The notes below the pieces were generated by a model. It saw only the letters and a program-made list of their open reading frames with translations, ran no database searches and was not told the DNA's origin. Positions 1-40,000 of a stretch of 40,000 nucleotides of DNA are shown here, piece after piece. Positions within the stretch are counted from its first letter, which is position 1. Every line of letters begins with the position of its first letter. The position numbers and the translations under genes were made by a program. The stretch is from Colwellia sp. (lineage in GTDB: Bacteria > Pseudomonadota > Gammaproteobacteria > Enterobacterales > Alteromonadaceae), in NCBI GenBank assembly GCA_020630795.1, contig JAHDIK010000001.1:22341-62340 (forward strand). The letters are read 5' to 3'.

Positions 1-11
1 GTGTATTAAGG

Positions 12-167
12 CTATTCGTTGTTCTCAGCTTTTTTTTGCAATTCTACTTGTTGTAAACGCCATTCTTTTAGGTCTTTATAATAAAAGTCCCATACACAAG
101 GATTACAGGCATTTTCACAACATGAACCGTCTGCAGGAGGTGTTGGTTTTTCAAGAGGCTTAGACAT
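12..167 (-). CDS. small Cys-rich protein, oxidoreductase-like domain family (51 aa)
   Basis: Own minus-strand translation gives MSKPLEKPTPPADGSCCENACNPCVWDFYYKDLKEWRLQQVELQKKAENNE. ATG is at 167-165 and TAG at 14-12. The CC..C..CVW motif is typical of the small Oxidored-like domain. It is too short for the supplied ORF track. Confidence 0.5.
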   Translation of the reverse strand: MSKPLEKPTPPADGSCCENACNPCVWDFYYKDLKEWRLQQVELQKKAENNE

Positions 168-202
168 AAACATTAACTACCTTAATAATGAACACCTATT
201 AT

Positions 203-230
203 AAATAAAAAACCCTGCAAATGCAGGGTT
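203..230 (-). terminator. rho-independent terminator downstream of accC
   Basis: Stem ccctgc/gcaggg (213-218 with 223-228), followed on the minus strand by a T-run (complement of 201-212). Confidence 0.6.
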
Positions 231-256
231 AGTAAATCGGTATTCTTAAACGTTAA

Positions 257-1603
257 TTATTCGCTTTCGGAAAGTTTCTTTTCCAAGTAGTGAATATTAG
301 CGCCGCCATTAACGAAGCCTTGATCGTTTAATATATCGGTATGTAGCGTAATGTTGGTTTTAATTCCATCGATAACCAACTCACTTAATGCATTTCTCAT
401 ACGTGCTATTGCTACATCACGGTTGTCACCGTAAGTAATGAGTTTCCCTACCATTGAATCGTAATGTGGTGGTACTGAGTAATCAGCATAAATATGAGAG
501 TCCCATCTTACGCCCATGCCTCCTGGAGGATGAAAGCGAGTAATTTTTCCTGGTGAAGGAATAAAACTACGTGGATCTTCGGCATTAATACGACATTCGA
601 TTGCATGACCTGAAATTTTAATATCGTCTTGTGTGTACGATAAAGGTTGACCAGCTGCTACACGAAGTTGTTCTTTGATTAAATCAACGCCAGTGATCAT
701 TTCTGTTACCGGATGCTCAACTTGAATACGTGTATTCATTTCAATGAAGTAAAATTCACCGTTTTCATACAAGAACTCAAATGTTCCCGCACCACGATAG
801 TCAATTTCGATACAAGCTCTACAACAGCGCTCACCAATTTGCTGACGCATTGTAGGGGTAATACCCGGTGCTGGCGCTTCTTCAACAACTTTTTGATGGC
901 GACGTTGCATAGAACAATCTCGCTCACCTAAATGAATTGCACCACCTTGACCATCAGCCATTACTTGAATTTCAACGTGACGAGGGTTTTCTAGGAATTT
1001 CTCCATGTAAACCATGTCGTTGTTAAACGTAACGCGAGCTTCGTTCTTTGTTAAGGCAATTGCTTCAATTAACTCTTCTTCGGCACGAACAACACGCATA
1101 CCACGTCCGCCACCGCCACCTGAAGCTTTAATAATTACTGGGTAACCAATACGTTTAGCGTGCGCTAAATTCGTTTTTTCGTCATCAGTTAACGGTCCGT
1201 CAGAACCCGGAACACAAGGAACACCAGCAGCTTTCATTGCTTTAATTGCAGAAACTTTATCACCCATTAGGCGAATGCTTTCGGCTGTAGGTCCAATAAA
1301 CGCAAAACCAGACTTTTCTACTTGTTCTGCAAAGTCAGCGTTCTCTGCTAAGAAACCATATCCAGGATGAATCGCTACAGCGTCAGTTACTTCAGCTGCC
1401 GTTATAATTGCTGGAATATTTAAATAACTTTCCATTGCAGAAGGCTTACCAATACATATGGTTTCATCTGCTAATAAAACGTGTTTTAAATTTTTATCAG
1501 CGGTTGAATGTACAGCAACGGTTTTTATACCTAACTCTTTACAAGCGCGTAATATTCTTAATGCTATTTCGCCTCTGTTGGCGATAACTACTTTATCTAA
1601 CAT
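257..1603 (-). CDS. accC: acetyl-CoA carboxylase biotin carboxylase subunit
   Basis: 448-aa ORF with the ATP-grasp biotin carboxylase sequence ([33 protein letters not shown]..., GGGGRGMR). It lies directly downstream of accB. Confidence 0.97.
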
Positions 1604-1626
1604 GAAAGTACCCTTTTTGGTTGGGC

Positions 1627-2079
1627 TTATTCAATGATGAATAGCGGTTGGTCAAATTCAATAGCATCTTCATTTTGAGCAAGAATTTCTTTAATTACGC
1701 CTGACTTATCAGCTTCAATTTGGTTCATCATCTTCATTGCTTCAACAATACATAGAGTATCGCCAGCGTTTACGTGTTGACCCACTTCTACAAATGCAGG
1801 AGCGTCAGGAGATGAAGATGAGTAAAAAGTACCAACCATTGGAGAGCGAATTACATGGCCTGAAACTACAGGAGCAGCTTCACTAACAGCAGTCGCTGCT
1901 GCAGCTGCAACAGGAGCTGCTGCAACTGAAATTGGCGCAGGAGCTACTGAAGGAGCAGTATGAACCACTGATGCACCACGGCTAATTCTTACTGACTCTT
2001 CACCTTCTGCGATTTCTAACTCATTGATGCCTGACTCTTCTACAAGCTCGATAAGTTTTTTAATTTTGCGAATATCCAT
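1627..2079 (-). CDS. accB: acetyl-CoA carboxylase biotin carboxyl carrier protein
   Basis: 150-aa ORF with an Ala/Pro-rich linker and the biotinylation motif EAMKMMN. Sits in the accB-accC operon arrangement. Confidence 0.95.
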
Positions 2080-2144
2080 GTTGTGTACCTTTGTTCGTTT
2101 TTTATAATGATGTATGAAGTTAGCTTGTTACAACGTTAAGCAAA

Positions 2145-2609
2145 CTATTTAAAATCTTGTTGTTTATTAAGTAAATAATCATTCGCAGCATGTAACGCGA
2201 ATGTATAACCATTTGTTCCTAAACCGCAAATAACGCCAACTGCTACATCAGACAAATAAGAATGATGTCTGAACTGTTCACGAGCATGAACATTCGATAA
2301 GTGAACCTCAATAAAAGGTATATTTACCGATAACAGTGCATCCCTTAACGCTACGCTAGTATGAGTAAAGGCTGCAGGATTGATAATAATAAAATCAACC
2401 TTGTTATGTGCCTTATGTATAGCGTCGATAAGTTCATGTTCTGCATTTGATTGAACATGCGACAGTGATATTGAGTTTTGGCTAGCTGTTTTGGTGATAT
2501 CTTCAACAATGTCATCTAACGAGGAGGATCCATAGATCTCAGGCTCTCGTTTGCCTAACATGTTTAAGTTAGGACCGTTCAATAATAAAATGCTGAACTT
2601 TGTCGACAT
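2145..2609 (-). CDS. aroQ: type II 3-dehydroquinate dehydratase
   Basis: 154-aa ORF ([20 protein letters not shown]..., [15 protein letters not shown]) in the conserved aroQ-accB-accC order. Confidence 0.93.
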
Positions 2610-3018
2610 AATCTTTAAAACATCCGTGATATTGTAGTGAAAGCTTATAATTACATATTTGTGTAACGTGTAAAAGGTTATTCACCAAAAAAATCATAAA
2701 TATGGTTAATTGGACGATTATTATAGTGTTTTCGCAGAATTTAGCAGCTAAATACTGGTCTAACCTCTTTTAAGGGTAAAAAGATCCCTTTTTTTTTGCG
2801 ATTTCCATAATATTTACTAGAATTATTGGCAAGGAAGTAAACTGTTAATCTATTGATTTTTAATGTATTGCAATCTCGTTGTGAGTCAGTGCATAATCTC
2901 GCTTTCAACGTAATCGTCCAGTAGTGGTATTTATAAGGATATTGTTATTACTCAATTTTTTCTTAAAATCTGCATAGTATTATTTATCTTAATTAGCTTT
3001 AAGTCTCATAGTATTCAT

Positions 3019-3369
3019 GTGATTAGCCACAAGTCTGTTGAAGTTGAATCGCTTTCATCATCGCAACTAAGGCGTATTTATTCGATGCGTCAGGTTCGTT
3101 GGGCTAATGACAAAGCCATTGTCGTTTTTGTTTTACCTAGTCAGCACTCAGTGCATAAAATTTTCTCGAAAGATATGTTGCATATCTTTCCATATCAGTT
3201 AGATCGTATTTGGAAGAAACTAACGTTTTCTGGATTAGGCGTATCGCCAAGGATAGTTAAGTCTCAAGCTGAGCTAATTATAGCTGTGCGTACCACGCCA
3301 GGTGCAATCGGTTATGTTGAGGCCTTAGATAAGGAAGAGCATATTAATGTTATTAAAGTTACAAAATAA
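3019..3369 (+). CDS. periplasmic substrate-binding-like (PBP-like/PstS-like) domain protein; 5' end uncertain
   Basis: 116-aa ORF from GTG. The in-frame upstream sequence 2947-3018 encodes a signal-peptide-like hydrophobic stretch without a canonical start. The ORF overlaps the next gene by 23 nt. Confidence 0.5.
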   Translation: MISHKSVEVESLSSSQLRRIYSMRQVRWANDKAIVVFVLPSQHSVHKIFSKDMLHIFPYQLDRIWKKLTFSGLGVSPRIVKSQAELIIAVRTTPGAIGYVEALDKEEHINVIKVTK

Positions 3370-4582
3370 TTTCGCTACATTGGCTAACACGAAGCTGATT
3401 GCAATCATTTTGTGTAGTTGCTTTATGTATGTGGGTGAATTATCAGCCGAAGAAAAGTCGTTTGCAGATAAAATTAATTTACATGGTTTTGTTGCACAAG
3501 GGTTAATTGATGTAAGTGGCAGTAATTATGTTGATGACGAAGAGGGTATTTCGTACAAATTAACTGAAATCGGGCTTAATGCGTCATATCAGGTGTCACC
3601 CAACGTTCGCTTGGCAGGGCAGGCTGTATATTTAAACGGAGGTAATCGATATAACGAAGGTGTGCGTATCGATCACCTGTTGTTAGAGTGGGCATTGTTT
3701 AACAATGAACACTGGCAAACTAACTTATATTTAGGTCGCATTAAAAATTATCATTGGTTGTATTCAAGTACACGCGATGTACCGATGACACGCCCAACTA
3801 TTATTCTTTCGCAATCTGTATATTTTGATGGCACACGAGATATGTCGGTAGGCGGAAATGGTGGGGCGATTACCACACGCTATTCATCAGAGTCTATTGG
3901 TGATGTTGATTTTAATGTGAGTGTTGGTTTTTCACCTATTTCTAGCAAGCAAACCAATTTGCTTATGGGGAGTGCTTCTACCGGGAAGCTAACACATGAA
4001 GAAGATTTTCAAGCCAGTATATATTGGCGCCCTAATTTATCTCCTTGGAAGTTCGGGTTGGCTACTACTATCGCTGACTTTACTTACAAGCGCGGAAAAA
4101 ATGATGTTTTTCAAGAAGGGATGTTAGCGTTAGAGCGAATTTATGCAAACGCAGAATATCAAGGAGAATTATGGTCATTTAGTGCCGAAGTAGTACAAGA
4201 GAAAAAAGTGTTGAATGGCTTTTTGTTCCCAGGGTTTATTAGCGATACAACAGGCCAAGGTGGGTTTGTTCAGTCTCGCTATCGTGTATCTCCAAACTTA
4301 CAATTGTTAGGGCGTTATGAACATTATTATGCAGATAAAAATGATAAAAGCGGTAAGATATTAGAAGTTTCATCAAATGGTGCTGTTCCACGTTATTTCG
4401 GTTATCAAAATGATTTAACCATTGGTATTAATTACGACTTGTCGTCTAATATGCAAGTACAGTTTGAGTACCATGCAATTAAAGGTACGGCCCGATTAAC
4501 GCCTGTACTTATTCCTGACCCTGCCACCAATAAAAAAGAAAATTGGGATCTGTGGGCACTTCAGTTTATGTACTGGTTTTAA
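3347..4582 (+). CDS. outer-membrane beta-barrel (porin-like) protein
   Basis: 411-aa ORF with an N-terminal signal peptide (LIAIILCSCFMYVGELSA-EE). It has alternating beta-strand-like composition and a C-terminal aromatic residue (..FMYWF) typical of outer-membrane proteins. Confidence 0.5.
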   Translation: MLLKLQNNFATLANTKLIAIILCSCFMYVGELSAEEKSFADKINLHGFVAQGLIDVSGSNYVDDEEGISYKLTEIGLNASYQVSPNVRLAGQAVYLNGGNRYNEGVRIDHLLLEWALFNNEHWQTNLYLGRIKNYHWLYSSTRDVPMTRPTIILSQSVYFDGTRDMSVGGNGGAITTRYSSESIGDVDFNVSVGFSPISSKQTNLLMGSASTGKLTHEEDFQASIYWRPNLSPWKFGLATTIADFTYKRGKNDVFQEGMLALERIYANAEYQGELWSFSAEVVQEKKVLNGFLFPGFISDTTGQGGFVQSRYRVSPNLQLLGRYEHYYADKNDKSGKILEVSSNGAVPRYFGYQNDLTIGINYDLSSNMQVQFEYHAIKGTARLTPVLIPDPATNKKENWDLWALQFMYWF

Positions 4583-4585
4583 ACG

Positions 4586-7018
4586 ATGAAGGGGATTTTT
4601 GTACGTGTTCCAACGAAGTTACTATTTTTAGTTGTTGGGGCGTTGTTAATTTTAAGTATTGGTTTTTCAGTACTTTCTTTATCGCGTCTGAATGCAGAGT
4701 TTAAAGCGTATCAAGCCGACACTTTAATTCAAGGTCAGCAACAATTTGCACTTCATGAACAAACTCTCCGTGACAAACTACACGTATGGTTAGAGTCTTT
4801 TGCCGACGTAGTTCATTTGAGTGAAAAAGATGATTTTACTGAATTAACAGAACAGTTATCGCTTCAATTCGATGCACTTCAACTTCACCACAATGTAGAA
4901 AATATGTGGTTAATCGATAGCAAAAAAAACATCTTATATAACTCTAGCTCTACACCTTATTATGTTTTAAATAGCGTAAACAAAACGTTAGACGTACAAG
5001 AGCCTCAGCAGCAATTGCACTGCGAATTGTATTGTGAACAACTCCTAACCGTTCCTCTGTTAAACAAGCAGGGAGATATGGTGGTTATTGCTTTATCAGT
5101 GTCTTTAGTTGATATGATTTATGCGATTAATCAATCCATTAAAAGTGAAATTGCCGTAGTAAGTTTCTCAAAGCAACCAGACGCAAAGTTATACGAAGCG
5201 CAATTTGTGTCTGCTTCAGATACCGACCTCATGCAAAGCTTGTTTATAAAGCAACAAAACAATACCAATATTGAGCAAATTAAAAAAACAGGCGTCCAAA
5301 TAGACGTGTTAGAAAATAGCTATCTTATTAATTTAATGGAGTTAGCAACTAACAATCAACGAGCGTTTTATATGGCGATTATTGATGATGTAACGCCTAT
5401 TACCCAAGAGTACAGCCAATATAGAACTCAATTTCTTTTATCAGCCATTATTATATTTTTTGTACTTGCGGCCTTGGTGTATTTTGTTTCTAGTCCAGTT
5501 ACCAAAAGATTACTCGTTCTGTCTAATGCGCTGCCACTGTTAGCAAGTAAAGAGTTCGACCAATTTAGACGTATTGAGCTTAAGCGAAACCGTTTTTTTT
5601 CTGATGAACTAGATGTTTTGTCGGACGCGTCAACAGAACTGAGTTATGAGTTAGAACAGCTTAATATTGAGATTGAACAAAAGACAAAAGAGCTAGAAAA
5701 CATCGCAATGTATGATTTGTTAACCGGTTTACCCAATCGAAATATGCTGAATTATCAATTGAGAAAATCGGTGGCAAACCTTTCTCAGTTTCAGCGTAAA
5801 GTAGCCGTATTGTTTTTAGATTTGGATGATTTTAAGAAGGTTAATGATAGTCATGGGCATGGAGAGGGTGATCGACTTCTTATCGAGGCTGCTAATCGCG
5901 TAAGGTTAAGTATTCGTAATGTTGATATAGCTTGTCGATTTGGTGGGGATGAGTTTGTTGTTGTATTGGGGCAAATAGAATCGGTACAAGAAGCAGAGCA
6001 AGTTGCGGAAGATATTTTACAGCGTTTCAAAACACCTATTAAAATAGGTAGTAGCATCTTTTATGTTTCTACCAGTATTGGTATTGCGTATACCGATGAT
6101 AAACTCATAAAAGCCGAAGAGTTAATAAGCTGGGCTGATATTGCGATGTACGAAGCGAAAGACGGTGGCGGTTCTCAGTATCACGTTTATCATCCTGAAA
6201 TGTACCAACGTGTAGCTCATCGAGTTATGTTGGAGGGAGAAGTTAGACAGGCACTTGCTAAAAATCAATTCAGTTTGAGCTTACAGCCTCAACTTGTTGC
6301 GGCAAATAAAAAAATCTATGGTTTTGAAGCATTATTACGTTGGCAGCATCCTGTTAGAGGAATGATTTCACCTGATGATTTTATTCCTATTCTGGAAAAT
6401 TCGGCGCATATGATTGAGTTAGGATATTGGATTATTAGACGGTGCTTTGAATTGGCAGTAGACATCCAAAAGCAAGGTTTAACAGGCGCTCGTATTGCAA
6501 TAAACCTATCGGCAGGGCAATTTGTTGACCAAAACTTACCGAGCTTCTTACAAGGTTTGCTTGTAGAGTTTTCATTACCTGCATCATCTTTTGAATTGGA
6601 ACTTACAGAGCAAACACTTGTTAAAAACGTTGAGCATACCATTCAAATGATGGAAACATTGAAAGGGTTAGGCTTTAGTTTTGCCATTGATGATTTTGGA
6701 ACAGGTTATTCGTCACTTGCTTATTTAAAGCAGATGCCTGTAGATGTGATTAAAATCGATAAAAGCTTTATTTTTGGTATGTTAGAAAATCACTCAGACT
6801 ACCAGATTATTATGTCTACAATCGCTATGGTTAAAAACTTAGGACTAACAGTTGTCGCAGAGGGGGTTGAAACCAGCGCTCAATTGAGAAGTTTAATGCA
6901 AAACGATTGTGATTTGATACAAGGTTACTATTTTTCTAAGCCTGTCCCAGAAGCAGAGCTAATGGACTTTATCGACAATCAAATAGTTGATAACCATTGG
7001 AAGACTCAAGCGCACTAA
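4586..7018 (+). CDS. membrane sensor diguanylate cyclase/phosphodiesterase (GGDEF-EAL)
   Basis: 810-aa ORF with two TM segments flanking a periplasmic domain and a coiled coil. The GGDEF motif (CRFGGDEFVVV) and EAL motif (YGFEALLRW) are both intact. Confidence 0.9.
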   Translation: MKGIFVRVPTKLLFLVVGALLILSIGFSVLSLSRLNAEFKAYQADTLIQGQQQFALHEQTLRDKLHVWLESFADVVHLSEKDDFTELTEQLSLQFDALQLHHNVENMWLIDSKKNILYNSSSTPYYVLNSVNKTLDVQEPQQQLHCELYCEQLLTVPLLNKQGDMVVIALSVSLVDMIYAINQSIKSEIAVVSFSKQPDAKLYEAQFVSASDTDLMQSLFIKQQNNTNIEQIKKTGVQIDVLENSYLINLMELATNNQRAFYMAIIDDVTPITQEYSQYRTQFLLSAIIIFFVLAALVYFVSSPVTKRLLVLSNALPLLASKEFDQFRRIELKRNRFFSDELDVLSDASTELSYELEQLNIEIEQKTKELENIAMYDLLTGLPNRNMLNYQLRKSVANLSQFQRKVAVLFLDLDDFKKVNDSHGHGEGDRLLIEAANRVRLSIRNVDIACRFGGDEFVVVLGQIESVQEAEQVAEDILQRFKTPIKIGSSIFYVSTSIGIAYTDDKLIKAEELISWADIAMYEAKDGGGSQYHVYHPEMYQRVAHRVMLEGEVRQALAKNQFSLSLQPQLVAANKKIYGFEALLRWQHPVRGMISPDDFIPILENSAHMIELGYWIIRRCFELAVDIQKQGLTGARIAINLSAGQFVDQNLPSFLQGLLVEFSLPASSFELELTEQTLVKNVEHTIQMMETLKGLGFSFAIDDFGTGYSSLAYLKQMPVDVIKIDKSFIFGMLENHSDYQIIMSTIAMVKNLGLTVVAEGVETSAQLRSLMQNDCDLIQGYYFSKPVPEAELMDFIDNQIVDNHWKTQAH

Positions 7019-7153
7019 TAAGTCGTTGTACAGAATTCCCAGAAACAGAGTCTGGAATAGCAAAATATCTAGTACCTATTAACGTAAAGTTAAAGGTTAA
7101 GTACATGGAGATGATGCACTTAACCTCAATTCACCTTTCTTAGTTTGTTTAAT

Positions 7154-9007
7154 CTAGAGAATTTTATTTAATAGCGCAGAAAAGTCTTCTGCATTCATAA
7201 AACCGGTCACTCTATTCTGAGTAAGCTCTTCACCTTGTTTGTTAAAAAACAAGATGGAAGGTAAGCCGAAGACCTCAAATTTACCCATAAGTTCAACGCT
7301 TTCATCTGAACCCGTGTCGGTTAAGTCTACTTGTATCATTACCGTATTTTTAAGCGCTTCTTTCACAATAGGCGCACTAAATGTGTAATGTTCAAACTCT
7401 TTACATGCAATACACCAGTCAGCATACAAATCAACCATTACCGTTTTACCCGCTTTGTTTGCATCAATAACGGCTTGCTCAAGTTCGGCAACATTTTTAA
7501 CCATTTTAAAGGTGTTTTCATGTTCCTCAGATTTAGTGTTAGCAGTACTTTGAGTGCTTACTATATTTTGAGTAGGAAAGGCTAGCTGATATGCCAGCAT
7601 AGCGCCGTAAAACATCACTAAAAATATCAGTAACGCACGTACACCATGCCAAAAATTGGCTGTCGTGTTTTTGTTTGTCACGTAAAAATAAGTTGCGGTT
7701 GCAAGTATTAATACTACCCATAACACTTGTGTCACTATCATTGGAACAATTCTGTCTAATAAGAAAATCGGTACGGCGAGTAGTAATAAACCGAAAATAT
7801 TTTTGATAATGTTCATCCAGCCGCCTGCTTTTGGTAGTAATTTACCGCCAGAGCTACCTAAAATTAATAGTGGAAGACCCATACCTAAGCTAAGTGCATA
7901 TAATGCTGATGCGCCCAGTACAATGTCTCCTGTTTGAGAAATGTAAAGTAATGCTCCTGTCAACGGAGCGGTAGTGCAAGGTGAAGCCACTAGACCAGAA
8001 ATTACGCCCATACTTACTACACCTAATACAGAGCCACCTTTTTGTTTATTGCTAATATCATTGAGCTTGTTTTGCCAGCTGCTTGGCAACGCTAAGTTAA
8101 ATACACCAAACATAGAAAGCGCCAAAAATATGAACAAAACACTCAAACCAATCAACACGTATGGATGCTGAAAAGCCGCTTGAAATTGCGCGCCAGCAAG
8201 CGCTACAACAATACCTAAAATGGTATAAGTAATCGCCATACCTTGTACGTAGAAGAACGACAACGTAAATGCTTTTTTAGTGGTTAACTCTTTCCCTTGA
8301 CCAACAATAATACCTGTTAGAATAGGGTACATAGGAAATACGCAAGGCGTAAACGAAAGCAATAAGCCGCCAATAAAAAAAGCAACCAAAGTTAACCATA
8401 AACTGTCTTGCTTAAGCATGTCTGCTAGTTGGTGTTGCTCACTTTTTTCTGCTGTTTCTGTTAAAGGTGCAGCATCGCCTGAATTGTTTTCAGTATTGGT
8501 ATCTGTTCCCGTTAATGCGCTCATAACATTTGCTTGATTCGCACTAACTTGGCTTAAATCAACGGTCTTTCTTGTAGGTGGGTAGCATAACCCTTTTACA
8601 GCACAACCTTGATATCGAATAGTTAACGTAGGGTTCGACTGTGTGCTTTCAATATCAATTGTAAATGCTAACGATTCAGTAAAAACTTTCTGAACGCCAA
8701 AAAACTCATCTTCATGATCTTCGCCTACAGGTAAAACTACCTCGGCAATGGTTGTATTTGTTGGTTTAAATTTAAATTGATGACGATAAAGGTAATATCC
8801 TTCTTCAATATCAAACGTAACTTTTAATTTATTGTCTTGTTGATGAAAATTGAAGCGAAAGGCTTCATCTACTTTTAAAAATTCATCGTCATTACTGAAT
8901 AGTGAAGGAGATGAAACATCAAAAATTGAATCTTGTGCAGTAACTTGTGTCGTTAATAAAAACAGGCTAAAAAAGCTTAGCCATAATAATGAAGTAAGTT
9001 TTCTCAT
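7154..9007 (-). CDS. dsbD: thiol:disulfide interchange protein DsbD
   Basis: 617-aa ORF with a signal peptide, a multi-TM core with Cys residues (FTPCVFPM, ASPCTTAPL) and a C-terminal thioredoxin fold (WCIACK). It overlaps cutA by 4 nt. Confidence 0.9.
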   Translation of the reverse strand: MRKLTSLLWLSFFSLFLLTTQVTAQDSIFDVSSPSLFSNDDEFLKVDEAFRFNFHQQDNKLKVTFDIEEGYYLYRHQFKFKPTNTTIAEVVLPVGEDHEDEFFGVQKVFTESLAFTIDIESTQSNPTLTIRYQGCAVKGLCYPPTRKTVDLSQVSANQANVMSALTGTDTNTENNSGDAAPLTETAEKSEQHQLADMLKQDSLWLTLVAFFIGGLLLSFTPCVFPMYPILTGIIVGQGKELTTKKAFTLSFFYVQGMAITYTILGIVVALAGAQFQAAFQHPYVLIGLSVLFIFLALSMFGVFNLALPSSWQNKLNDISNKQKGGSVLGVVSMGVISGLVASPCTTAPLTGALLYISQTGDIVLGASALYALSLGMGLPLLILGSSGGKLLPKAGGWMNIIKNIFGLLLLAVPIFLLDRIVPMIVTQVLWVVLILATATYFYVTNKNTTANFWHGVRALLIFLVMFYGAMLAYQLAFPTQNIVSTQSTANTKSEEHENTFKMVKNVAELEQAVIDANKAGKTVMVDLYADWCIACKEFEHYTFSAPIVKEALKNTVMIQVDLTDTGSDESVELMGKFEVFGLPSILFFNKQGEELTQNRVTGFMNAEDFSALLNKIL

Positions 9008-9327
9008 AATACAGATTTGGTTGACTCATTAATCCAGTGTAAATAATTGTCATCGCCTTGCTGGATGTTCATGGCAATAATTTCAGGTGTCTCATAAGGG
9101 TGTAATTCGTGTATTTTAGCGGAAATACCACTAAATAAATCACTGGTTGCTTTAATGACTAATTGTAACTCATCGTCAAACTGCAGTTCATCTTCCCAAG
9201 TGTAAACAGACGTTACATTAGGAATAATATTTACGCACGCAGCTAACTTTTTAGTAACTAACGTTTTCGCAATTAATGAAGCCACATCACGAGATGGGCA
9301 TGTACAAAGTATGACTTGAAACATCAT
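9004..9327 (-). CDS. cutA: divalent-cation tolerance protein CutA
   Basis: CutA-like sequence (VILCTCPSRDVASLIAKTLVTKKLAACVNI...YTWEDEL). I chose the ATG-ATG at 9327 rather than the ORF-track start at 9372. The gene uses TGA as its stop. Confidence 0.85.
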   Translation of the reverse strand: MMFQVILCTCPSRDVASLIAKTLVTKKLAACVNIIPNVTSVYTWEDELQFDDELQLVIKATSDLFSGISAKIHELHPYETPEIIAMNIQQGDDNYLHWINESTKSVL

Positions 9328-9492
9328 AAACTTAACCTTAACAAATACCTGATATTCTTGGTTTGATCTCAATGAACAAAGCTTACGCTATTCACTTAAA
9401 TCTTAGTAGTTTAAATGCAGTGCACTTGAACCTTGCTTGAAAAAGACCTGACAAACCCCATATATGTTTCATTAAATAATAGAGAGATTATT

Positions 9493-9993
9493 ATGTTTAG
9501 GTTTTTGTTCCTCCTATTTATTGTTATACCCATTATTGAAATTGCGCTGTTAATGCAGATAGGACAATGGATTGGCGTATGGCCAACTATTGCTATTGTT
9601 ATTATTACTGCTTGGTTGGGCGCAAAAAATGTAAAGCAGCAAGGTATCTCTACGTTAAATTCTGTTCAAACTAAAATGGCTCAAGGGCAAGCTCCGTCAG
9701 AGGAAATAGTTTCAGGCTTAATGTTACTTATTGCTGGCGTTTTATTGTTAACACCAGGGTTTGCGACCGATATCTTTGGTTTGTCTTTACTCATACCTTC
9801 ATTTCGCAAAGGTATTGTTAAAGTGTTCCAAAAAAATGTACCTACACAAACGTTTACTGGTGGAGGGTTTCAATATCACTCTCAACATGAACAGCCGGTT
9901 AACGATGACTTTTTTAGAGAACCAGATAAAAAAGATCCGAGTTCACGCCATCAGGGCCAAATACTTGATGGAGAATTTGAGCGTAAAGAATAA
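9493..9993 (+). CDS. fxsA: FxsA family membrane protein
   Basis: MFRFLFLLFIVIPIIEIALLMQIG... is typical of the FxsA N-terminus. I chose the start at the internal ATG 9493. The gene keeps its conserved position upstream of groES. Confidence 0.8.
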   Translation: MFRFLFLLFIVIPIIEIALLMQIGQWIGVWPTIAIVIITAWLGAKNVKQQGISTLNSVQTKMAQGQAPSEEIVSGLMLLIAGVLLLTPGFATDIFGLSLLIPSFRKGIVKVFQKNVPTQTFTGGGFQYHSQHEQPVNDDFFREPDKKDPSSRHQGQILDGEFERKE

Positions 9994-10010
9994 AAAAAAT
10001 TTTACAGGGG

Positions 10011-10038
10011 CTTGTGAAGAATTTTTTAGGCCCCATCT
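10011..10038 (+). promoter_or_regulatory. sigma32 (heat-shock) promoter of groES-groEL
   Basis: cttgtgaa at 10011-10018 and ccccatct at 10031-10038 match the sigma32 consensus CTTGAA ... CCCCATNT at appropriate spacing. The site is about 55 nt upstream of groES. Confidence 0.65.
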
Positions 10039-10093
10039 CTGAATCAACAAAGAATTTAAACCCTATTAAAGAAAATCGTCTCAGGAGAAAGAA

Positions 10094-10384
10094 ATGAGTA
10101 TTCGTCCATTACATGATCGCGTAATTATTAAACGTAAAGAAGTAGAATCAAAGTCTGCTGGTGGCATCGTATTAACAGGTAGTGCCGCTGAAAAATCTAC
10201 ACGTGGTGAAGTAGTAGCAGTAGGTAACGGCCGTATTTTAGAAAATGGCGAAGTACGTGCGCTAGACGTAAAAGTTGGCGACCAAGTTATTTTTAGTGAA
10301 GGCTATGGCGTTAAAACTGAAAAAATTGATGGTGAAGAAGTACTAATTTTAAGTGAAGCAGACATCTTAGCGATTGTTGAATAA
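10094..10384 (+). CDS. groES: co-chaperonin GroES
   Basis: 96-aa [37 protein letters not shown]... Confidence 0.97.
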
Positions 10385-10445
10385 TTCACACAATAAACTG
10401 ATTTCAAACGCATTGTATAAACGATGCATTAGATAGATACATTGA

Positions 10446-12107
<1,662 letters not shown>

Positions 12108-12151
12108 TCATCACCCCTTAGTTTCAGCGAAACACATGTTGTTTCAAAAGT

Positions 12152-12190
12152 CCTGTAGATGTTGTTTTTACAGGGCTTTTTTGTTTTTGG
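12152..12190 (+). terminator. rho-independent terminator of groESL
   Basis: Stem cctgta (12152-12157) pairs with tacagg (12169-12174), followed by gcttttttgttttt. Confidence 0.7.
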
Positions 12191-12332
12191 TGTTTCAACT
12201 TGTTTCACCATAACTCAACGAGTTTCATAATTTTGGGGGTATAATGTGGGGTGTTTAGTGCTTGCATGATCTCACTTTAAGGTGTTTAATTGGGGTGGTA
12301 CCCCTTAATAAACCCCTGGTGAGTTTTCCGTT

Positions 12333-13538
12333 ATGTCGCTGACAGCCCAAGAAGTTAAAAGTATTTGTTGTCCTGAAGATAAAAAGCAAATTAAAAAGTT
12401 TGATGGTAAGGGCTTATTTTTATTGATTAAAAGTAATAATTCTAAGCTGTGGAGGATGCGCTATCGGTTTTCAGGTAAGCATAAAGAAATAGCTTTAGGT
12501 CAGTACCCTGAGATACCCCTTGTTGAAGCAAGGAGGTTAGCAGAGGAGGCAAGGGTGTTACTGATGAAGGGCATTAACCCTTCAGACGAAAGAAGAGAAC
12601 GCAAACGCAGCTATTCAGTAACAGACAGACAATTTAATGTAATCGCTTTGAAATGGTGGGAGCAACAAAAAGATGCTTGGTCTGCGGATCACCAAGCACG
12701 AGTGAAGCGTTTTATCACCATTGATTGTAAATCGTTAACTTCATTGCTGATAGAAAAGATAGATGCTGGACACATTACCGAAGTCATGTTGTCTATAGAG
12801 GCTTCAGGTAGCCCTAAAAAAGCCCCTGTTATACTTTCCGTTATTAATCGCATCTTTGGCTACGCACTTGCTCATAGGCTGACGAGAAATAACCCCGCAC
12901 AAGGCTTACCACTAAAAGATATCATTAAGCCACTTAAAAAAGTTCGATCTCACTCAGCAATTATTAACCCTATAGAGTTGGGTAACTTAATTCATGACAT
13001 AGATATGACAATTTCAGGCACTTTCTGTACAGCTGAGGCACTAAAGCTTATTCCAAGGGTATTTCTTAGGCCAAAAGAAATTAGAGGGCTTAAATGGGAA
13101 TATGTTGATTTTGAGGAAAAGCTGATACGGATTCCCGCACAAGAAATGAAAAAAGACCGAGACCACCTTGTTCCGCTTTCTAAACAAGTCATTAAGCAGC
13201 TTGAATATATTTATGTTGAAACAAGATATTCACCTTATGTTTTTCCAAATAGCCGTGACAGCAGTATACCTATGAGTAAAAATGTAATGACAAATCGATT
13301 ACGAGACTTGGGATATTCGGCCGATGTTATGTCAGCTCATGGCTTTAGAAGTACGGCTTCAACAATTTTGCATGAACAAGGGTGGTCGCATGATGCGATA
13401 GAAGTGCAATTAGCTCACCTAACAGGGTCAAATACATCACGAGCATACAACCGAGCTATATATTTACCAGAGCGTAAAAAAATGATGCAAACGTGGAGTG
13501 ATTACTTAGAGGAGCTTAGTTCACAAAATAAAAAGTAA
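12333..13538 (+). CDS. tyrosine-type site-specific integrase (P4-like, N-terminal Arm/DUF4102-type domain)
   Basis: 401-aa ORF. The N-terminus (GKGLFLLIKSNNSKLWRMRYRFSGKHKEIALGQYPEIPLVEARRLAEEAR) is typical of the P4 integrase family. The catalytic region contains HGFRSTAST and LAHLTGSNTSRAYNRAIY. Confidence 0.9.
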   Translation: MSLTAQEVKSICCPEDKKQIKKFDGKGLFLLIKSNNSKLWRMRYRFSGKHKEIALGQYPEIPLVEARRLAEEARVLLMKGINPSDERRERKRSYSVTDRQFNVIALKWWEQQKDAWSADHQARVKRFITIDCKSLTSLLIEKIDAGHITEVMLSIEASGSPKKAPVILSVINRIFGYALAHRLTRNNPAQGLPLKDIIKPLKKVRSHSAIINPIELGNLIHDIDMTISGTFCTAEALKLIPRVFLRPKEIRGLKWEYVDFEEKLIRIPAQEMKKDRDHLVPLSKQVIKQLEYIYVETRYSPYVFPNSRDSSIPMSKNVMTNRLRDLGYSADVMSAHGFRSTASTILHEQGWSHDAIEVQLAHLTGSNTSRAYNRAIYLPERKKMMQTWSDYLEELSSQNKK

Positions 13539-13581
13539 TCAGCTCTCTTTAATGTACGGAAGCCATAATGTATAGGTGCAA

Positions 13582-14028
13582 TCACTTACTACGTATCCAT
13601 TCTTGTATATCTGATAATCGCCAACCCACATTACTGGTGCTTAGTGCGATACGAGCAGGAAACTTACCTGCACGCTCTAAACGCCAAAGGGTAGTTCTTG
13701 ATAAACCAGTAAGTGCTTGAACTTCTTTCGAACGAACAATTTTATCTTGAGCTGAATCAAAACCTTGCGGCTTGTGAGAAACATTAACAGCAGGAGCAAC
13801 TGCTTGAACTTTACCCAGTAAATAATTAAGTAATTGAAAACCAAAAAACTCGATTTGTTTTTCAGTAACTTGAATAAACTCTATTTGATGACTCGCTTGT
13901 AATTTGGTAATTTCAGCTAACGGACACCGCAAAAATAGTGATGCTTCAGTAGGTGTAAATCGTTGATATAACGATATCCCCATACTATCGGCTAGTTCAC
14001 ATAAATTGGGTGTAAACGGCTTATCCAT
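13582..14028 (-). CDS. AlpA-family excisionase/transcriptional regulator with an extra N-terminal HTH-like domain
   Basis: The C-terminus (IVRSKEVQALTGLSRTTLWRLERAGKFPARIALSTSNVGWRLSDIQEWI) matches the Phage_AlpA/HTH_17 pattern. The gene is convergent with the integrase and stops at TGA. Confidence 0.7.
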   Translation of the reverse strand: MDKPFTPNLCELADSMGISLYQRFTPTEASLFLRCPLAEITKLQASHQIEFIQVTEKQIEFFGFQLLNYLLGKVQAVAPAVNVSHKPQGFDSAQDKIVRSKEVQALTGLSRTTLWRLERAGKFPARIALSTSNVGWRLSDIQEWIRSK

Positions 14029-14139
14029 CTAGTCGTTATGTTCCTGTCGTTGCACATTAATGTTAGTGTAGAGAATGTTATTGATTTCCTTTCAATTAGC
14101 ATACAAAATAAATCATAGGATCACTAGAGAATAGTTTAC

Positions 14140-14565
14140 ATGGCATTTGCAGTTCATCTATCAAAATCAAACGAAAACTCGCTTGAAGCGCGGGTAAATA
14201 ACTTTCGTTCTGCATATGCTGCCTATCGTGATATTCAAACCAGCCAGTCACTCCACCAGCAAGCTCAAATGCAAGATACATTAGGTACAAAAGAAGAGTT
14301 AACAGAGGCTAACTCTATTATCAAGAGTAGCCTCGATATGGCTGCCAAAGACTTTAGTAAAAGTGAACTTCAAAAAGCTCAAAAGTTAGGGTTGATTTCT
14401 GATTTAGAAGTCAAAAGTATTGATGCGCTTACAATGGGTAATGACTTTACTGTTTCCCCTGCTGAACATGAGATCCAAGAGAATAAAAACCGTATAGCTG
14501 AAGCTAGAGCCTCAATGAATACTAAAAATAACGAGAAGAGCAAAGACAAAGGTAGAGATTTTTAA
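14140..14565 (+). CDS. hypothetical protein (141 aa, helical/charged)
   Basis: ORF only. Its C-terminal tail resembles the C-terminus of the island relaxase (see findings). Confidence 0.35.
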   Translation: MAFAVHLSKSNENSLEARVNNFRSAYAAYRDIQTSQSLHQQAQMQDTLGTKEELTEANSIIKSSLDMAAKDFSKSELQKAQKLGLISDLEVKSIDALTMGNDFTVSPAEHEIQENKNRIAEARASMNTKNNEKSKDKGRDF

Positions 14566-14626
14566 CAACAACCTAGTTGTTTATTTCTTTTAACTTCGTT
14601 TATTCCGTTTAAATAACGCAGTAAAC

Positions 14627-14755
14627 TGATAGTTAAGCCAATATTGTACATTAACTATCACGCTTTTCAGGACAACTATCACATTAATCAGGGTTAAAAT
14701 CTCATTTTTCAGGTATTAAGACACACTTTTCAGTATATAGGTTTTATTATCACAA
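14627..14755 (+). repeat. iteron array (putative oriV / rep operator)
   Basis: Four to five direct repeats in exact 21-bp phase: 14651 ttaactatcacgcttttcagg, 14672 acaactatcacattaatcagg, 14693 gttaaaatctcatttttcagg, 14714 tattaagacacacttttcagt, 14735 atataggttttattatcacaa. An inverted half-site tgatagttaa at 14627-14636 is the exact reverse complement of 14651-14660. The array lies immediately upstream of the Rep_3-type gene. Confidence 0.6.
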
Positions 14756-14816
14756 AATTTGCATTTATGTGATTTTTCAATAGATTATAAATAGTCTATT
14801 ACTTAACCACCTAAAA

Positions 14817-16079
14817 ATGTCCCACCAAGAAATAACTGCAATTGATTGAAATAAATCATTAGTCAGATGAAACGACTTTACTTCAGCCAGTTACACGCTT
14901 TCGCCAGATGCCCATAGAATATTAGCTGTAGCAATATCAGCCATAGCTAAAGATGATCAAAACTTTGTTACCTTTCGCATATATACCAAGCAACTTATCG
15001 ATTTTTATCCGGCACTCAAAAACGATAAAAATGCTATTGCTAGGATAGACCAAGCGACCGATTCACTCATGAGCGCTCATATCAAAATAAAACAAGTCAA
15101 TGGCTGGCTCAAAAGGCACTTAATCCATTCTTGTCAGTTTATTAAAAACAACGGCCATGCCTATGTTGATATCAAGCTCAATAACGATATGCTGCCATAT
15201 CTCATTGGCGTTAAAGGCTACTTTTCAGCACCAAAACTAGAAAATATCAAACACTTTAAAAAAGACCAGCACTTTAAACTTCATGCTTACTTATTCTCGT
15301 ATCTTTATCGTGGTACTACTGGCAATGTCAGCATTGAACAAATTCGTGAAATACTCGATATCGACAAAAAGCAATACAAATTGGTGTGACACTTAAAAAG
15401 CCGTTTATTACTGCCAAGTATCGAATTTATTAATGTCGTAACCGATATCAAAGTGACAATTAAAGACGTAAAACACGGTAGGCGTATAGCAGGGTTTAAA
15501 TTTACCATTAGCAAGCAATACAAGGACAGAGCTAAAACAACGCCAAAACAAATAATCGAGAAAGCACAGCCAACAACTACCCACATGGCGCTAGCAGAGC
15601 AATATAAAGCTATTGGTGTAAAAGCGGACGAATTCGAAAAACTAAGTAAGAAACATGAACAAACTTACCTTAAGCAATTGCTTATTTATGCTCAATACCG
15701 CACAACTAAACAAACCATACAATCAATGTTCAAGTACTTGTGCGGTGTTTTAAACAATAAACCGCAGCTAGAAGATTTATACACGCCAAATTGCCTATTA
15801 AAACAGAAACAAGCAAAACAAAAATTAGTTGAAATTCATCAACAACAAACAAGTAATCTACAAACACAAGATAAAGTAGATGAGTTTAAAGCGCTGTCGA
15901 AAAAAGTAGAACAGTACTTATTAAGCTGTTCTGAAAGTCATCTCCAAACAATAAACCAAGAATTTAGCGAACAAAGTTTTGCTACCGGGCTAACCAAGCT
16001 TTGAAAAACAGTAGACTTAAACAAAACTTATATTAAAGCCATGTATTACCTCTTTATCGCTAAACATTATCATCTATAA
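14817..16079 (+). CDS. Rep_3-type plasmid replication initiator, single frame containing in-frame TGA codons (disrupted/pseudogene under standard code 11)
   Basis: One frame runs from ATG 14817 to TAA 16077, joining track ORFs 15069-15389 and 15453-16004. The N-terminus (LVRxNDFTSASYTLSPDAHRILAVAISAI) and C-terminus (LLLPSIEFINVVTDIKVTIKDVKHGRRIAGFKFTI) fit the Rep_3 pattern. In-frame TGA codons occur at 14847, 14868, 15387 and 16002, with no TAA/TAG and no frameshift. Confidence 0.65.
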
Positions 16080-16248
16080 AGAAACAGTTTTTTTACAGTC
16101 ATGTTGTACAAATTATTTATACAGTGAGTTATGCCTTAAGTTTTCAAGTTGTAAATATTGTAACTGCTCACTAACTTACCAACCTTTACAACTAGCCAAA
16201 AACAGGCATAACTAAAAATCTTTTTGCCAAATAAACATCGTCAATATA

Positions 16249-16288
16249 ATAAGTTAGCAATAAATGATTATTTGCTAACTTATTTTTA
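16249..16288 (+). terminator. hairpin plus T-run downstream of rep (terminator or operator)
   Basis: 12-bp perfect stem ataagttagcaa (16249-16260) pairs with ttgctaacttat (16272-16283), followed by ttttt. Confidence 0.45.
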
Positions 16289-16498
16289 ATGAGCAAAAAA
16301 AAGAAGTTTTTAACCGCGATTCAAGTAGATGTTTTTAACAGCTGACTGGCAACCAACCCGCCTAAAGGCAAAAAATACCAATGATGATTAGACAAGGTGA
16401 AAGTGTATTACGACTTAGTACCATTGACTGAGCATGAACTGGCGTCGATTGTGAAGTATATTCGCATATTGAGTAGAAATAACGATAAGGATATTTAG
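16289..16498 (+). CDS. possible small protein (69 codons) with three in-frame TGA codons, including a TGA-TGA tandem
   Basis: Own translation from ATG 16289 to TAG 16496 gives MSKKKKFLTAIQVDVFNSxLATNPPKGKKYQxxLDKVKVYYDLVPLTEHELASIVKYIRILSRNNDKDI. TGA codons are at 16343, 16382 and 16385. No family was recognised. A GTG-initiated 33-codon version without TGA is an alternative. Confidence 0.3.
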
Positions 16499-16689
16499 GC
16501 TGGTTGATGGCTTGTGATACTCTCTGTGTGGCAACGATATTATGTATAAATAAGGTTTAAAGATTGAATACTTCTACCAAGCATTAATCGCATATTAAAC
16601 AGTAAGCCATGCAACCATTAAATACCTGCCATAAGCACCACCAATTGCCACCGTATATGCACTGCTATAATACTCATTAAAATTTAAAA

Positions 16690-18135
16690 ATGTTACAAGC
16701 AGCTCAATGGCTGAAAAGATCCCGGCATAAGTTCAAATTGCACCAATTTTTACGACAATTGAATAAACACCTAACCACAAACGGCCTAAAAAAACACGGT
16801 TATTTAGTCGCATCATCATGAAGTGGTAAAAGTGAGTTGATCAAGCTATTAGTTTATCGAGAACTAATCAAACCTGAACCAAAAGAGGCAGTAATATTGC
16901 TAGACCCTCATGGTGATATGGCACAAGAAATTGCGCAGTTTAACGAGTTTAGCCACACAAAATACGCTAACCGATTAGTGTTTATTGATCCAAGTTTGAA
17001 GCAAGGCTATTCACCCAGTATTAACCCGTTTCAGCTTGAATTTAAAACAGAAAGTAACATTGCCTTAATGACACAAGAGCTACTAAGTATTATCAATGTA
17101 CTCCTGCAATGATTAGGGCAATCAAATAGCTGAACACCAAACCAATGAGCCAGTACCACAAATCAAATGGACGCGATTTTAAGCCCATGTATTGCCACGC
17201 TGTTACGTTGTGGAAATAGCTCATTTTCTGACTTACAGCGCTTTATGGACGACAACAATAATGCTGATTTACTGGCTTTAGGGCAGCAATCACCTAATCC
17301 ACAACATAGGTTATTGTTCAGGCATAAATTTAACAGCCCGTTATTTAGTGCTACTAAACACGGCATTTATACCCGTTTACAAGTGATATTAAATGATCCC
17401 ACGTTTCAAAACCTGATATCCAATACCACTACCATTAACTTGAAACAGCTCATTGAAGAAAAGAAAATTATTCTTTTCAAATTATCACTCGGTAATGCCT
17501 GAAGTGATAGCGTACAAGCTTACGGGCGTTTTATTGTTGGCCTACTGCGAATTATTGCCCTGCAAAGAACCAACATAGCAGTACACAAACGCGTACCAAT
17601 ACTGCTGTTTATTGATGAGTTCCAAAACTTCATTTCTAGCGATATAGAAAAGGCACTCACACAGCTAAGAAAGTACGGTTTACACTTAATGCTAGCGAAT
17701 CAATATGTATGACAACAAATATCATCAGCACTGCAAAAAACGCTATTTGCATCAGGCGTTACAATTGCCGGAAAAAATGAAAAAAAGAGTTTAGGGTTAC
17801 TAGCTAATGAAATGGAACTTACAGTTGATGAACTTAAACAGCTAAATACTGGGGAGTTTTACCTGCAAGCAGCAAACTACCCACCGATTAAAATTAAAAC
17901 GCCTAAGTACCTGCTATGAAGCAAAAACGCTATGCCATCAAAGCATCGGTATAACTTGATAAAACAAAACTTACAACGTTATTACAGCAAACTTAAACCA
18001 CACGATGCTCATAGTGATTTAACCCACGAGATTAACAATCAAAAACATAATCAATATTATGTGAGCCAGCAACAAATAAGCCCCAATACCCAACTCGAAA
18101 ACTTACACAGTAAATACCAACTTGAATGAGACTAA
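16690..18135 (+). CDS. TraD/FtsK/HerA-like P-loop DNA-translocase-type ATPase, single frame containing eight in-frame TGA codons (disrupted under code 11)
   Basis: One frame runs from ATG 16690 to TAA 18133, joining track ORFs 16837-17112, 17167-17502 and 17932-18129. Walker A is VASSxSGKS (x = TGA at 16819). LLDPHGD and Walker B (ILLFIDEFQNF) are present, as is a MLANQYVxQ motif. TGA codons are at 16819, 17110, 17131, 17146, 17500, 17710, 17917 and 18127. Confidence 0.7.
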
Positions 18136-18959
18136 CCGAAAAACAGATCATCATTTTAGAAGCCTTGGCTCGTTTTAAATACTTAACCAGTCAACAACTA
18201 CAAATAATATTCACCAGTAAAAGTACCAGCGCTATAAATACCGCGATTAGAAGTTTAAAAGGCTTTAAATATCCATTAGTAAAAAGCTTAAGCTTTGGCA
18301 TAACCCCATGACACGGTAAATTGCCACACGTTCATTTTTTAACGTCTGCGGGTATTAAAGTTTTGGTAGAGCAGTTATCAATACCACTACAAAAAATATA
18401 CGCACCTACGCACAGAAACAGCTTTTTCCAGCGTGATTACTTTCATCGTATATCAACCGTTACCTTTAATATTTTGTTCCAGCGCTGGCTAATAAACCAA
18501 GGCCATCAACTGTATTTTTTCAAAAGTTATTTCAACCGACCAAAACATGAAAACGGCCACAAAGCTGAAACGACAATAACAAGCTGAGAATACAAATCAG
18601 AACCTGATGGCATAGGTTTATATTTCGCTAATACCCAGCCGCATTTGTTTTTATTTGAACAACATAATGGCGTAGATGCAAAGCGCGCTATAGGGCAAAT
18701 AACTCACCATTGTTACGGCTTAGCCAATGGCGCAGCGTCTGAACAATTTAAACTGAATAAGCCTTTAAAAATTTATTATGTTTTTGAGCACGAAAGCTGT
18801 TTGAAGGCAGCACTTAACTATTTTGAAAACGATAAATGACTAATGAAGTTTAGAGGCCATTTTTACTTCAAAACCAATCAAGCACTAATAAATAATTTTG
18901 CTGAACACTGGCAAATACCATGATCAGTAAATGCTAAACAATTTTGTTCACTGCAATAA
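18126..18959 (+). CDS. Replic_Relax (replication-relaxation) family protein, single frame containing four in-frame TGA codons (disrupted under code 11)
   Basis: One frame runs from ATG 18126 to TAA 18957, joining track ORFs 18126-18311, 18321-18587 and 18645-18839. The N-terminal wHTH-like region (LTEKQIIILEALARFKYLTSQQLQIIF ... GKLPHVHFLTSAGIKVL) fits the family pattern. TGA codons are at 18309, 18585, 18837 and 18921. Confidence 0.6.
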
Positions 18960-19034
18960 GTAAATTTCGTTGTTCTTAGTCTCAAAAAGCTAAGGGCAAC
19001 GGCATGTTTACTTATTGCAAAAAAGGAGCAATTT

Positions 19035-19355
19035 ATGTCGCACTTAGCCACACCTGAATTAAAAAAAATATTCGAAAACTACCCGTTTTACTCGCAAGAA
19101 AACAACAGTGACCCGTTAGTTATTGCCAAATTGTTTGATGCATACGGCAGCGCTACGTGGTATATCACCGAATATAGCCCGGTAGAAAACACCGCTTTTG
19201 CTTATGTTACTGGCCTAGCTCATGATGAATGGGGCTACGTGTCGTTAACAGAGCTTGAAAGCATCATGCTTGCGGCACAAGTGCCACGAATTGAACGTGA
19301 TATGTATTTTGAATCAGTTAAATTTAGTGAGCTGAAATTGAAAAAGGCATGTTGA
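19035..19355 (+). CDS. DUF2958 domain protein
   Basis: 106-aa ORF with a strong SD (aaggag). PLVIAKLFDAYGSATWYITEY...AFAYVTGLAHDEWGYVSLTELE is typical of plasmid/ICE DUF2958 proteins. It stops at TGA 19353, immediately followed by a terminator. Confidence 0.75.
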   Translation: MSHLATPELKKIFENYPFYSQENNSDPLVIAKLFDAYGSATWYITEYSPVENTAFAYVTGLAHDEWGYVSLTELESIMLAAQVPRIERDMYFESVKFSELKLKKAC

Positions 19356-19357
19356 TT

Positions 19358-19390
19358 AAAAAGACCAAGGAAACTTGGTCTTTATTTTGG
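19358..19390. terminator. bidirectional rho-independent terminator
   Basis: Stem aagaccaag (19361-19369) pairs with cttggtctt (19374-19382), with T-runs on both strands. It sits between convergent genes. Confidence 0.65.
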
Positions 19391-19858
19391 TGAGTCTTCT
19401 GTTTTAGCATTTGCAATTTTATTAACTAAAACAAGAGTAATAATAAAAAGTTGAATTACATTATTGATGAGCGACATCATCATTAATCTGAACGCGATAC
19501 TTTGTGCTTGAGTGGTAAAGGTGACAATGCTGGTTGCAAAAGTTATGAATAGGCACGCTATTGTGATTTTAAATAATGTAAAAAAAACTTCAGAATTTCC
19601 ATCCTCTAGCCATCGCTTAAAAAATTTATATTTTTGCAGTGAAAATAAAAACGTAGCCATAGCGGCAAGAAAGCCAAGCATAGTAAAGCTAAACCCTGCA
19701 ATTATCGTAGAAAGTGTCCGGACATCAGTAAACCCCAAACTTAATTGAAATTTGGATTTAATAAACAAATAAATGAGGCCAAGTACTACGCCTATCAGTG
19801 GTGATAGATAAGCGACTTTTTTTAATTTAGCTATCTGAGTTTTCGTCATTTTTTTCAA
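19382..19858 (-). CDS. small four-TM membrane protein (158 aa)
   Basis: ORF with four hydrophobic helices. It overlaps the upstream 325-aa gene by 23-32 nt (TTG at 19858 or ATG at 19849). No family was recognised. Confidence 0.6.
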   Translation of the reverse strand: MKKMTKTQIAKLKKVAYLSPLIGVVLGLIYLFIKSKFQLSLGFTDVRTLSTIIAGFSFTMLGFLAAMATFLFSLQKYKFFKRWLEDGNSEVFFTLFKITIACLFITFATSIVTFTTQAQSIAFRLMMMSLINNVIQLFIITLVLVNKIANAKTEDSPK

Positions 19859-26778: not shown

Positions 26779-28238
26779 TGTCAAAAATTATCAAAGATAC
26801 TTTTTCAGGCTTATTTAAGATTGGCTCGCTCGTCGCTAAAAATAAGTTGTTAGTAAAAGAAACAGGCGCAAGGTTTGCTACAGCTAAAGAGCTAGCTTCT
26901 ATTTTTTCCGGCCGAAATAAAGGCTTATTGATTGATGGGAAAAACAACCGTATTTCTCAAACAGATTCATATGAACATGTTGCGGTAATCGCTAAACCGG
27001 GTAGTGGTAAAACAACAGCGTTTATTATTCCTAACATTTTTGAACTATCAAATTCCGATTGTTCAATGATTGTGAACGATCCAAGTTCAGAAGTTTACCA
27101 ACTTACTAGCGGCCATTTGAAAGTCCAAGGTTATAGGGTTTTAAAATTAAGTCCTGATGATTTAGCGTCATCTTCTCGATTTAATCCCTTTGCGGGTTTA
27201 GATGCTCGTCATACCATAGAAATAGAGCAAGTATGCGCTGCAATCATTATGTCAAAGTACAGTACTGATAAAGAACAGCTTTGGAATGATGGTGCTATTT
27301 CTATTATGGAAATATTGGCTAAATGTTTAGCTTACAGCCAACCACATAAGCTAAACCTTGTTGAACTAAATTCGTTAGTGCAACGTTTTGGTAGTGATGG
27401 CTCCGGTTTAGATGATTGGGTAGCTGAAAATGCAGTTAATCCGTATTACCCAAATGATAAAAGCTTGGTTGAATCATGGATTGGCTTAACAACCAGTAAT
27501 GAAAAAATGCTAAGTAGCTATGTCACTATTTGTAAAACGGCATTAAAACAATTAAACAACCCCCAAGTTCGAGAATTACTAAGTTCAGATACGCTAGAGT
27601 TGGAAAGTATTCGCCAACAAAATACTATTATATATTTAAATTTTCCTGAATCTCAGCAAGCTTATTATCAGTTCATTATTGACGTATTTTACGCACGCCT
27701 TTTTACTGAGGTAATGAAAGCTAAACCCACAAAACACGAATTAGACATATTCGCGTTTTTAGATGAGTTTGGTAATTCTTATATTCACAATTTTAATACC
27801 ATCATCACCAATGTTCGAAAGTACCGAGTATCCTTATCTTTGGTGTTTCAAGGCATATCTCAACTAGAAGATAAATATGGTGAACAACGCGCCAAATCAA
27901 TAAAAGCAGGTATAGGTAGCTCATTGATATTTAAAGGCGGTGATTTAGACACCAACCAAGAGTTTGCACAAGTGATCGGTAAACGAGTGATCACGCAACG
28001 GGAAAATTTTACGAGTGTTGTTCAACAGTACAATGAACTAGATTTACTGTCTTCAGGGCAGCTTAGAACGCTAGCTGACAACCAAGCTGTTTATGTTTCA
28101 AAACATCACCATCCAACCATTGTTGAAACAGTTAACTTTTTTAATCATTCCCGTTATGCTGGTTTAGCTAAAAAACAACCCGCTCAATGTAATGAGCAAT
28201 CAATTAAACTCGATTTTGATAGTAAGTTAAGGATTTAG
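26778..28238 (+). CDS. type IV coupling protein (TraG/VirD4/TraD family), no N-terminal TM segment
   Basis: 486-aa ORF from GTG with SD gaagga. Walker A is AKPGSGKTT and Walker B is FAFLDEFGN. Confidence 0.85.
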   Translation: MSKIIKDTFSGLFKIGSLVAKNKLLVKETGARFATAKELASIFSGRNKGLLIDGKNNRISQTDSYEHVAVIAKPGSGKTTAFIIPNIFELSNSDCSMIVNDPSSEVYQLTSGHLKVQGYRVLKLSPDDLASSSRFNPFAGLDARHTIEIEQVCAAIIMSKYSTDKEQLWNDGAISIMEILAKCLAYSQPHKLNLVELNSLVQRFGSDGSGLDDWVAENAVNPYYPNDKSLVESWIGLTTSNEKMLSSYVTICKTALKQLNNPQVRELLSSDTLELESIRQQNTIIYLNFPESQQAYYQFIIDVFYARLFTEVMKAKPTKHELDIFAFLDEFGNSYIHNFNTIITNVRKYRVSLSLVFQGISQLEDKYGEQRAKSIKAGIGSSLIFKGGDLDTNQEFAQVIGKRVITQRENFTSVVQQYNELDLLSSGQLRTLADNQAVYVSKHHHPTIVETVNFFNHSRYAGLAKKQPAQCNEQSIKLDFDSKLRI

Positions 28239-28240
28239 GC

Positions 28241-28477
28241 ATGGGATTTGAATTTCAATTTATTGCATTTTATTTAATTTTTGGGTTTTCAGGATTATTC
28301 CTCGGCTGGTTTTTTAGAAATGGTATATCAATTATCGGGATAATCTTTCTAGCCTGTGTTTATCCAATTATTCAGGTTTTATCAACTATTAACGTATTTC
28401 AATTTACAATTTGCTTTTTAGCTGGTTTCTTAATCCACACATGGAAACCTATATATCATAAGTTTAAAAGCCTATGA
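28241..28477 (+). CDS. small membrane protein (78 aa)
   Basis: ORF with hydrophobic helices. IIGIIFLACVYPII resembles VAIGLLFLLFMYPVF in the next gene. Confidence 0.45.
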   Translation: MGFEFQFIAFYLIFGFSGLFLGWFFRNGISIIGIIFLACVYPIIQVLSTINVFQFTICFLAGFLIHTWKPIYHKFKSL

Positions 28478-29253
28478 GTGAGTTAATTTTTACAACCGCT
28501 TTGGTTATGTTTGCGGGGTATTTAGCAGGCAAACTATTTAAAGGTTTTAATCCTTTCTTGGTAGCCATTGGCTTACTGTTTTTACTCTTCATGTATCCAG
28601 TATTTATGGAGTCTGAAAACGAATATGTTACATACGCTATTTTTGGCTTTGGTGTGATATTGAATTTTAATCAGCCCGTATCAAGATTACGTGCTTGGTT
28701 CGCTGATTTAATGAACCTTATAAGTCTACGCCGATTTAGTGCAAGTTATGCTAATGATATTGGTGAACAAAAAGAACAAGTTGAAGCCGACTTATATCGT
28801 CAAAAACACGAAGTCGAAGAAGAAATCAGACGACAAAAGCGACAAGCTGAACAAGACATTGAACGCCAACGCAGAGAGGCTGAAGAGGCTATTCGTCGAG
28901 AAGCTGAAAATCTGAAACGTGAGCAAGAAAGAGCGCGTTCAAATAATAGTAAAAGCCAGAATAGCCAAGACAATTCTAGACAAGAAAGCAATCAAAATAG
29001 ACAAAGCCAAAATCAATCAAAAAATACTGATTCCGGCCACTTAAATCCTCAATATTTCCCCGATGCTTGTGAAGTATTAGGTAAAGGAGAAGGCTGCATT
29101 TTAAAAGAATATAAAGTTGCTTATATGCAACTTATTAAGTTGTATCACCCTGACAAAATTTCATGCTTATCTGGATCTCGTAAAGCCCAAGCAGAAAATG
29201 AAGCAAAGTTAATAAATGCTGCTTGGGATACGATTAAGAAAAAGCTTAAGTAA
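28474..29253 (+). CDS. membrane-anchored coiled-coil protein with a C-terminal J-domain
   Basis: 259-aa ORF with N-terminal TM helices, a charged coiled coil (EEEIRRQKRQAEQDIERQRREAEEAIRREAENLKREQERAR) and a Q/N/S-rich linker. The C-terminus YKVAYMQLIKLYHPDKIS...EAKLINAAWDTIKKKL carries the HPD motif of J-domains. Confidence 0.7.
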   Translation: MSELIFTTALVMFAGYLAGKLFKGFNPFLVAIGLLFLLFMYPVFMESENEYVTYAIFGFGVILNFNQPVSRLRAWFADLMNLISLRRFSASYANDIGEQKEQVEADLYRQKHEVEEEIRRQKRQAEQDIERQRREAEEAIRREAENLKREQERARSNNSKSQNSQDNSRQESNQNRQSQNQSKNTDSGHLNPQYFPDACEVLGKGEGCILKEYKVAYMQLIKLYHPDKISCLSGSRKAQAENEAKLINAAWDTIKKKLK

Positions 29254-29290
29254 ATCAAATTAAAATAATAATAAATACAAGGCAGTAAAT

Positions 29291-29806
29291 ATGTTCCATC
29301 TCTTCAAAAAGTCTCTAATAACTTTTGCTGCCATATTTCTAATGACTGGTTGTAGTGCAATGTATAAAGATCAACAAAGAGTTGATCGTATTCATCACCA
29401 ACGCGTCAGTTACACCCAGTCAATGATGAAAATTAAGTATAAATACGATAGAAACTCATACCCTGGTAGTAGTTACAAACTTTATTTGGATAATCAATAC
29501 CTTTTAACTTCAGACAAGGACAACATACTTCATTTAACAGATAAAAAATTACGTTGGAAGTTATATGAAAGTTATAAAACTAAAGGAAGGCTTTGTTTTG
29601 AAATCCGTAAAAGCAAACCGAAATATGATTTGTCACTATTTTCAGAATACAGTTGCCTTATTAATACAGAGTTAGAGAAAAAGTTTGCTGCTGACATAGA
29701 AATTGAAGAAATAGAGCAAAAAATTAAACGTTTAAAGCGACAACTGAAAAATGAAAGTGTTACTAATAACTCAAACTTTAATGCTAAAACTCAGGCTGTT
29801 CCTTGA
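29291..29806 (+). CDS. putative lipoprotein (171 aa)
   Basis: The signal peptide ends in a lipobox-like LMTGC. No family was recognised. Confidence 0.5.
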   Translation: MFHLFKKSLITFAAIFLMTGCSAMYKDQQRVDRIHHQRVSYTQSMMKIKYKYDRNSYPGSSYKLYLDNQYLLTSDKDNILHLTDKKLRWKLYESYKTKGRLCFEIRKSKPKYDLSLFSEYSCLINTELEKKFAADIEIEEIEQKIKRLKRQLKNESVTNNSNFNAKTQAVP

Positions 29807-29853
29807 ATGATGGGCGTGCTTAGGCTTTAATCTATCATTTAGAATACGCGATC

Positions 29854-30951
29854 TCATCGGCCGATGTTGGTATTGGATAATGCTTTAAACCGCACGATCT
29901 TAAATTCGCCCAAAGTACTGTCCTTTCCTTTATTCAATACTGGAGAGCGGTGTAGTTCATTCACGGTAGCATAGATGTAATTATCCAAGCCAACAGCAAG
30001 GCCATCTGGCCATGACAAGTCATTGCGCTTAATAATAGGATTATAATCCCCATTTGGATGAGTTACTCCGATTGCGTCATTTGTTATGGAAGTAACATAC
30101 ACATTACCTGAGTTATCGATTGTTATGCCATCAGAAATGGGCTTGTCACCATAACGTTGTACTTTCTTATCTAACGCTTGCTCTGTTAGCGTTGTATCTA
30201 AAAGATCTTTTGTCGCAATTCGGTAAATGCTTGTGCCAGACATTGCACCATAGTAAACATAGTTAAAGTTATTATCGATGGTAATAGGGTTTATGCCCAA
30301 ACGAATAGGCTGATCGTTTAGGTAGATAGGTTGATCGTCAATGACCATGTCTATGTCTTCTGCTTTTGTTGACGTTGATTCTTTTAATACTCTACGAGCA
30401 ACACCTGTCTCTAGGTCAACTACAACGATTGAGCCAGTACCAGTATCGGCGATGTAGATAGCGTTATTTCTGCTGTCAACGGCTAAATCATTTAGGAAAC
30501 TTGAACCAGTAATCACAGGCTTAGCTAAATAAATGATCTTATGCAGTTGTTCTTTTTTTGTATTCCATCCTATTAATCGCCCTGCATGTTCAGGACCTGC
30601 TGCATCTAGCAACCATAAGGTACCATTTTTATCTACATTTAACCCTAGTACACCGTAGAGGCCACCAGCCTCAAGCTCTTGAGCTGCATACGCCCAGTTT
30701 GCATTTGGGTAAGGTTTGGTTGTGCCGTTTGGTAACAACTCGACGATACGTAGAGATTTTCCGTAAAATTCATGGACACTTAGAAAAATTCGGCCATCGG
30801 GTCCTACCGCAATGTTGCCCGGAGGTGTGTCGGCACTAAGATTGGCAACTATTTCAAATTGCCCAAGTTTGTCGGCCGCTGCAACGTTTAGGCTAAATGT
30901 GCAGATAGCAACCATCGCAGCTGACGTTAATACTTTAAATGAAAAATTCAT
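29854..30951 (-). CDS. secreted beta-propeller protein (MRJP/yellow-like or SMP-30/gluconolactonase-like)
   Basis: 365-aa ORF with a signal peptide. Repeated blade-like motifs are present (LWLLDAAG, NAIYIADTGTGSIVVVDLETG, NVYVTSITNDAIGV). Confidence 0.55.
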   Translation of the reverse strand: MNFSFKVLTSAAMVAICTFSLNVAAADKLGQFEIVANLSADTPPGNIAVGPDGRIFLSVHEFYGKSLRIVELLPNGTTKPYPNANWAYAAQELEAGGLYGVLGLNVDKNGTLWLLDAAGPEHAGRLIGWNTKKEQLHKIIYLAKPVITGSSFLNDLAVDSRNNAIYIADTGTGSIVVVDLETGVARRVLKESTSTKAEDIDMVIDDQPIYLNDQPIRLGINPITIDNNFNYVYYGAMSGTSIYRIATKDLLDTTLTEQALDKKVQRYGDKPISDGITIDNSGNVYVTSITNDAIGVTHPNGDYNPIIKRNDLSWPDGLAVGLDNYIYATVNELHRSPVLNKGKDSTLGEFKIVRFKALSNTNIGR

Positions 30952-30965
30952 GTTAGTGTTTTCTC

Positions 30966-31631
30966 TTAAATAGTTATTGTCGCGTTATTAGATTTTTTCA
31001 ATAATTCAACAACTTCGCTTGGCTCTGCGCGTAGAGTGTAATCCGCAGTAACGTCAGCAAATACGATTTTTCCTGATTGGTCTATGACATAAGTTGCTGC
31101 AAGTGGTAGTTCGAAAACGCCTTTACCGTTGTGAGCTTCAATTTCAATACCAAAACTACTATAAATTGGCATTAGTGAATCTGGTAATGTAAATACTAAG
31201 CCTAAGGTTTTAGCAAACTCAGCGTTAAGATCTGACAATACAGAGAACGTTAGCTCGTTTTTTTCAGCGGTTGAAATTGATGCATCAGGCAATTCAGGAG
31301 TAATAGCCAGTAAACTAGCACCTTGTGTTTTAATGTCTTCAATAACGTTTTGGTAGGCACGCAATTCTAAGTTGCAGTATGGACACCAGCCACCGCGGTA
31401 GAAAGTAAGTACAACAGGACCTTGCTTAAGTTTGTCTAACAAGGTTACTTCATTGCCAAGTTGGTCTGTAAGCGAAAATGTTGGAAATACTTCACCTACT
31501 TTTGGAGCGTACCTCTCTAACTCTTTCGCTTTTAAAGTGTCGGTTTCAGCTAACATCACAGAGAGCTTTTCAGCAGGAATATTTTTAGCAGACGCTTTGC
31601 GTACTTCCGTTAATTGATCTTTAAGGTTCAT
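30966..31631 (-). CDS. peroxiredoxin-like (AhpC/TSA-redoxin) family protein
   Basis: 221-aa ORF with VVLTFYRGGWCPYCNLELRAYQ (thioredoxin fold, CxxC). Confidence 0.7.
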   Translation of the reverse strand: MNLKDQLTEVRKASAKNIPAEKLSVMLAETDTLKAKELERYAPKVGEVFPTFSLTDQLGNEVTLLDKLKQGPVVLTFYRGGWCPYCNLELRAYQNVIEDIKTQGASLLAITPELPDASISTAEKNELTFSVLSDLNAEFAKTLGLVFTLPDSLMPIYSSFGIEIEAHNGKGVFELPLAATYVIDQSGKIVFADVTADYTLRAEPSEVVELLKKSNNATITI

Positions 31632-31647
31632 ATAAGTTTCCTTGAAA

Positions 31648-31737
31648 TTAATAACATCTTGAATGATTGTTCAAAATGTTATTAACATCATTAATGTTTG
31701 TCAATATAAATTTGAATAATCATTCAAAATACTATTA
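31648..31737. promoter_or_regulatory. duplicated palindromic operator in a divergent promoter region (probable TetR binding sites)
   Basis: ttgaatgattgttcaaaatgttatta (31659-31684) and ttgaataatcattcaaaatactatta (31712-31737) are direct copies 53 bp apart. Each contains a ttgaa/ttcaa-type palindrome. The first copy is nested in the larger palindrome ttaataacat...atgttattaa (31648-31685). Confidence 0.5.
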
Positions 31738-31762
31738 AATAAACCCAGTACTCAATAAAGCA

Positions 31763-32341
31763 ATGAGCGTTATGGCAATTAAAAAATTTGATGTTGATGT
31801 TGTGCTTGAACAAGCGATTAATACATTTTGGCAATATGGCTATCATGGAACTTCGATGCAGCAACTGCTAAAAGCTACGGGGTTGCGCCCAGGAAGCTTT
31901 TATCGCGAGTTTGACAGTAAGGAAGGATTGTACTTACTTGCGCTAAGTCGCTACGCTGCGAACACCATTACGAGTGTTAACAACCGTATACAAAACAGCT
32001 CCAGTGTACTTGAAGGTATTAAAGTGATACTGATAGAACTGTTTGAAGAGGCTAAAACTAAAAATTATTGTGGTTGTTTTTTGGTTAAAACCCAATTGGA
32101 ACTATCTGCTCATAATGAGCCTATACTAAGTAATGTTTCCGATGCGTTTGCTAAGATCGAAGCAAACTACGGGGTTCATCTCCGAACAGTATTTTCACCT
32201 GAGGTCAGCCTGCATTATGCGAAACAGCTTATGTTCGTAATTTTTGGTATCCGTATATACAGTTACCAAAGGGCGCTACCTAAAGACGTTAATAAATTTA
32301 TTTTATCTATCTTGCCTTGGTTGGAAGAAGGTTCTAATTAG
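31763..32341 (+). CDS. TetR/AcrR family transcriptional regulator
   Basis: 192-aa ORF with the N-terminal HTH FWQYGYHGTSMQQLLKATGLRPGSFYREFDSKEGLY. Confidence 0.8.
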   Translation: MSVMAIKKFDVDVVLEQAINTFWQYGYHGTSMQQLLKATGLRPGSFYREFDSKEGLYLLALSRYAANTITSVNNRIQNSSSVLEGIKVILIELFEEAKTKNYCGCFLVKTQLELSAHNEPILSNVSDAFAKIEANYGVHLRTVFSPEVSLHYAKQLMFVIFGIRIYSYQRALPKDVNKFILSILPWLEEGSN

Positions 32342-33188
32342 AATCCTAGACTCTGTAATTAACTTTATAACAGGAGGTAGACAAAAGCACTGCCTAGTTC
32401 CATAATAATTTTTCATTTAAATACCTACTTGCGCTCAGTTTTATATCTTCTTTTTGAAGTATAAGTAGGTTTGTACCTGCTTCATGTTAAATATGTTAGC
32501 TGGTCAAGTAGCTTATAGTCTAAAAAAACACGTTACCCTTAATATAAATAACGTTGAAAGAAGCGCGATGGCTACCGATTAAACCGAGCTGGGGTTAATT
32601 ACTTAATGGTTGGAGGTATAAAGCGGGAACAGTAATATTCCCCATTTAACAACTTTAAATATGCTAACAACATTTTCCTGTTTAAATTATGTCTATTGCG
32701 GACGTTAGTTAAATTGTGCCGTTAAAAACATATTTGGCTGAAAACTGGAGCCGAGAGCCTTTAAATTCAATGTTTTTAGGTTTTGGAATGATAGAAATAT
32801 TTTGCGCAATTGCTAATGCCTGTAAAAGTCATGTTAATAATTATATTAGTATCCTTTATGTTATCGGTGGTTACTGGTAACCACTAGAGGTCGCCGGGAT
32901 TTTTTGTTATTTATCAGTAAGTAATTATAATCATTAGTTGTCCATGCTAGTGCAGTGCATCAGTGATTACTATTGCTCATTAAGCTATAAAGTGTTTAAA
33001 CTATTGGGTACTTATTGAGGAGGAAATGGACGTTTAATATAAAATATATTGTCCCAAGGGAGCGAATGCTGACATTGACAACGTCAAGTTGTAAGGTGTG
33101 CAATGAGAGCTGTTAGATCAATTAATAGATGTAGCACCTTGATGCTAACTATTATTAACAAAAACTAAAGAATAAAAAGTCATGGTTA

Positions 33189-34094
33189 TTATTTTAGGTG
33201 TTTTTTTATTGAATTAGAAATATAATCTATAAAGCACTTTATTTTTAAAGAACTTTGGTAGGGTTTATAAAAAACTGCATTAATAGGTTGGTAGCTTTCA
33301 ATCGTAGCATCACTCAGTATTTGTATTAAATTTCCTTTTGACAGATCTTTGTCCGTCATAAAACCAGCTAAACATGCAATTCCCATATCACTTATTGCCG
33401 CTTGTCTTATTAATGAGCCACTACTAAATAAAAGGTTCGGTTTAAACTCAGATACTTTCTCTTCTTCATATTTTAAGGGCCAGTTATTCAGACTGATTGG
33501 TTGTGAAAAACCTATACATCTATGCTGATTTAGCTCACTCGGCGTATTGGGAGTGCCGTATTTTTTTATATAAGCGGGACTAGCGAGTATTCGCAGTTTT
33601 GAATGCCCAATTGGGCGGTAATGTAATGAGGAATCCTTTAATTTACCTATTCTAAAAGCAATATCAACTTGCTCTTCAATCAAATCAATTTGTCTGTCGA
33701 AACTTGCTAATTCTATTCCAACATCGGGGTACTTAGTCACAAAACCATCGAGATAAGGGATTATACAATGTTCTAAAAAAGGCGTTGGTGCATCTACTTT
33801 TAGCTTGCCCTGAGGTGTTACATGATTCAATACTGCATTATCTTGAATATCATTTATAACATTTAGTGCTTGCTGTGCTTTTTCCGTGATAATTATACCT
33901 TCATCAGTAAGGCTGATACGTCTTGTTGTACGTGTAAAAAGCTTAAGGTTTAATTGCTTTTCTAATTGGCTAATTTTACGGCTGATAGCTGAAGGTGTTT
34001 GCCCTAATAGCTCAGCGGCTTTACTAAAACTACCGCTGGCATTAATCGAAACTAAGACTCTTAATTGTTCTATAGTAATATTCATTTGTTCCAA
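33189..34094 (-). CDS. LysR family transcriptional regulator
   Basis: 301-aa ORF with the N-terminal HTH LRVLVSINASGSFSKAAELLGQTPSAISRKISQLEKQLNLKLFTRTTRRISLTDEG. It is divergent from the SDR gene. Confidence 0.88.
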   Translation of the reverse strand: MEQMNITIEQLRVLVSINASGSFSKAAELLGQTPSAISRKISQLEKQLNLKLFTRTTRRISLTDEGIIITEKAQQALNVINDIQDNAVLNHVTPQGKLKVDAPTPFLEHCIIPYLDGFVTKYPDVGIELASFDRQIDLIEEQVDIAFRIGKLKDSSLHYRPIGHSKLRILASPAYIKKYGTPNTPSELNQHRCIGFSQPISLNNWPLKYEEEKVSEFKPNLLFSSGSLIRQAAISDMGIACLAGFMTDKDLSKGNLIQILSDATIESYQPINAVFYKPYQSSLKIKCFIDYISNSIKKHLK

Positions 34095-34169
34095 ATTGAC
34101 ACAAGTAATGTTCTATTGCTTATATTTTAGTTCATAATTTTGAAAGTTAATATAACCCGATATTAATTA

Positions 34170-34970
34170 TTGGAGTTAAAAATGAATTTACAACTGACAA
34201 ACAAACTAGCATTAGTTACTGCATCAACAGGTGGGATAGGCTTGGAAATAGTAAAATCACTCGCTTTGGAAGGAGCTACTGTTATTGTAAATGGTCGTTC
34301 ATCTATGAGTGTGAACAATGCAATATCAAAAATTTTAGAAGAAGTTCCACATGCTAGACTAAAAAGCCTTGTTTCTGATAACGCCACGTTAGAAGGTAAC
34401 GAGATAACAATAAAAGAATATCCTCGCATTGATATTCTAATAAATAATTTAGGCGTCTATGAATCTGTTGAATTTTTGAAGAGTACAGATGAGCAGTGGC
34501 AGCGGATTATGGATGTAAACATAATGAGTGGTGTTCGTTTGTCTCGTTTTTACTTGAATGACATGTTGAAGGTAAATACAGGTCGGATAATTTTTATGTC
34601 GAGTGAATCAGCAGTTAACCCCGCTCCGGAGATGGCGCATTATAGCGCAACAAAAACAATGCAAATGTCATTGTCTCGCAGTTTGTCAGAATTAACAAAA
34701 GGAACAAATGTTACTGTTAATTCAATATTACCTGGCTCAACAAAAACAGATGGTGTTAAGGAGTTTGTTCAAAATATATTTCCTGATCTTGAATATGAAG
34801 CTGCTGAGAAAAAGTTTATGAATGAGAATCGCTCTACCTCGTTAATTGGCCGATTAATTGAACCAAAAGAAATTGCTGATTTCACTGCATTTCTTAGCAG
34901 CCCACTTTCTTCTGCGATTAACGGCTCTTCACTCAGAGTTGATGGAGGAATTGTTCGCTCTGTTTTTTAA
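34170..34970 (+). CDS. SDR family oxidoreductase
   Basis: 266-aa ORF with the cofactor motif TASTGGIGLE and the catalytic YSATK. Confidence 0.88.
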   Translation: MELKMNLQLTNKLALVTASTGGIGLEIVKSLALEGATVIVNGRSSMSVNNAISKILEEVPHARLKSLVSDNATLEGNEITIKEYPRIDILINNLGVYESVEFLKSTDEQWQRIMDVNIMSGVRLSRFYLNDMLKVNTGRIIFMSSESAVNPAPEMAHYSATKTMQMSLSRSLSELTKGTNVTVNSILPGSTKTDGVKEFVQNIFPDLEYEAAEKKFMNENRSTSLIGRLIEPKEIADFTAFLSSPLSSAINGSSLRVDGGIVRSVF

Positions 34971-35463
34971 AAATTATGGAACTAATGTTAAGGGGAACGA
35001 TAGCTTTAATGTTGGCTGGATATCAGTCAGCTAACATTAAATTTATCAGTATTCTACTCCAGCATTTCAAACCATGAAGTTATGCTATACTACAGACGGC
35101 TTTAGTGGCATTTTTGTCAGTTAGGATTAACAGGTTAAAGTTATCTCAACATACTCGCTTTTATACTTTGTGAGCGTCCGTTAACGTATTAGAGAAGAGC
35201 ATTTTGATGCTGATTTAGGCGATTAATAAAGGATTTCTTTGTGGTGATATTGACAGTTAACCTTATTTCTAAAAAGAGCGGAGCGCCATAGGAAAGCACA
35301 TTTATTGTCAGCTTATTTAAAAGCGTGTGAAATAACAATGTTGCATTATTATTCAATAGGTTAGTTTGAGCGTGGAGTTTTCAGGGGACGAAGTGGGGGG
35401 ATCATCACTATCTCTCATATACTAATTTAATAAAAACAAATAGATCCCTAGTCAATGAGTGAT

Positions 35464-35545
35464 TGATATAATAGATTATAAATCTATAACTGAAGTTATA
35501 ACCTTTTCAACGAAGGCCCGAATAGCAGTATTCGGGCTTTTTTAT
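35464..35545 (+). ncRNA. candidate small RNA (orphan extended -10 promoter plus intrinsic terminator)
   Basis: tgatataat (35464-35472) is an extended -10 element. The terminator stem gcccgaata (35516-35524) pairs with tattcgggc (35529-35537), followed by tttttt. No ORF lies between them, and the nearest upstream plus-strand gene ends about 550 nt away. Confidence 0.3.
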
Positions 35546-35665
35546 TAGCTGTTTATTAATATCTAATAATACTTTTGTTATGTCTTAGTTGTGAACAAAA
35601 CGAAAGCTACCTACTAGCCAAAATTAATGGCAGCTTTATAGTGAAAGCGGTTTTAATCCTTATTC

Positions 35666-36286
35666 TCAATTATTATATGACAATACCATTTTTGTTTTGT
35701 CTTCAAAGTCATCGTTCATTTCCTCAAGACTTATGCCAGCTCTAGCCCTGAGTACATAACCTTGCCTTAGGTCAAACATTAGCTGAGCACGTTTTAATGA
35801 AGGGAAAGACTTAGGTAAATTACCTTTTTCTTTTTCAGATTCAAAACGAGCAGCTAAGCGTATATCAGTTTCTTTAATCGCTTGCTTTAAGCGGCTTTTA
35901 GCGCCAGCTACAGTTCCAGCACTTGTTGAAACACAGGTACTTAAAAAACAACCTTGAATACCATTTTCATTTGTTGTGGCGTATTCAAGCGCTGTTTTAA
36001 AAAAAGATTGTACTGCTTCTCTTAAATCACTTTCATTTTCAAAAGCAACTAATGGTCCGCAGTCGTCATTTGAGGTGTAACTATCAATTGCTTGAAGGTA
36101 AAGCTGGTGTTTATCTCCAAATGTTGAATACAGACTAGGTGCGTTAATTCCCATAGCAGTAGTTAAGTCTTTCATAGAGCTACCTTCATAGCCTTTACTC
36201 CAAAAAACGTTTATAGCTGCTGCTAAAGCTTCAGTTTTATCAAATTTAAGAGGGCGGCCCTTTTTCTTTATTTTTGTATCATTCAT
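35666..36286 (-). CDS. TetR/AcrR family transcriptional regulator
   Basis: HTH AAAINVFWSKGYEGSSMKDLTTAMGINAPSLYSTFGDKHQLY. I chose the start at internal ATG 36286 (MNDTKIKKKGRP), which removes the overlap with the divergent gene. Confidence 0.8.
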   Translation of the reverse strand: MNDTKIKKKGRPLKFDKTEALAAAINVFWSKGYEGSSMKDLTTAMGINAPSLYSTFGDKHQLYLQAIDSYTSNDDCGPLVAFENESDLREAVQSFFKTALEYATTNENGIQGCFLSTCVSTSAGTVAGAKSRLKQAIKETDIRLAARFESEKEKGNLPKSFPSLKRAQLMFDLRQGYVLRARAGISLEEMNDDFEDKTKMVLSYNN

Positions 36287-36357
36287 TACAAAACTCTTGA
36301 CTATAATGTTTTTACTATTATTATAATGTTCACTACAAAACTCAAGAGTGAAATGCA

Positions 36358-36894
36358 ATGAAAGGTAAAAAATTAAGTGCAGGGCAAAAGTTTCCAGCTT
36401 TATCTGTAGATAAATTAGAGGGGGGGAAATTAGATTTTTTAAACCCTAAAGGTGATTGTGATTGGGTTTTAGTGGTTGTATATAGAGGGAAACATTGTCC
36501 GTTATGTACAAATTATTTAAGAACACTAAATGAGTTACTTCCTAAATTTAATGAATTAGGGGTTGATGTTATTGCTATGTCGGCCGATCCAAAAGAAAAA
36601 GCGTTAATTCAAATAAATGAAGTTAACCCTAAATTTGACGTAGGTTACGGTTTGTCTCTTGAGCAAATGCAAGCGTTAGGTCTATATATTTCTAACCCTA
36701 GATCAGACGCTGAAACAGATCGCCCCTTTGCTGAGCCAGGTGTATTTGTTATTAACTCATTAAATCAAGCGCAGTTAATTGATATTTCAAATGCGCCATT
36801 TTTAAGACCTGATTTAAATTCAATTATCAACGGATTAGGTTTTATTCGTAATCCAGAAAATAAGTATCCCATACGTGGTACGTTAACTTATTAG
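36358..36894 (+). CDS. peroxiredoxin/redoxin (AhpC-TSA) family protein
   Basis: 178-aa ORF with WVLVVVYRGKHCPLCTNYL (thioredoxin fold). Confidence 0.7.
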   Translation: MKGKKLSAGQKFPALSVDKLEGGKLDFLNPKGDCDWVLVVVYRGKHCPLCTNYLRTLNELLPKFNELGVDVIAMSADPKEKALIQINEVNPKFDVGYGLSLEQMQALGLYISNPRSDAETDRPFAEPGVFVINSLNQAQLIDISNAPFLRPDLNSIINGLGFIRNPENKYPIRGTLTY

Positions 36895-36903
36895 TAGGAA
36901 GGA

Positions 36904-37299
36904 ATGATGACAACAAATACACATGAAACAGATGTTAAGCAATTAATTAACGAACTTATAGAAGCTGGAACCAGCTTTAATGTTGATGCACTAGAAAGAA
37001 TTTATCACAATAATTTAAAGGTGTTTATGCATGATCCTTCGGGTTCTACATCTATTGCAGATAAAGCTATGTTTAAAGGTTTATTTCAGAATAAACGTGA
37101 TAACAATGAACCAGCATTAAATACTTGGGCTGAATTTCACCGTATTGATGCCGATGACAAAAATGCTCATGTTTTAATTTCACGTAAAGTTAAATTAATG
37201 GCCGAAGAGCAGAAAATCACCTTGAGTATTGATTTAATAAAAGAAAACAATGCTTGGCAGGTTATGCGCGAAGTGATTTTTGTTCATGGTGGAGAATAA
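36904..37299 (+). CDS. NTF2-like (SnoaL/DUF4440-type) small protein
   Basis: 131-aa ORF. The size and pattern fit the cone-shaped NTF2-like fold families. This is a weak by-eye call. Confidence 0.4.
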   Translation: MMTTNTHETDVKQLINELIEAGTSFNVDALERIYHNNLKVFMHDPSGSTSIADKAMFKGLFQNKRDNNEPALNTWAEFHRIDADDKNAHVLISRKVKLMAEEQKITLSIDLIKENNAWQVMREVIFVHGGE

Positions 37300-37302
37300 A
37301 TA

Positions 37303-37722
37303 ATGACAACATCAACAACAGAATATAAACCTCAGCTATTTACCAAAATTTTATACTGGGTAAGCACAGGTATTGTTTTATTTTTATTAACATGGGCAGC
37401 AATTTCATACCATGTTATTCATGAAACTCAGGCAGACTATTTTACTGCTTTTGGTTATCCAACATATTTAGTTTACCCATTAGCTTATTTAAAATTAATC
37501 GCAATTTTAGTCATTGTTACCCATAGATATAACGACTTACGAGATATGGTTTATTCAGCATATTTTATTAATATGGCAATGGCTTTAGTAGGACATATTA
37601 TTTATGGTGATTTTTTTGGTCATGCTTTAATAGGTATGATCGTAATCCCAATTTCGTATTTGCTAGGTAATAAAGTACGCGGTCGTCCACAAAGAAGCTT
37701 TTTTGGTAATTGGACTAACTAA
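37303..37722 (+). CDS. DoxX-like four-TM membrane protein
   Basis: 139-aa ORF with four hydrophobic helices. It is co-oriented with, and tightly packed against, the redoxin genes. Confidence 0.45.
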   Translation: MTTSTTEYKPQLFTKILYWVSTGIVLFLLTWAAISYHVIHETQADYFTAFGYPTYLVYPLAYLKLIAILVIVTHRYNDLRDMVYSAYFINMAMALVGHIIYGDFFGHALIGMIVIPISYLLGNKVRGRPQRSFFGNWTN

Positions 37723-37730
37723 TTTAAGTA

Positions 37731-37993
37731 ATACCAATTCCATTAAATAATTAATCACTCAGCTACAATTAAAACGAACTGAATTAAGGCGCTTGAATGA
37801 AGTAATAGTGGTGCTCTTTCGAATTTAAGCAACGCAGAGTCAGTTCGTTTTAAAGTCGCCTAAAGGGAATACACCAGCGAATTTAGCACGCGTTCTCGCT
37901 ATTTGAAAAGGGACAGCCATTCCTTCACAACGACGCCTTGTTCTATATCCGCTGGACGTATTCTGAGTGGTTGTTATTTAATGGAGTTGGTAT
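37731..37993 (+). repeat. 263-bp element closed by a 31-bp imperfect inverted repeat with nested hairpins (MITE-like or structured RNA)
   Basis: ataccaattccattaaataattaatcactcag (37731-37762) pairs with ctgagtggttgttatttaatggagttggtat (37963-37993). An inner pair, ttaaaacgaactga (37769-37782) with tcagttcgttttaa (37840-37853), is exact. Confidence 0.45.
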
Positions 37994-38046
37994 AAGGTTT
38001 GAATTCTAGAGGTAAATTAAAGGTCAATTTTTAATTTACCTCTTTC

Positions 38047-38157
38047 TCATAAATATACACAATGTAAAGGTAATAAATTTACAACTGAATGACCGTTATA
38101 GTCTTTGCTATCAAGTGCTTCAATCAATTTTCTAGGTAAATCAATTTTTGTTCTCAT
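38047..38157 (-). CDS. possible 36-aa ribbon-helix-helix/VapB-like antitoxin fragment
   Basis: Own translation gives MRTKIDLPRKLIEALDSKDYNGHSVVNLLPLHCVYL. MRTxIDLPxxLIxxA resembles antitoxin N-termini. It is short and has no partner toxin. Confidence 0.2.
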   Translation of the reverse strand: MRTKIDLPRKLIEALDSKDYNGHSVVNLLPLHCVYL

Positions 38158-38246
38158 TGTTTCAAGTTTCTAGGTATTAAACACGTCCCAATACTTTATG
38201 ATTGAATCAAAAGATCATGACCTACTTGGCAATGAAAGTTTATCGT

Positions 38247-38825
38247 TTAAGCTGATAATAATGGTTCAATAACAGCCTGCCAATCAGCCAAAGTCGATTT
38301 ATGATCAACAGGCACATTATTGGCATTATTGATAAATAATGTTGGTGTTGCCCATACCGCCTTAGTTGCTGCATAGCGAATGGGGGTACGTGCTTTCTCA
38401 TAAATATCACTATCGGCCATTCTTTTTACAAATGTTTCACTATCTAGACCTGAATGTTCCTGAGCAAAACTCGCCACAAGCTGTAAAAGATCAGTATGGG
38501 TTTTATCGTGAAAACAATCATTATAAAACTGTGATTGGCGCTCAAAAATAAAAGAGGTGAAATCATAGAACTTATTGGCATCACCTTCAGCTAATGCAAA
38601 CAGACCTAAACTCATATCCCAAGCTTGCCGGTGATTACTTAGCGTTATCAAGTGAACCCTTAAGCTGACCGATTTATTTTGATAGTGTTTGGCAACCTCA
38701 AGCAAGGTTGGCCAAATTTTACGTGAATGCGGACATTGAATATCAATAAAGGCATCTATCGTTATTTGAGCTGCGGCATCGCCAAGGAGAAAGCCACTTG
38801 GGCGGTGTGGTATAGGTATACTCAT
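38247..38825 (-). CDS. DsbA-like thioredoxin-fold protein
   Basis: 192-aa ORF with FIDIQCPHSRKIWPTL (CxxS active-site-like motif) and a thioredoxin-fold pattern. Confidence 0.6.
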   Translation of the reverse strand: MSIPIPHRPSGFLLGDAAAQITIDAFIDIQCPHSRKIWPTLLEVAKHYQNKSVSLRVHLITLSNHRQAWDMSLGLFALAEGDANKFYDFTSFIFERQSQFYNDCFHDKTHTDLLQLVASFAQEHSGLDSETFVKRMADSDIYEKARTPIRYAATKAVWATPTLFINNANNVPVDHKSTLADWQAVIEPLLSA

Positions 38826-38843
38826 TTTAATATATCCTCTCTT

Positions 38844-39311
38844 TTACTTTTGTATCAAAAGCTTCTTTTCGATAAAGCGATCTAACGCTAAGCGACCACC
38901 ACTAAAAATAACGACTTGCAGTAGCAGTGTTCCCCATAAAACATGTTCCGCAAAGGCTGCCGCGGCAATATCTTCTAAACTGATCACGGCAACAATGTTG
39001 ACAAAAAAGAGTCCTAAAGCTGAAAATCGACTGGCTATGCCCGCCATCAATAAAATGGGCAGTATGATTTCTGCTGCGGTCCCTAAATAAGCGGCTAACT
39101 CAAACGGTAGTACTGGTACTTGATATTCATATTCAAATAACATCAAGGTACTGTCCCAGTCTCTTAACTTAGTTAATCCTGAAGCGAAAAATGCCCACCC
39201 CACATAGATACGAGCGGCGAGCAATGCTAACGGCTCTAATAGGCTAATTTTCCTGGCCAGTGCGATATAAAATTGGCTAAAAGGTGTCAGATGTTGTTTT
39301 AAGGTGTTCAT
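38844..39311 (-). CDS. DoxX family membrane protein
   Basis: 155-aa ORF. LLAARIYVGWAFFASGLTKL and the following helices are typical of DoxX. Confidence 0.75.
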   Translation of the reverse strand: MNTLKQHLTPFSQFYIALARKISLLEPLALLAARIYVGWAFFASGLTKLRDWDSTLMLFEYEYQVPVLPFELAAYLGTAAEIILPILLMAGIASRFSALGLFFVNIVAVISLEDIAAAAFAEHVLWGTLLLQVVIFSGGRLALDRFIEKKLLIQK

Positions 39312-39313
39312 AA

Positions 39314-40000
39314 TTAATTCTCTTTAAATATATAAATTAAATTTAGTTTGAGGGCTTTTACGAGCCAATTTTCAAATGAAAAATGAAACTTTTCATTGAC
39401 GGTATCGAGTGCATTAGCAAGTGAATCTCCTGACATTAAGCTGCGCATAAAAACAGCTTCACTAGTCGTGAGAGTTGTTACTTTGGGCTGAAACTCAGGT
39501 CGATAAGTCATCACAGTTTGTCTTTTTAAAGGCGATGCCAATGCTTTTTGGGCATGATTCAAAGCGGTTTGCCGTTGTGACTCATCCTCGCCATGATGTG
39601 CATAAAAAATATCAACAATAGGGTATTTGCTTTCAAGCAATGCCACATTTGCATTGAATTTAACAAAAATATGCTCAGGCTCGTGCTCGCCTAGTACTTG
39701 TAACGACGATTGTTCAAATGTTTGATCAACGCCATGCAGTGCACAATGAACATGCCAGTCTAACGCAGTGCAGTCTTCAATATAGGGATATTGATGACCA
39801 ACTTCTGTGGTAGTGATGAAGCTTGTTAATGCTTCTCCCCATTGAGCCCAATCACCTTGGTTAGGCGGTGATGATTTCAAAAACAGTTGAGTTATATGTT
39901 TGCTAGCGTCGCTATCAAGCAACTCAAAAAGCGTAGGGAAACTAATGCTTAAGGATCGCTCTGCATTTGCAAATAAATTTCGGCGGTAAACGTTAATCCC
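39314..40000 (-). CDS. DUF2063-type putative DNA-binding protein (HvfC-like), 5' end outside the window
   Basis: The frame stays open upstream of the track start to the window edge (..GINVYRRNLFANAERSLSISFPTLFELLDSDASKH..). The pattern and the DoxX neighbour fit DUF692-DUF2063-DoxX operons. Confidence 0.55.
   Translation of the reverse strand, partial: GINVYRRNLFANAERSLSISFPTLFELLDSDASKHITQLFLKSSPPNQGDWAQWGEALTSFITTTEVGHQYPYIEDCTALDWHVHCALHGVDQTFEQSSLQVLGEHEPEHIFVKFNANVALLESKYPIVDIFYAHHGEDESQRQTALNHAQKALASPLKRQTVMTYRPEFQPKVTTLTTSEAVFMRSLMSGDSLANALDTVNEKFHFSFENWLVKALKLNLIYIFKEN

Follow-up and report, generated by a model that had tools for sequence, protein, structure and literature searches.

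We analysed a 40-kb stretch of DNA (the window) from a standard-code gammaproteobacterium related to Colwellia, in which an integrative mobilisable island of about 17.7 kb is inserted downstream of groEL (Table 1). This insertion site is common to Colwelliaceae bacterium 6441 and other related contigs, and the flanks are syntenic with those of the related loci L007, L020 and L022 at 84–86% nucleotide identity. We distinguish two classes of genes on the island: class A, in which TGA is read as stop and no in-frame TGA occurs, and class B, in which TGA stands as sense. The cargo block comprises genes for a RexA-like protein, a 257-aa membrane protein, RhuM, an HsdM_N fragment and a WYL-domain protein, and the mobilisation block encodes MobC, a 350-aa putative relaxase, a VirD4-type coupling protein (T4CP, 26778–28238), a 78-aa ORF, a J-domain protein and a 171-aa lipoprotein. 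The similarity of the RR protein to PF13814 (E = 0.034) remained below threshold.

Table 1. Genes and features of the island and its upstream neighbour, with the positions of in-frame TGA codons
Feature	Class	Coordinates	Strand	Basis and remarks	In-frame TGAs
Host groEL		10455–12107	+	Translation; island begins directly downstream	
Tyrosine integrase	A	12333–13538	+	Pfam Arm-DNA-bind_3, Phage_int_M, Phage_integrase; TAA stop	
AlpA-like regulator/excisionase	A	13582–14028	-	Pfam Phage_AlpA; TGA stop at 13582–13584	
p141 (141-aa ORF)	A	14140–14565	+	3' end at 14564/14565 is a variable cargo slot	
Rep3-family replication initiator	B	14817–16079	+	Pfam Rep3_N, Rep3_C; TAA stop	14847, 14868, 15387, 16002
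s69 (69-aa ORF)	B	16289–16498	+	TAG stop	16343, 16382, 16385
VirD4/TraD/HerA-like P-loop ATPase	B	16690–18135	+	Pfam T4SS-DNA_transf, DUF87, TraG-D_C; TAA stop	16819, 17110, 17131, 17146, 17500, 17710, 17917, 18127
RR (277-aa protein)	B	18126–18959	+	Weak Replic_Relax similarity; TAA stop	18309, 18585, 18837, 18921
DUF2958 gene	A	19035–19355	+	Pfam DUF2958; within the class B operon; TGA stop at 19353	
Terminator-like hairpin with T-run		19360–19383	+	Directly 3' of the DUF2958 TGA	
Cargo block	A	19827–24084	-	Pfam; no internal TGA	
s121 (121-aa ORF)	B	24439–24804	+	TAG stop	24544, 24661, 24724
Mobilisation block	A	25099–29806	+	Pfam; no internal TGA	

The five class B genes, all on the + strand, together contain 22 in-frame TGAs, and every one of those that a preliminary description of this DNA had placed at 14817–18959 and 24439–24804 was located. 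Two of the s69 codons (16382 and 16385) stand in tandem, the ATPase codon at 16819 falls in Walker A, and the one at 18127 lies two codons ahead of the TAA and overlaps the ATG of RR. No TAA, TAG or frameshift was found inside the five frames, all of which terminate with TAA or TAG. That TGA is sense-like in some island genes and a working stop in their neighbours, as the same description held, is borne out: internal TGAs number zero in the 3,592 codons of the other island genes (Fisher p = 4e-13 for class B against class A), including the 401 codons of the integrase, whose homologs are likewise TGA-free, and zero in the 5,787 codons of 20 host genes. The TGA stops of alpA, DUF2958, mobC (25477, overlapping the ATG of the next gene), the 78-aa gene (28475) and the lipoprotein gene (29804) were verified, and the hairpin reported after DUF2958 was found.

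We observed TGAs at identical codons in orthologous islands (L001, L006, the Colwelliaceae isolate L007, Colwellia sp. 1_MG-2023 as L008, L020, L022, L024 and L027), and the conserved positions recur in isolate genomes assembled independently, in metagenomes and in Logan assemblies. Class B genes show dN/dS of 0.04–0.14 at dS of 0.3–1.5, the same as the TGA-free DUF2958 gene, and purifying selection extends downstream of the TGAs. Rep3 carries TGAs at the same codons in eight orthologs (dN/dS 0.08–0.13) and s69 keeps all three in ten (0.01–0.24, mostly below 0.06); the ATPase gives 0.08–0.14, and the TGAs of RR are conserved, one being GGA in L027 (0.04–0.10). In s121 they are conserved in L008 and L020, with TGA also present in homologs from L010–L013 and L017. 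Retention of TGA above neutral expectation is not significant for individual pairs and is only suggestive. Because of the identical codons and the dN/dS values, the TGAs cannot be attributed to decay; orthologous islands lacking TGAs, which would have favoured that alternative, are the opposite of what was obtained. The TGA frames could still be taken for pseudogenes (strain-specific decay) or for sequencing or assembly artefacts, since standard annotation pipelines would split such genes, which are so called in L002, L004, L005 and L069. However, the interruptions are only ever TGA and never TAA, TAG or an indel, and neither the positions shared between independent assemblies nor the selection downstream fits this reading, which we regard as effectively refuted and to which we attach next to no credence.

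Over about 60 related loci TGA interchanges with glycine codons. Glycine occupies 22 of the 30 conserved columns containing TGA, Walker A glycines included, and residues in TGA-containing columns are enriched 8.5-fold for Gly, compared with 1.0-fold for both Ser and Cys and 0.23-fold for Trp. The ATPase TGAs align with Gly in standard-code homologs, so that Walker A of the window is ASS-TGA-SGKS where Vibrio and Pseudoalteromonas have AQTGSGKS; TGA likewise takes the place of the invariant glycine of GK[ST] in L015 and L017 and stands within the RPG and PFGY motifs of a serine recombinase in L015/L016. Next to 22 TGAs, class B uses GGT 15, GGC 21, GGA 2 and GGG 8 times; GGA, which makes up about 15% of glycine codons in the host and class A alike, is nearly gone. 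As far as sequence comparison can tell, TGA in class B is a glycine codon that nearly supplants GGA. This equivalence, the conservation of the TGAs under purifying selection and their family-wide occurrence are missing from the preliminary description.

T follows a sense TGA in 13.8% of cases, less often than it follows GGN (23.6%), and A is over-represented (p about 8e-5), a context which fits competition with RF2. UGA is the leakiest bacterial stop codon and A at +4 favours read-through, so that ordinary near-cognate host tRNAs might read these codons at very low, self-limiting expression without any dedicated suppressor. With 3–8 UGAs per gene, a tandem pair among them, the multiplied yields would however fall to essentially nothing. 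Near-cognate UGA decoding inserts mainly Trp, the residue depleted in the TGA columns, where TGA occupies invariant glycines including that of the P-loop. We consider such read-through very unlikely.

The partition into TGA-rich and TGA-free genes follows gene family and holds down to 35–40% protein identity. GGA:TGA is 112:1 in class A families against 358:507 in class B families (p = 6e-38); int, alpA, mobC, the putative relaxase and the T4CP have no internal TGA family-wide, homologs of the mobilisation block have none down to 35% identity, and a single TGA occurs among 25 homologs of DUF2958. Class A stops interchange between TGA and TAA/TAG among orthologs (alpA, TGA nine and TAA nine times; DUF2958, TAA or TAG 16 times and TGA twice), while class B stops are TAA or TAG, exceptions being the near-terminal TGA of the ATPase and some distantly related Rep and s121 genes. 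The integrase is itself rich in TGA in L015 and L016. The TGA genes have a codon usage unlike that of the remaining island and of the host, third positions in class B being C-richer than in the host and not AT-richer, and the GC content of class B modules follows that of their standard-code hosts from 31% to 50%. The int-alpA-p141 arm is 96–99% identical to that of islands whose rep and ATPase genes are only 85–92% identical. The preliminary description had offered either a mosaic of modules or conditional read-through: differing codon usage and arm identity speak for the former, but mosaicism alone leaves the pattern unexplained, and the latter is better supported by the stable family split and by a UCA tRNA in sister islands.

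It is also conceivable that GGA codons of some genes drifted neutrally to TGA during a long history with a suppressor tRNA, which the window then lost, leaving class B as untranslatable relics. The tRNA is indeed missing from the window and most copies, and the lack of significance of TGA retention per pair is compatible with drift. Drift should nevertheless have affected class A too, whose homologs keep the single TGA against 112 GGA down to 35% identity; copies without the tRNA in at least five lineages are free of frameshifts and other stops at dN/dS of about 0.1, and GGA has been almost eliminated from class B. Drift is in our judgement an unlikely explanation.

The failure to see a suppressor tRNA in the window was reproduced, as ARAGORN, Rfam cmscan at E ≤ 1 and a custom covariance model detected no tRNA in its 40 kb; a UCA tRNA is likewise absent from most related contigs, with contigs and not whole host genomes scanned. 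Four sister-island contigs (L024/L069, L070, L071 and L075; 4 of about 75 loci) do carry a tRNA(UCA) gene, in at least two diverged variants. On the island, its cassette separates p141 from rep, the insertion falling precisely at window position 14564/65: L070 2–961 matches window 13603–14550 and L070 4721–6198 matches 14564–16050, with 3.76 kb inserted between, and the same point holds other inserts in L008, L027 and L076. The tRNA folds as 7/5 with an extra (variable) arm of about 20 nt, and two variants differ at four positions, all structure-compatible, among them a compensatory replacement of A-U by G-C in the anticodon stem. We observe directly that this gene has Gly-type features (G1:C72, C2:G71, G3:C70, U73 and a T arm identical to that of tRNA-Gly(UCC) genes): its whole body aligns with tRNA-Gly(UCC) except for the anticodon and the insertion of about 20 nt, and its 3' half is identical at 24/24 positions to tRNA-Gly(UCC) genes of phage tRNA arrays. 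The long variable arm is characteristic of class II tRNAs and counts against glycine, since together with U73 it can direct charging by SerRS (PMC5389517), and aminoacylation remains without data.

For tryptophan (code 4), selenocysteine or cysteine at TGA one could invoke the W that database gene callers rendered in orthologs, the label 'SeC' that ARAGORN gives the tRNA, and the selC* tRNA-Cys species, which also combine U73 with a UCA anticodon (PMC5389517). The column enrichments contradict Trp and Cys, and the tRNA, with its 7/5 fold and the acceptor stem and T arm of tRNA-Gly(UCC), is best matched by the general tRNA model (62.8 bits, above its tRNA-Sec model score); SECIS elements were outside the analysis. 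We therefore hold these assignments to be highly improbable.

The coiled-coil gene adjoining the island tRNA has a GC content of 29.6% against 36% for the island and has 317 bp in common, at 86% nucleotide identity, with L068, a contig of 26.7% GC in which all ORFs contain TGA, some of it in poly-Gly runs. This gene seems to be of code-25 origin, and the cassette could thus be incidental cargo. Both observations would suit an island that shuttles between codes, with class B translated, and selected, in a code-25 host (Gracilibacteria/Absconditabacteria, episymbionts or predators of Gammaproteobacteria) and class A serving integrated life in a standard-code host. Such a shuttle would account for purifying selection in islands without the tRNA and for replication genes being class B and integration genes class A. 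Class B GC, however, tracks the standard-code hosts, its third positions are C-rich and not AT-rich, and no family member in an all-TGA, low-GC context was found among the related loci. The +4 bias suggests RF2 competition, and code-25 bacteria reportedly lack RF2. A code-25 host would also make an island-borne tRNA unnecessary, and a TGA-rich integrase, as in L015 and L016, does not fit the proposed division. We consider the shuttle unlikely.

We favour, with somewhat better than even confidence, class-specific recoding of UGA to glycine with a tRNA-Gly-derived suppressor as decoder and dependence of the window copy on supply in trans, a reading that rests on no transcript or protein data. 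Class A genes (integrase, AlpA, p141, DUF2958, cargo, MobC, putative relaxase, T4CP, J-domain protein, lipoprotein) would use TGA as stop and class B genes (Rep3, s69, ATPase, RR, s121) as Gly. The decoder would most likely be a dedicated suppressor with anticodon UCA, a tRNA-Gly body and an extra-long variable arm; its glycine charging and its decoding of the TGAs are inferred only. Since the window copy lacks the cassette, class B proteins would be made only with the tRNA provided from another element or locus of the cell, and a copy elsewhere in this genome is likewise an inference. A suppressor that inserts Gly at UGA would not spare the TGA stops of the host and of class A; this counts against the proposal, at a cost for which there is no estimate.

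Laboratory glyT-derived UGA suppressors of E. coli, in which the anticodon of tRNA-Gly(UCC) is changed to UCA, insert Gly at UGA with RF2 present. The island tRNA has the same body and anticodon; unlike these mutants with canonical short variable loops, it is a natural, conserved gene with an arm insertion and is linked to genes dependent on it. In code 25 of Absconditabacteria (SR1) and Gracilibacteria (BD1-5), UGA is translated as Gly by an additional tRNA-Gly(UCA) (PMC3812714, PMC4032931). UGA at conserved Gly positions, a separate Gly-type UCA tRNA and replacement of GGA by TGA are shared, but code 25 is genome-wide with UGA never a stop, whereas the island confines recoding to one gene class while host and other island genes stop on TGA, and its family's tRNA has the extra-long arm and is not found in most copies, that of the window among them. 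Stop-recoded phages (crAss-like, Lak megaphages and others) reassign TAG to Gln or TGA to Trp via phage suppressor tRNAs (bioRxiv 10.1101/2021.08.26.457843; PMC9523058; PMC10879173). They resemble the island as mobile elements in standard-code hosts with a recoded stop in a subset of genes, an element-borne suppressor tRNA and a proposed translational switch for that subset; the island differs in lacking structural and lysis genes, in having an integrase, MobC and T4CP, in its reassignment to glycine and in a suppressor usually off the same element. Allo-tRNAs and selC* tRNAs are irregular in structure, with a long arm and an anticodon that may be UCA or another (PMC5389517). They share the long variable arm, U73, opal anticodon and association with mobile or accessory DNA, but have 8/4 or 9/3 acceptor/T arrangements and Ser or Cys identity. 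Like SGI1, a helper-dependent integrative mobilisable element (PMC7433901), the element is a chromosomal island with integrase, mobilisation genes, its own replication module and activity conditional on another element; the SGI1-type trigger consists of transcriptional activators of the helper, in contrast to the tRNA inferred here. No prior report of class-specific UGA-to-Gly recoding on such an island was found.

Without tRNA(UCA), class B translation would halt at the first TGA, while RF2 would still terminate host and class A genes. The arrangement would then likely act as a translational lock, by which the replication and ATPase module is expressed only with the key tRNA present, although this regulatory role is so far inferred. 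To us the island looks like the bearer of a private genetic-code dialect within a standard-code cell.

The 22 in-frame TGA codons of the preliminary description were all reproduced and are confined to the five island genes here called class B, whose frames contain no TAA, TAG or frameshift and all terminate on TAA or TAG. In the other 15 island genes (class A; 3,592 codons) and in 20 host genes (5,787 codons) the number of internal TGAs is zero (Fisher p = 4e-13), and TGA is used as terminator by 6 of the 15 and 3 of the 20, respectively. Each TGA stop listed in that description could be confirmed, as could the terminator-like hairpin, with a T-run, directly after the TGA of DUF2958. Since TGA stops work in this genome, RF2 can be argued to be present; the window itself does not contain prfB. 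The criterion for genetic code 25 (UGA=Gly), namely sense UGA throughout the genome without UGA stops, is thus not met, as TGA terminates host and class A genes; the criterion for a recoded mobile element, reassigned stops in a gene subset within a standard-code host, is met.

Coordinates of features in the window
Feature	Position	Remarks
Host genes accC, accB, aroQ, GGDEF/EAL protein, dsbD, cutA, fxsA-like, groEL	257-12107	ordinary gammaproteobacterial
Tyrosine integrase	12333-13538	beginning of the island
int-alpA-p141 arm	12333-14565	96-99% protein identity to L022, L030
Site of the 3.76-kb insertion of L070	14550-14564	between 141-aa gene (p141) and rep
p141-end point	14550-14565	exact homology break; general cargo/recombination slot
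Tandem repeat	14653-14692	21 bp x 1.9 copies; just upstream of rep
Rep3 initiator (class B)	14817-16079	4 TGAs
Rep, ATPase and RR	14817-18959	85-92% protein identity to L022, L030
Tandem repeat	14912-14947	15 bp x 2.5 copies; rep 5' end
Class B block	15000-19000	GC skew -0.12 to -0.15; AT skew +0.14 to +0.24
s69, 69-aa ORF (class B)	16289-16498	3 TGAs, two of them tandem
VirD4/TraD/HerA-like ATPase (class B)	16690-18135	8 TGAs; the last lies two codons before TAA and overlaps the ATG of the next gene
RR, 277-aa protein (class B)	18126-18959	4 TGAs
Hairpin with T-run	19360-19383	after the DUF2958 TGA
Cargo (minus strand)	19827-24084	looks defence-related: RexA-like, RhuM, HsdM N-terminal fragment, WYL-domain regulator
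s121, 121-aa ORF (class B)	24439-24804	3 TGAs

The left flank shows conserved gene order with Colwelliaceae bacterium 6441 contigs and those of related assemblies, with 84-86% nucleotide identity over the groEL span, and the island, which lies 3' of groEL and ends at about 29.8 kb, shares this site with related islands in three other loci (L007, L020, L022). An integrative mobilisable element (IME) would combine a site-specific recombinase with an accessory protein, a relaxase and a coupling protein, lack a T4SS for mating-pair formation and sit in a chromosome; of such a set Pfam confirmed integrase, AlpA, MobC and VirD4-type T4CP, with Rep3 also present, and returned no match for the 350-aa putative relaxase; flanking direct repeats that could represent att sites were sought around the island and none was convincing. 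No phage structural genes (capsid, tail, terminase, lysis) were found among the Pfam matches of the island, IMG/VR yielded a single distant match only, and the element is not a phage. Megablast of the island against the plasmid collection retrieved no near-identical DNA, and the relatives of the ATPase that tblastn retrieved from plasmids were limited to rhizobial replicons and one plasmid from an uncultured bacterium, at about 28-31% identity. The short tandem repeats near rep could be iterons of a Rep3 origin. The content at the cargo position varies among sister islands, with a glyoxalase in L006 and a SLFN_AlbA_2/HATPase_c_4 protein in L024.

Alignment with homologs places the sense TGAs at glycine. 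The Walker A motif reads ASS-TGA-SGKS in the window versus AQTGSGKS in Vibrio/Pseudoalteromonas, with three further sites alike, and standard-code homologs carry G at sites where database orthologs had been translated as W under code 4. Over about 60 related loci, TGA and Gly codons replace each other in invariant glycine columns in many lineages, which in L015 (Motiliproteus sp. MSK22-1, NZ_MIEQ01) and L017 extends to the glycine of GK[ST]. Glycine is the residue of 22 of the 30 TGA-holding columns (at least 80% conserved, with TGA in some member), an 8.5-fold enrichment, compared to 1.0-fold for both Ser and Cys and 0.23-fold for Trp. UGA at conserved Gly positions, a further criterion for code 25, is therefore met, in class B genes only. 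In the window, class B glycine is encoded by GGT (15), GGC (21), GGA (2), GGG (8) and TGA (22), so that GGA has all but disappeared there; outside class B it makes up about 15% of glycine codons, both in the island and in host genes. Decoding as tryptophan, as code 4 would have it, was rejected on the depletion of Trp in TGA columns, and leaky read-through by ordinary host tRNAs, the view that the TGAs are passed without any dedicated decoder, is likewise contradicted by the data.

It should be noted that public gene callers used code 4 on L001, L003, L006 and L075, leaving Trp where Gly is meant in the deposited proteins (P0001-P0012), and code 11 on L002, L004, L005 and L069, which appear as fragments. 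We additionally observed a large serine recombinase with 12-13 in-frame TGAs, some in RPG/PFGY motifs, in L015 (19495-21042) and in the Neptuniibacter MAG L016 (15800-17377); in contrast to the tyrosine integrase of the window, the integrase of these islands is thus a TGA-class gene.

The preliminary description had named, as one outcome that would refute it, orthologous islands free of TGAs together with modules of uniform composition, which would favour strain-specific decay. This is not what is found: the same module is present in two isolates from culture (Colwelliaceae bacterium 6441, JBFONU01, as L007; Colwellia sp. 1_MG-2023 I2R04, NZ_JAUOPE01, as L008), in the Logan assemblies L001 (99% identical) and L006 and in many metagenome contigs, and the TGA codon positions are identical across all close orthologs. 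Pairwise dN/dS amounts to 0.04-0.14 for the five class B genes, with s69 lower still (dS 0.3-1.5), which is the range of the adjoining TGA-free DUF2958 gene. Taken together with the conserved positions, this implies that translation through the TGAs is frequent enough for purifying selection to act. Pseudogenes, which would display mixed stops or indels and relaxed selection, are effectively ruled out, since TGA alone interrupts these constrained frames; a sequencing artefact was rejected because the TGAs recur at identical codons in independent sources, and DNA modification or a miscalled G was dropped, as T is seen in independent assemblies and solely at in-frame Gly codons. Roughly 1.5 TGA-to-GGA changes per pair would be expected and 0-1 were seen; with pairs that are not independent, this excess retention is suggestive only.

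The partition into two classes extends far beyond the window. Homologs of class A genes (int, alpA, p141, DUF2958, mobC, the putative relaxase and the VirD4-type T4CP), down to 35-40% identity, contain 1 TGA versus 112 GGA, while those of class B (Rep, s69, ATPase, RR, s121) contain 507 TGA versus 358 GGA (p = 6e-38 between classes). Class A stops interchange among orthologs, with 9 TGA to 9 TAA in alpA and 2 TGA to 16 TAA or TAG in DUF2958; class B terminators are TAA or TAG, the exceptions being the near-terminal TGA of the ATPase and some distant Rep and s121 homologs. From these counts and stop exchanges it follows that TGA has two meanings within one element, set by gene family and maintained through deep divergence. 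Nearly all family members are mosaics of both classes, in contexts of 31-50% GC, and class membership can vary: a more distant element from marine metagenomes (L002-L005, 17-19 kb) has no TGA in its ATPase (681 aa) or in a primase of 956 aa, and its TGAs are found in an AAA_21 protein (6), Rep3 (3) and a tyrosine integrase (2). As TGA-free relatives exist (e.g. L014, L048-L056), the habit arose within a gammaproteobacterial element family.

A mosaic of modules with different histories had been suggested as one explanation. The comparison of codon usage between TGA-containing and TGA-free segments does reveal different profiles, class B showing an RSCU correlation with the host of 0.74 versus 0.88 ± 0.02 for size-matched subsamples of class A, and protein identities to L022 and L030 differ between the int-alpA-p141 arm and the rep block, with a groEL flank at about 85% nucleotide identity. 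This pattern indicates recent horizontal spread and recombination at the slot. Modular recombination is thus real, but the partition of TGA usage is not explained by mosaicism alone. As a separate observation, the class B block shows a marked strand asymmetry in its GC and AT skews, and its synonymous usage is distinct: compared to both the host and the remaining island genes, NNT codons are scarcer and NNC/NNA codons commoner.

The absence of a suppressor tRNA from the window, as previously inferred by eye, holds under ARAGORN, Rfam (E<=1) and a purpose-built covariance model derived from two island tRNAs, none of which detected any tRNA in the 40 kb. An element-borne suppressor tRNA, a further feature of recoded mobile elements, is thus missing from this copy. 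Sister islands, however, carry one between p141 and rep: ARAGORN found a UCA-anticodon tRNA, here tRNA(UCA), in L024 (=L069), L070 and L071 and, at a distance of four substitutions, in L075. Comparison of L070 with the window aligns both flanks around its insertion, in which the tRNA is accompanied by two functionally uncharacterised ORFs, a coiled-coil protein that is secreted and has sense TGA, and a REP-associated tyrosine transposase (RAYT). Unrelated inserts occupy the same slot elsewhere: a 335-bp small membrane ORF in L008, an 800-bp secreted-protein gene in L027 and a RAYT gene alone in L076 (likewise L077). REP-like palindromes of the type GTCGGAGTCGAAAA...TTTTCGACTCCGAC flank tRNA(UCA) beside the Y1_Tnp transposase in L070 (2240-2340) and L075 (400-515), and the tRNA cassette may be moved by a RAYT/REP mechanism. 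For its 117-aa, 249-aa and coiled-coil proteins, as for p141, Pfam returned nothing significant. BLAST of tRNA(UCA) against plasmid and phage collections gave no match; a 17-mer scan of IMG/VR produced two chance matches, neither with a tRNA, and a 5'-half pattern nothing, while the RAYT homologs P0125 and P0126 lead to contigs with RAYT and no tRNA.

The acceptor stem of tRNA(UCA) measures 7 bp and the T stem 5 bp; the anticodon loop is CUUCAGA, and about 24 nt form an extra arm. With ambiguity codes, the sequence is GCGAGUGUAGUGUAACGGUAGCACGCARGCCUUCAGAGCYUGAUUAUCGGUGUCCAGCYGAGUGGUGCGGGUUCRAAUCCCGUCACUCGCUCCA. Its variants differ at four positions, all structure-compatible, one being a compensatory A-U to G-C exchange in the anticodon stem. 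The acceptor stem (G1:C72, C2:G71, G3:C70), U73 and the T arm are identical to those of tRNA-Gly(UCC) in jumbo-phage tRNA arrays and the D arm is similar, the only other differences being the anticodon and an insertion of about 20 nt in the variable region. The first three acceptor pairs together with U73 constitute the classical identity set of E. coli GlyRS. We therefore infer a tRNA-Gly derivative that reads UGA, in agreement with the codon evidence, although charging is untested. A long arm with U73 has been argued to permit charging by SerRS in other irregular tRNAs (PMC5389517), a caution on which the lack of Ser enrichment in TGA columns bears. Insertion of selenocysteine or cysteine, the remaining candidates for UGA, was rejected and is contradicted by the data, as the UGA sites align with Gly, the tRNA combines a 7/5 fold with U73 (versus 8/5 and G73 in tRNA-Sec) and the general tRNA model fits better than tRNA-Sec (62.8 bits); SECIS elements were left out of this assessment.

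We propose a model in which class B mRNAs would be completed only if a UGA-reading Gly-tRNA is present, while RF2 would continue to terminate host and class A genes, and in which we infer the TGAs to be a translational lock that governs the replication/ATPase module. Competition with RF2 is expected to deplete T and enrich A at the +4 position. In 400 de-duplicated family-wide contexts, the base after sense TGA compared to that after GGN is T in 13.8% versus 23.6% and A in 43.8% versus 34.5% (chi-square p ~8e-5). Copies without the tRNA occur in several lineages, isolates included, and are intact under purifying selection; together with the tRNA-less copy of the window, this leads us to infer a supply of the tRNA in trans by some other island or locus, host genomes being unscanned. 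Neutral drift to TGA followed by loss of the tRNA remains possible as an alternative to such a lock.

A link to a code-25 organism is also seen, and a further alternative goes with it. The coiled-coil gene adjoining the tRNA has a GC content of 29.6% versus 36% for the island and shares 317 bp at 86% nucleotide identity with L068 (JGI 3300045138, 11.9 kb of a 24.5-kb contig), which has 26.7% GC and, in each of its ORFs, TGA at 1-5% of codons, with runs like '#GGGG#G#G#G#'; it also encodes a YbaK-like tRNA_edit protein. Judged by this composition, L068 evidently comes from a genuine UGA=Gly bacterium, and the similarity points to a recent origin of the cassette, at least in part, in such an organism. 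The element might accordingly be thought to cross the code boundary, its class A genes working in a standard-code gammaproteobacterium and its class B genes only where a UGA-to-Gly tRNA exists, which could be after transfer in a code-25 episymbiont (Gracilibacteria/Absconditabacteria) or with a partner element whose tRNA was captured from such a bacterium. Expression of class B in a code-25 host remains possible, yet we hold this reading as a whole to be improbable; were it true, no mobile element before this one would have been shown to shuttle DNA, and with it part of a genetic code, between Patescibacteria and the bacteria they live on.

SR1 and Gracilibacteria read UGA as Gly throughout their genomes and have an extra tRNA-Gly(UCA) for it (PMC3812714, PMC4032931). 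Phages of standard-code hosts are known to recode stop codons in part, with suppressor tRNAs (10.1101/2021.08.26.457843, PMC9523058, PMC10879173), and phages straddling code-25 and standard hosts by TGA avoidance have been proposed (PMC10746230). The island works like a recoded phage but is non-viral, and it shares its assignment with code-25 organisms but retains, as does its host, working TGA stops. To our knowledge, earlier descriptions of stop reassignment inside a standard-code cell concern phages (TAG→Gln, TGA→Trp), and UGA→Gly has been described solely as a code that two Patescibacteria lineages use genome-wide. Full-text literature searches brought up UGA=Gly genes or tRNA-Gly(UCA) for no organisms other than SR1/Gracilibacteria and the phages of these, and for no gammaproteobacterial islands. 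New are therefore a non-viral chromosomal island family with UGA→Gly in a fixed gene subset in cultivable marine Gammaproteobacteria (Colwellia, Motiliproteus), the constancy of this subset across deep divergence and a tRNA-Gly-derived suppressor travelling as a cassette.

The finding is real and unusual and directly testable in cultured strains, which, if it is confirmed, would be at hand for experiments on partial recoding. Annotation under code 11, or with the fallback of Prodigal to code 4, would then misrepresent such genes as fragments or with Trp for Gly. For the biology of the family, confirmation would mean that a codon can serve as a private key gating a module of a mobile element, and that gene flow between code-25 bacteria and Gammaproteobacteria has left a physical trace.

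Follow-up and report, generated by a model that had tools for sequence, protein, structure and literature searches.

A mobilisable Colwellia island whose replication and DNA-processing genes carry TGA at glycine positions

Introduction

Laboratory UGA suppressors derived from E. coli glyT show that UGA can be suppressed by a glycine tRNA with a UCA anticodon in a gammaproteobacterium possessing RF2, and natural tRNA-Sec-like 'allo-tRNAs', which are long-armed, have stop anticodons and adopt an 8/4 or 9/3 fold, occur in metagenomes. Stop codons are also recoded in phages, TAG to glutamine and TGA to tryptophan. The Borges et al. preprint describes stop-codon recoding by phages that infect standard-code hosts and carry suppressor tRNAs, most of it in genes of the late or lytic phase (Borges et al., 2021/2022; bioRxiv 10.1101/2021.08.26.457843). 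Translation of UGA as glycine (code 25) is described for the Absconditabacteria/SR1 and the BD1-5 'Gracilibacteria' (Campbell et al., 2013; Rinke et al., 2013, as cited in PMC8629427 and the gTranslate preprint), and as of 2026 table 25 has been reported only for the Patescibacteriota class JAEDAM01. A patescibacterial phage, RSA-ATP1, carries a tRNA-Gly-sup(TCA) (PMC13059738).

The island described here shares features with each of these systems, and a search for a published description of UGA=Gly genes on such a mobile island found none. As in code 25, UGA stands at conserved glycines, TAA and TAG serve as stops, and the presumed decoder, carried by sister islands, is a tRNA(UCA) with G1:C72, C2:G71, G3:C70 and U73; unlike code 25, only a handful of island genes are recoded, in a gammaproteobacterium that uses UGA as a stop and presumably has RF2, and the tRNA is long-armed. 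Like the recoded phages, the island is an element in a standard-code host that mixes code-neutral genes (the integrase) with recoded ones, and some of its relatives carry a suppressor tRNA; by analogy, recoding may act as an expression gate. In contrast to those phages, TGA becomes glycine, the element is an integrative mobilisable island without phage structural genes, the recoded genes serve replication and DNA processing, and most copies lack a tRNA of their own. RSA-ATP1 is likewise a mobile element equipped with a suppressor tRNA that turns UGA into glycine, and many of its genes contain internal UGAs; its host, however, already uses code 25, whereas the islands lie in code-11 chromosomes and the tRNA would there give host stop codons a new meaning. 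Compared with the glyT suppressors and allo-tRNAs, the island tRNA is natural, conserved, linked to the genes that depend on it and of canonical 7/5 fold.

The island and its TGA-containing genes

The window, by which we mean the whole 40-kb stretch of DNA analysed, contains an integrative, mobilisable island beside groEL that extends from the integrase at 12333 to ~29.8 kb and comprises the following parts.

12333..13538, + strand: tyrosine integrase, directly 3' of groEL; no internal TGA; Pfam Arm-DNA-bind_3, Phage_int_M and Phage_integrase
13582..14028, - strand: AlpA-type regulator or excisionase; no internal TGA, TGA as its stop; Pfam Phage_AlpA, 1.9e-15
14140..14565, + strand: 141-aa conserved backbone protein; no TGA; cluster 4, present in 12 loci
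14653..14736, no strand: four iterons with 21-bp spacing, upstream of rep; repeat families D1/D2
14817..16079, + strand: Rep_3 replication initiator (rep), 420 aa; sense TGAs at 14847, 14868, 15387 and 16002; closing TAA at 16077
16289..16498, + strand: 69-aa conserved ORF; TGAs at 16343, 16382 and 16385, the last two a TGA-TGA pair
16690..18135, + strand: T4CP/DUF87-type P-loop ATPase, 481 aa; seven internal sense TGAs (16819, 17110, 17131, 17146, 17500, 17710, 17917) and an eighth (18127) at or next to the ancestral stop; closing TAA at 18133
18126..18959, + strand: remote Replic_Relax-like protein (third gene), 277 aa; sense TGAs at 18309, 18585, 18837 and 18921; closing TAA at 18957
19035..19355, + strand: DUF2958 backbone gene, 106 aa; no internal TGA; TGA stop in the window copy
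19827..24084, - strand: variable cargo slot with RexA-like, membrane, RhuM, HsdM_N-fragment and WYL proteins (Pfam); none with an internal TGA
24439..24804, + strand: 121-aa conserved backbone gene, no assigned function; sense TGAs at 24544, 24661 and 24724; cluster 6
25099..28238, + strand: mobilisation module (MobC, a 350-aa putative relaxase and a canonical T4CP); no internal TGA; conserved with locus L087

A sequence-only reading had reported sixteen in-frame TGAs in rep, the ATPase gene and the third gene (four, eight and four). Every position was reproduced, and re-derivation from the sequence likewise returned no in-frame TAA or TAG, no frameshift and the three closing TAA codons; that reading had confined the phenomenon to 14817-18959, and it reaches further, to two more TGA-coded genes (16289-16498 and 24439-24804). 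Since the other reading frames of 14817-18959 hold 48-93 TAA/TAG per ~1380 codons, a run of ~1175 codons free of both cannot be chance (~e^-41 or less). At 18127 the TGA shares bases with the third gene's ATG (ATGA) and, in alignment A1, falls on the true stop of standard-coded homologues; it may itself be a stop, or the frame may run on as Gly-Asp-TAA.

The host itself reads the standard code, as had been claimed: none of the 23 ORFs called outside the island is interrupted by TGA, and three flanking genes, cutA among them, stop on it. UGA is thus not a sense codon across the genome, many island genes also being without internal TGA and several ending on it. The standard host code can read the integrase, AlpA, DUF2958, defence cargo and Mob/T4CP genes correctly, since they lack internal TGAs, and across the family the integrase, DUF2958, RexA, Hachiman, McrBC and Mob/T4CP genes likewise lack them, several stopping on TGA. 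Recoding is gene-specific and confined to some backbone genes of the island. This gene-specific pattern could also mirror the descent of some genes from a UGA=Gly ancestor, which would tell against a regulatory role.

The three proteins had been presented as family-recognisable; each does belong to a family, although the third is no more than a distant relative of Replic_Relax. With X at each TGA, the rep product matches Rep3_N (1.4e-18) and Rep3_C (1.3e-13) at 68 and 51 bits, both above the cut-off, and the two domains together with the four 21-bp-spaced upstream iterons, presumably a Rep_3-type origin, characterise a Rep_3 iteron replicon. The ATPase, treated in the same way, matches T4SS-DNA_transf (8.5e-07; 28.6 bits against a cut-off of 20.1), TraG-D_C (23.9 against 22) and DUF87; these domains and a Walker A motif place it in the type IV coupling protein (VirD4/TraD/TraG) family. 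Its Walker A reads A-S-S-(TGA)-S-G-K-S, the TGA at 16819 taking the place of the Walker A glycine, and it is without the N-terminal extension that standard-coded relatives have. The third protein gave no Pfam match at E<=0.01 with either X or G at the TGAs and stayed below the threshold of PF13814; it is the alignment of its family profile to a Pfam-verified Replic_Relax protein of locus L003 (hhalign probability 72%, E 3.5e-5) that suggests a remote relationship.

Other parts of the island are shared with related loci to different degrees. In L087, L091, L095 and L094 the same groEL site is occupied by a copy of the window integrase (91-97% identity), each with 0 TGA, and the cargo slot of L087 differs in content from that of the window (a synteny break). 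The 69-aa ORF is called as a gene in L001, L002 and L189-L193 as well, with a diverged homologue containing 2 TGAs in L188. The 121-aa gene occurs in 9 loci, with TGAs at the same columns in all, and lies directly 3' of DUF2958 in the minimal backbones of L189 and L191. DUF2958 ends on TAA or TAG in every relative except L001, an identical copy of the window stretch; the window gene would gain 139 residues if its UGA were read, which counts against a suppressor-dependent module, and the window copy may at present be evolving without a suppressor. In the mobilisation module, Pfam recognises MobC, T4SS-DNA_transf (2.4e-50) and TraG-D_C, and the syntenic counterpart of the 350-aa protein in L188 (353 aa) matches PF03432 Relaxase. 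Pfam scans of the window and relative proteins revealed integrase, AlpA, Rep_3, T4CP, MobC and defence families and no virion genes, and no close relatives were found in IMG/VR or INPHARED.

Conservation of the interrupted frames

The same three genes persist intact, with 1-21 TGAs each, in about 40 related loci, which come from marine metagenomes and from genomes of Colwelliaceae and Motiliproteus. Between 1 and 16 TGAs are present in 35 of 53 ATPase genes, 26 of 35 third genes and 23 of 25 rep genes, and all of the TGA-bearing frames in relatives close on TAA or TAG without a frameshift. At dS 0.36-1.5, dN/dS is 0.04-0.14 for the three genes (rep 0.08-0.14, ATPase 0.08-0.11, third gene 0.04-0.11). 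The TGA-containing genes are therefore intact, conserved and under purifying selection. The earlier view that this is not ordinary decay is borne out by these ratios and by TGA being the sole type of interruption in the ~40 loci; what had been viewed as one island is a widespread family under purifying selection.

Glycine as the residue at UGA

Where the ATPase family has TGA, standard-coded homologues from Vibrio vulnificus, Pseudoalteromonas and others have glycine (alignment A1). In the family alignment, every sequence without TGA has glycine at the Walker A column (12/12), in GK[ST] (21/21), in DPHGD (21/21) and in YGRF (18/18), and relatives have GGT, GGA or GGG at rep column 15387. In a Codetta-like test, in which an HMM of 68 standard-coded homologues was scored at 106 TGAs in 17 genes, glycine was the best residue, followed at a distance by alanine (-163 nats), serine (-169) and tryptophan (-499); for the window alone glycine led by 8.9 nats. 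Swaps between TGA and GGN run both ways, even between islands with a common integrase and groEL site, and TGA makes up 427 of 1375 glycine-type codons (31%) in 75 non-identical genes. Collectively these comparisons show that the TGAs stand at glycine positions and that UGA behaves as a synonymous glycine codon. The sequence-only reading had listed tryptophan (table 4), glycine (table 25) and suppressor tRNAs as precedents and left the residue undecided; glycine, as in table 25, is upheld and tryptophan is not.

A tRNA(UCA) cassette in sister islands

The 40-kb window contains no tRNA or any other Rfam match. A 94-nt tRNA(UCA) is present in sister islands (L090/L181, L182, L183 and L186), amounting to 4 distinct contigs only among ~54 family loci (521 kb), a scarcity that, with its absence from the window, counts against the suppressor-dependent module favoured below. 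L182 aligns to window positions 13603-14550 and 14564-16050 with a 3.76-kb (~3.8-kb) tRNA cassette between them, so that the cassette site lies immediately 3' of the 141-aa gene and before the origin and is empty in the window (14550/14564). The tRNA has a 7-bp acceptor stem and an encoded CCA; its G1:C72, C2:G71, G3:C70 and U73 make up the bacterial identity set for glycine and are the rule by which Shulgina and Eddy assign glycine to a tRNA(UCA) (PMC8629427). The general Rfam tRNA model gives it 62.8 bits, more than the tRNA-Sec model does, and it has a 7+5 acceptor/T helix, a 4-bp D stem and a variable arm of 23 nt, which is long and atypical for tRNA-Gly. The L186 copy has 4 differences in 94 positions, while its flanks are ~80% identical; one of the four, in the anticodon stem, replaces A-U with G-C and is compensatory. 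No promoter was found 5' of the tRNA by a simple scan. We infer from these features that the tRNA is charged with glycine and decodes the island UGAs, recognition by SerRS or CysRS also being possible.

A proposed module locked by the genetic code and its alternatives

The explanation that we favour, and consider probable rather than secure, is that the island contains a replication and DNA-processing module written in a UGA=Gly (code-25-like) dialect, translatable only when a suppressor tRNA is supplied in trans. The dialect genes would be rep, the 69-aa ORF, the T4CP-like ATPase, the Replic_Relax-like protein and the 121-aa gene. Without a suppressor, translation of the Rep, ATPase and relaxase-like proteins would halt at codons 11, 44 and 62, whereas a suppressor would allow full-length products. 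The source of the tRNA could be a sibling island, another part of the genome or, after transfer, a different cell type. The island would thus remain integrated with its TGA-free genes expressed, and replication from the iteron origin and DNA processing would take place only where UGA is decoded as glycine. In functional terms this would amount to a regulatory lock by the genetic code: genes that are intact though riddled with stops, probably made only when a UGA-reading tRNA is present. A UGA-suppressor-dependent module had been no more than a working idea, and it has become the best-supported one through the finding that sister islands carry tRNA(UCA) at the site empty in the window; that the module is kept silent until a helper arrives is still something we infer. 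TGA being a host stop, RF2 is presumed, and reading through 4-8 UGAs per gene (<=21 in relatives) would need very efficient suppression, a demand that weighs against the lock.

It is exceedingly improbable that the TGAs arose as inactivating mutations or through systematic errors of sequencing or assembly. Under the host code the genes are untranslatable, and NCBI annotation breaks them into fragments; yet isolate genomes and ~40 independent assemblies, made by different projects on different platforms, show the same pattern, the TGAs fall specifically at glycine columns, dN/dS is ~0.1 downstream of them, and TAA, TAG and indels are absent. Pseudogenes are refuted by the comparative data, with neither relaxed selection nor mixed lesions. 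There is very little to be said for UGA meaning another residue (tryptophan as in table 4, selenocysteine, cysteine or serine), even though ARAGORN labels the tRNA(UCA) 'SeC', database translations of relatives show W at the TGA positions, the long variable arm resembles type-II tRNAs (Ser, Sec) and serine is the second commonest residue at rep TGA columns. tRNA-Cys has U73, C35 and A36, and the tRNA(UCA) has these in common with it. Against these likenesses stand the deficits of tryptophan and serine relative to glycine given above, the place of cysteine outside the eight best-scoring residues, the third-gene alignment, in which tryptophan occupies 1 and cysteine 5 of ~880 cells at TGA columns, and the catalytic Walker A glycines coded by TGA. 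Selenocysteine was rejected on the 7+5 rather than 8+5 helix, the 4-bp D stem (6-bp in Sec), U73 rather than G73 and the higher score on the general tRNA model, and on TGA usage at 31% of glycine-type codons, far too many for selenoproteins. Less improbable, but still hard to favour, is constitutive ambiguous decoding, in which the host genome permanently expresses tRNA-Gly(UCA) and the island genes are always translated somewhat, with no switch. Purifying selection in many tRNA-less islands does call for a commonly available decoder. However, the flanking host genes show no avoidance of TGA stops, which close 3 of the 23 ORFs beyond the island (one of the three with a backup stop within two codons), efficient constitutive suppression would cause readthrough of ~1/5 of host genes, and an integrase and cargo genes without any TGA would be odd if TGA were freely usable.

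A further alternative, unlikely in our view, is that the TGA backbone belongs to mobile elements of UGA=Gly Patescibacteria (Absconditabacterales/BD1-5 group) that move between epibiont and gammaproteobacterial host. The TGA genes would then be expressed and selected mainly in the code-25 cell, and in the gammaproteobacterium TGA-free genes only would be expressed, unless the element brought its own tRNA. Absconditicoccaceae are epibionts of Gammaproteobacteria, and a phage of theirs has a tRNA-Gly-sup(TCA) (PMC13059738). The contigs L185 (GC 26.7%) and L187 (GC 25.6%) have TGAs in every ORF, with <=33 per gene, and encode monoderm-type surface proteins (WxLIP, muramidase); they contain a homologue of the TGA-coded cassette ORF adjoining the tRNA, the two agreeing at 86% of nucleotides across 317 bp, and after it a gene whose product is homologous to an island backbone protein (E 1e-7). 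On the other side, the closest standard-coded relatives of the ATPase are gammaproteobacterial (50-58% identity), its best matches in Patescibacteria genomes, among 185,579 species representatives, reaching 23-33% identity only; the islands diversify along with a gammaproteobacterial integrase and attachment site, gaining and losing TGAs; and the GC of the TGA genes agrees with that of the host. Some TGA-coded members encode a homologue of H-NS, typically a proteobacterial protein. A wider scenario, possible but rather doubtful, is that the element lineage circulates between attached UGA=Gly Patescibacteria and standard-code marine Gammaproteobacteria, some members having a portable long-armed tRNA-Gly(UCA) and tRNA-less ones, such as the window copy, depending on it in trans. 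If so, the portable tRNA would let code-25 genes be expressed in a code-11 cell, and the genetic code would be both a barrier to and a switch for horizontal transfer. The TGA-coded ORF that adjoins the island tRNA has a GC content of 27.5%, against ~36% for its island, and the likeness of this cassette gene to a low-GC, all-TGA contig hints at exchange with UGA=Gly Patescibacteria.

In-frame TGA codons in conserved island genes

On translation of the three island genes that the sequence-only reading had described as interrupted by TGA, every TGA coordinate was reproduced, in-frame TAA or TAG codons were absent and each frame closed on TAA. The remaining reading frames over the same 4.1 kb meet a TAA or TAG once per 15-29 codons, so the ~1175 open codons are not a product of chance. 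The TGA-coded genes of the window are as follows.

14817-16079, rep, a Rep_3 initiator
16289-16498, a conserved 69-aa ORF between rep and the ATPase gene; TGAs at 16343, 16382 and 16385
16690-18135, an ATPase of T4CP/DUF87 type
18126-18959, the third gene, remotely Replic_Relax-like
24439-24804, a 121-aa gene; TGAs at 24544, 24661 and 24724

Recoding therefore reaches beyond the genes named in that reading, since the 69-aa ORF and the 121-aa gene are also TGA-coded. The three proteins which that reading called family-recognisable are real family members, two of them by Pfam: once each TGA is entered as X, Rep shows the domains Rep3_N and Rep3_C, and the ATPase T4SS-DNA_transf, DUF87 and TraG-D_C. 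The third protein has no Pfam match and a profile search of the PDB found none; its family profile has one distant match, to a Pfam-verified Replic_Relax protein (probability 72%, E 3.5e-5). Four iterons with 21-bp spacing lie upstream of rep, and the 69-aa ORF holds two in-frame TGAs back to back (TGATGA, 16382-16387). The last TGA of the ATPase gene, at 18127, overlaps the ATG of the third gene as ATGA (within 18126-18135). Its column is a true stop in standard-coded homologues, and as a conserved TAA follows one codon on (relatives '...EWD*') the ATPase terminates within two codons under either code.

A protein search with the ATPase led to short metagenome contigs bearing full-length relatives of 84-99% identity, for which the database translation places W at the TGA positions, and ~40 related loci were collected from fetched contigs and from scans of genome and metagenome collections. 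Most genes of each kind have TGAs (ATPase 35 of 53, third gene 26 of 35, rep 23 of 25), at 1-16 per gene in the aligned part and up to 21 in another backbone gene. No TGA-containing gene among these families has a TAA, a TAG or a frameshift. A sister clade (L105-L109, ~55% identical) is standard-coded and has no TGAs; intermediates have 1, 2, 3, 5 or 7-8 TGAs, and some lineages 11-15. Comparison of the window with relatives at dS 0.36-1.5 gives dN/dS of 0.04-0.14 in rep, the ATPase gene and the third gene. The TGA-coded genes are not decaying: decay is rejected, as the earlier reading had argued, by this constraint and by the fact that TGA alone interrupts them. A sequencing or assembly artefact is rejected as well, since ~40 independent assemblies across projects and platforms, and isolate genomes too, show the pattern.

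The hosts include an isolate, Motiliproteus sp. MSK22-1 (L007), and identical or 90%-clustered proteins carry the source names Colwelliaceae bacterium 6441, Colwellia sp., Pseudocolwellia sp. and a Pseudoalteromonas marina MAG. Three loci (L087, L091, L095) have the island at the same groEL site as the window, with an integrase 97.5% identical. A 6610-bp Logan contig (L001, SRR14415275) is 100% identical to window 14824-21433. In a Gammaproteobacteria MAG (L188, GCA_015231865.1, 9439-9513) a related island adjoins tRNA-Asn rather than groEL, and its rep is annotated by NCBI as a 232-aa fragment. Circular plasmid forms were not found, the small contigs being without terminal overlaps.

Recoding is confined to particular genes

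The genes flanking the island are free of internal TGA.

groEL side: dsbD, cutA, fxsA, groES, groEL; no internal TGA
other side: MRJP-like, AhpC, TetR; no internal TGA

Three of them also stop on TGA, from which it follows that the host reads UGA as stop, in agreement with the sequence-only reading. Clustering of all ORFs of the related loci allowed TGA use to be judged gene by gene. Rep, the ATPase, the third gene, the 121-aa gene and the gene for a 560-690-aa protein family (cluster 13) bear TGAs in most or all copies. Internal TGAs are absent from every copy of the integrase, the relaxase, the canonical T4CP and the defence cargo (RexA, Hachiman HamA plus helicase, McrBC), and DUF2958, AlpA and a 141-aa protein are mostly TGA-free. 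Several of the TGA-free island genes use TGA as their terminal stop. Recoding is thus confined to particular genes of the island. Backup stops 1-2 codons past TGA-ending genes are present in some island genes and also in one host gene, and are not distinctive.

The DUF2958 gene (19035-19355) stops on TGA (19353-19355) in the window and in L001, which is 100% identical over this stretch; all other relatives have TAA or TAG there. Because glycine at this UGA would add 139 residues, the window lineage may be evolving without the suppressor.

Three loci are heavily recoded (L003, at 1504-2615, L004 and L005), with six TGAs in a resolvase, two in an H-NS homologue and 5-21 in many unknown 200-600-aa proteins. 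These genes adjoin TGA-free genes for a Hachiman system, McrBC, a DNA methylase and a second pair of DUF87 ATPase and Replic_Relax protein, which is also TGA-free. Pfam gave almost no matches for the 121-aa protein, cluster 13 or the L003 and L005 proteins.

TGA columns correspond to glycine

When the ATPase is aligned with standard-coded homologues from Vibrio vulnificus, Pseudoalteromonas and others, glycine is found at every family TGA position. The comparison of each TGA column with its homologues, proposed alongside the first description, thus gives a clear residue, also within family motifs.

Glycine among the other sequences at motif columns that carry TGA
Walker A, A-S-S-[TGA]-S-G-K-S against x-x-x-G-S-G-K-S: 12/12 non-TGA sequences
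GK[ST], invariant glycine, TGA in 4 relatives: 21/21
DPHGD: 21/21
YGRF: 18/18
NQYVGQ: 13/15
LLGNN: 14/19

A Codetta-like test, in which the emission probabilities of an HMM of 68 standard-coded homologues were summed over 106 match-state TGAs from 17 genes, ranks glycine first; relative to it Ala scores -163 nats, Ser -169 and Trp -499. As controls, GGA, TCA, AGA, TTA and GCA were each assigned the correct residue. The five alignable TGAs of the window alone put glycine ahead by 8.9 nats. The test applies to the ATPase, all 17 rep homologues belonging to the same family (42-90% identical) with no standard-coded set. Decoding as Trp or Ser is rejected by these scores, and decoding as Cys by its virtual absence, like that of Trp, from TGA columns of the family alignment.

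At larger divergence TGA and GGN exchange in both directions; in L094, which shares the integrase and groEL site, four TGAs have become GGN and five GGN codons TGA. Since in addition 427 of 1375 Gly-type codons in 75 non-identical genes are TGA, TGA is a working synonymous glycine codon in these genes, and has stayed one while the islands diversified in gammaproteobacterial chromosomes. Sense TGAs do not avoid a strong termination context (T at +4 in 16% of cases after TGA, 17% after GGA). Nor is there any sign of gating by TGA position at the 5' end: compared with GGN, TGA is shifted only slightly, and in the 3' direction.

A candidate decoding tRNA in sister islands

The search for a UCA-anticodon tRNA, also proposed at the outset, succeeded in sister islands and failed in the window. 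Within these 40 kb ARAGORN found no tRNA, Rfam at gathering thresholds no other RNA family, and a three-mismatch search no match to the anticodon arm of the L090 tRNA. In ~521 kb of family loci the only UCA-anticodon tRNA is one 94-nt gene, identical in L090/L181, L182 and L183 and also present in L186. The 7-bp acceptor stem carries G1:C72, C2:G71 and G3:C70 and is followed by U73 and an encoded CCA; the D stem has 4 bp, the anticodon loop is CUUCAGA, the T stem has 5 bp and the variable arm 23 nt. ARAGORN calls it 'SeC', an identity rejected by the 7-bp acceptor stem, the 4-bp D stem, U73 and the score of the general Rfam tRNA model (62.8 bits), which exceeds that of tRNA-Sec. The rule for a glycine-accepting tRNA(UCA) in code-25 bacteria comprises the same four acceptor features (Shulgina and Eddy, PMC8629427). 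The glycine at TGA columns and the predicted glycine identity set of the tRNA are independent lines of evidence and they concord. In L186, 4 of the 94 positions differ, against flanks that are ~80% identical. Among these differences, a compensatory G-C pair replaces A-U in the anticodon stem and G-U replaces G-C in the variable arm; this is the hallmark of a functional RNA. BLAST against PLSDB, INPHARED and E. coli genomes, and exact or degenerate pattern scans of IMG/VR, found no match to this tRNA.

The locus L182 aligns with the window at 13603-14550 (AlpA and the 141-aa gene, 78%) and at 14564-16050 (origin and rep, 88%). Between these stretches lies a 3.76-kb cassette, lacking in the window, with the following content.

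two small ORFs
the tRNA
a 335-aa lipoprotein-like ORF with six TGAs
a REP-associated Y1 transposase (RAYT)

The tRNA and lipoprotein-like ORF always adjoin a RAYT (L186 110-451 and 2120-2950; L182 3945-4643; L090 1619-2317), with a second, partial copy on the other side in L186; the cassette may itself be mobile. The lipoprotein-like ORFs flanking the tRNA (L183 197-1174 and 1764-2771; L186 941-1951) end in short tandem peptide repeats with TGA at a fixed position, …NEDLRA[TGA]NEDLRA[TGA]… and …AE[TGA]RRLDAE[TGA]….

Probable suppressor control and possible exchange across codes

The backbone genes need UGA to be decoded as glycine in order to be made and, being under selection, they must be produced in some setting. 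Some islands bring along a tRNA that looks cognate, and the window copy is without one within 40 kb. In the absence of tRNA-Gly(UCA) supplied in trans, Rep, the ATPase and the third protein would stop at codons 11, 44 and 62, and the TGA-free integrase, AlpA, defence cargo and Mob/T4CP genes would be readable at all times. Dependence on a suppressor is the most likely reading, and the suggestion of a module kept silent until one is supplied is strengthened by the sister islands that carry the tRNA; silencing in the cell of the window is what we infer. Borges et al. reportedly proposed such a logic for phages in which the lysogeny genes are code-neutral and the late genes recoded; the island resembles them in combining code-neutral integration genes with other genes that are recoded. 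Several points are difficult for control by a suppressor tRNA: RF2 would compete at 4-8 UGAs, in some relatives at as many as 21; suppression would be costly to a host that uses TGA as the stop of ~1/5 of its genes; the long variable arm has no obvious role; the tRNA has no recognisable promoter (a simple scan found neither promoter nor terminator); and DUF2958 stops on TGA in the window and L001.

A serious rival, or a complementary history, is that the TGA-coded genes were shuttled or imported across codes in exchange with organisms that read UGA as glycine, since the code-25 Absconditicoccaceae are epibionts of Gammaproteobacteria (PMC13059738). The TGA-coded ORF beside the tRNA has a GC content of 27.5% in an island of ~36%, and 86% nucleotide identity over 317 bp to L185, a locus of 26.7% GC with TGAs in every ORF (up to 33) that encodes WxL-interacting, muramidase and YbaK-type proteins. 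L187 (25.6% GC) is similar, and both loci have, next after the homologue of this ORF, a gene homologous to cluster 13 of the islands (E 1e-7). Against such an exchange as a full account, the nearest standard-coded relatives of the ATPase are gammaproteobacterial, with only 23-33% identity in Patescibacteria genomes; some TGA-coded members encode H-NS, and TGA turnover takes place inside lineages tied to one gammaproteobacterial integration site. The YbaK/ProX-type protein of L185 (5057-5530; Pfam 4.7e-25), an aminoacyl-tRNA editing domain protein, has four TGAs in its own gene.

Relation to known recoding

In the literature searched, reports of UGA as glycine are limited to a single class of Patescibacteria and to the phages of that class, and gene-specific stop-codon recoding of mobile elements is listed for phages; in full-text searches no gammaproteobacterial mobile element was described as having UGA=Gly genes. 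A 2026 preprint still confines table 25 to the Patescibacteriota class JAEDAM01. The island would constitute a third setting, non-viral and in free-living marine Gammaproteobacteria, with replication and DNA-processing genes in UGA=Gly, and its tRNA would be a dedicated suppressor carried by some members. The family would be a variant of code 25 and of the suppressor-tRNA recoding of mobile elements. It is not a known plasmid or phage, as PLSDB, INPHARED and IMG/VR hold no close relative: tblastn with the ATPase against PLSDB gave only distant matches (<=29% identity), and IMG/VR holds only distant ATPase relatives. It went unnoticed because its genes are fragmented by NCBI annotation or, in a large protein collection, translated with Trp at TGA. 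If this reading is correct, a stop codon is locally reassigned in a cell that keeps it as a stop, which would make the islands a natural test of whether code differences gate horizontal gene transfer. Genetic-code engineering would gain a naturally occurring UGA-to-Gly suppressor of unusual structure. These ideas are directly testable in existing isolates (Motiliproteus sp. MSK22-1; Colwellia and Pseudocolwellia strains).

Island ends, backbone and cargo

Neither an attachment repeat nor a right-hand boundary was found, the longest repeat between the groEL-integrase junction and 19000-33000 being a single 13-nt match. The minimal backbone, seen in L189-L193, consists of the following genes.

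AlpA
143-aa gene
rep
69-aa ORF
ATPase
third gene
DUF2958
121-aa gene

The window cargo follows DUF2958 in a slot (19827-24084) that holds a RexA-like gene (Pfam 1e-39) with an adjacent membrane protein, RhuM, an HsdM_N-only fragment and a WYL protein. The fragment, a 110-aa ORF at 22828-23160 with the N-terminal HsdM domain only, is an apparent remnant of a type I restriction-modification system. The same slot is occupied by different genes in L087, and L087, L092 and L090 have other defence-like genes there (a 646-aa SLFN/AlbA_2 protein, a 1171-aa ATPase); the slot has the look of a hotspot for defence cargo.

Follow-up and report, generated by a model that had tools for sequence, protein, structure and literature searches.

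We found that an island of ~17.5 kb (~12.3-29.8 kb) in the chromosome of a Colwellia sp. combines genes written in two genetic codes. The island lies in the window, the 40,000-nucleotide stretch of DNA that we analyzed, and is probably an integrative mobilizable element; its insertion site is downstream of groEL, and the Colwelliaceae chromosome that carries it uses the standard code. Five of its 20 genes contain in-frame TGAs that are predicted to be read as Gly. The island is one member of a family of plasmid-derived integrative elements, conserved in cultured marine Gammaproteobacteria, that, as judged from sequence comparisons, keeps a subset of its genes in a Gly code, with single-gene resolution and under purifying selection. 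The explanation that we favor, at a probability of roughly 0.45, is that this core is locked in the host and is opened by a UGA-to-Gly suppressor tRNA. The function as a lock and the source of the decoder are inferred, and there are no expression data.

Table 1. Features of the island, with positions in the window
Feature	Position	Strand	Remarks
P4-type tyrosine integrase	12333..13538	+	directly downstream of groEL; left end of island; no in-frame TGA
AlpA-family regulator	13582..14028	-	no in-frame TGA; TGA stop; Pfam Phage_AlpA on orthologues
141-aa ORF, unknown function	14140..14565	+	TGA-free; conserved beside alpA
Iteron-like 21-nt direct repeats, putative oriV	14653..14735	.	repeat families D1, D4, D7; no binding data
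Rep3-family replication initiator (WH1+WH2), 420 aa	14817..16079	+	sense TGA 14847, 14868, 15387, 16002
o69, 69-aa ORF, unknown function	16289..16498	+	3 sense TGA: 16343, 16382, 16385
TrwB/VirD4-superfamily (DUF87) P-loop ATPase, soluble, 481 aa	16690..18135	+	8 sense TGA
ATPase sense TGAs	16819, 17110, 17131, 17146, 17500, 17710, 17917, 18127	+	
In-frame TGA of the P-loop	16819..16821	+	position 4 of Walker A loop A-S-S-x-S-G-K-S; reads as Gly
ATPase Walker B D309-E310	17614-17619	+	hhhhDE
ORF3, 277 aa, weakly Replic_Relax-like	18126..18959	+	sense TGA 18309, 18585, 18837, 18921
DUF2958 protein, 106 aa	19035..19355	+	TGA-free, TGA stop; PF11171 6e-14
Standard-code cargo: RexA, RexB-like membrane protein, RhuM, HsdM_N fragment, WYL protein	19382..24084	-	Pfam
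o122, 121-aa ORF, unknown function	24439..24804	+	3 sense TGA: 24544, 24661, 24724
MobC/NikA-like relaxosome accessory protein	25099..25479	+	Pfam MobC 3e-06
Putative relaxase	25476..26528	+	TGA-free; assigned by position only
VirD4-like coupling protein	26778..28238	+	PGSGKT 26997-27014; TGA-free, 26 GGN; NF045973 6e-62
DnaJ-domain protein	28474-29253	+	probable right part of island
171-aa ORF, TGA stop	29291-29806	+	probable right part of island

The original prediction concerned a TGA at the conserved Gly position of the P-loop of the ATPase, and the codons gtc gca tca tca TGA agt ggt aaa agt gag were present at exactly 16807-16836. The protein has no Walker A other than this one, which the family profile aligned to GATGTGKS of TrwB (PDB 1gl6/1e9r). 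Gly had been proposed as the correct reading at this TGA, with Trp as abnormal, and Gly was found in 65 of 72 homologues (≤59% identity). In the homologue alignment that had been suggested as a check, the column was mostly Gly, and neither a non-Gly residue in the closest homologues nor a Walker A elsewhere in the protein, either of which would have refuted the reading, was found. Where the DNA of recoded relatives was read, the column was GGA, GGT or GGC in five of them. In another relative (L002), the TGA was shifted onto the invariant Gly of G-K-S (ASSGS-TGA-KS). The motif PGSGKT reported for the second coupling protein was also present, but one base off the claimed 26998-27015.

Alignments of all five gene families indicated that each of the 22 in-frame TGAs in the five genes is read as Gly and not as Trp. 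Five of the eight TGA columns of the ATPase were mostly Gly (65, 38, 70, 53 and 42 of 72 distant homologues), and its sole TGG aligned to Tyr/Phe in the same homologues. Over 101 TGA columns, the 766 residues opposite TGA included 266 G, 64 S, 60 A and 2 W. Gly was the plurality residue in 31 of the 87 informative columns, and W in none. The only exception among the TGA columns was that of residue 37 of o122, which aligned to Tyr/Phe. Swaps between TGA and GGN were seen, including between close relatives, and swaps between TGA and TGG were never seen. The tandem TGA-TGA at 16382-16387 and LGCG-TGA-PNIY at 24661, both expected to read naturally as Gly, were present and are among the 22.

At other sites Trp had been judged at least as plausible, and the alignments did not bear this out. 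The column of QYKLV-x-HLKSR in rep was GGA, GGT or GGG in five relatives, residue 153 in NS-x-TPNQ-x-AST of the ATPase was Gly in 38 of 72 homologues, and the column of NDK-x-LMKF was G, L, M or Q. A mixed origin of the TGAs from Gly and Trp codons, also raised earlier, can be set aside because TGA columns never held TGG and conserved TGG columns never held TGA. TGG and TGA are one transition apart, and the lack of TGA in conserved TGG columns despite this short distance, together with the rarity of W opposite TGA, argues against a code in which TGA is Trp (code 4-like) or a mixture of Trp and Gly. Database proteins P0001-P0013 do have W at the TGA positions, as such a code would have it, but reading their DNA indicated that the W is the table-4 translation of TGA. 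In L002, Trp in place of the invariant Gly of G-K-S would also destroy the P-loop. We consider a Trp reading to be essentially excluded.

The two uses of TGA were sharply partitioned between genes. There were 22 TGA and 46 GGN codons in the five recoded genes compared to 0 and 148 in the 15 other island genes (Fisher p = 6e-13), and five of these 15 use TGA as stop. Pooled over the aligned regions of all loci, there were 256 TGAs in recoded genes and none in the others (p = 2e-55). The raw per-locus tables had two TGAs outside the recoded genes, in the DUF2958 gene (L016/L120) and in p259 (L017). TGA was the stop codon of MobC in 10 of 10 loci, of AlpA in 7 of 14 and of DUF2958 in 5 of 21, and the split persisted down to ~36% protein identity. 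If the DUF2958 gene of the island were read in code 25, 139 further codons would follow its TGA stop. The TGA stop of MobC overlaps the ATG of the next gene (ATGA). The defense cargo has no in-frame TGA, its RexB-like protein stops at TGA-TGA, and it is missing from five relatives (L013-L017). In relatives without cargo, o122 directly follows DUF2958. These comparisons delimit a core in which TGA is predicted to mean Gly (replication, the ATPase/ORF3 pair and o122) from the rest of the island, in which TGA is a stop.

The host is, by its own genes, a standard-code member of the Colwelliaceae. Host genes (accC, dsbD, groEL and others) had 234 GGN codons and no in-frame TGA, and 7 of 37 ORFs stop at TGA; these counts speak against a host that itself uses rare TGA codons for Gly. 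The TGAs could also belong to a chimeric assembly of Colwellia and code-25 DNA or be selenocysteine codons, and apart from the TGAs themselves the only point for this group of explanations is that ARAGORN labelled the tRNA at a related locus (L110, see below) as SeC. Independent assemblies have the same junctions, among them two cultured isolates and contigs of 82-345 kb, as does a Logan contig (L001), and 22 selenocysteine sites at Gly columns without SECIS elements would be implausible. The L110 tRNA scored as an ordinary 7/5 tRNA and not as tRNA-Sec. We give almost no credence to any of these three possibilities. The synteny dsbD-groES-groEL-int is repeated in Colwelliaceae bacterium 6441 (JBFONU01), and Colwellia sp. 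I2R04 (NZ_JAUOPE01) has a 90%-identical copy of the ATPase in a different flanking context.

The recoded genes are not pseudogenes, and comparisons between copies indicate that they are under purifying selection. dN/dS was 0.03-0.13 between copies with dS of 0.3-3, equal to that of the TGA-free neighbours (rep, 0.05-0.13; o69, 0.03-0.07; ATPase, 0.07-0.11; ORF3, 0.05-0.09). There were no TAAs, TAGs or frameshifts in the five recoded genes over ~40 related loci, down to 36-58% protein identity, and the probability of such frames without TAA or TAG arising by chance was ~1e-10 to 4e-12. The ATPase frame had 8 TGA, 0 TAA and 0 TAG in 481 codons (chance probability ~4e-12 at the local base composition). 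Unconstrained composition predicts 7.6 TGAs, which indicates that TGA was not selected against in this frame whereas TAA and TAG were excluded. Rep has TGA to GGN swaps, and o69 with its TGAs is conserved in at least 11 loci. These features, together with the continuing TGA/GGN swaps among close relatives and a composition fully ameliorated to the host, make it very improbable that the genes are dead cargo, that is, a captured plasmid module of a code-25 organism whose untranslatable pseudogenes drift in Colwellia, even though the window contains no decoder and the genes fall into short ORFs under table 11.

The gene content of the island suggests an integrative mobilizable element. Integrase, MobC and VirD4 were identified, the relaxase is only putative, and no att sites were found. 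The integrase (NCBIfam NF007246, 5e-60) is in the same position in five Colwelliaceae loci (L010, L107, L111, L114, L115). The putative relaxase is kept between MobC and VirD4 in all loci and had no family match in Pfam or NCBIfam. Homologues of p259 come after VirD4 in seven loci (L013-L017, L122, L132). A search for att repeats flanking the island gave only chance matches of 12-13 nt, no VirB4-type or mating-pair-formation gene was found in the island, and Pfam and NCBIfam scans found no phage virion or packaging domains in it. The initiator (Rep3_N 1.4e-18, Rep3_C 1.3e-13) resembles Rep_3 iteron-type plasmid initiators in having both WH1 and WH2 domains and adjacent iteron-like repeats, although there are no binding data; the repeat region upstream of rep is 75-85% conserved in related loci.

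We favor decoding inside the host cell. Host ribosomes would meet 4-8 stop codons within each large recoded gene, so that the core would be translationally locked. It would be made only where a UGA-to-Gly decoder exists, namely a Gly-charged tRNA whose anticodon is UCA. Such a suppressor tRNA(UCA) may come in trans from a helper or co-resident element inside the gammaproteobacterial cell, and its supply would turn on both replication and the second ATPase/ORF3 module, by analogy with code-switching phages. The recoded share of genes in the loci was 25-38%, which fits recoded phages of standard-code hosts (26-71% of genes recoded) and not code-25 phages (90%), and by this analogy may count for in-host decoding; of the former, only ~35-40% had a detected suppressor tRNA (10.1101/2021.08.26.457843). 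Further points in its favor are a third-position GC content that matches the host (GC3 of 0.34 in recoded genes and 0.29-0.31 in the host), a depletion of T at position +4 after sense TGAs, and a tRNA(UCA) beside recoded genes at L110. The T depletion was modest, the sites are not independent, and no sequence motif was found around the sense TGAs.

Several observations count against in-host decoding. ARAGORN detected no tRNA gene in the window, and an Rfam E-value search gave only noise. No decoder tRNA was found in the ~40 related loci with their 10-kb flanks, except at L110. TGA makes up 30% of Gly codons in the recoded genes of the island and up to ~80% in a relative (L092), which would need very efficient suppression against RF2, and such suppression would also read through host TGA stops. 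We know of no UGA-to-Gly suppressor in Gammaproteobacteria or in phages that infect them, and a literature search found none. As a yardstick for the TGA share, two contigs of MAGs with a Gracilibacteria label (L037, L046) were not usable, because their value of only 4-10% of Gly codons came from a crude ORF picker.

The tRNA(UCA) of L110 (contig Ga0105359_10003298) is a candidate for the type of decoder that would be needed, and is linked to Gracilibacteria-like DNA. It has a Gly-type acceptor stem (G1-C72, C2-G71, G3-C70, U73) and adjoins recoded genes. It was seen once, lies at a contig edge and had no match in PLSDB, INPHARED, E. coli genomes or IMG/VR. Its long variable arm could also suggest charging with Ser or Cys (PMC5389517). 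On the same contig are a RAYT transposase and cargo, both TGA-free. The gene adjoining the tRNA matched 317 bp of another locus (L187) at 86% identity; L187 is a contig of 27% GC, rich in TGA over its whole length, and the only named homologues of its DUF916 protein are from Candidatus Gracilibacteria.

This match is also among the reasons to consider an element with two hosts, in which the standard-code genes serve integration, mobilization and defense in the gammaproteobacterium and the recoded genes are translated in a code-25 Gracilibacteria epibiont. Rep3, o69, the ATPase, ORF3 and o122 would then be active only after entry into the epibiont, where the element would replicate as a plasmid. 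Outside two CPR phyla, Gracilibacteria and Absconditabacteria, and the phages of these, TGA is not known to stand for Gly. Proposals have been made of phages that interact with code-25 as well as standard-code bacteria (PMC10746230), and of an association and gene exchange between Gracilibacteria and Colwellia (PMC6851277). The density of TGA is that of unconstrained composition, as expected without RF2. Each of the two codes has its own ATPase-containing module, and the module for plasmid replication is on the recoded side; one locus (L090) has a standard-code ATPase and Replic_Relax pair beside a recoded ATPase and ORF3 pair. Against these points, a search of 185,579 species genomes for matches of at least 50% identity found none in any MAG of Gracilibacteria or Absconditabacteria, the flanks of all long contigs are of gammaproteobacterial type, and GC3 is like that of Colwellia and unlike that of the Gracilibacteria contig. 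The depletion of T after TGA hints at competition with a release factor, non-recoded sister plasmids are present in Vibrio, Pseudoalteromonas and marine metagenomes, and two-way DNA transfer between CPR and diderm cells has yet to be demonstrated. An element with two hosts thus remains possible, at odds well short of even.

Each of these two explanations would be new if true. Decoding in the host would mean a natural UGA-to-Gly suppressor in Proteobacteria that acts as a translational lock on replication. An element with two hosts would commute between a bacterium and its code-25 epibiont, the genetic code would be a host-specific expression switch, and DNA would move across the code boundary between CPR epibiont and host. 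Both explanations can be tested directly, since cultured isolates account for at least two of the carriers.

The island resembles several known systems and differs from each. As in code 25 of Candidatus Gracilibacteria and Absconditabacteria, TGAs are at conserved Gly columns and swap with GGN, and the recoded genes stop only at TAA and TAG; unlike in code 25, recoding is limited to five genes, adjacent genes stop at TGA, the host is standard-code and there is no tRNA-Gly(UCA) in the window. A further mark of code 25 is the absence of release factor 2, and its gene prfB does not fall within the window, which is only part of the genome. Like code-switching phages (crAss-like, Lak and others), the island is a mobile element of a standard-code host with in-frame stops in some genes only, and in both the presumed switch is a suppressor tRNA that often goes undetected in the element (10.1101/2021.08.26.457843). 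The recoding in these phages is of TAG to Gln or of TGA to Trp, and in the island of TGA to Gly. The island is not a phage and has no virion genes, and it recodes replication and DNA-processing genes rather than lysis or structural genes. To our knowledge, no mixed-code genomes have been described other than those of phages with TAG recoded to Gln or TGA to Trp. Phages possibly crossing the boundary between codes 11 and 25 avoid TGA and are readable in both codes, whereas the island, a mobile element that may cross the same boundary, has one gene set with TGA as Gly and another with TGA as stop (PMC10746230).

Integrative mobilizable elements like SGI1 have an integrase, rep and their own relaxase and coupling functions, and depend on a conjugative helper for activation. 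The island resembles them with its integrase, replication initiator, MobC, putative relaxase and VirD4, its lack of mating-pair-formation genes, and replication that is presumably off in the integrated state. Activation of SGI1 is transcriptional, whereas the lock proposed for the island would act through the genetic code, and there is no sequence relationship between the two. No relatives were found by DNA among curated plasmids and phages, where protein identity was at most 31-34% (≤31% for the ATPase against curated plasmid proteins). IMG/VR had no relative above 27% identity, INPHARED had one match at 34%, and no prior description of the island or its recoding was found in the literature.

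Gene callers split or mistranslate the recoded genes, and table 4 puts Trp at catalytic glycines, so that the family is invisible or wrong in current annotation. Alignments are affected as well: the nearest database proteins have W at the P-loop column, yet TGA in their DNA, because the gene callers applied table 4.

ORF3 starts in an overlap with the last TGA of the ATPase gene (ATGA). It matched PF13814 (Replic_Relax) only below threshold (14.7 bits, cut-off 25.3, E=0.034). The standard-code protein directly after the ATPase in L090, in a position analogous to that of ORF3, matched PF13814 and had no BLAST similarity to the ORF3-like protein.

The ATPase resembles both TrwB/VirD4 and HerA/DUF87 proteins. 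It has Walker A and Walker B motifs, and T4SS-DNA_transf (PF02534; 28.6 bits, cut-off 20.1), DUF87 and TraG-D_C matched above cut-off. Unlike TrwB/VirD4 coupling proteins, it lacks an N-terminal membrane anchor; a Kyte-Doolittle scan found no hydrophobic segment. The idea that recoding went along with loss of the anchor proved wrong, since long standard-code relatives are also without one. What the recoded ATPases lack is a 160-200-aa N-terminal domain found in their standard-code relatives, and an NJ tree suggests that recoding in the ATPases may have had one or two origins.

The ATPase frame spans 481 codons; it has eight in-frame TGA codons and lacks both TAA and TAG. Given the local base composition, a TAA- and TAG-free frame this long has a probability of ~4e-12. 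The number of TGA codons is close to that predicted by unconstrained composition (7.6), and because TAA and TAG are excluded while TGA occurs at expectation, TGA appears to be a tolerated codon in this frame. The product scored above the cut-offs for Pfam T4SS-DNA_transf, DUF87 and TraG-D_C. The original prediction placed one TGA at the conserved glycine of the Walker A loop. The stretch gtc gca tca tca TGA agt ggt aaa agt gag is indeed present, and its alignment with GATGTGKS of TrwB (PDB 1gl6/1e9r; profile of 82 family members), together with the position of Walker B, identifies it as the genuine P-loop.

We aligned the ATPase with 72 homologues, each ≤59% identical, to identify the residue at the TGA positions. 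The P-loop column was Gly in 65 of the 72, in support of the predicted reading at this site, and four further TGA columns were Gly in 38, 70, 53 and 42. The remaining three TGAs lie in an insertion or the tail and were unaligned in distant homologues. The single TGG of the ATPase aligned to Tyr/Phe. The nearest database proteins (P0001-P0013) show Trp at the TGA columns. We regard this as an artefact, since the DNA has TGA at these positions and the stored proteins are not obtained under the standard code (table 11), indicating that the gene callers used table 4. One of them, P0001, is the window's own ATPase gene (Logan contig, 100% identical to 14824-21433).

A pooled codon comparison used DNA from at least 15 relatives, five gene families and 101 TGA-containing alignment columns. 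The residues opposite TGA were mainly G (266), followed by S (64), A (60), T (44) and others, with W in only 2 of 766, and those opposite TGG were L, F, I, R, K, A and Y. TGA and TGG are one transition apart, and TGG never occurred in TGA columns, nor TGA in conserved TGG columns. In a related ATPase (L002) that reads ASSGS-TGA-KS, TGA falls on the invariant Gly of G-K-S. Trp had been considered at least as plausible at several sites, implying TGAs of mixed, Gly- and Trp-derived, origin. Neither idea survived the comparison: the column at QYKLV-x-HLKSR in rep is GGA/GGT/GGG in five relatives, that at ATPase residue 153 is mostly Gly, and that at NDK-x-LMKF in ORF3 is G/L/M/Q. The sole aromatic TGA column is residue 37 of o122 (the 121-aa ORF), which aligns with Tyr/Phe in distant relatives. 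From these alignments we conclude that TGA is Gly at all in-frame sites of the recoded genes, with a single type of origin, and we put the probability that sense TGA specifies Gly in this mixed-code island at roughly 0.9. GGA is nearly absent from the five recoded genes of the window (2, compared to 22 TGA) and makes up 15% of Gly codons in host genes; the share of GGA appears to have passed to TGA.

In-frame TGA was found in only five island genes: rep (4), the 69-aa ORF o69 (3), the ATPase, ORF3 (4) and o122 (3). These have 22 TGA and 46 GGN codons, compared to 0 and 148 in the 15 other island genes (Fisher p = 6e-13), five of which use TGA as their stop. The same partition was found in approximately 40 related genomic and metagenomic loci, down to 36-58% protein identity. 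All five genes carry TGA in every locus, and in-frame TGA is absent from those for integrase, AlpA, o141 (the ORF by alpA), DUF2958, MobC, the putative relaxase, VirD4 and the DnaJ-domain protein p259. The exceptions in the raw tables are one TGA in DUF2958 (L016/L120) and one in p259 (L017); the pooled test (p = 2e-55) was computed with zero TGA in the TGA-free set. TGA is the stop of AlpA in 7 of 14 loci and of DUF2958 in 5 of 21, and in the window DUF2958 would be read through for 139 extra codons were TGA sense. Cargo genes in other loci (Hachiman, McrBC, methylases) are TGA-free amid TGA-rich core genes. Judged from this partition across the window and loci, the element is written in two codes, gene by gene. 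At the MobC/putative relaxase ATGA overlap, TGA is the working stop of MobC and overlaps the next gene's ATG (10 of 10 loci). In the ATPase/ORF3 overlap, the TGA is the last one read as sense in the ATPase, whose ancestral stop it may represent.

The possibility that the recoded genes are pseudogenes was ruled out. Between the window and five relatives their dN/dS was 0.03-0.13 (dS 0.3-3), indistinguishable from that of TGA-free neighbours. There were no TAA, TAG or frameshifts across loci, exchange between TGA and GGN persists among close relatives, and GC3 (0.34) matches the host (0.29). Taken together, the recoded proteins must be synthesized somewhere, and with Gly inserted at TGA.

The island lies in a gammaproteobacterial chromosome with accC, a GGDEF/EAL protein, dsbD, groES and groEL, and later LysR, SDR and TetR. 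The chromosomal genes of the window have no in-frame TGA, and TGA terminates 7 of 37 ORFs. The cultured isolate Colwelliaceae bacterium 6441 (ATPase 92% identical) and ENA contigs of 82-105 kb share the dsbD-groES-groEL-integrase-island order, and the isolate Colwellia sp. 1_MG-2023 I2R04 has an ATPase copy (90% identical) whose flanks differ; both isolates came from a scan with a single genome for each species. Given the TGA-free genes, TGA stops and matching synteny, the host belongs to the Colwelliaceae and uses the standard code. The island is directly downstream of groEL (12107-12333) rather than at a tRNA gene, as in several Colwelliaceae, and a search for flanking direct repeats gave none >13 nt. 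Upstream of rep, 21-nt direct repeats resembling iterons form the probable oriV; this non-coding stretch is 75-85% conserved in relatives. The defence/cargo block is inserted between DUF2958 and o122, where relatives have different cargo or none, and its RexB-like protein terminates in TGA-TGA.

Features of the island and of related loci (window positions unless a locus is named)
Feature	Position	Strand	Remarks
Island	12333 to ~29.8 kb		begins at P4-type integrase
Island, left part, in order			integrase, AlpA (-), 141-aa ORF
Island, next part, in order			iteron-like repeats, Rep3, 69-aa ORF, ATPase, ORF3, DUF2958
Iteron-like repeats	14653-14735
ATPase frame	16690-18135
ATPase P-loop stretch	16807-16836
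In-frame TGA of P-loop	16819-16821
ATPase Walker B, D309-E310	17614-17619
ATGA overlap, ATPase/ORF3	18126-18129
Cargo block	19382-24084	-	RexA, RexB-like protein, RhuM, HsdM_N fragment, WYL; standard code
Island, right part			o122, MobC, putative relaxase, VirD4, DnaJ-domain protein
o122 residue 37 TGA	24544-24546
ATGA overlap, MobC/putative relaxase	25476-25479
tRNA, anticodon UCA, 94 nt	L110 14-107	-	ARAGORN (called SeC), Rfam
Lipoprotein-like ORF	L110 478-1485
Match to lipoprotein-like ORF	L187 1565-1881
Two ATPase-led modules	L090 4815-8451, 10001-12147		one per code
Extreme recoding	L092 1960-6561

The nearest standard-code relatives of the recoded module are plasmid-like contigs of ~7.6 kb (L125-L131) with TGA-free genes for Rep, an ATPase of ~600 aa and an ORF3 homologue; Vibrio vulnificus and Pseudoalteromonas proteins are also close. 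Every recoded ATPase is short (398-486 aa) and lacks the N-terminal 160-200 aa; a membrane anchor is absent from all of them. In a rough neighbor-joining tree with all W masked, the recoded ATPases fell among the standard-code ones as one or two clades. L133 and L137 also belong to the non-recoded sister lineage on ~7.6-kb plasmid-like contigs, and L127 and L131 appear to be permuted versions of the same 7591-bp circle.

Four to eight stops per large gene would confront host ribosomes, from which we infer that the core genes are translationally locked in the host. Their expression would require a UGA-to-Gly tRNA, and silence of Rep in the integrated state would make sense. The lock and the decoder source are inferences, whereas the Gly identity, the partition, purifying selection and the standard-code host were established from the data. 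Our tentative preference, held at somewhat less than even odds, is that a co-resident element or a helper supplies a suppressor tRNA inside the gammaproteobacterium, in the manner of code-switching phages. The element has 25-38% of its genes recoded, which favours this reading: recoded phages of standard-code hosts have 26-71%, compared to 90% in code-25 phages (10.1101/2021.08.26.457843). Host-like composition and the depletion of T at +4 after sense TGA also favour decoding in the host. No tRNA was found by ARAGORN in the window or related loci, except in L110, and there was no Rfam match in the island; among such recoded phages, just 35-40% had a detected suppressor tRNA (10.1101/2021.08.26.457843).

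It is also possible, though less likely, that the element has two hosts and that its recoded genes are translated inside a Gracilibacteria cell. TGA as Gly is otherwise exclusive to the Gracilibacteria world, TGA density appears unconstrained, and each code has its own DNA-processing module in the element, with a pair in each code likewise present in L090. A Gracilibacteria-Colwellia association with gene exchange (PMC6851277) and phage host ranges across both codes (PMC10746230) have been proposed. However, a genome scan of 185,579 species representatives, one genome per species, revealed no close copy in Gracilibacteria genomes.

Decoding within the gammaproteobacterium is further favoured by L110 (JGI Ga0105359), which has a tRNA(UCA) together with standard-code genes. 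This tRNA, the only tRNA(UCA) found near any element copy, lies upstream of a rep gene of 91% identity, at a distance of 2.5 kb. Its cloverleaf is of the ordinary 7/5 type, its variable arm is long, and the general tRNA model of Rfam gives it 62.8 bits, ahead of tRNA-Sec. Its acceptor stem has G1-C72, C2-G71, G3-C70 and U73, the textbook identity set of bacterial tRNA-Gly. Because the combination of a long variable arm and U73 has also been interpreted as Ser- or Cys-type (PMC5389517), the amino acid carried by this tRNA is not proven. The adjacent lipoprotein-like ORF has six in-frame TGAs and matches, over 317 bp at 86% identity, a gene of L187, a 27%-GC contig that is TGA-rich in every ORF and whose DUF916 protein has named homologues only in Candidatus Gracilibacteria. 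In addition, L110 has a RAYT-type transposase without in-frame TGA and four cargo ORFs that are likewise TGA-free (77 GGN, no TGA), leaving its host unresolved.

We found no relative in PLSDB by DNA (protein matches ≤31%), one match in INPHARED (34%) and nothing above 27% in IMG/VR, and a full-text literature search found no description of genes with TGA = Gly on mobile elements of Proteobacteria. The element works like phage stop-codon recoding, but differs in the amino acid, the kind of element, the functions recoded and the tie to Gracilibacteria. It would be categorically new if the two-host explanation were true.

The standard-code module of L090 has a long ATPase (910 aa) and a Replic_Relax protein, and the recoded module has a short ATPase (15 TGA, 11 GGN) and an ORF3-like gene; only the ATPases are detectably related. 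Recoding is extreme in L092, with 15 TGA and 4 GGN in the ATPase and 21 TGA in a 563-aa protein, next to a TGA-free Hachiman system (HamA and helicase). TGA-rich homologues of the 563-aa protein (~570 aa, no Pfam match) are present in L002, L090 and L091.
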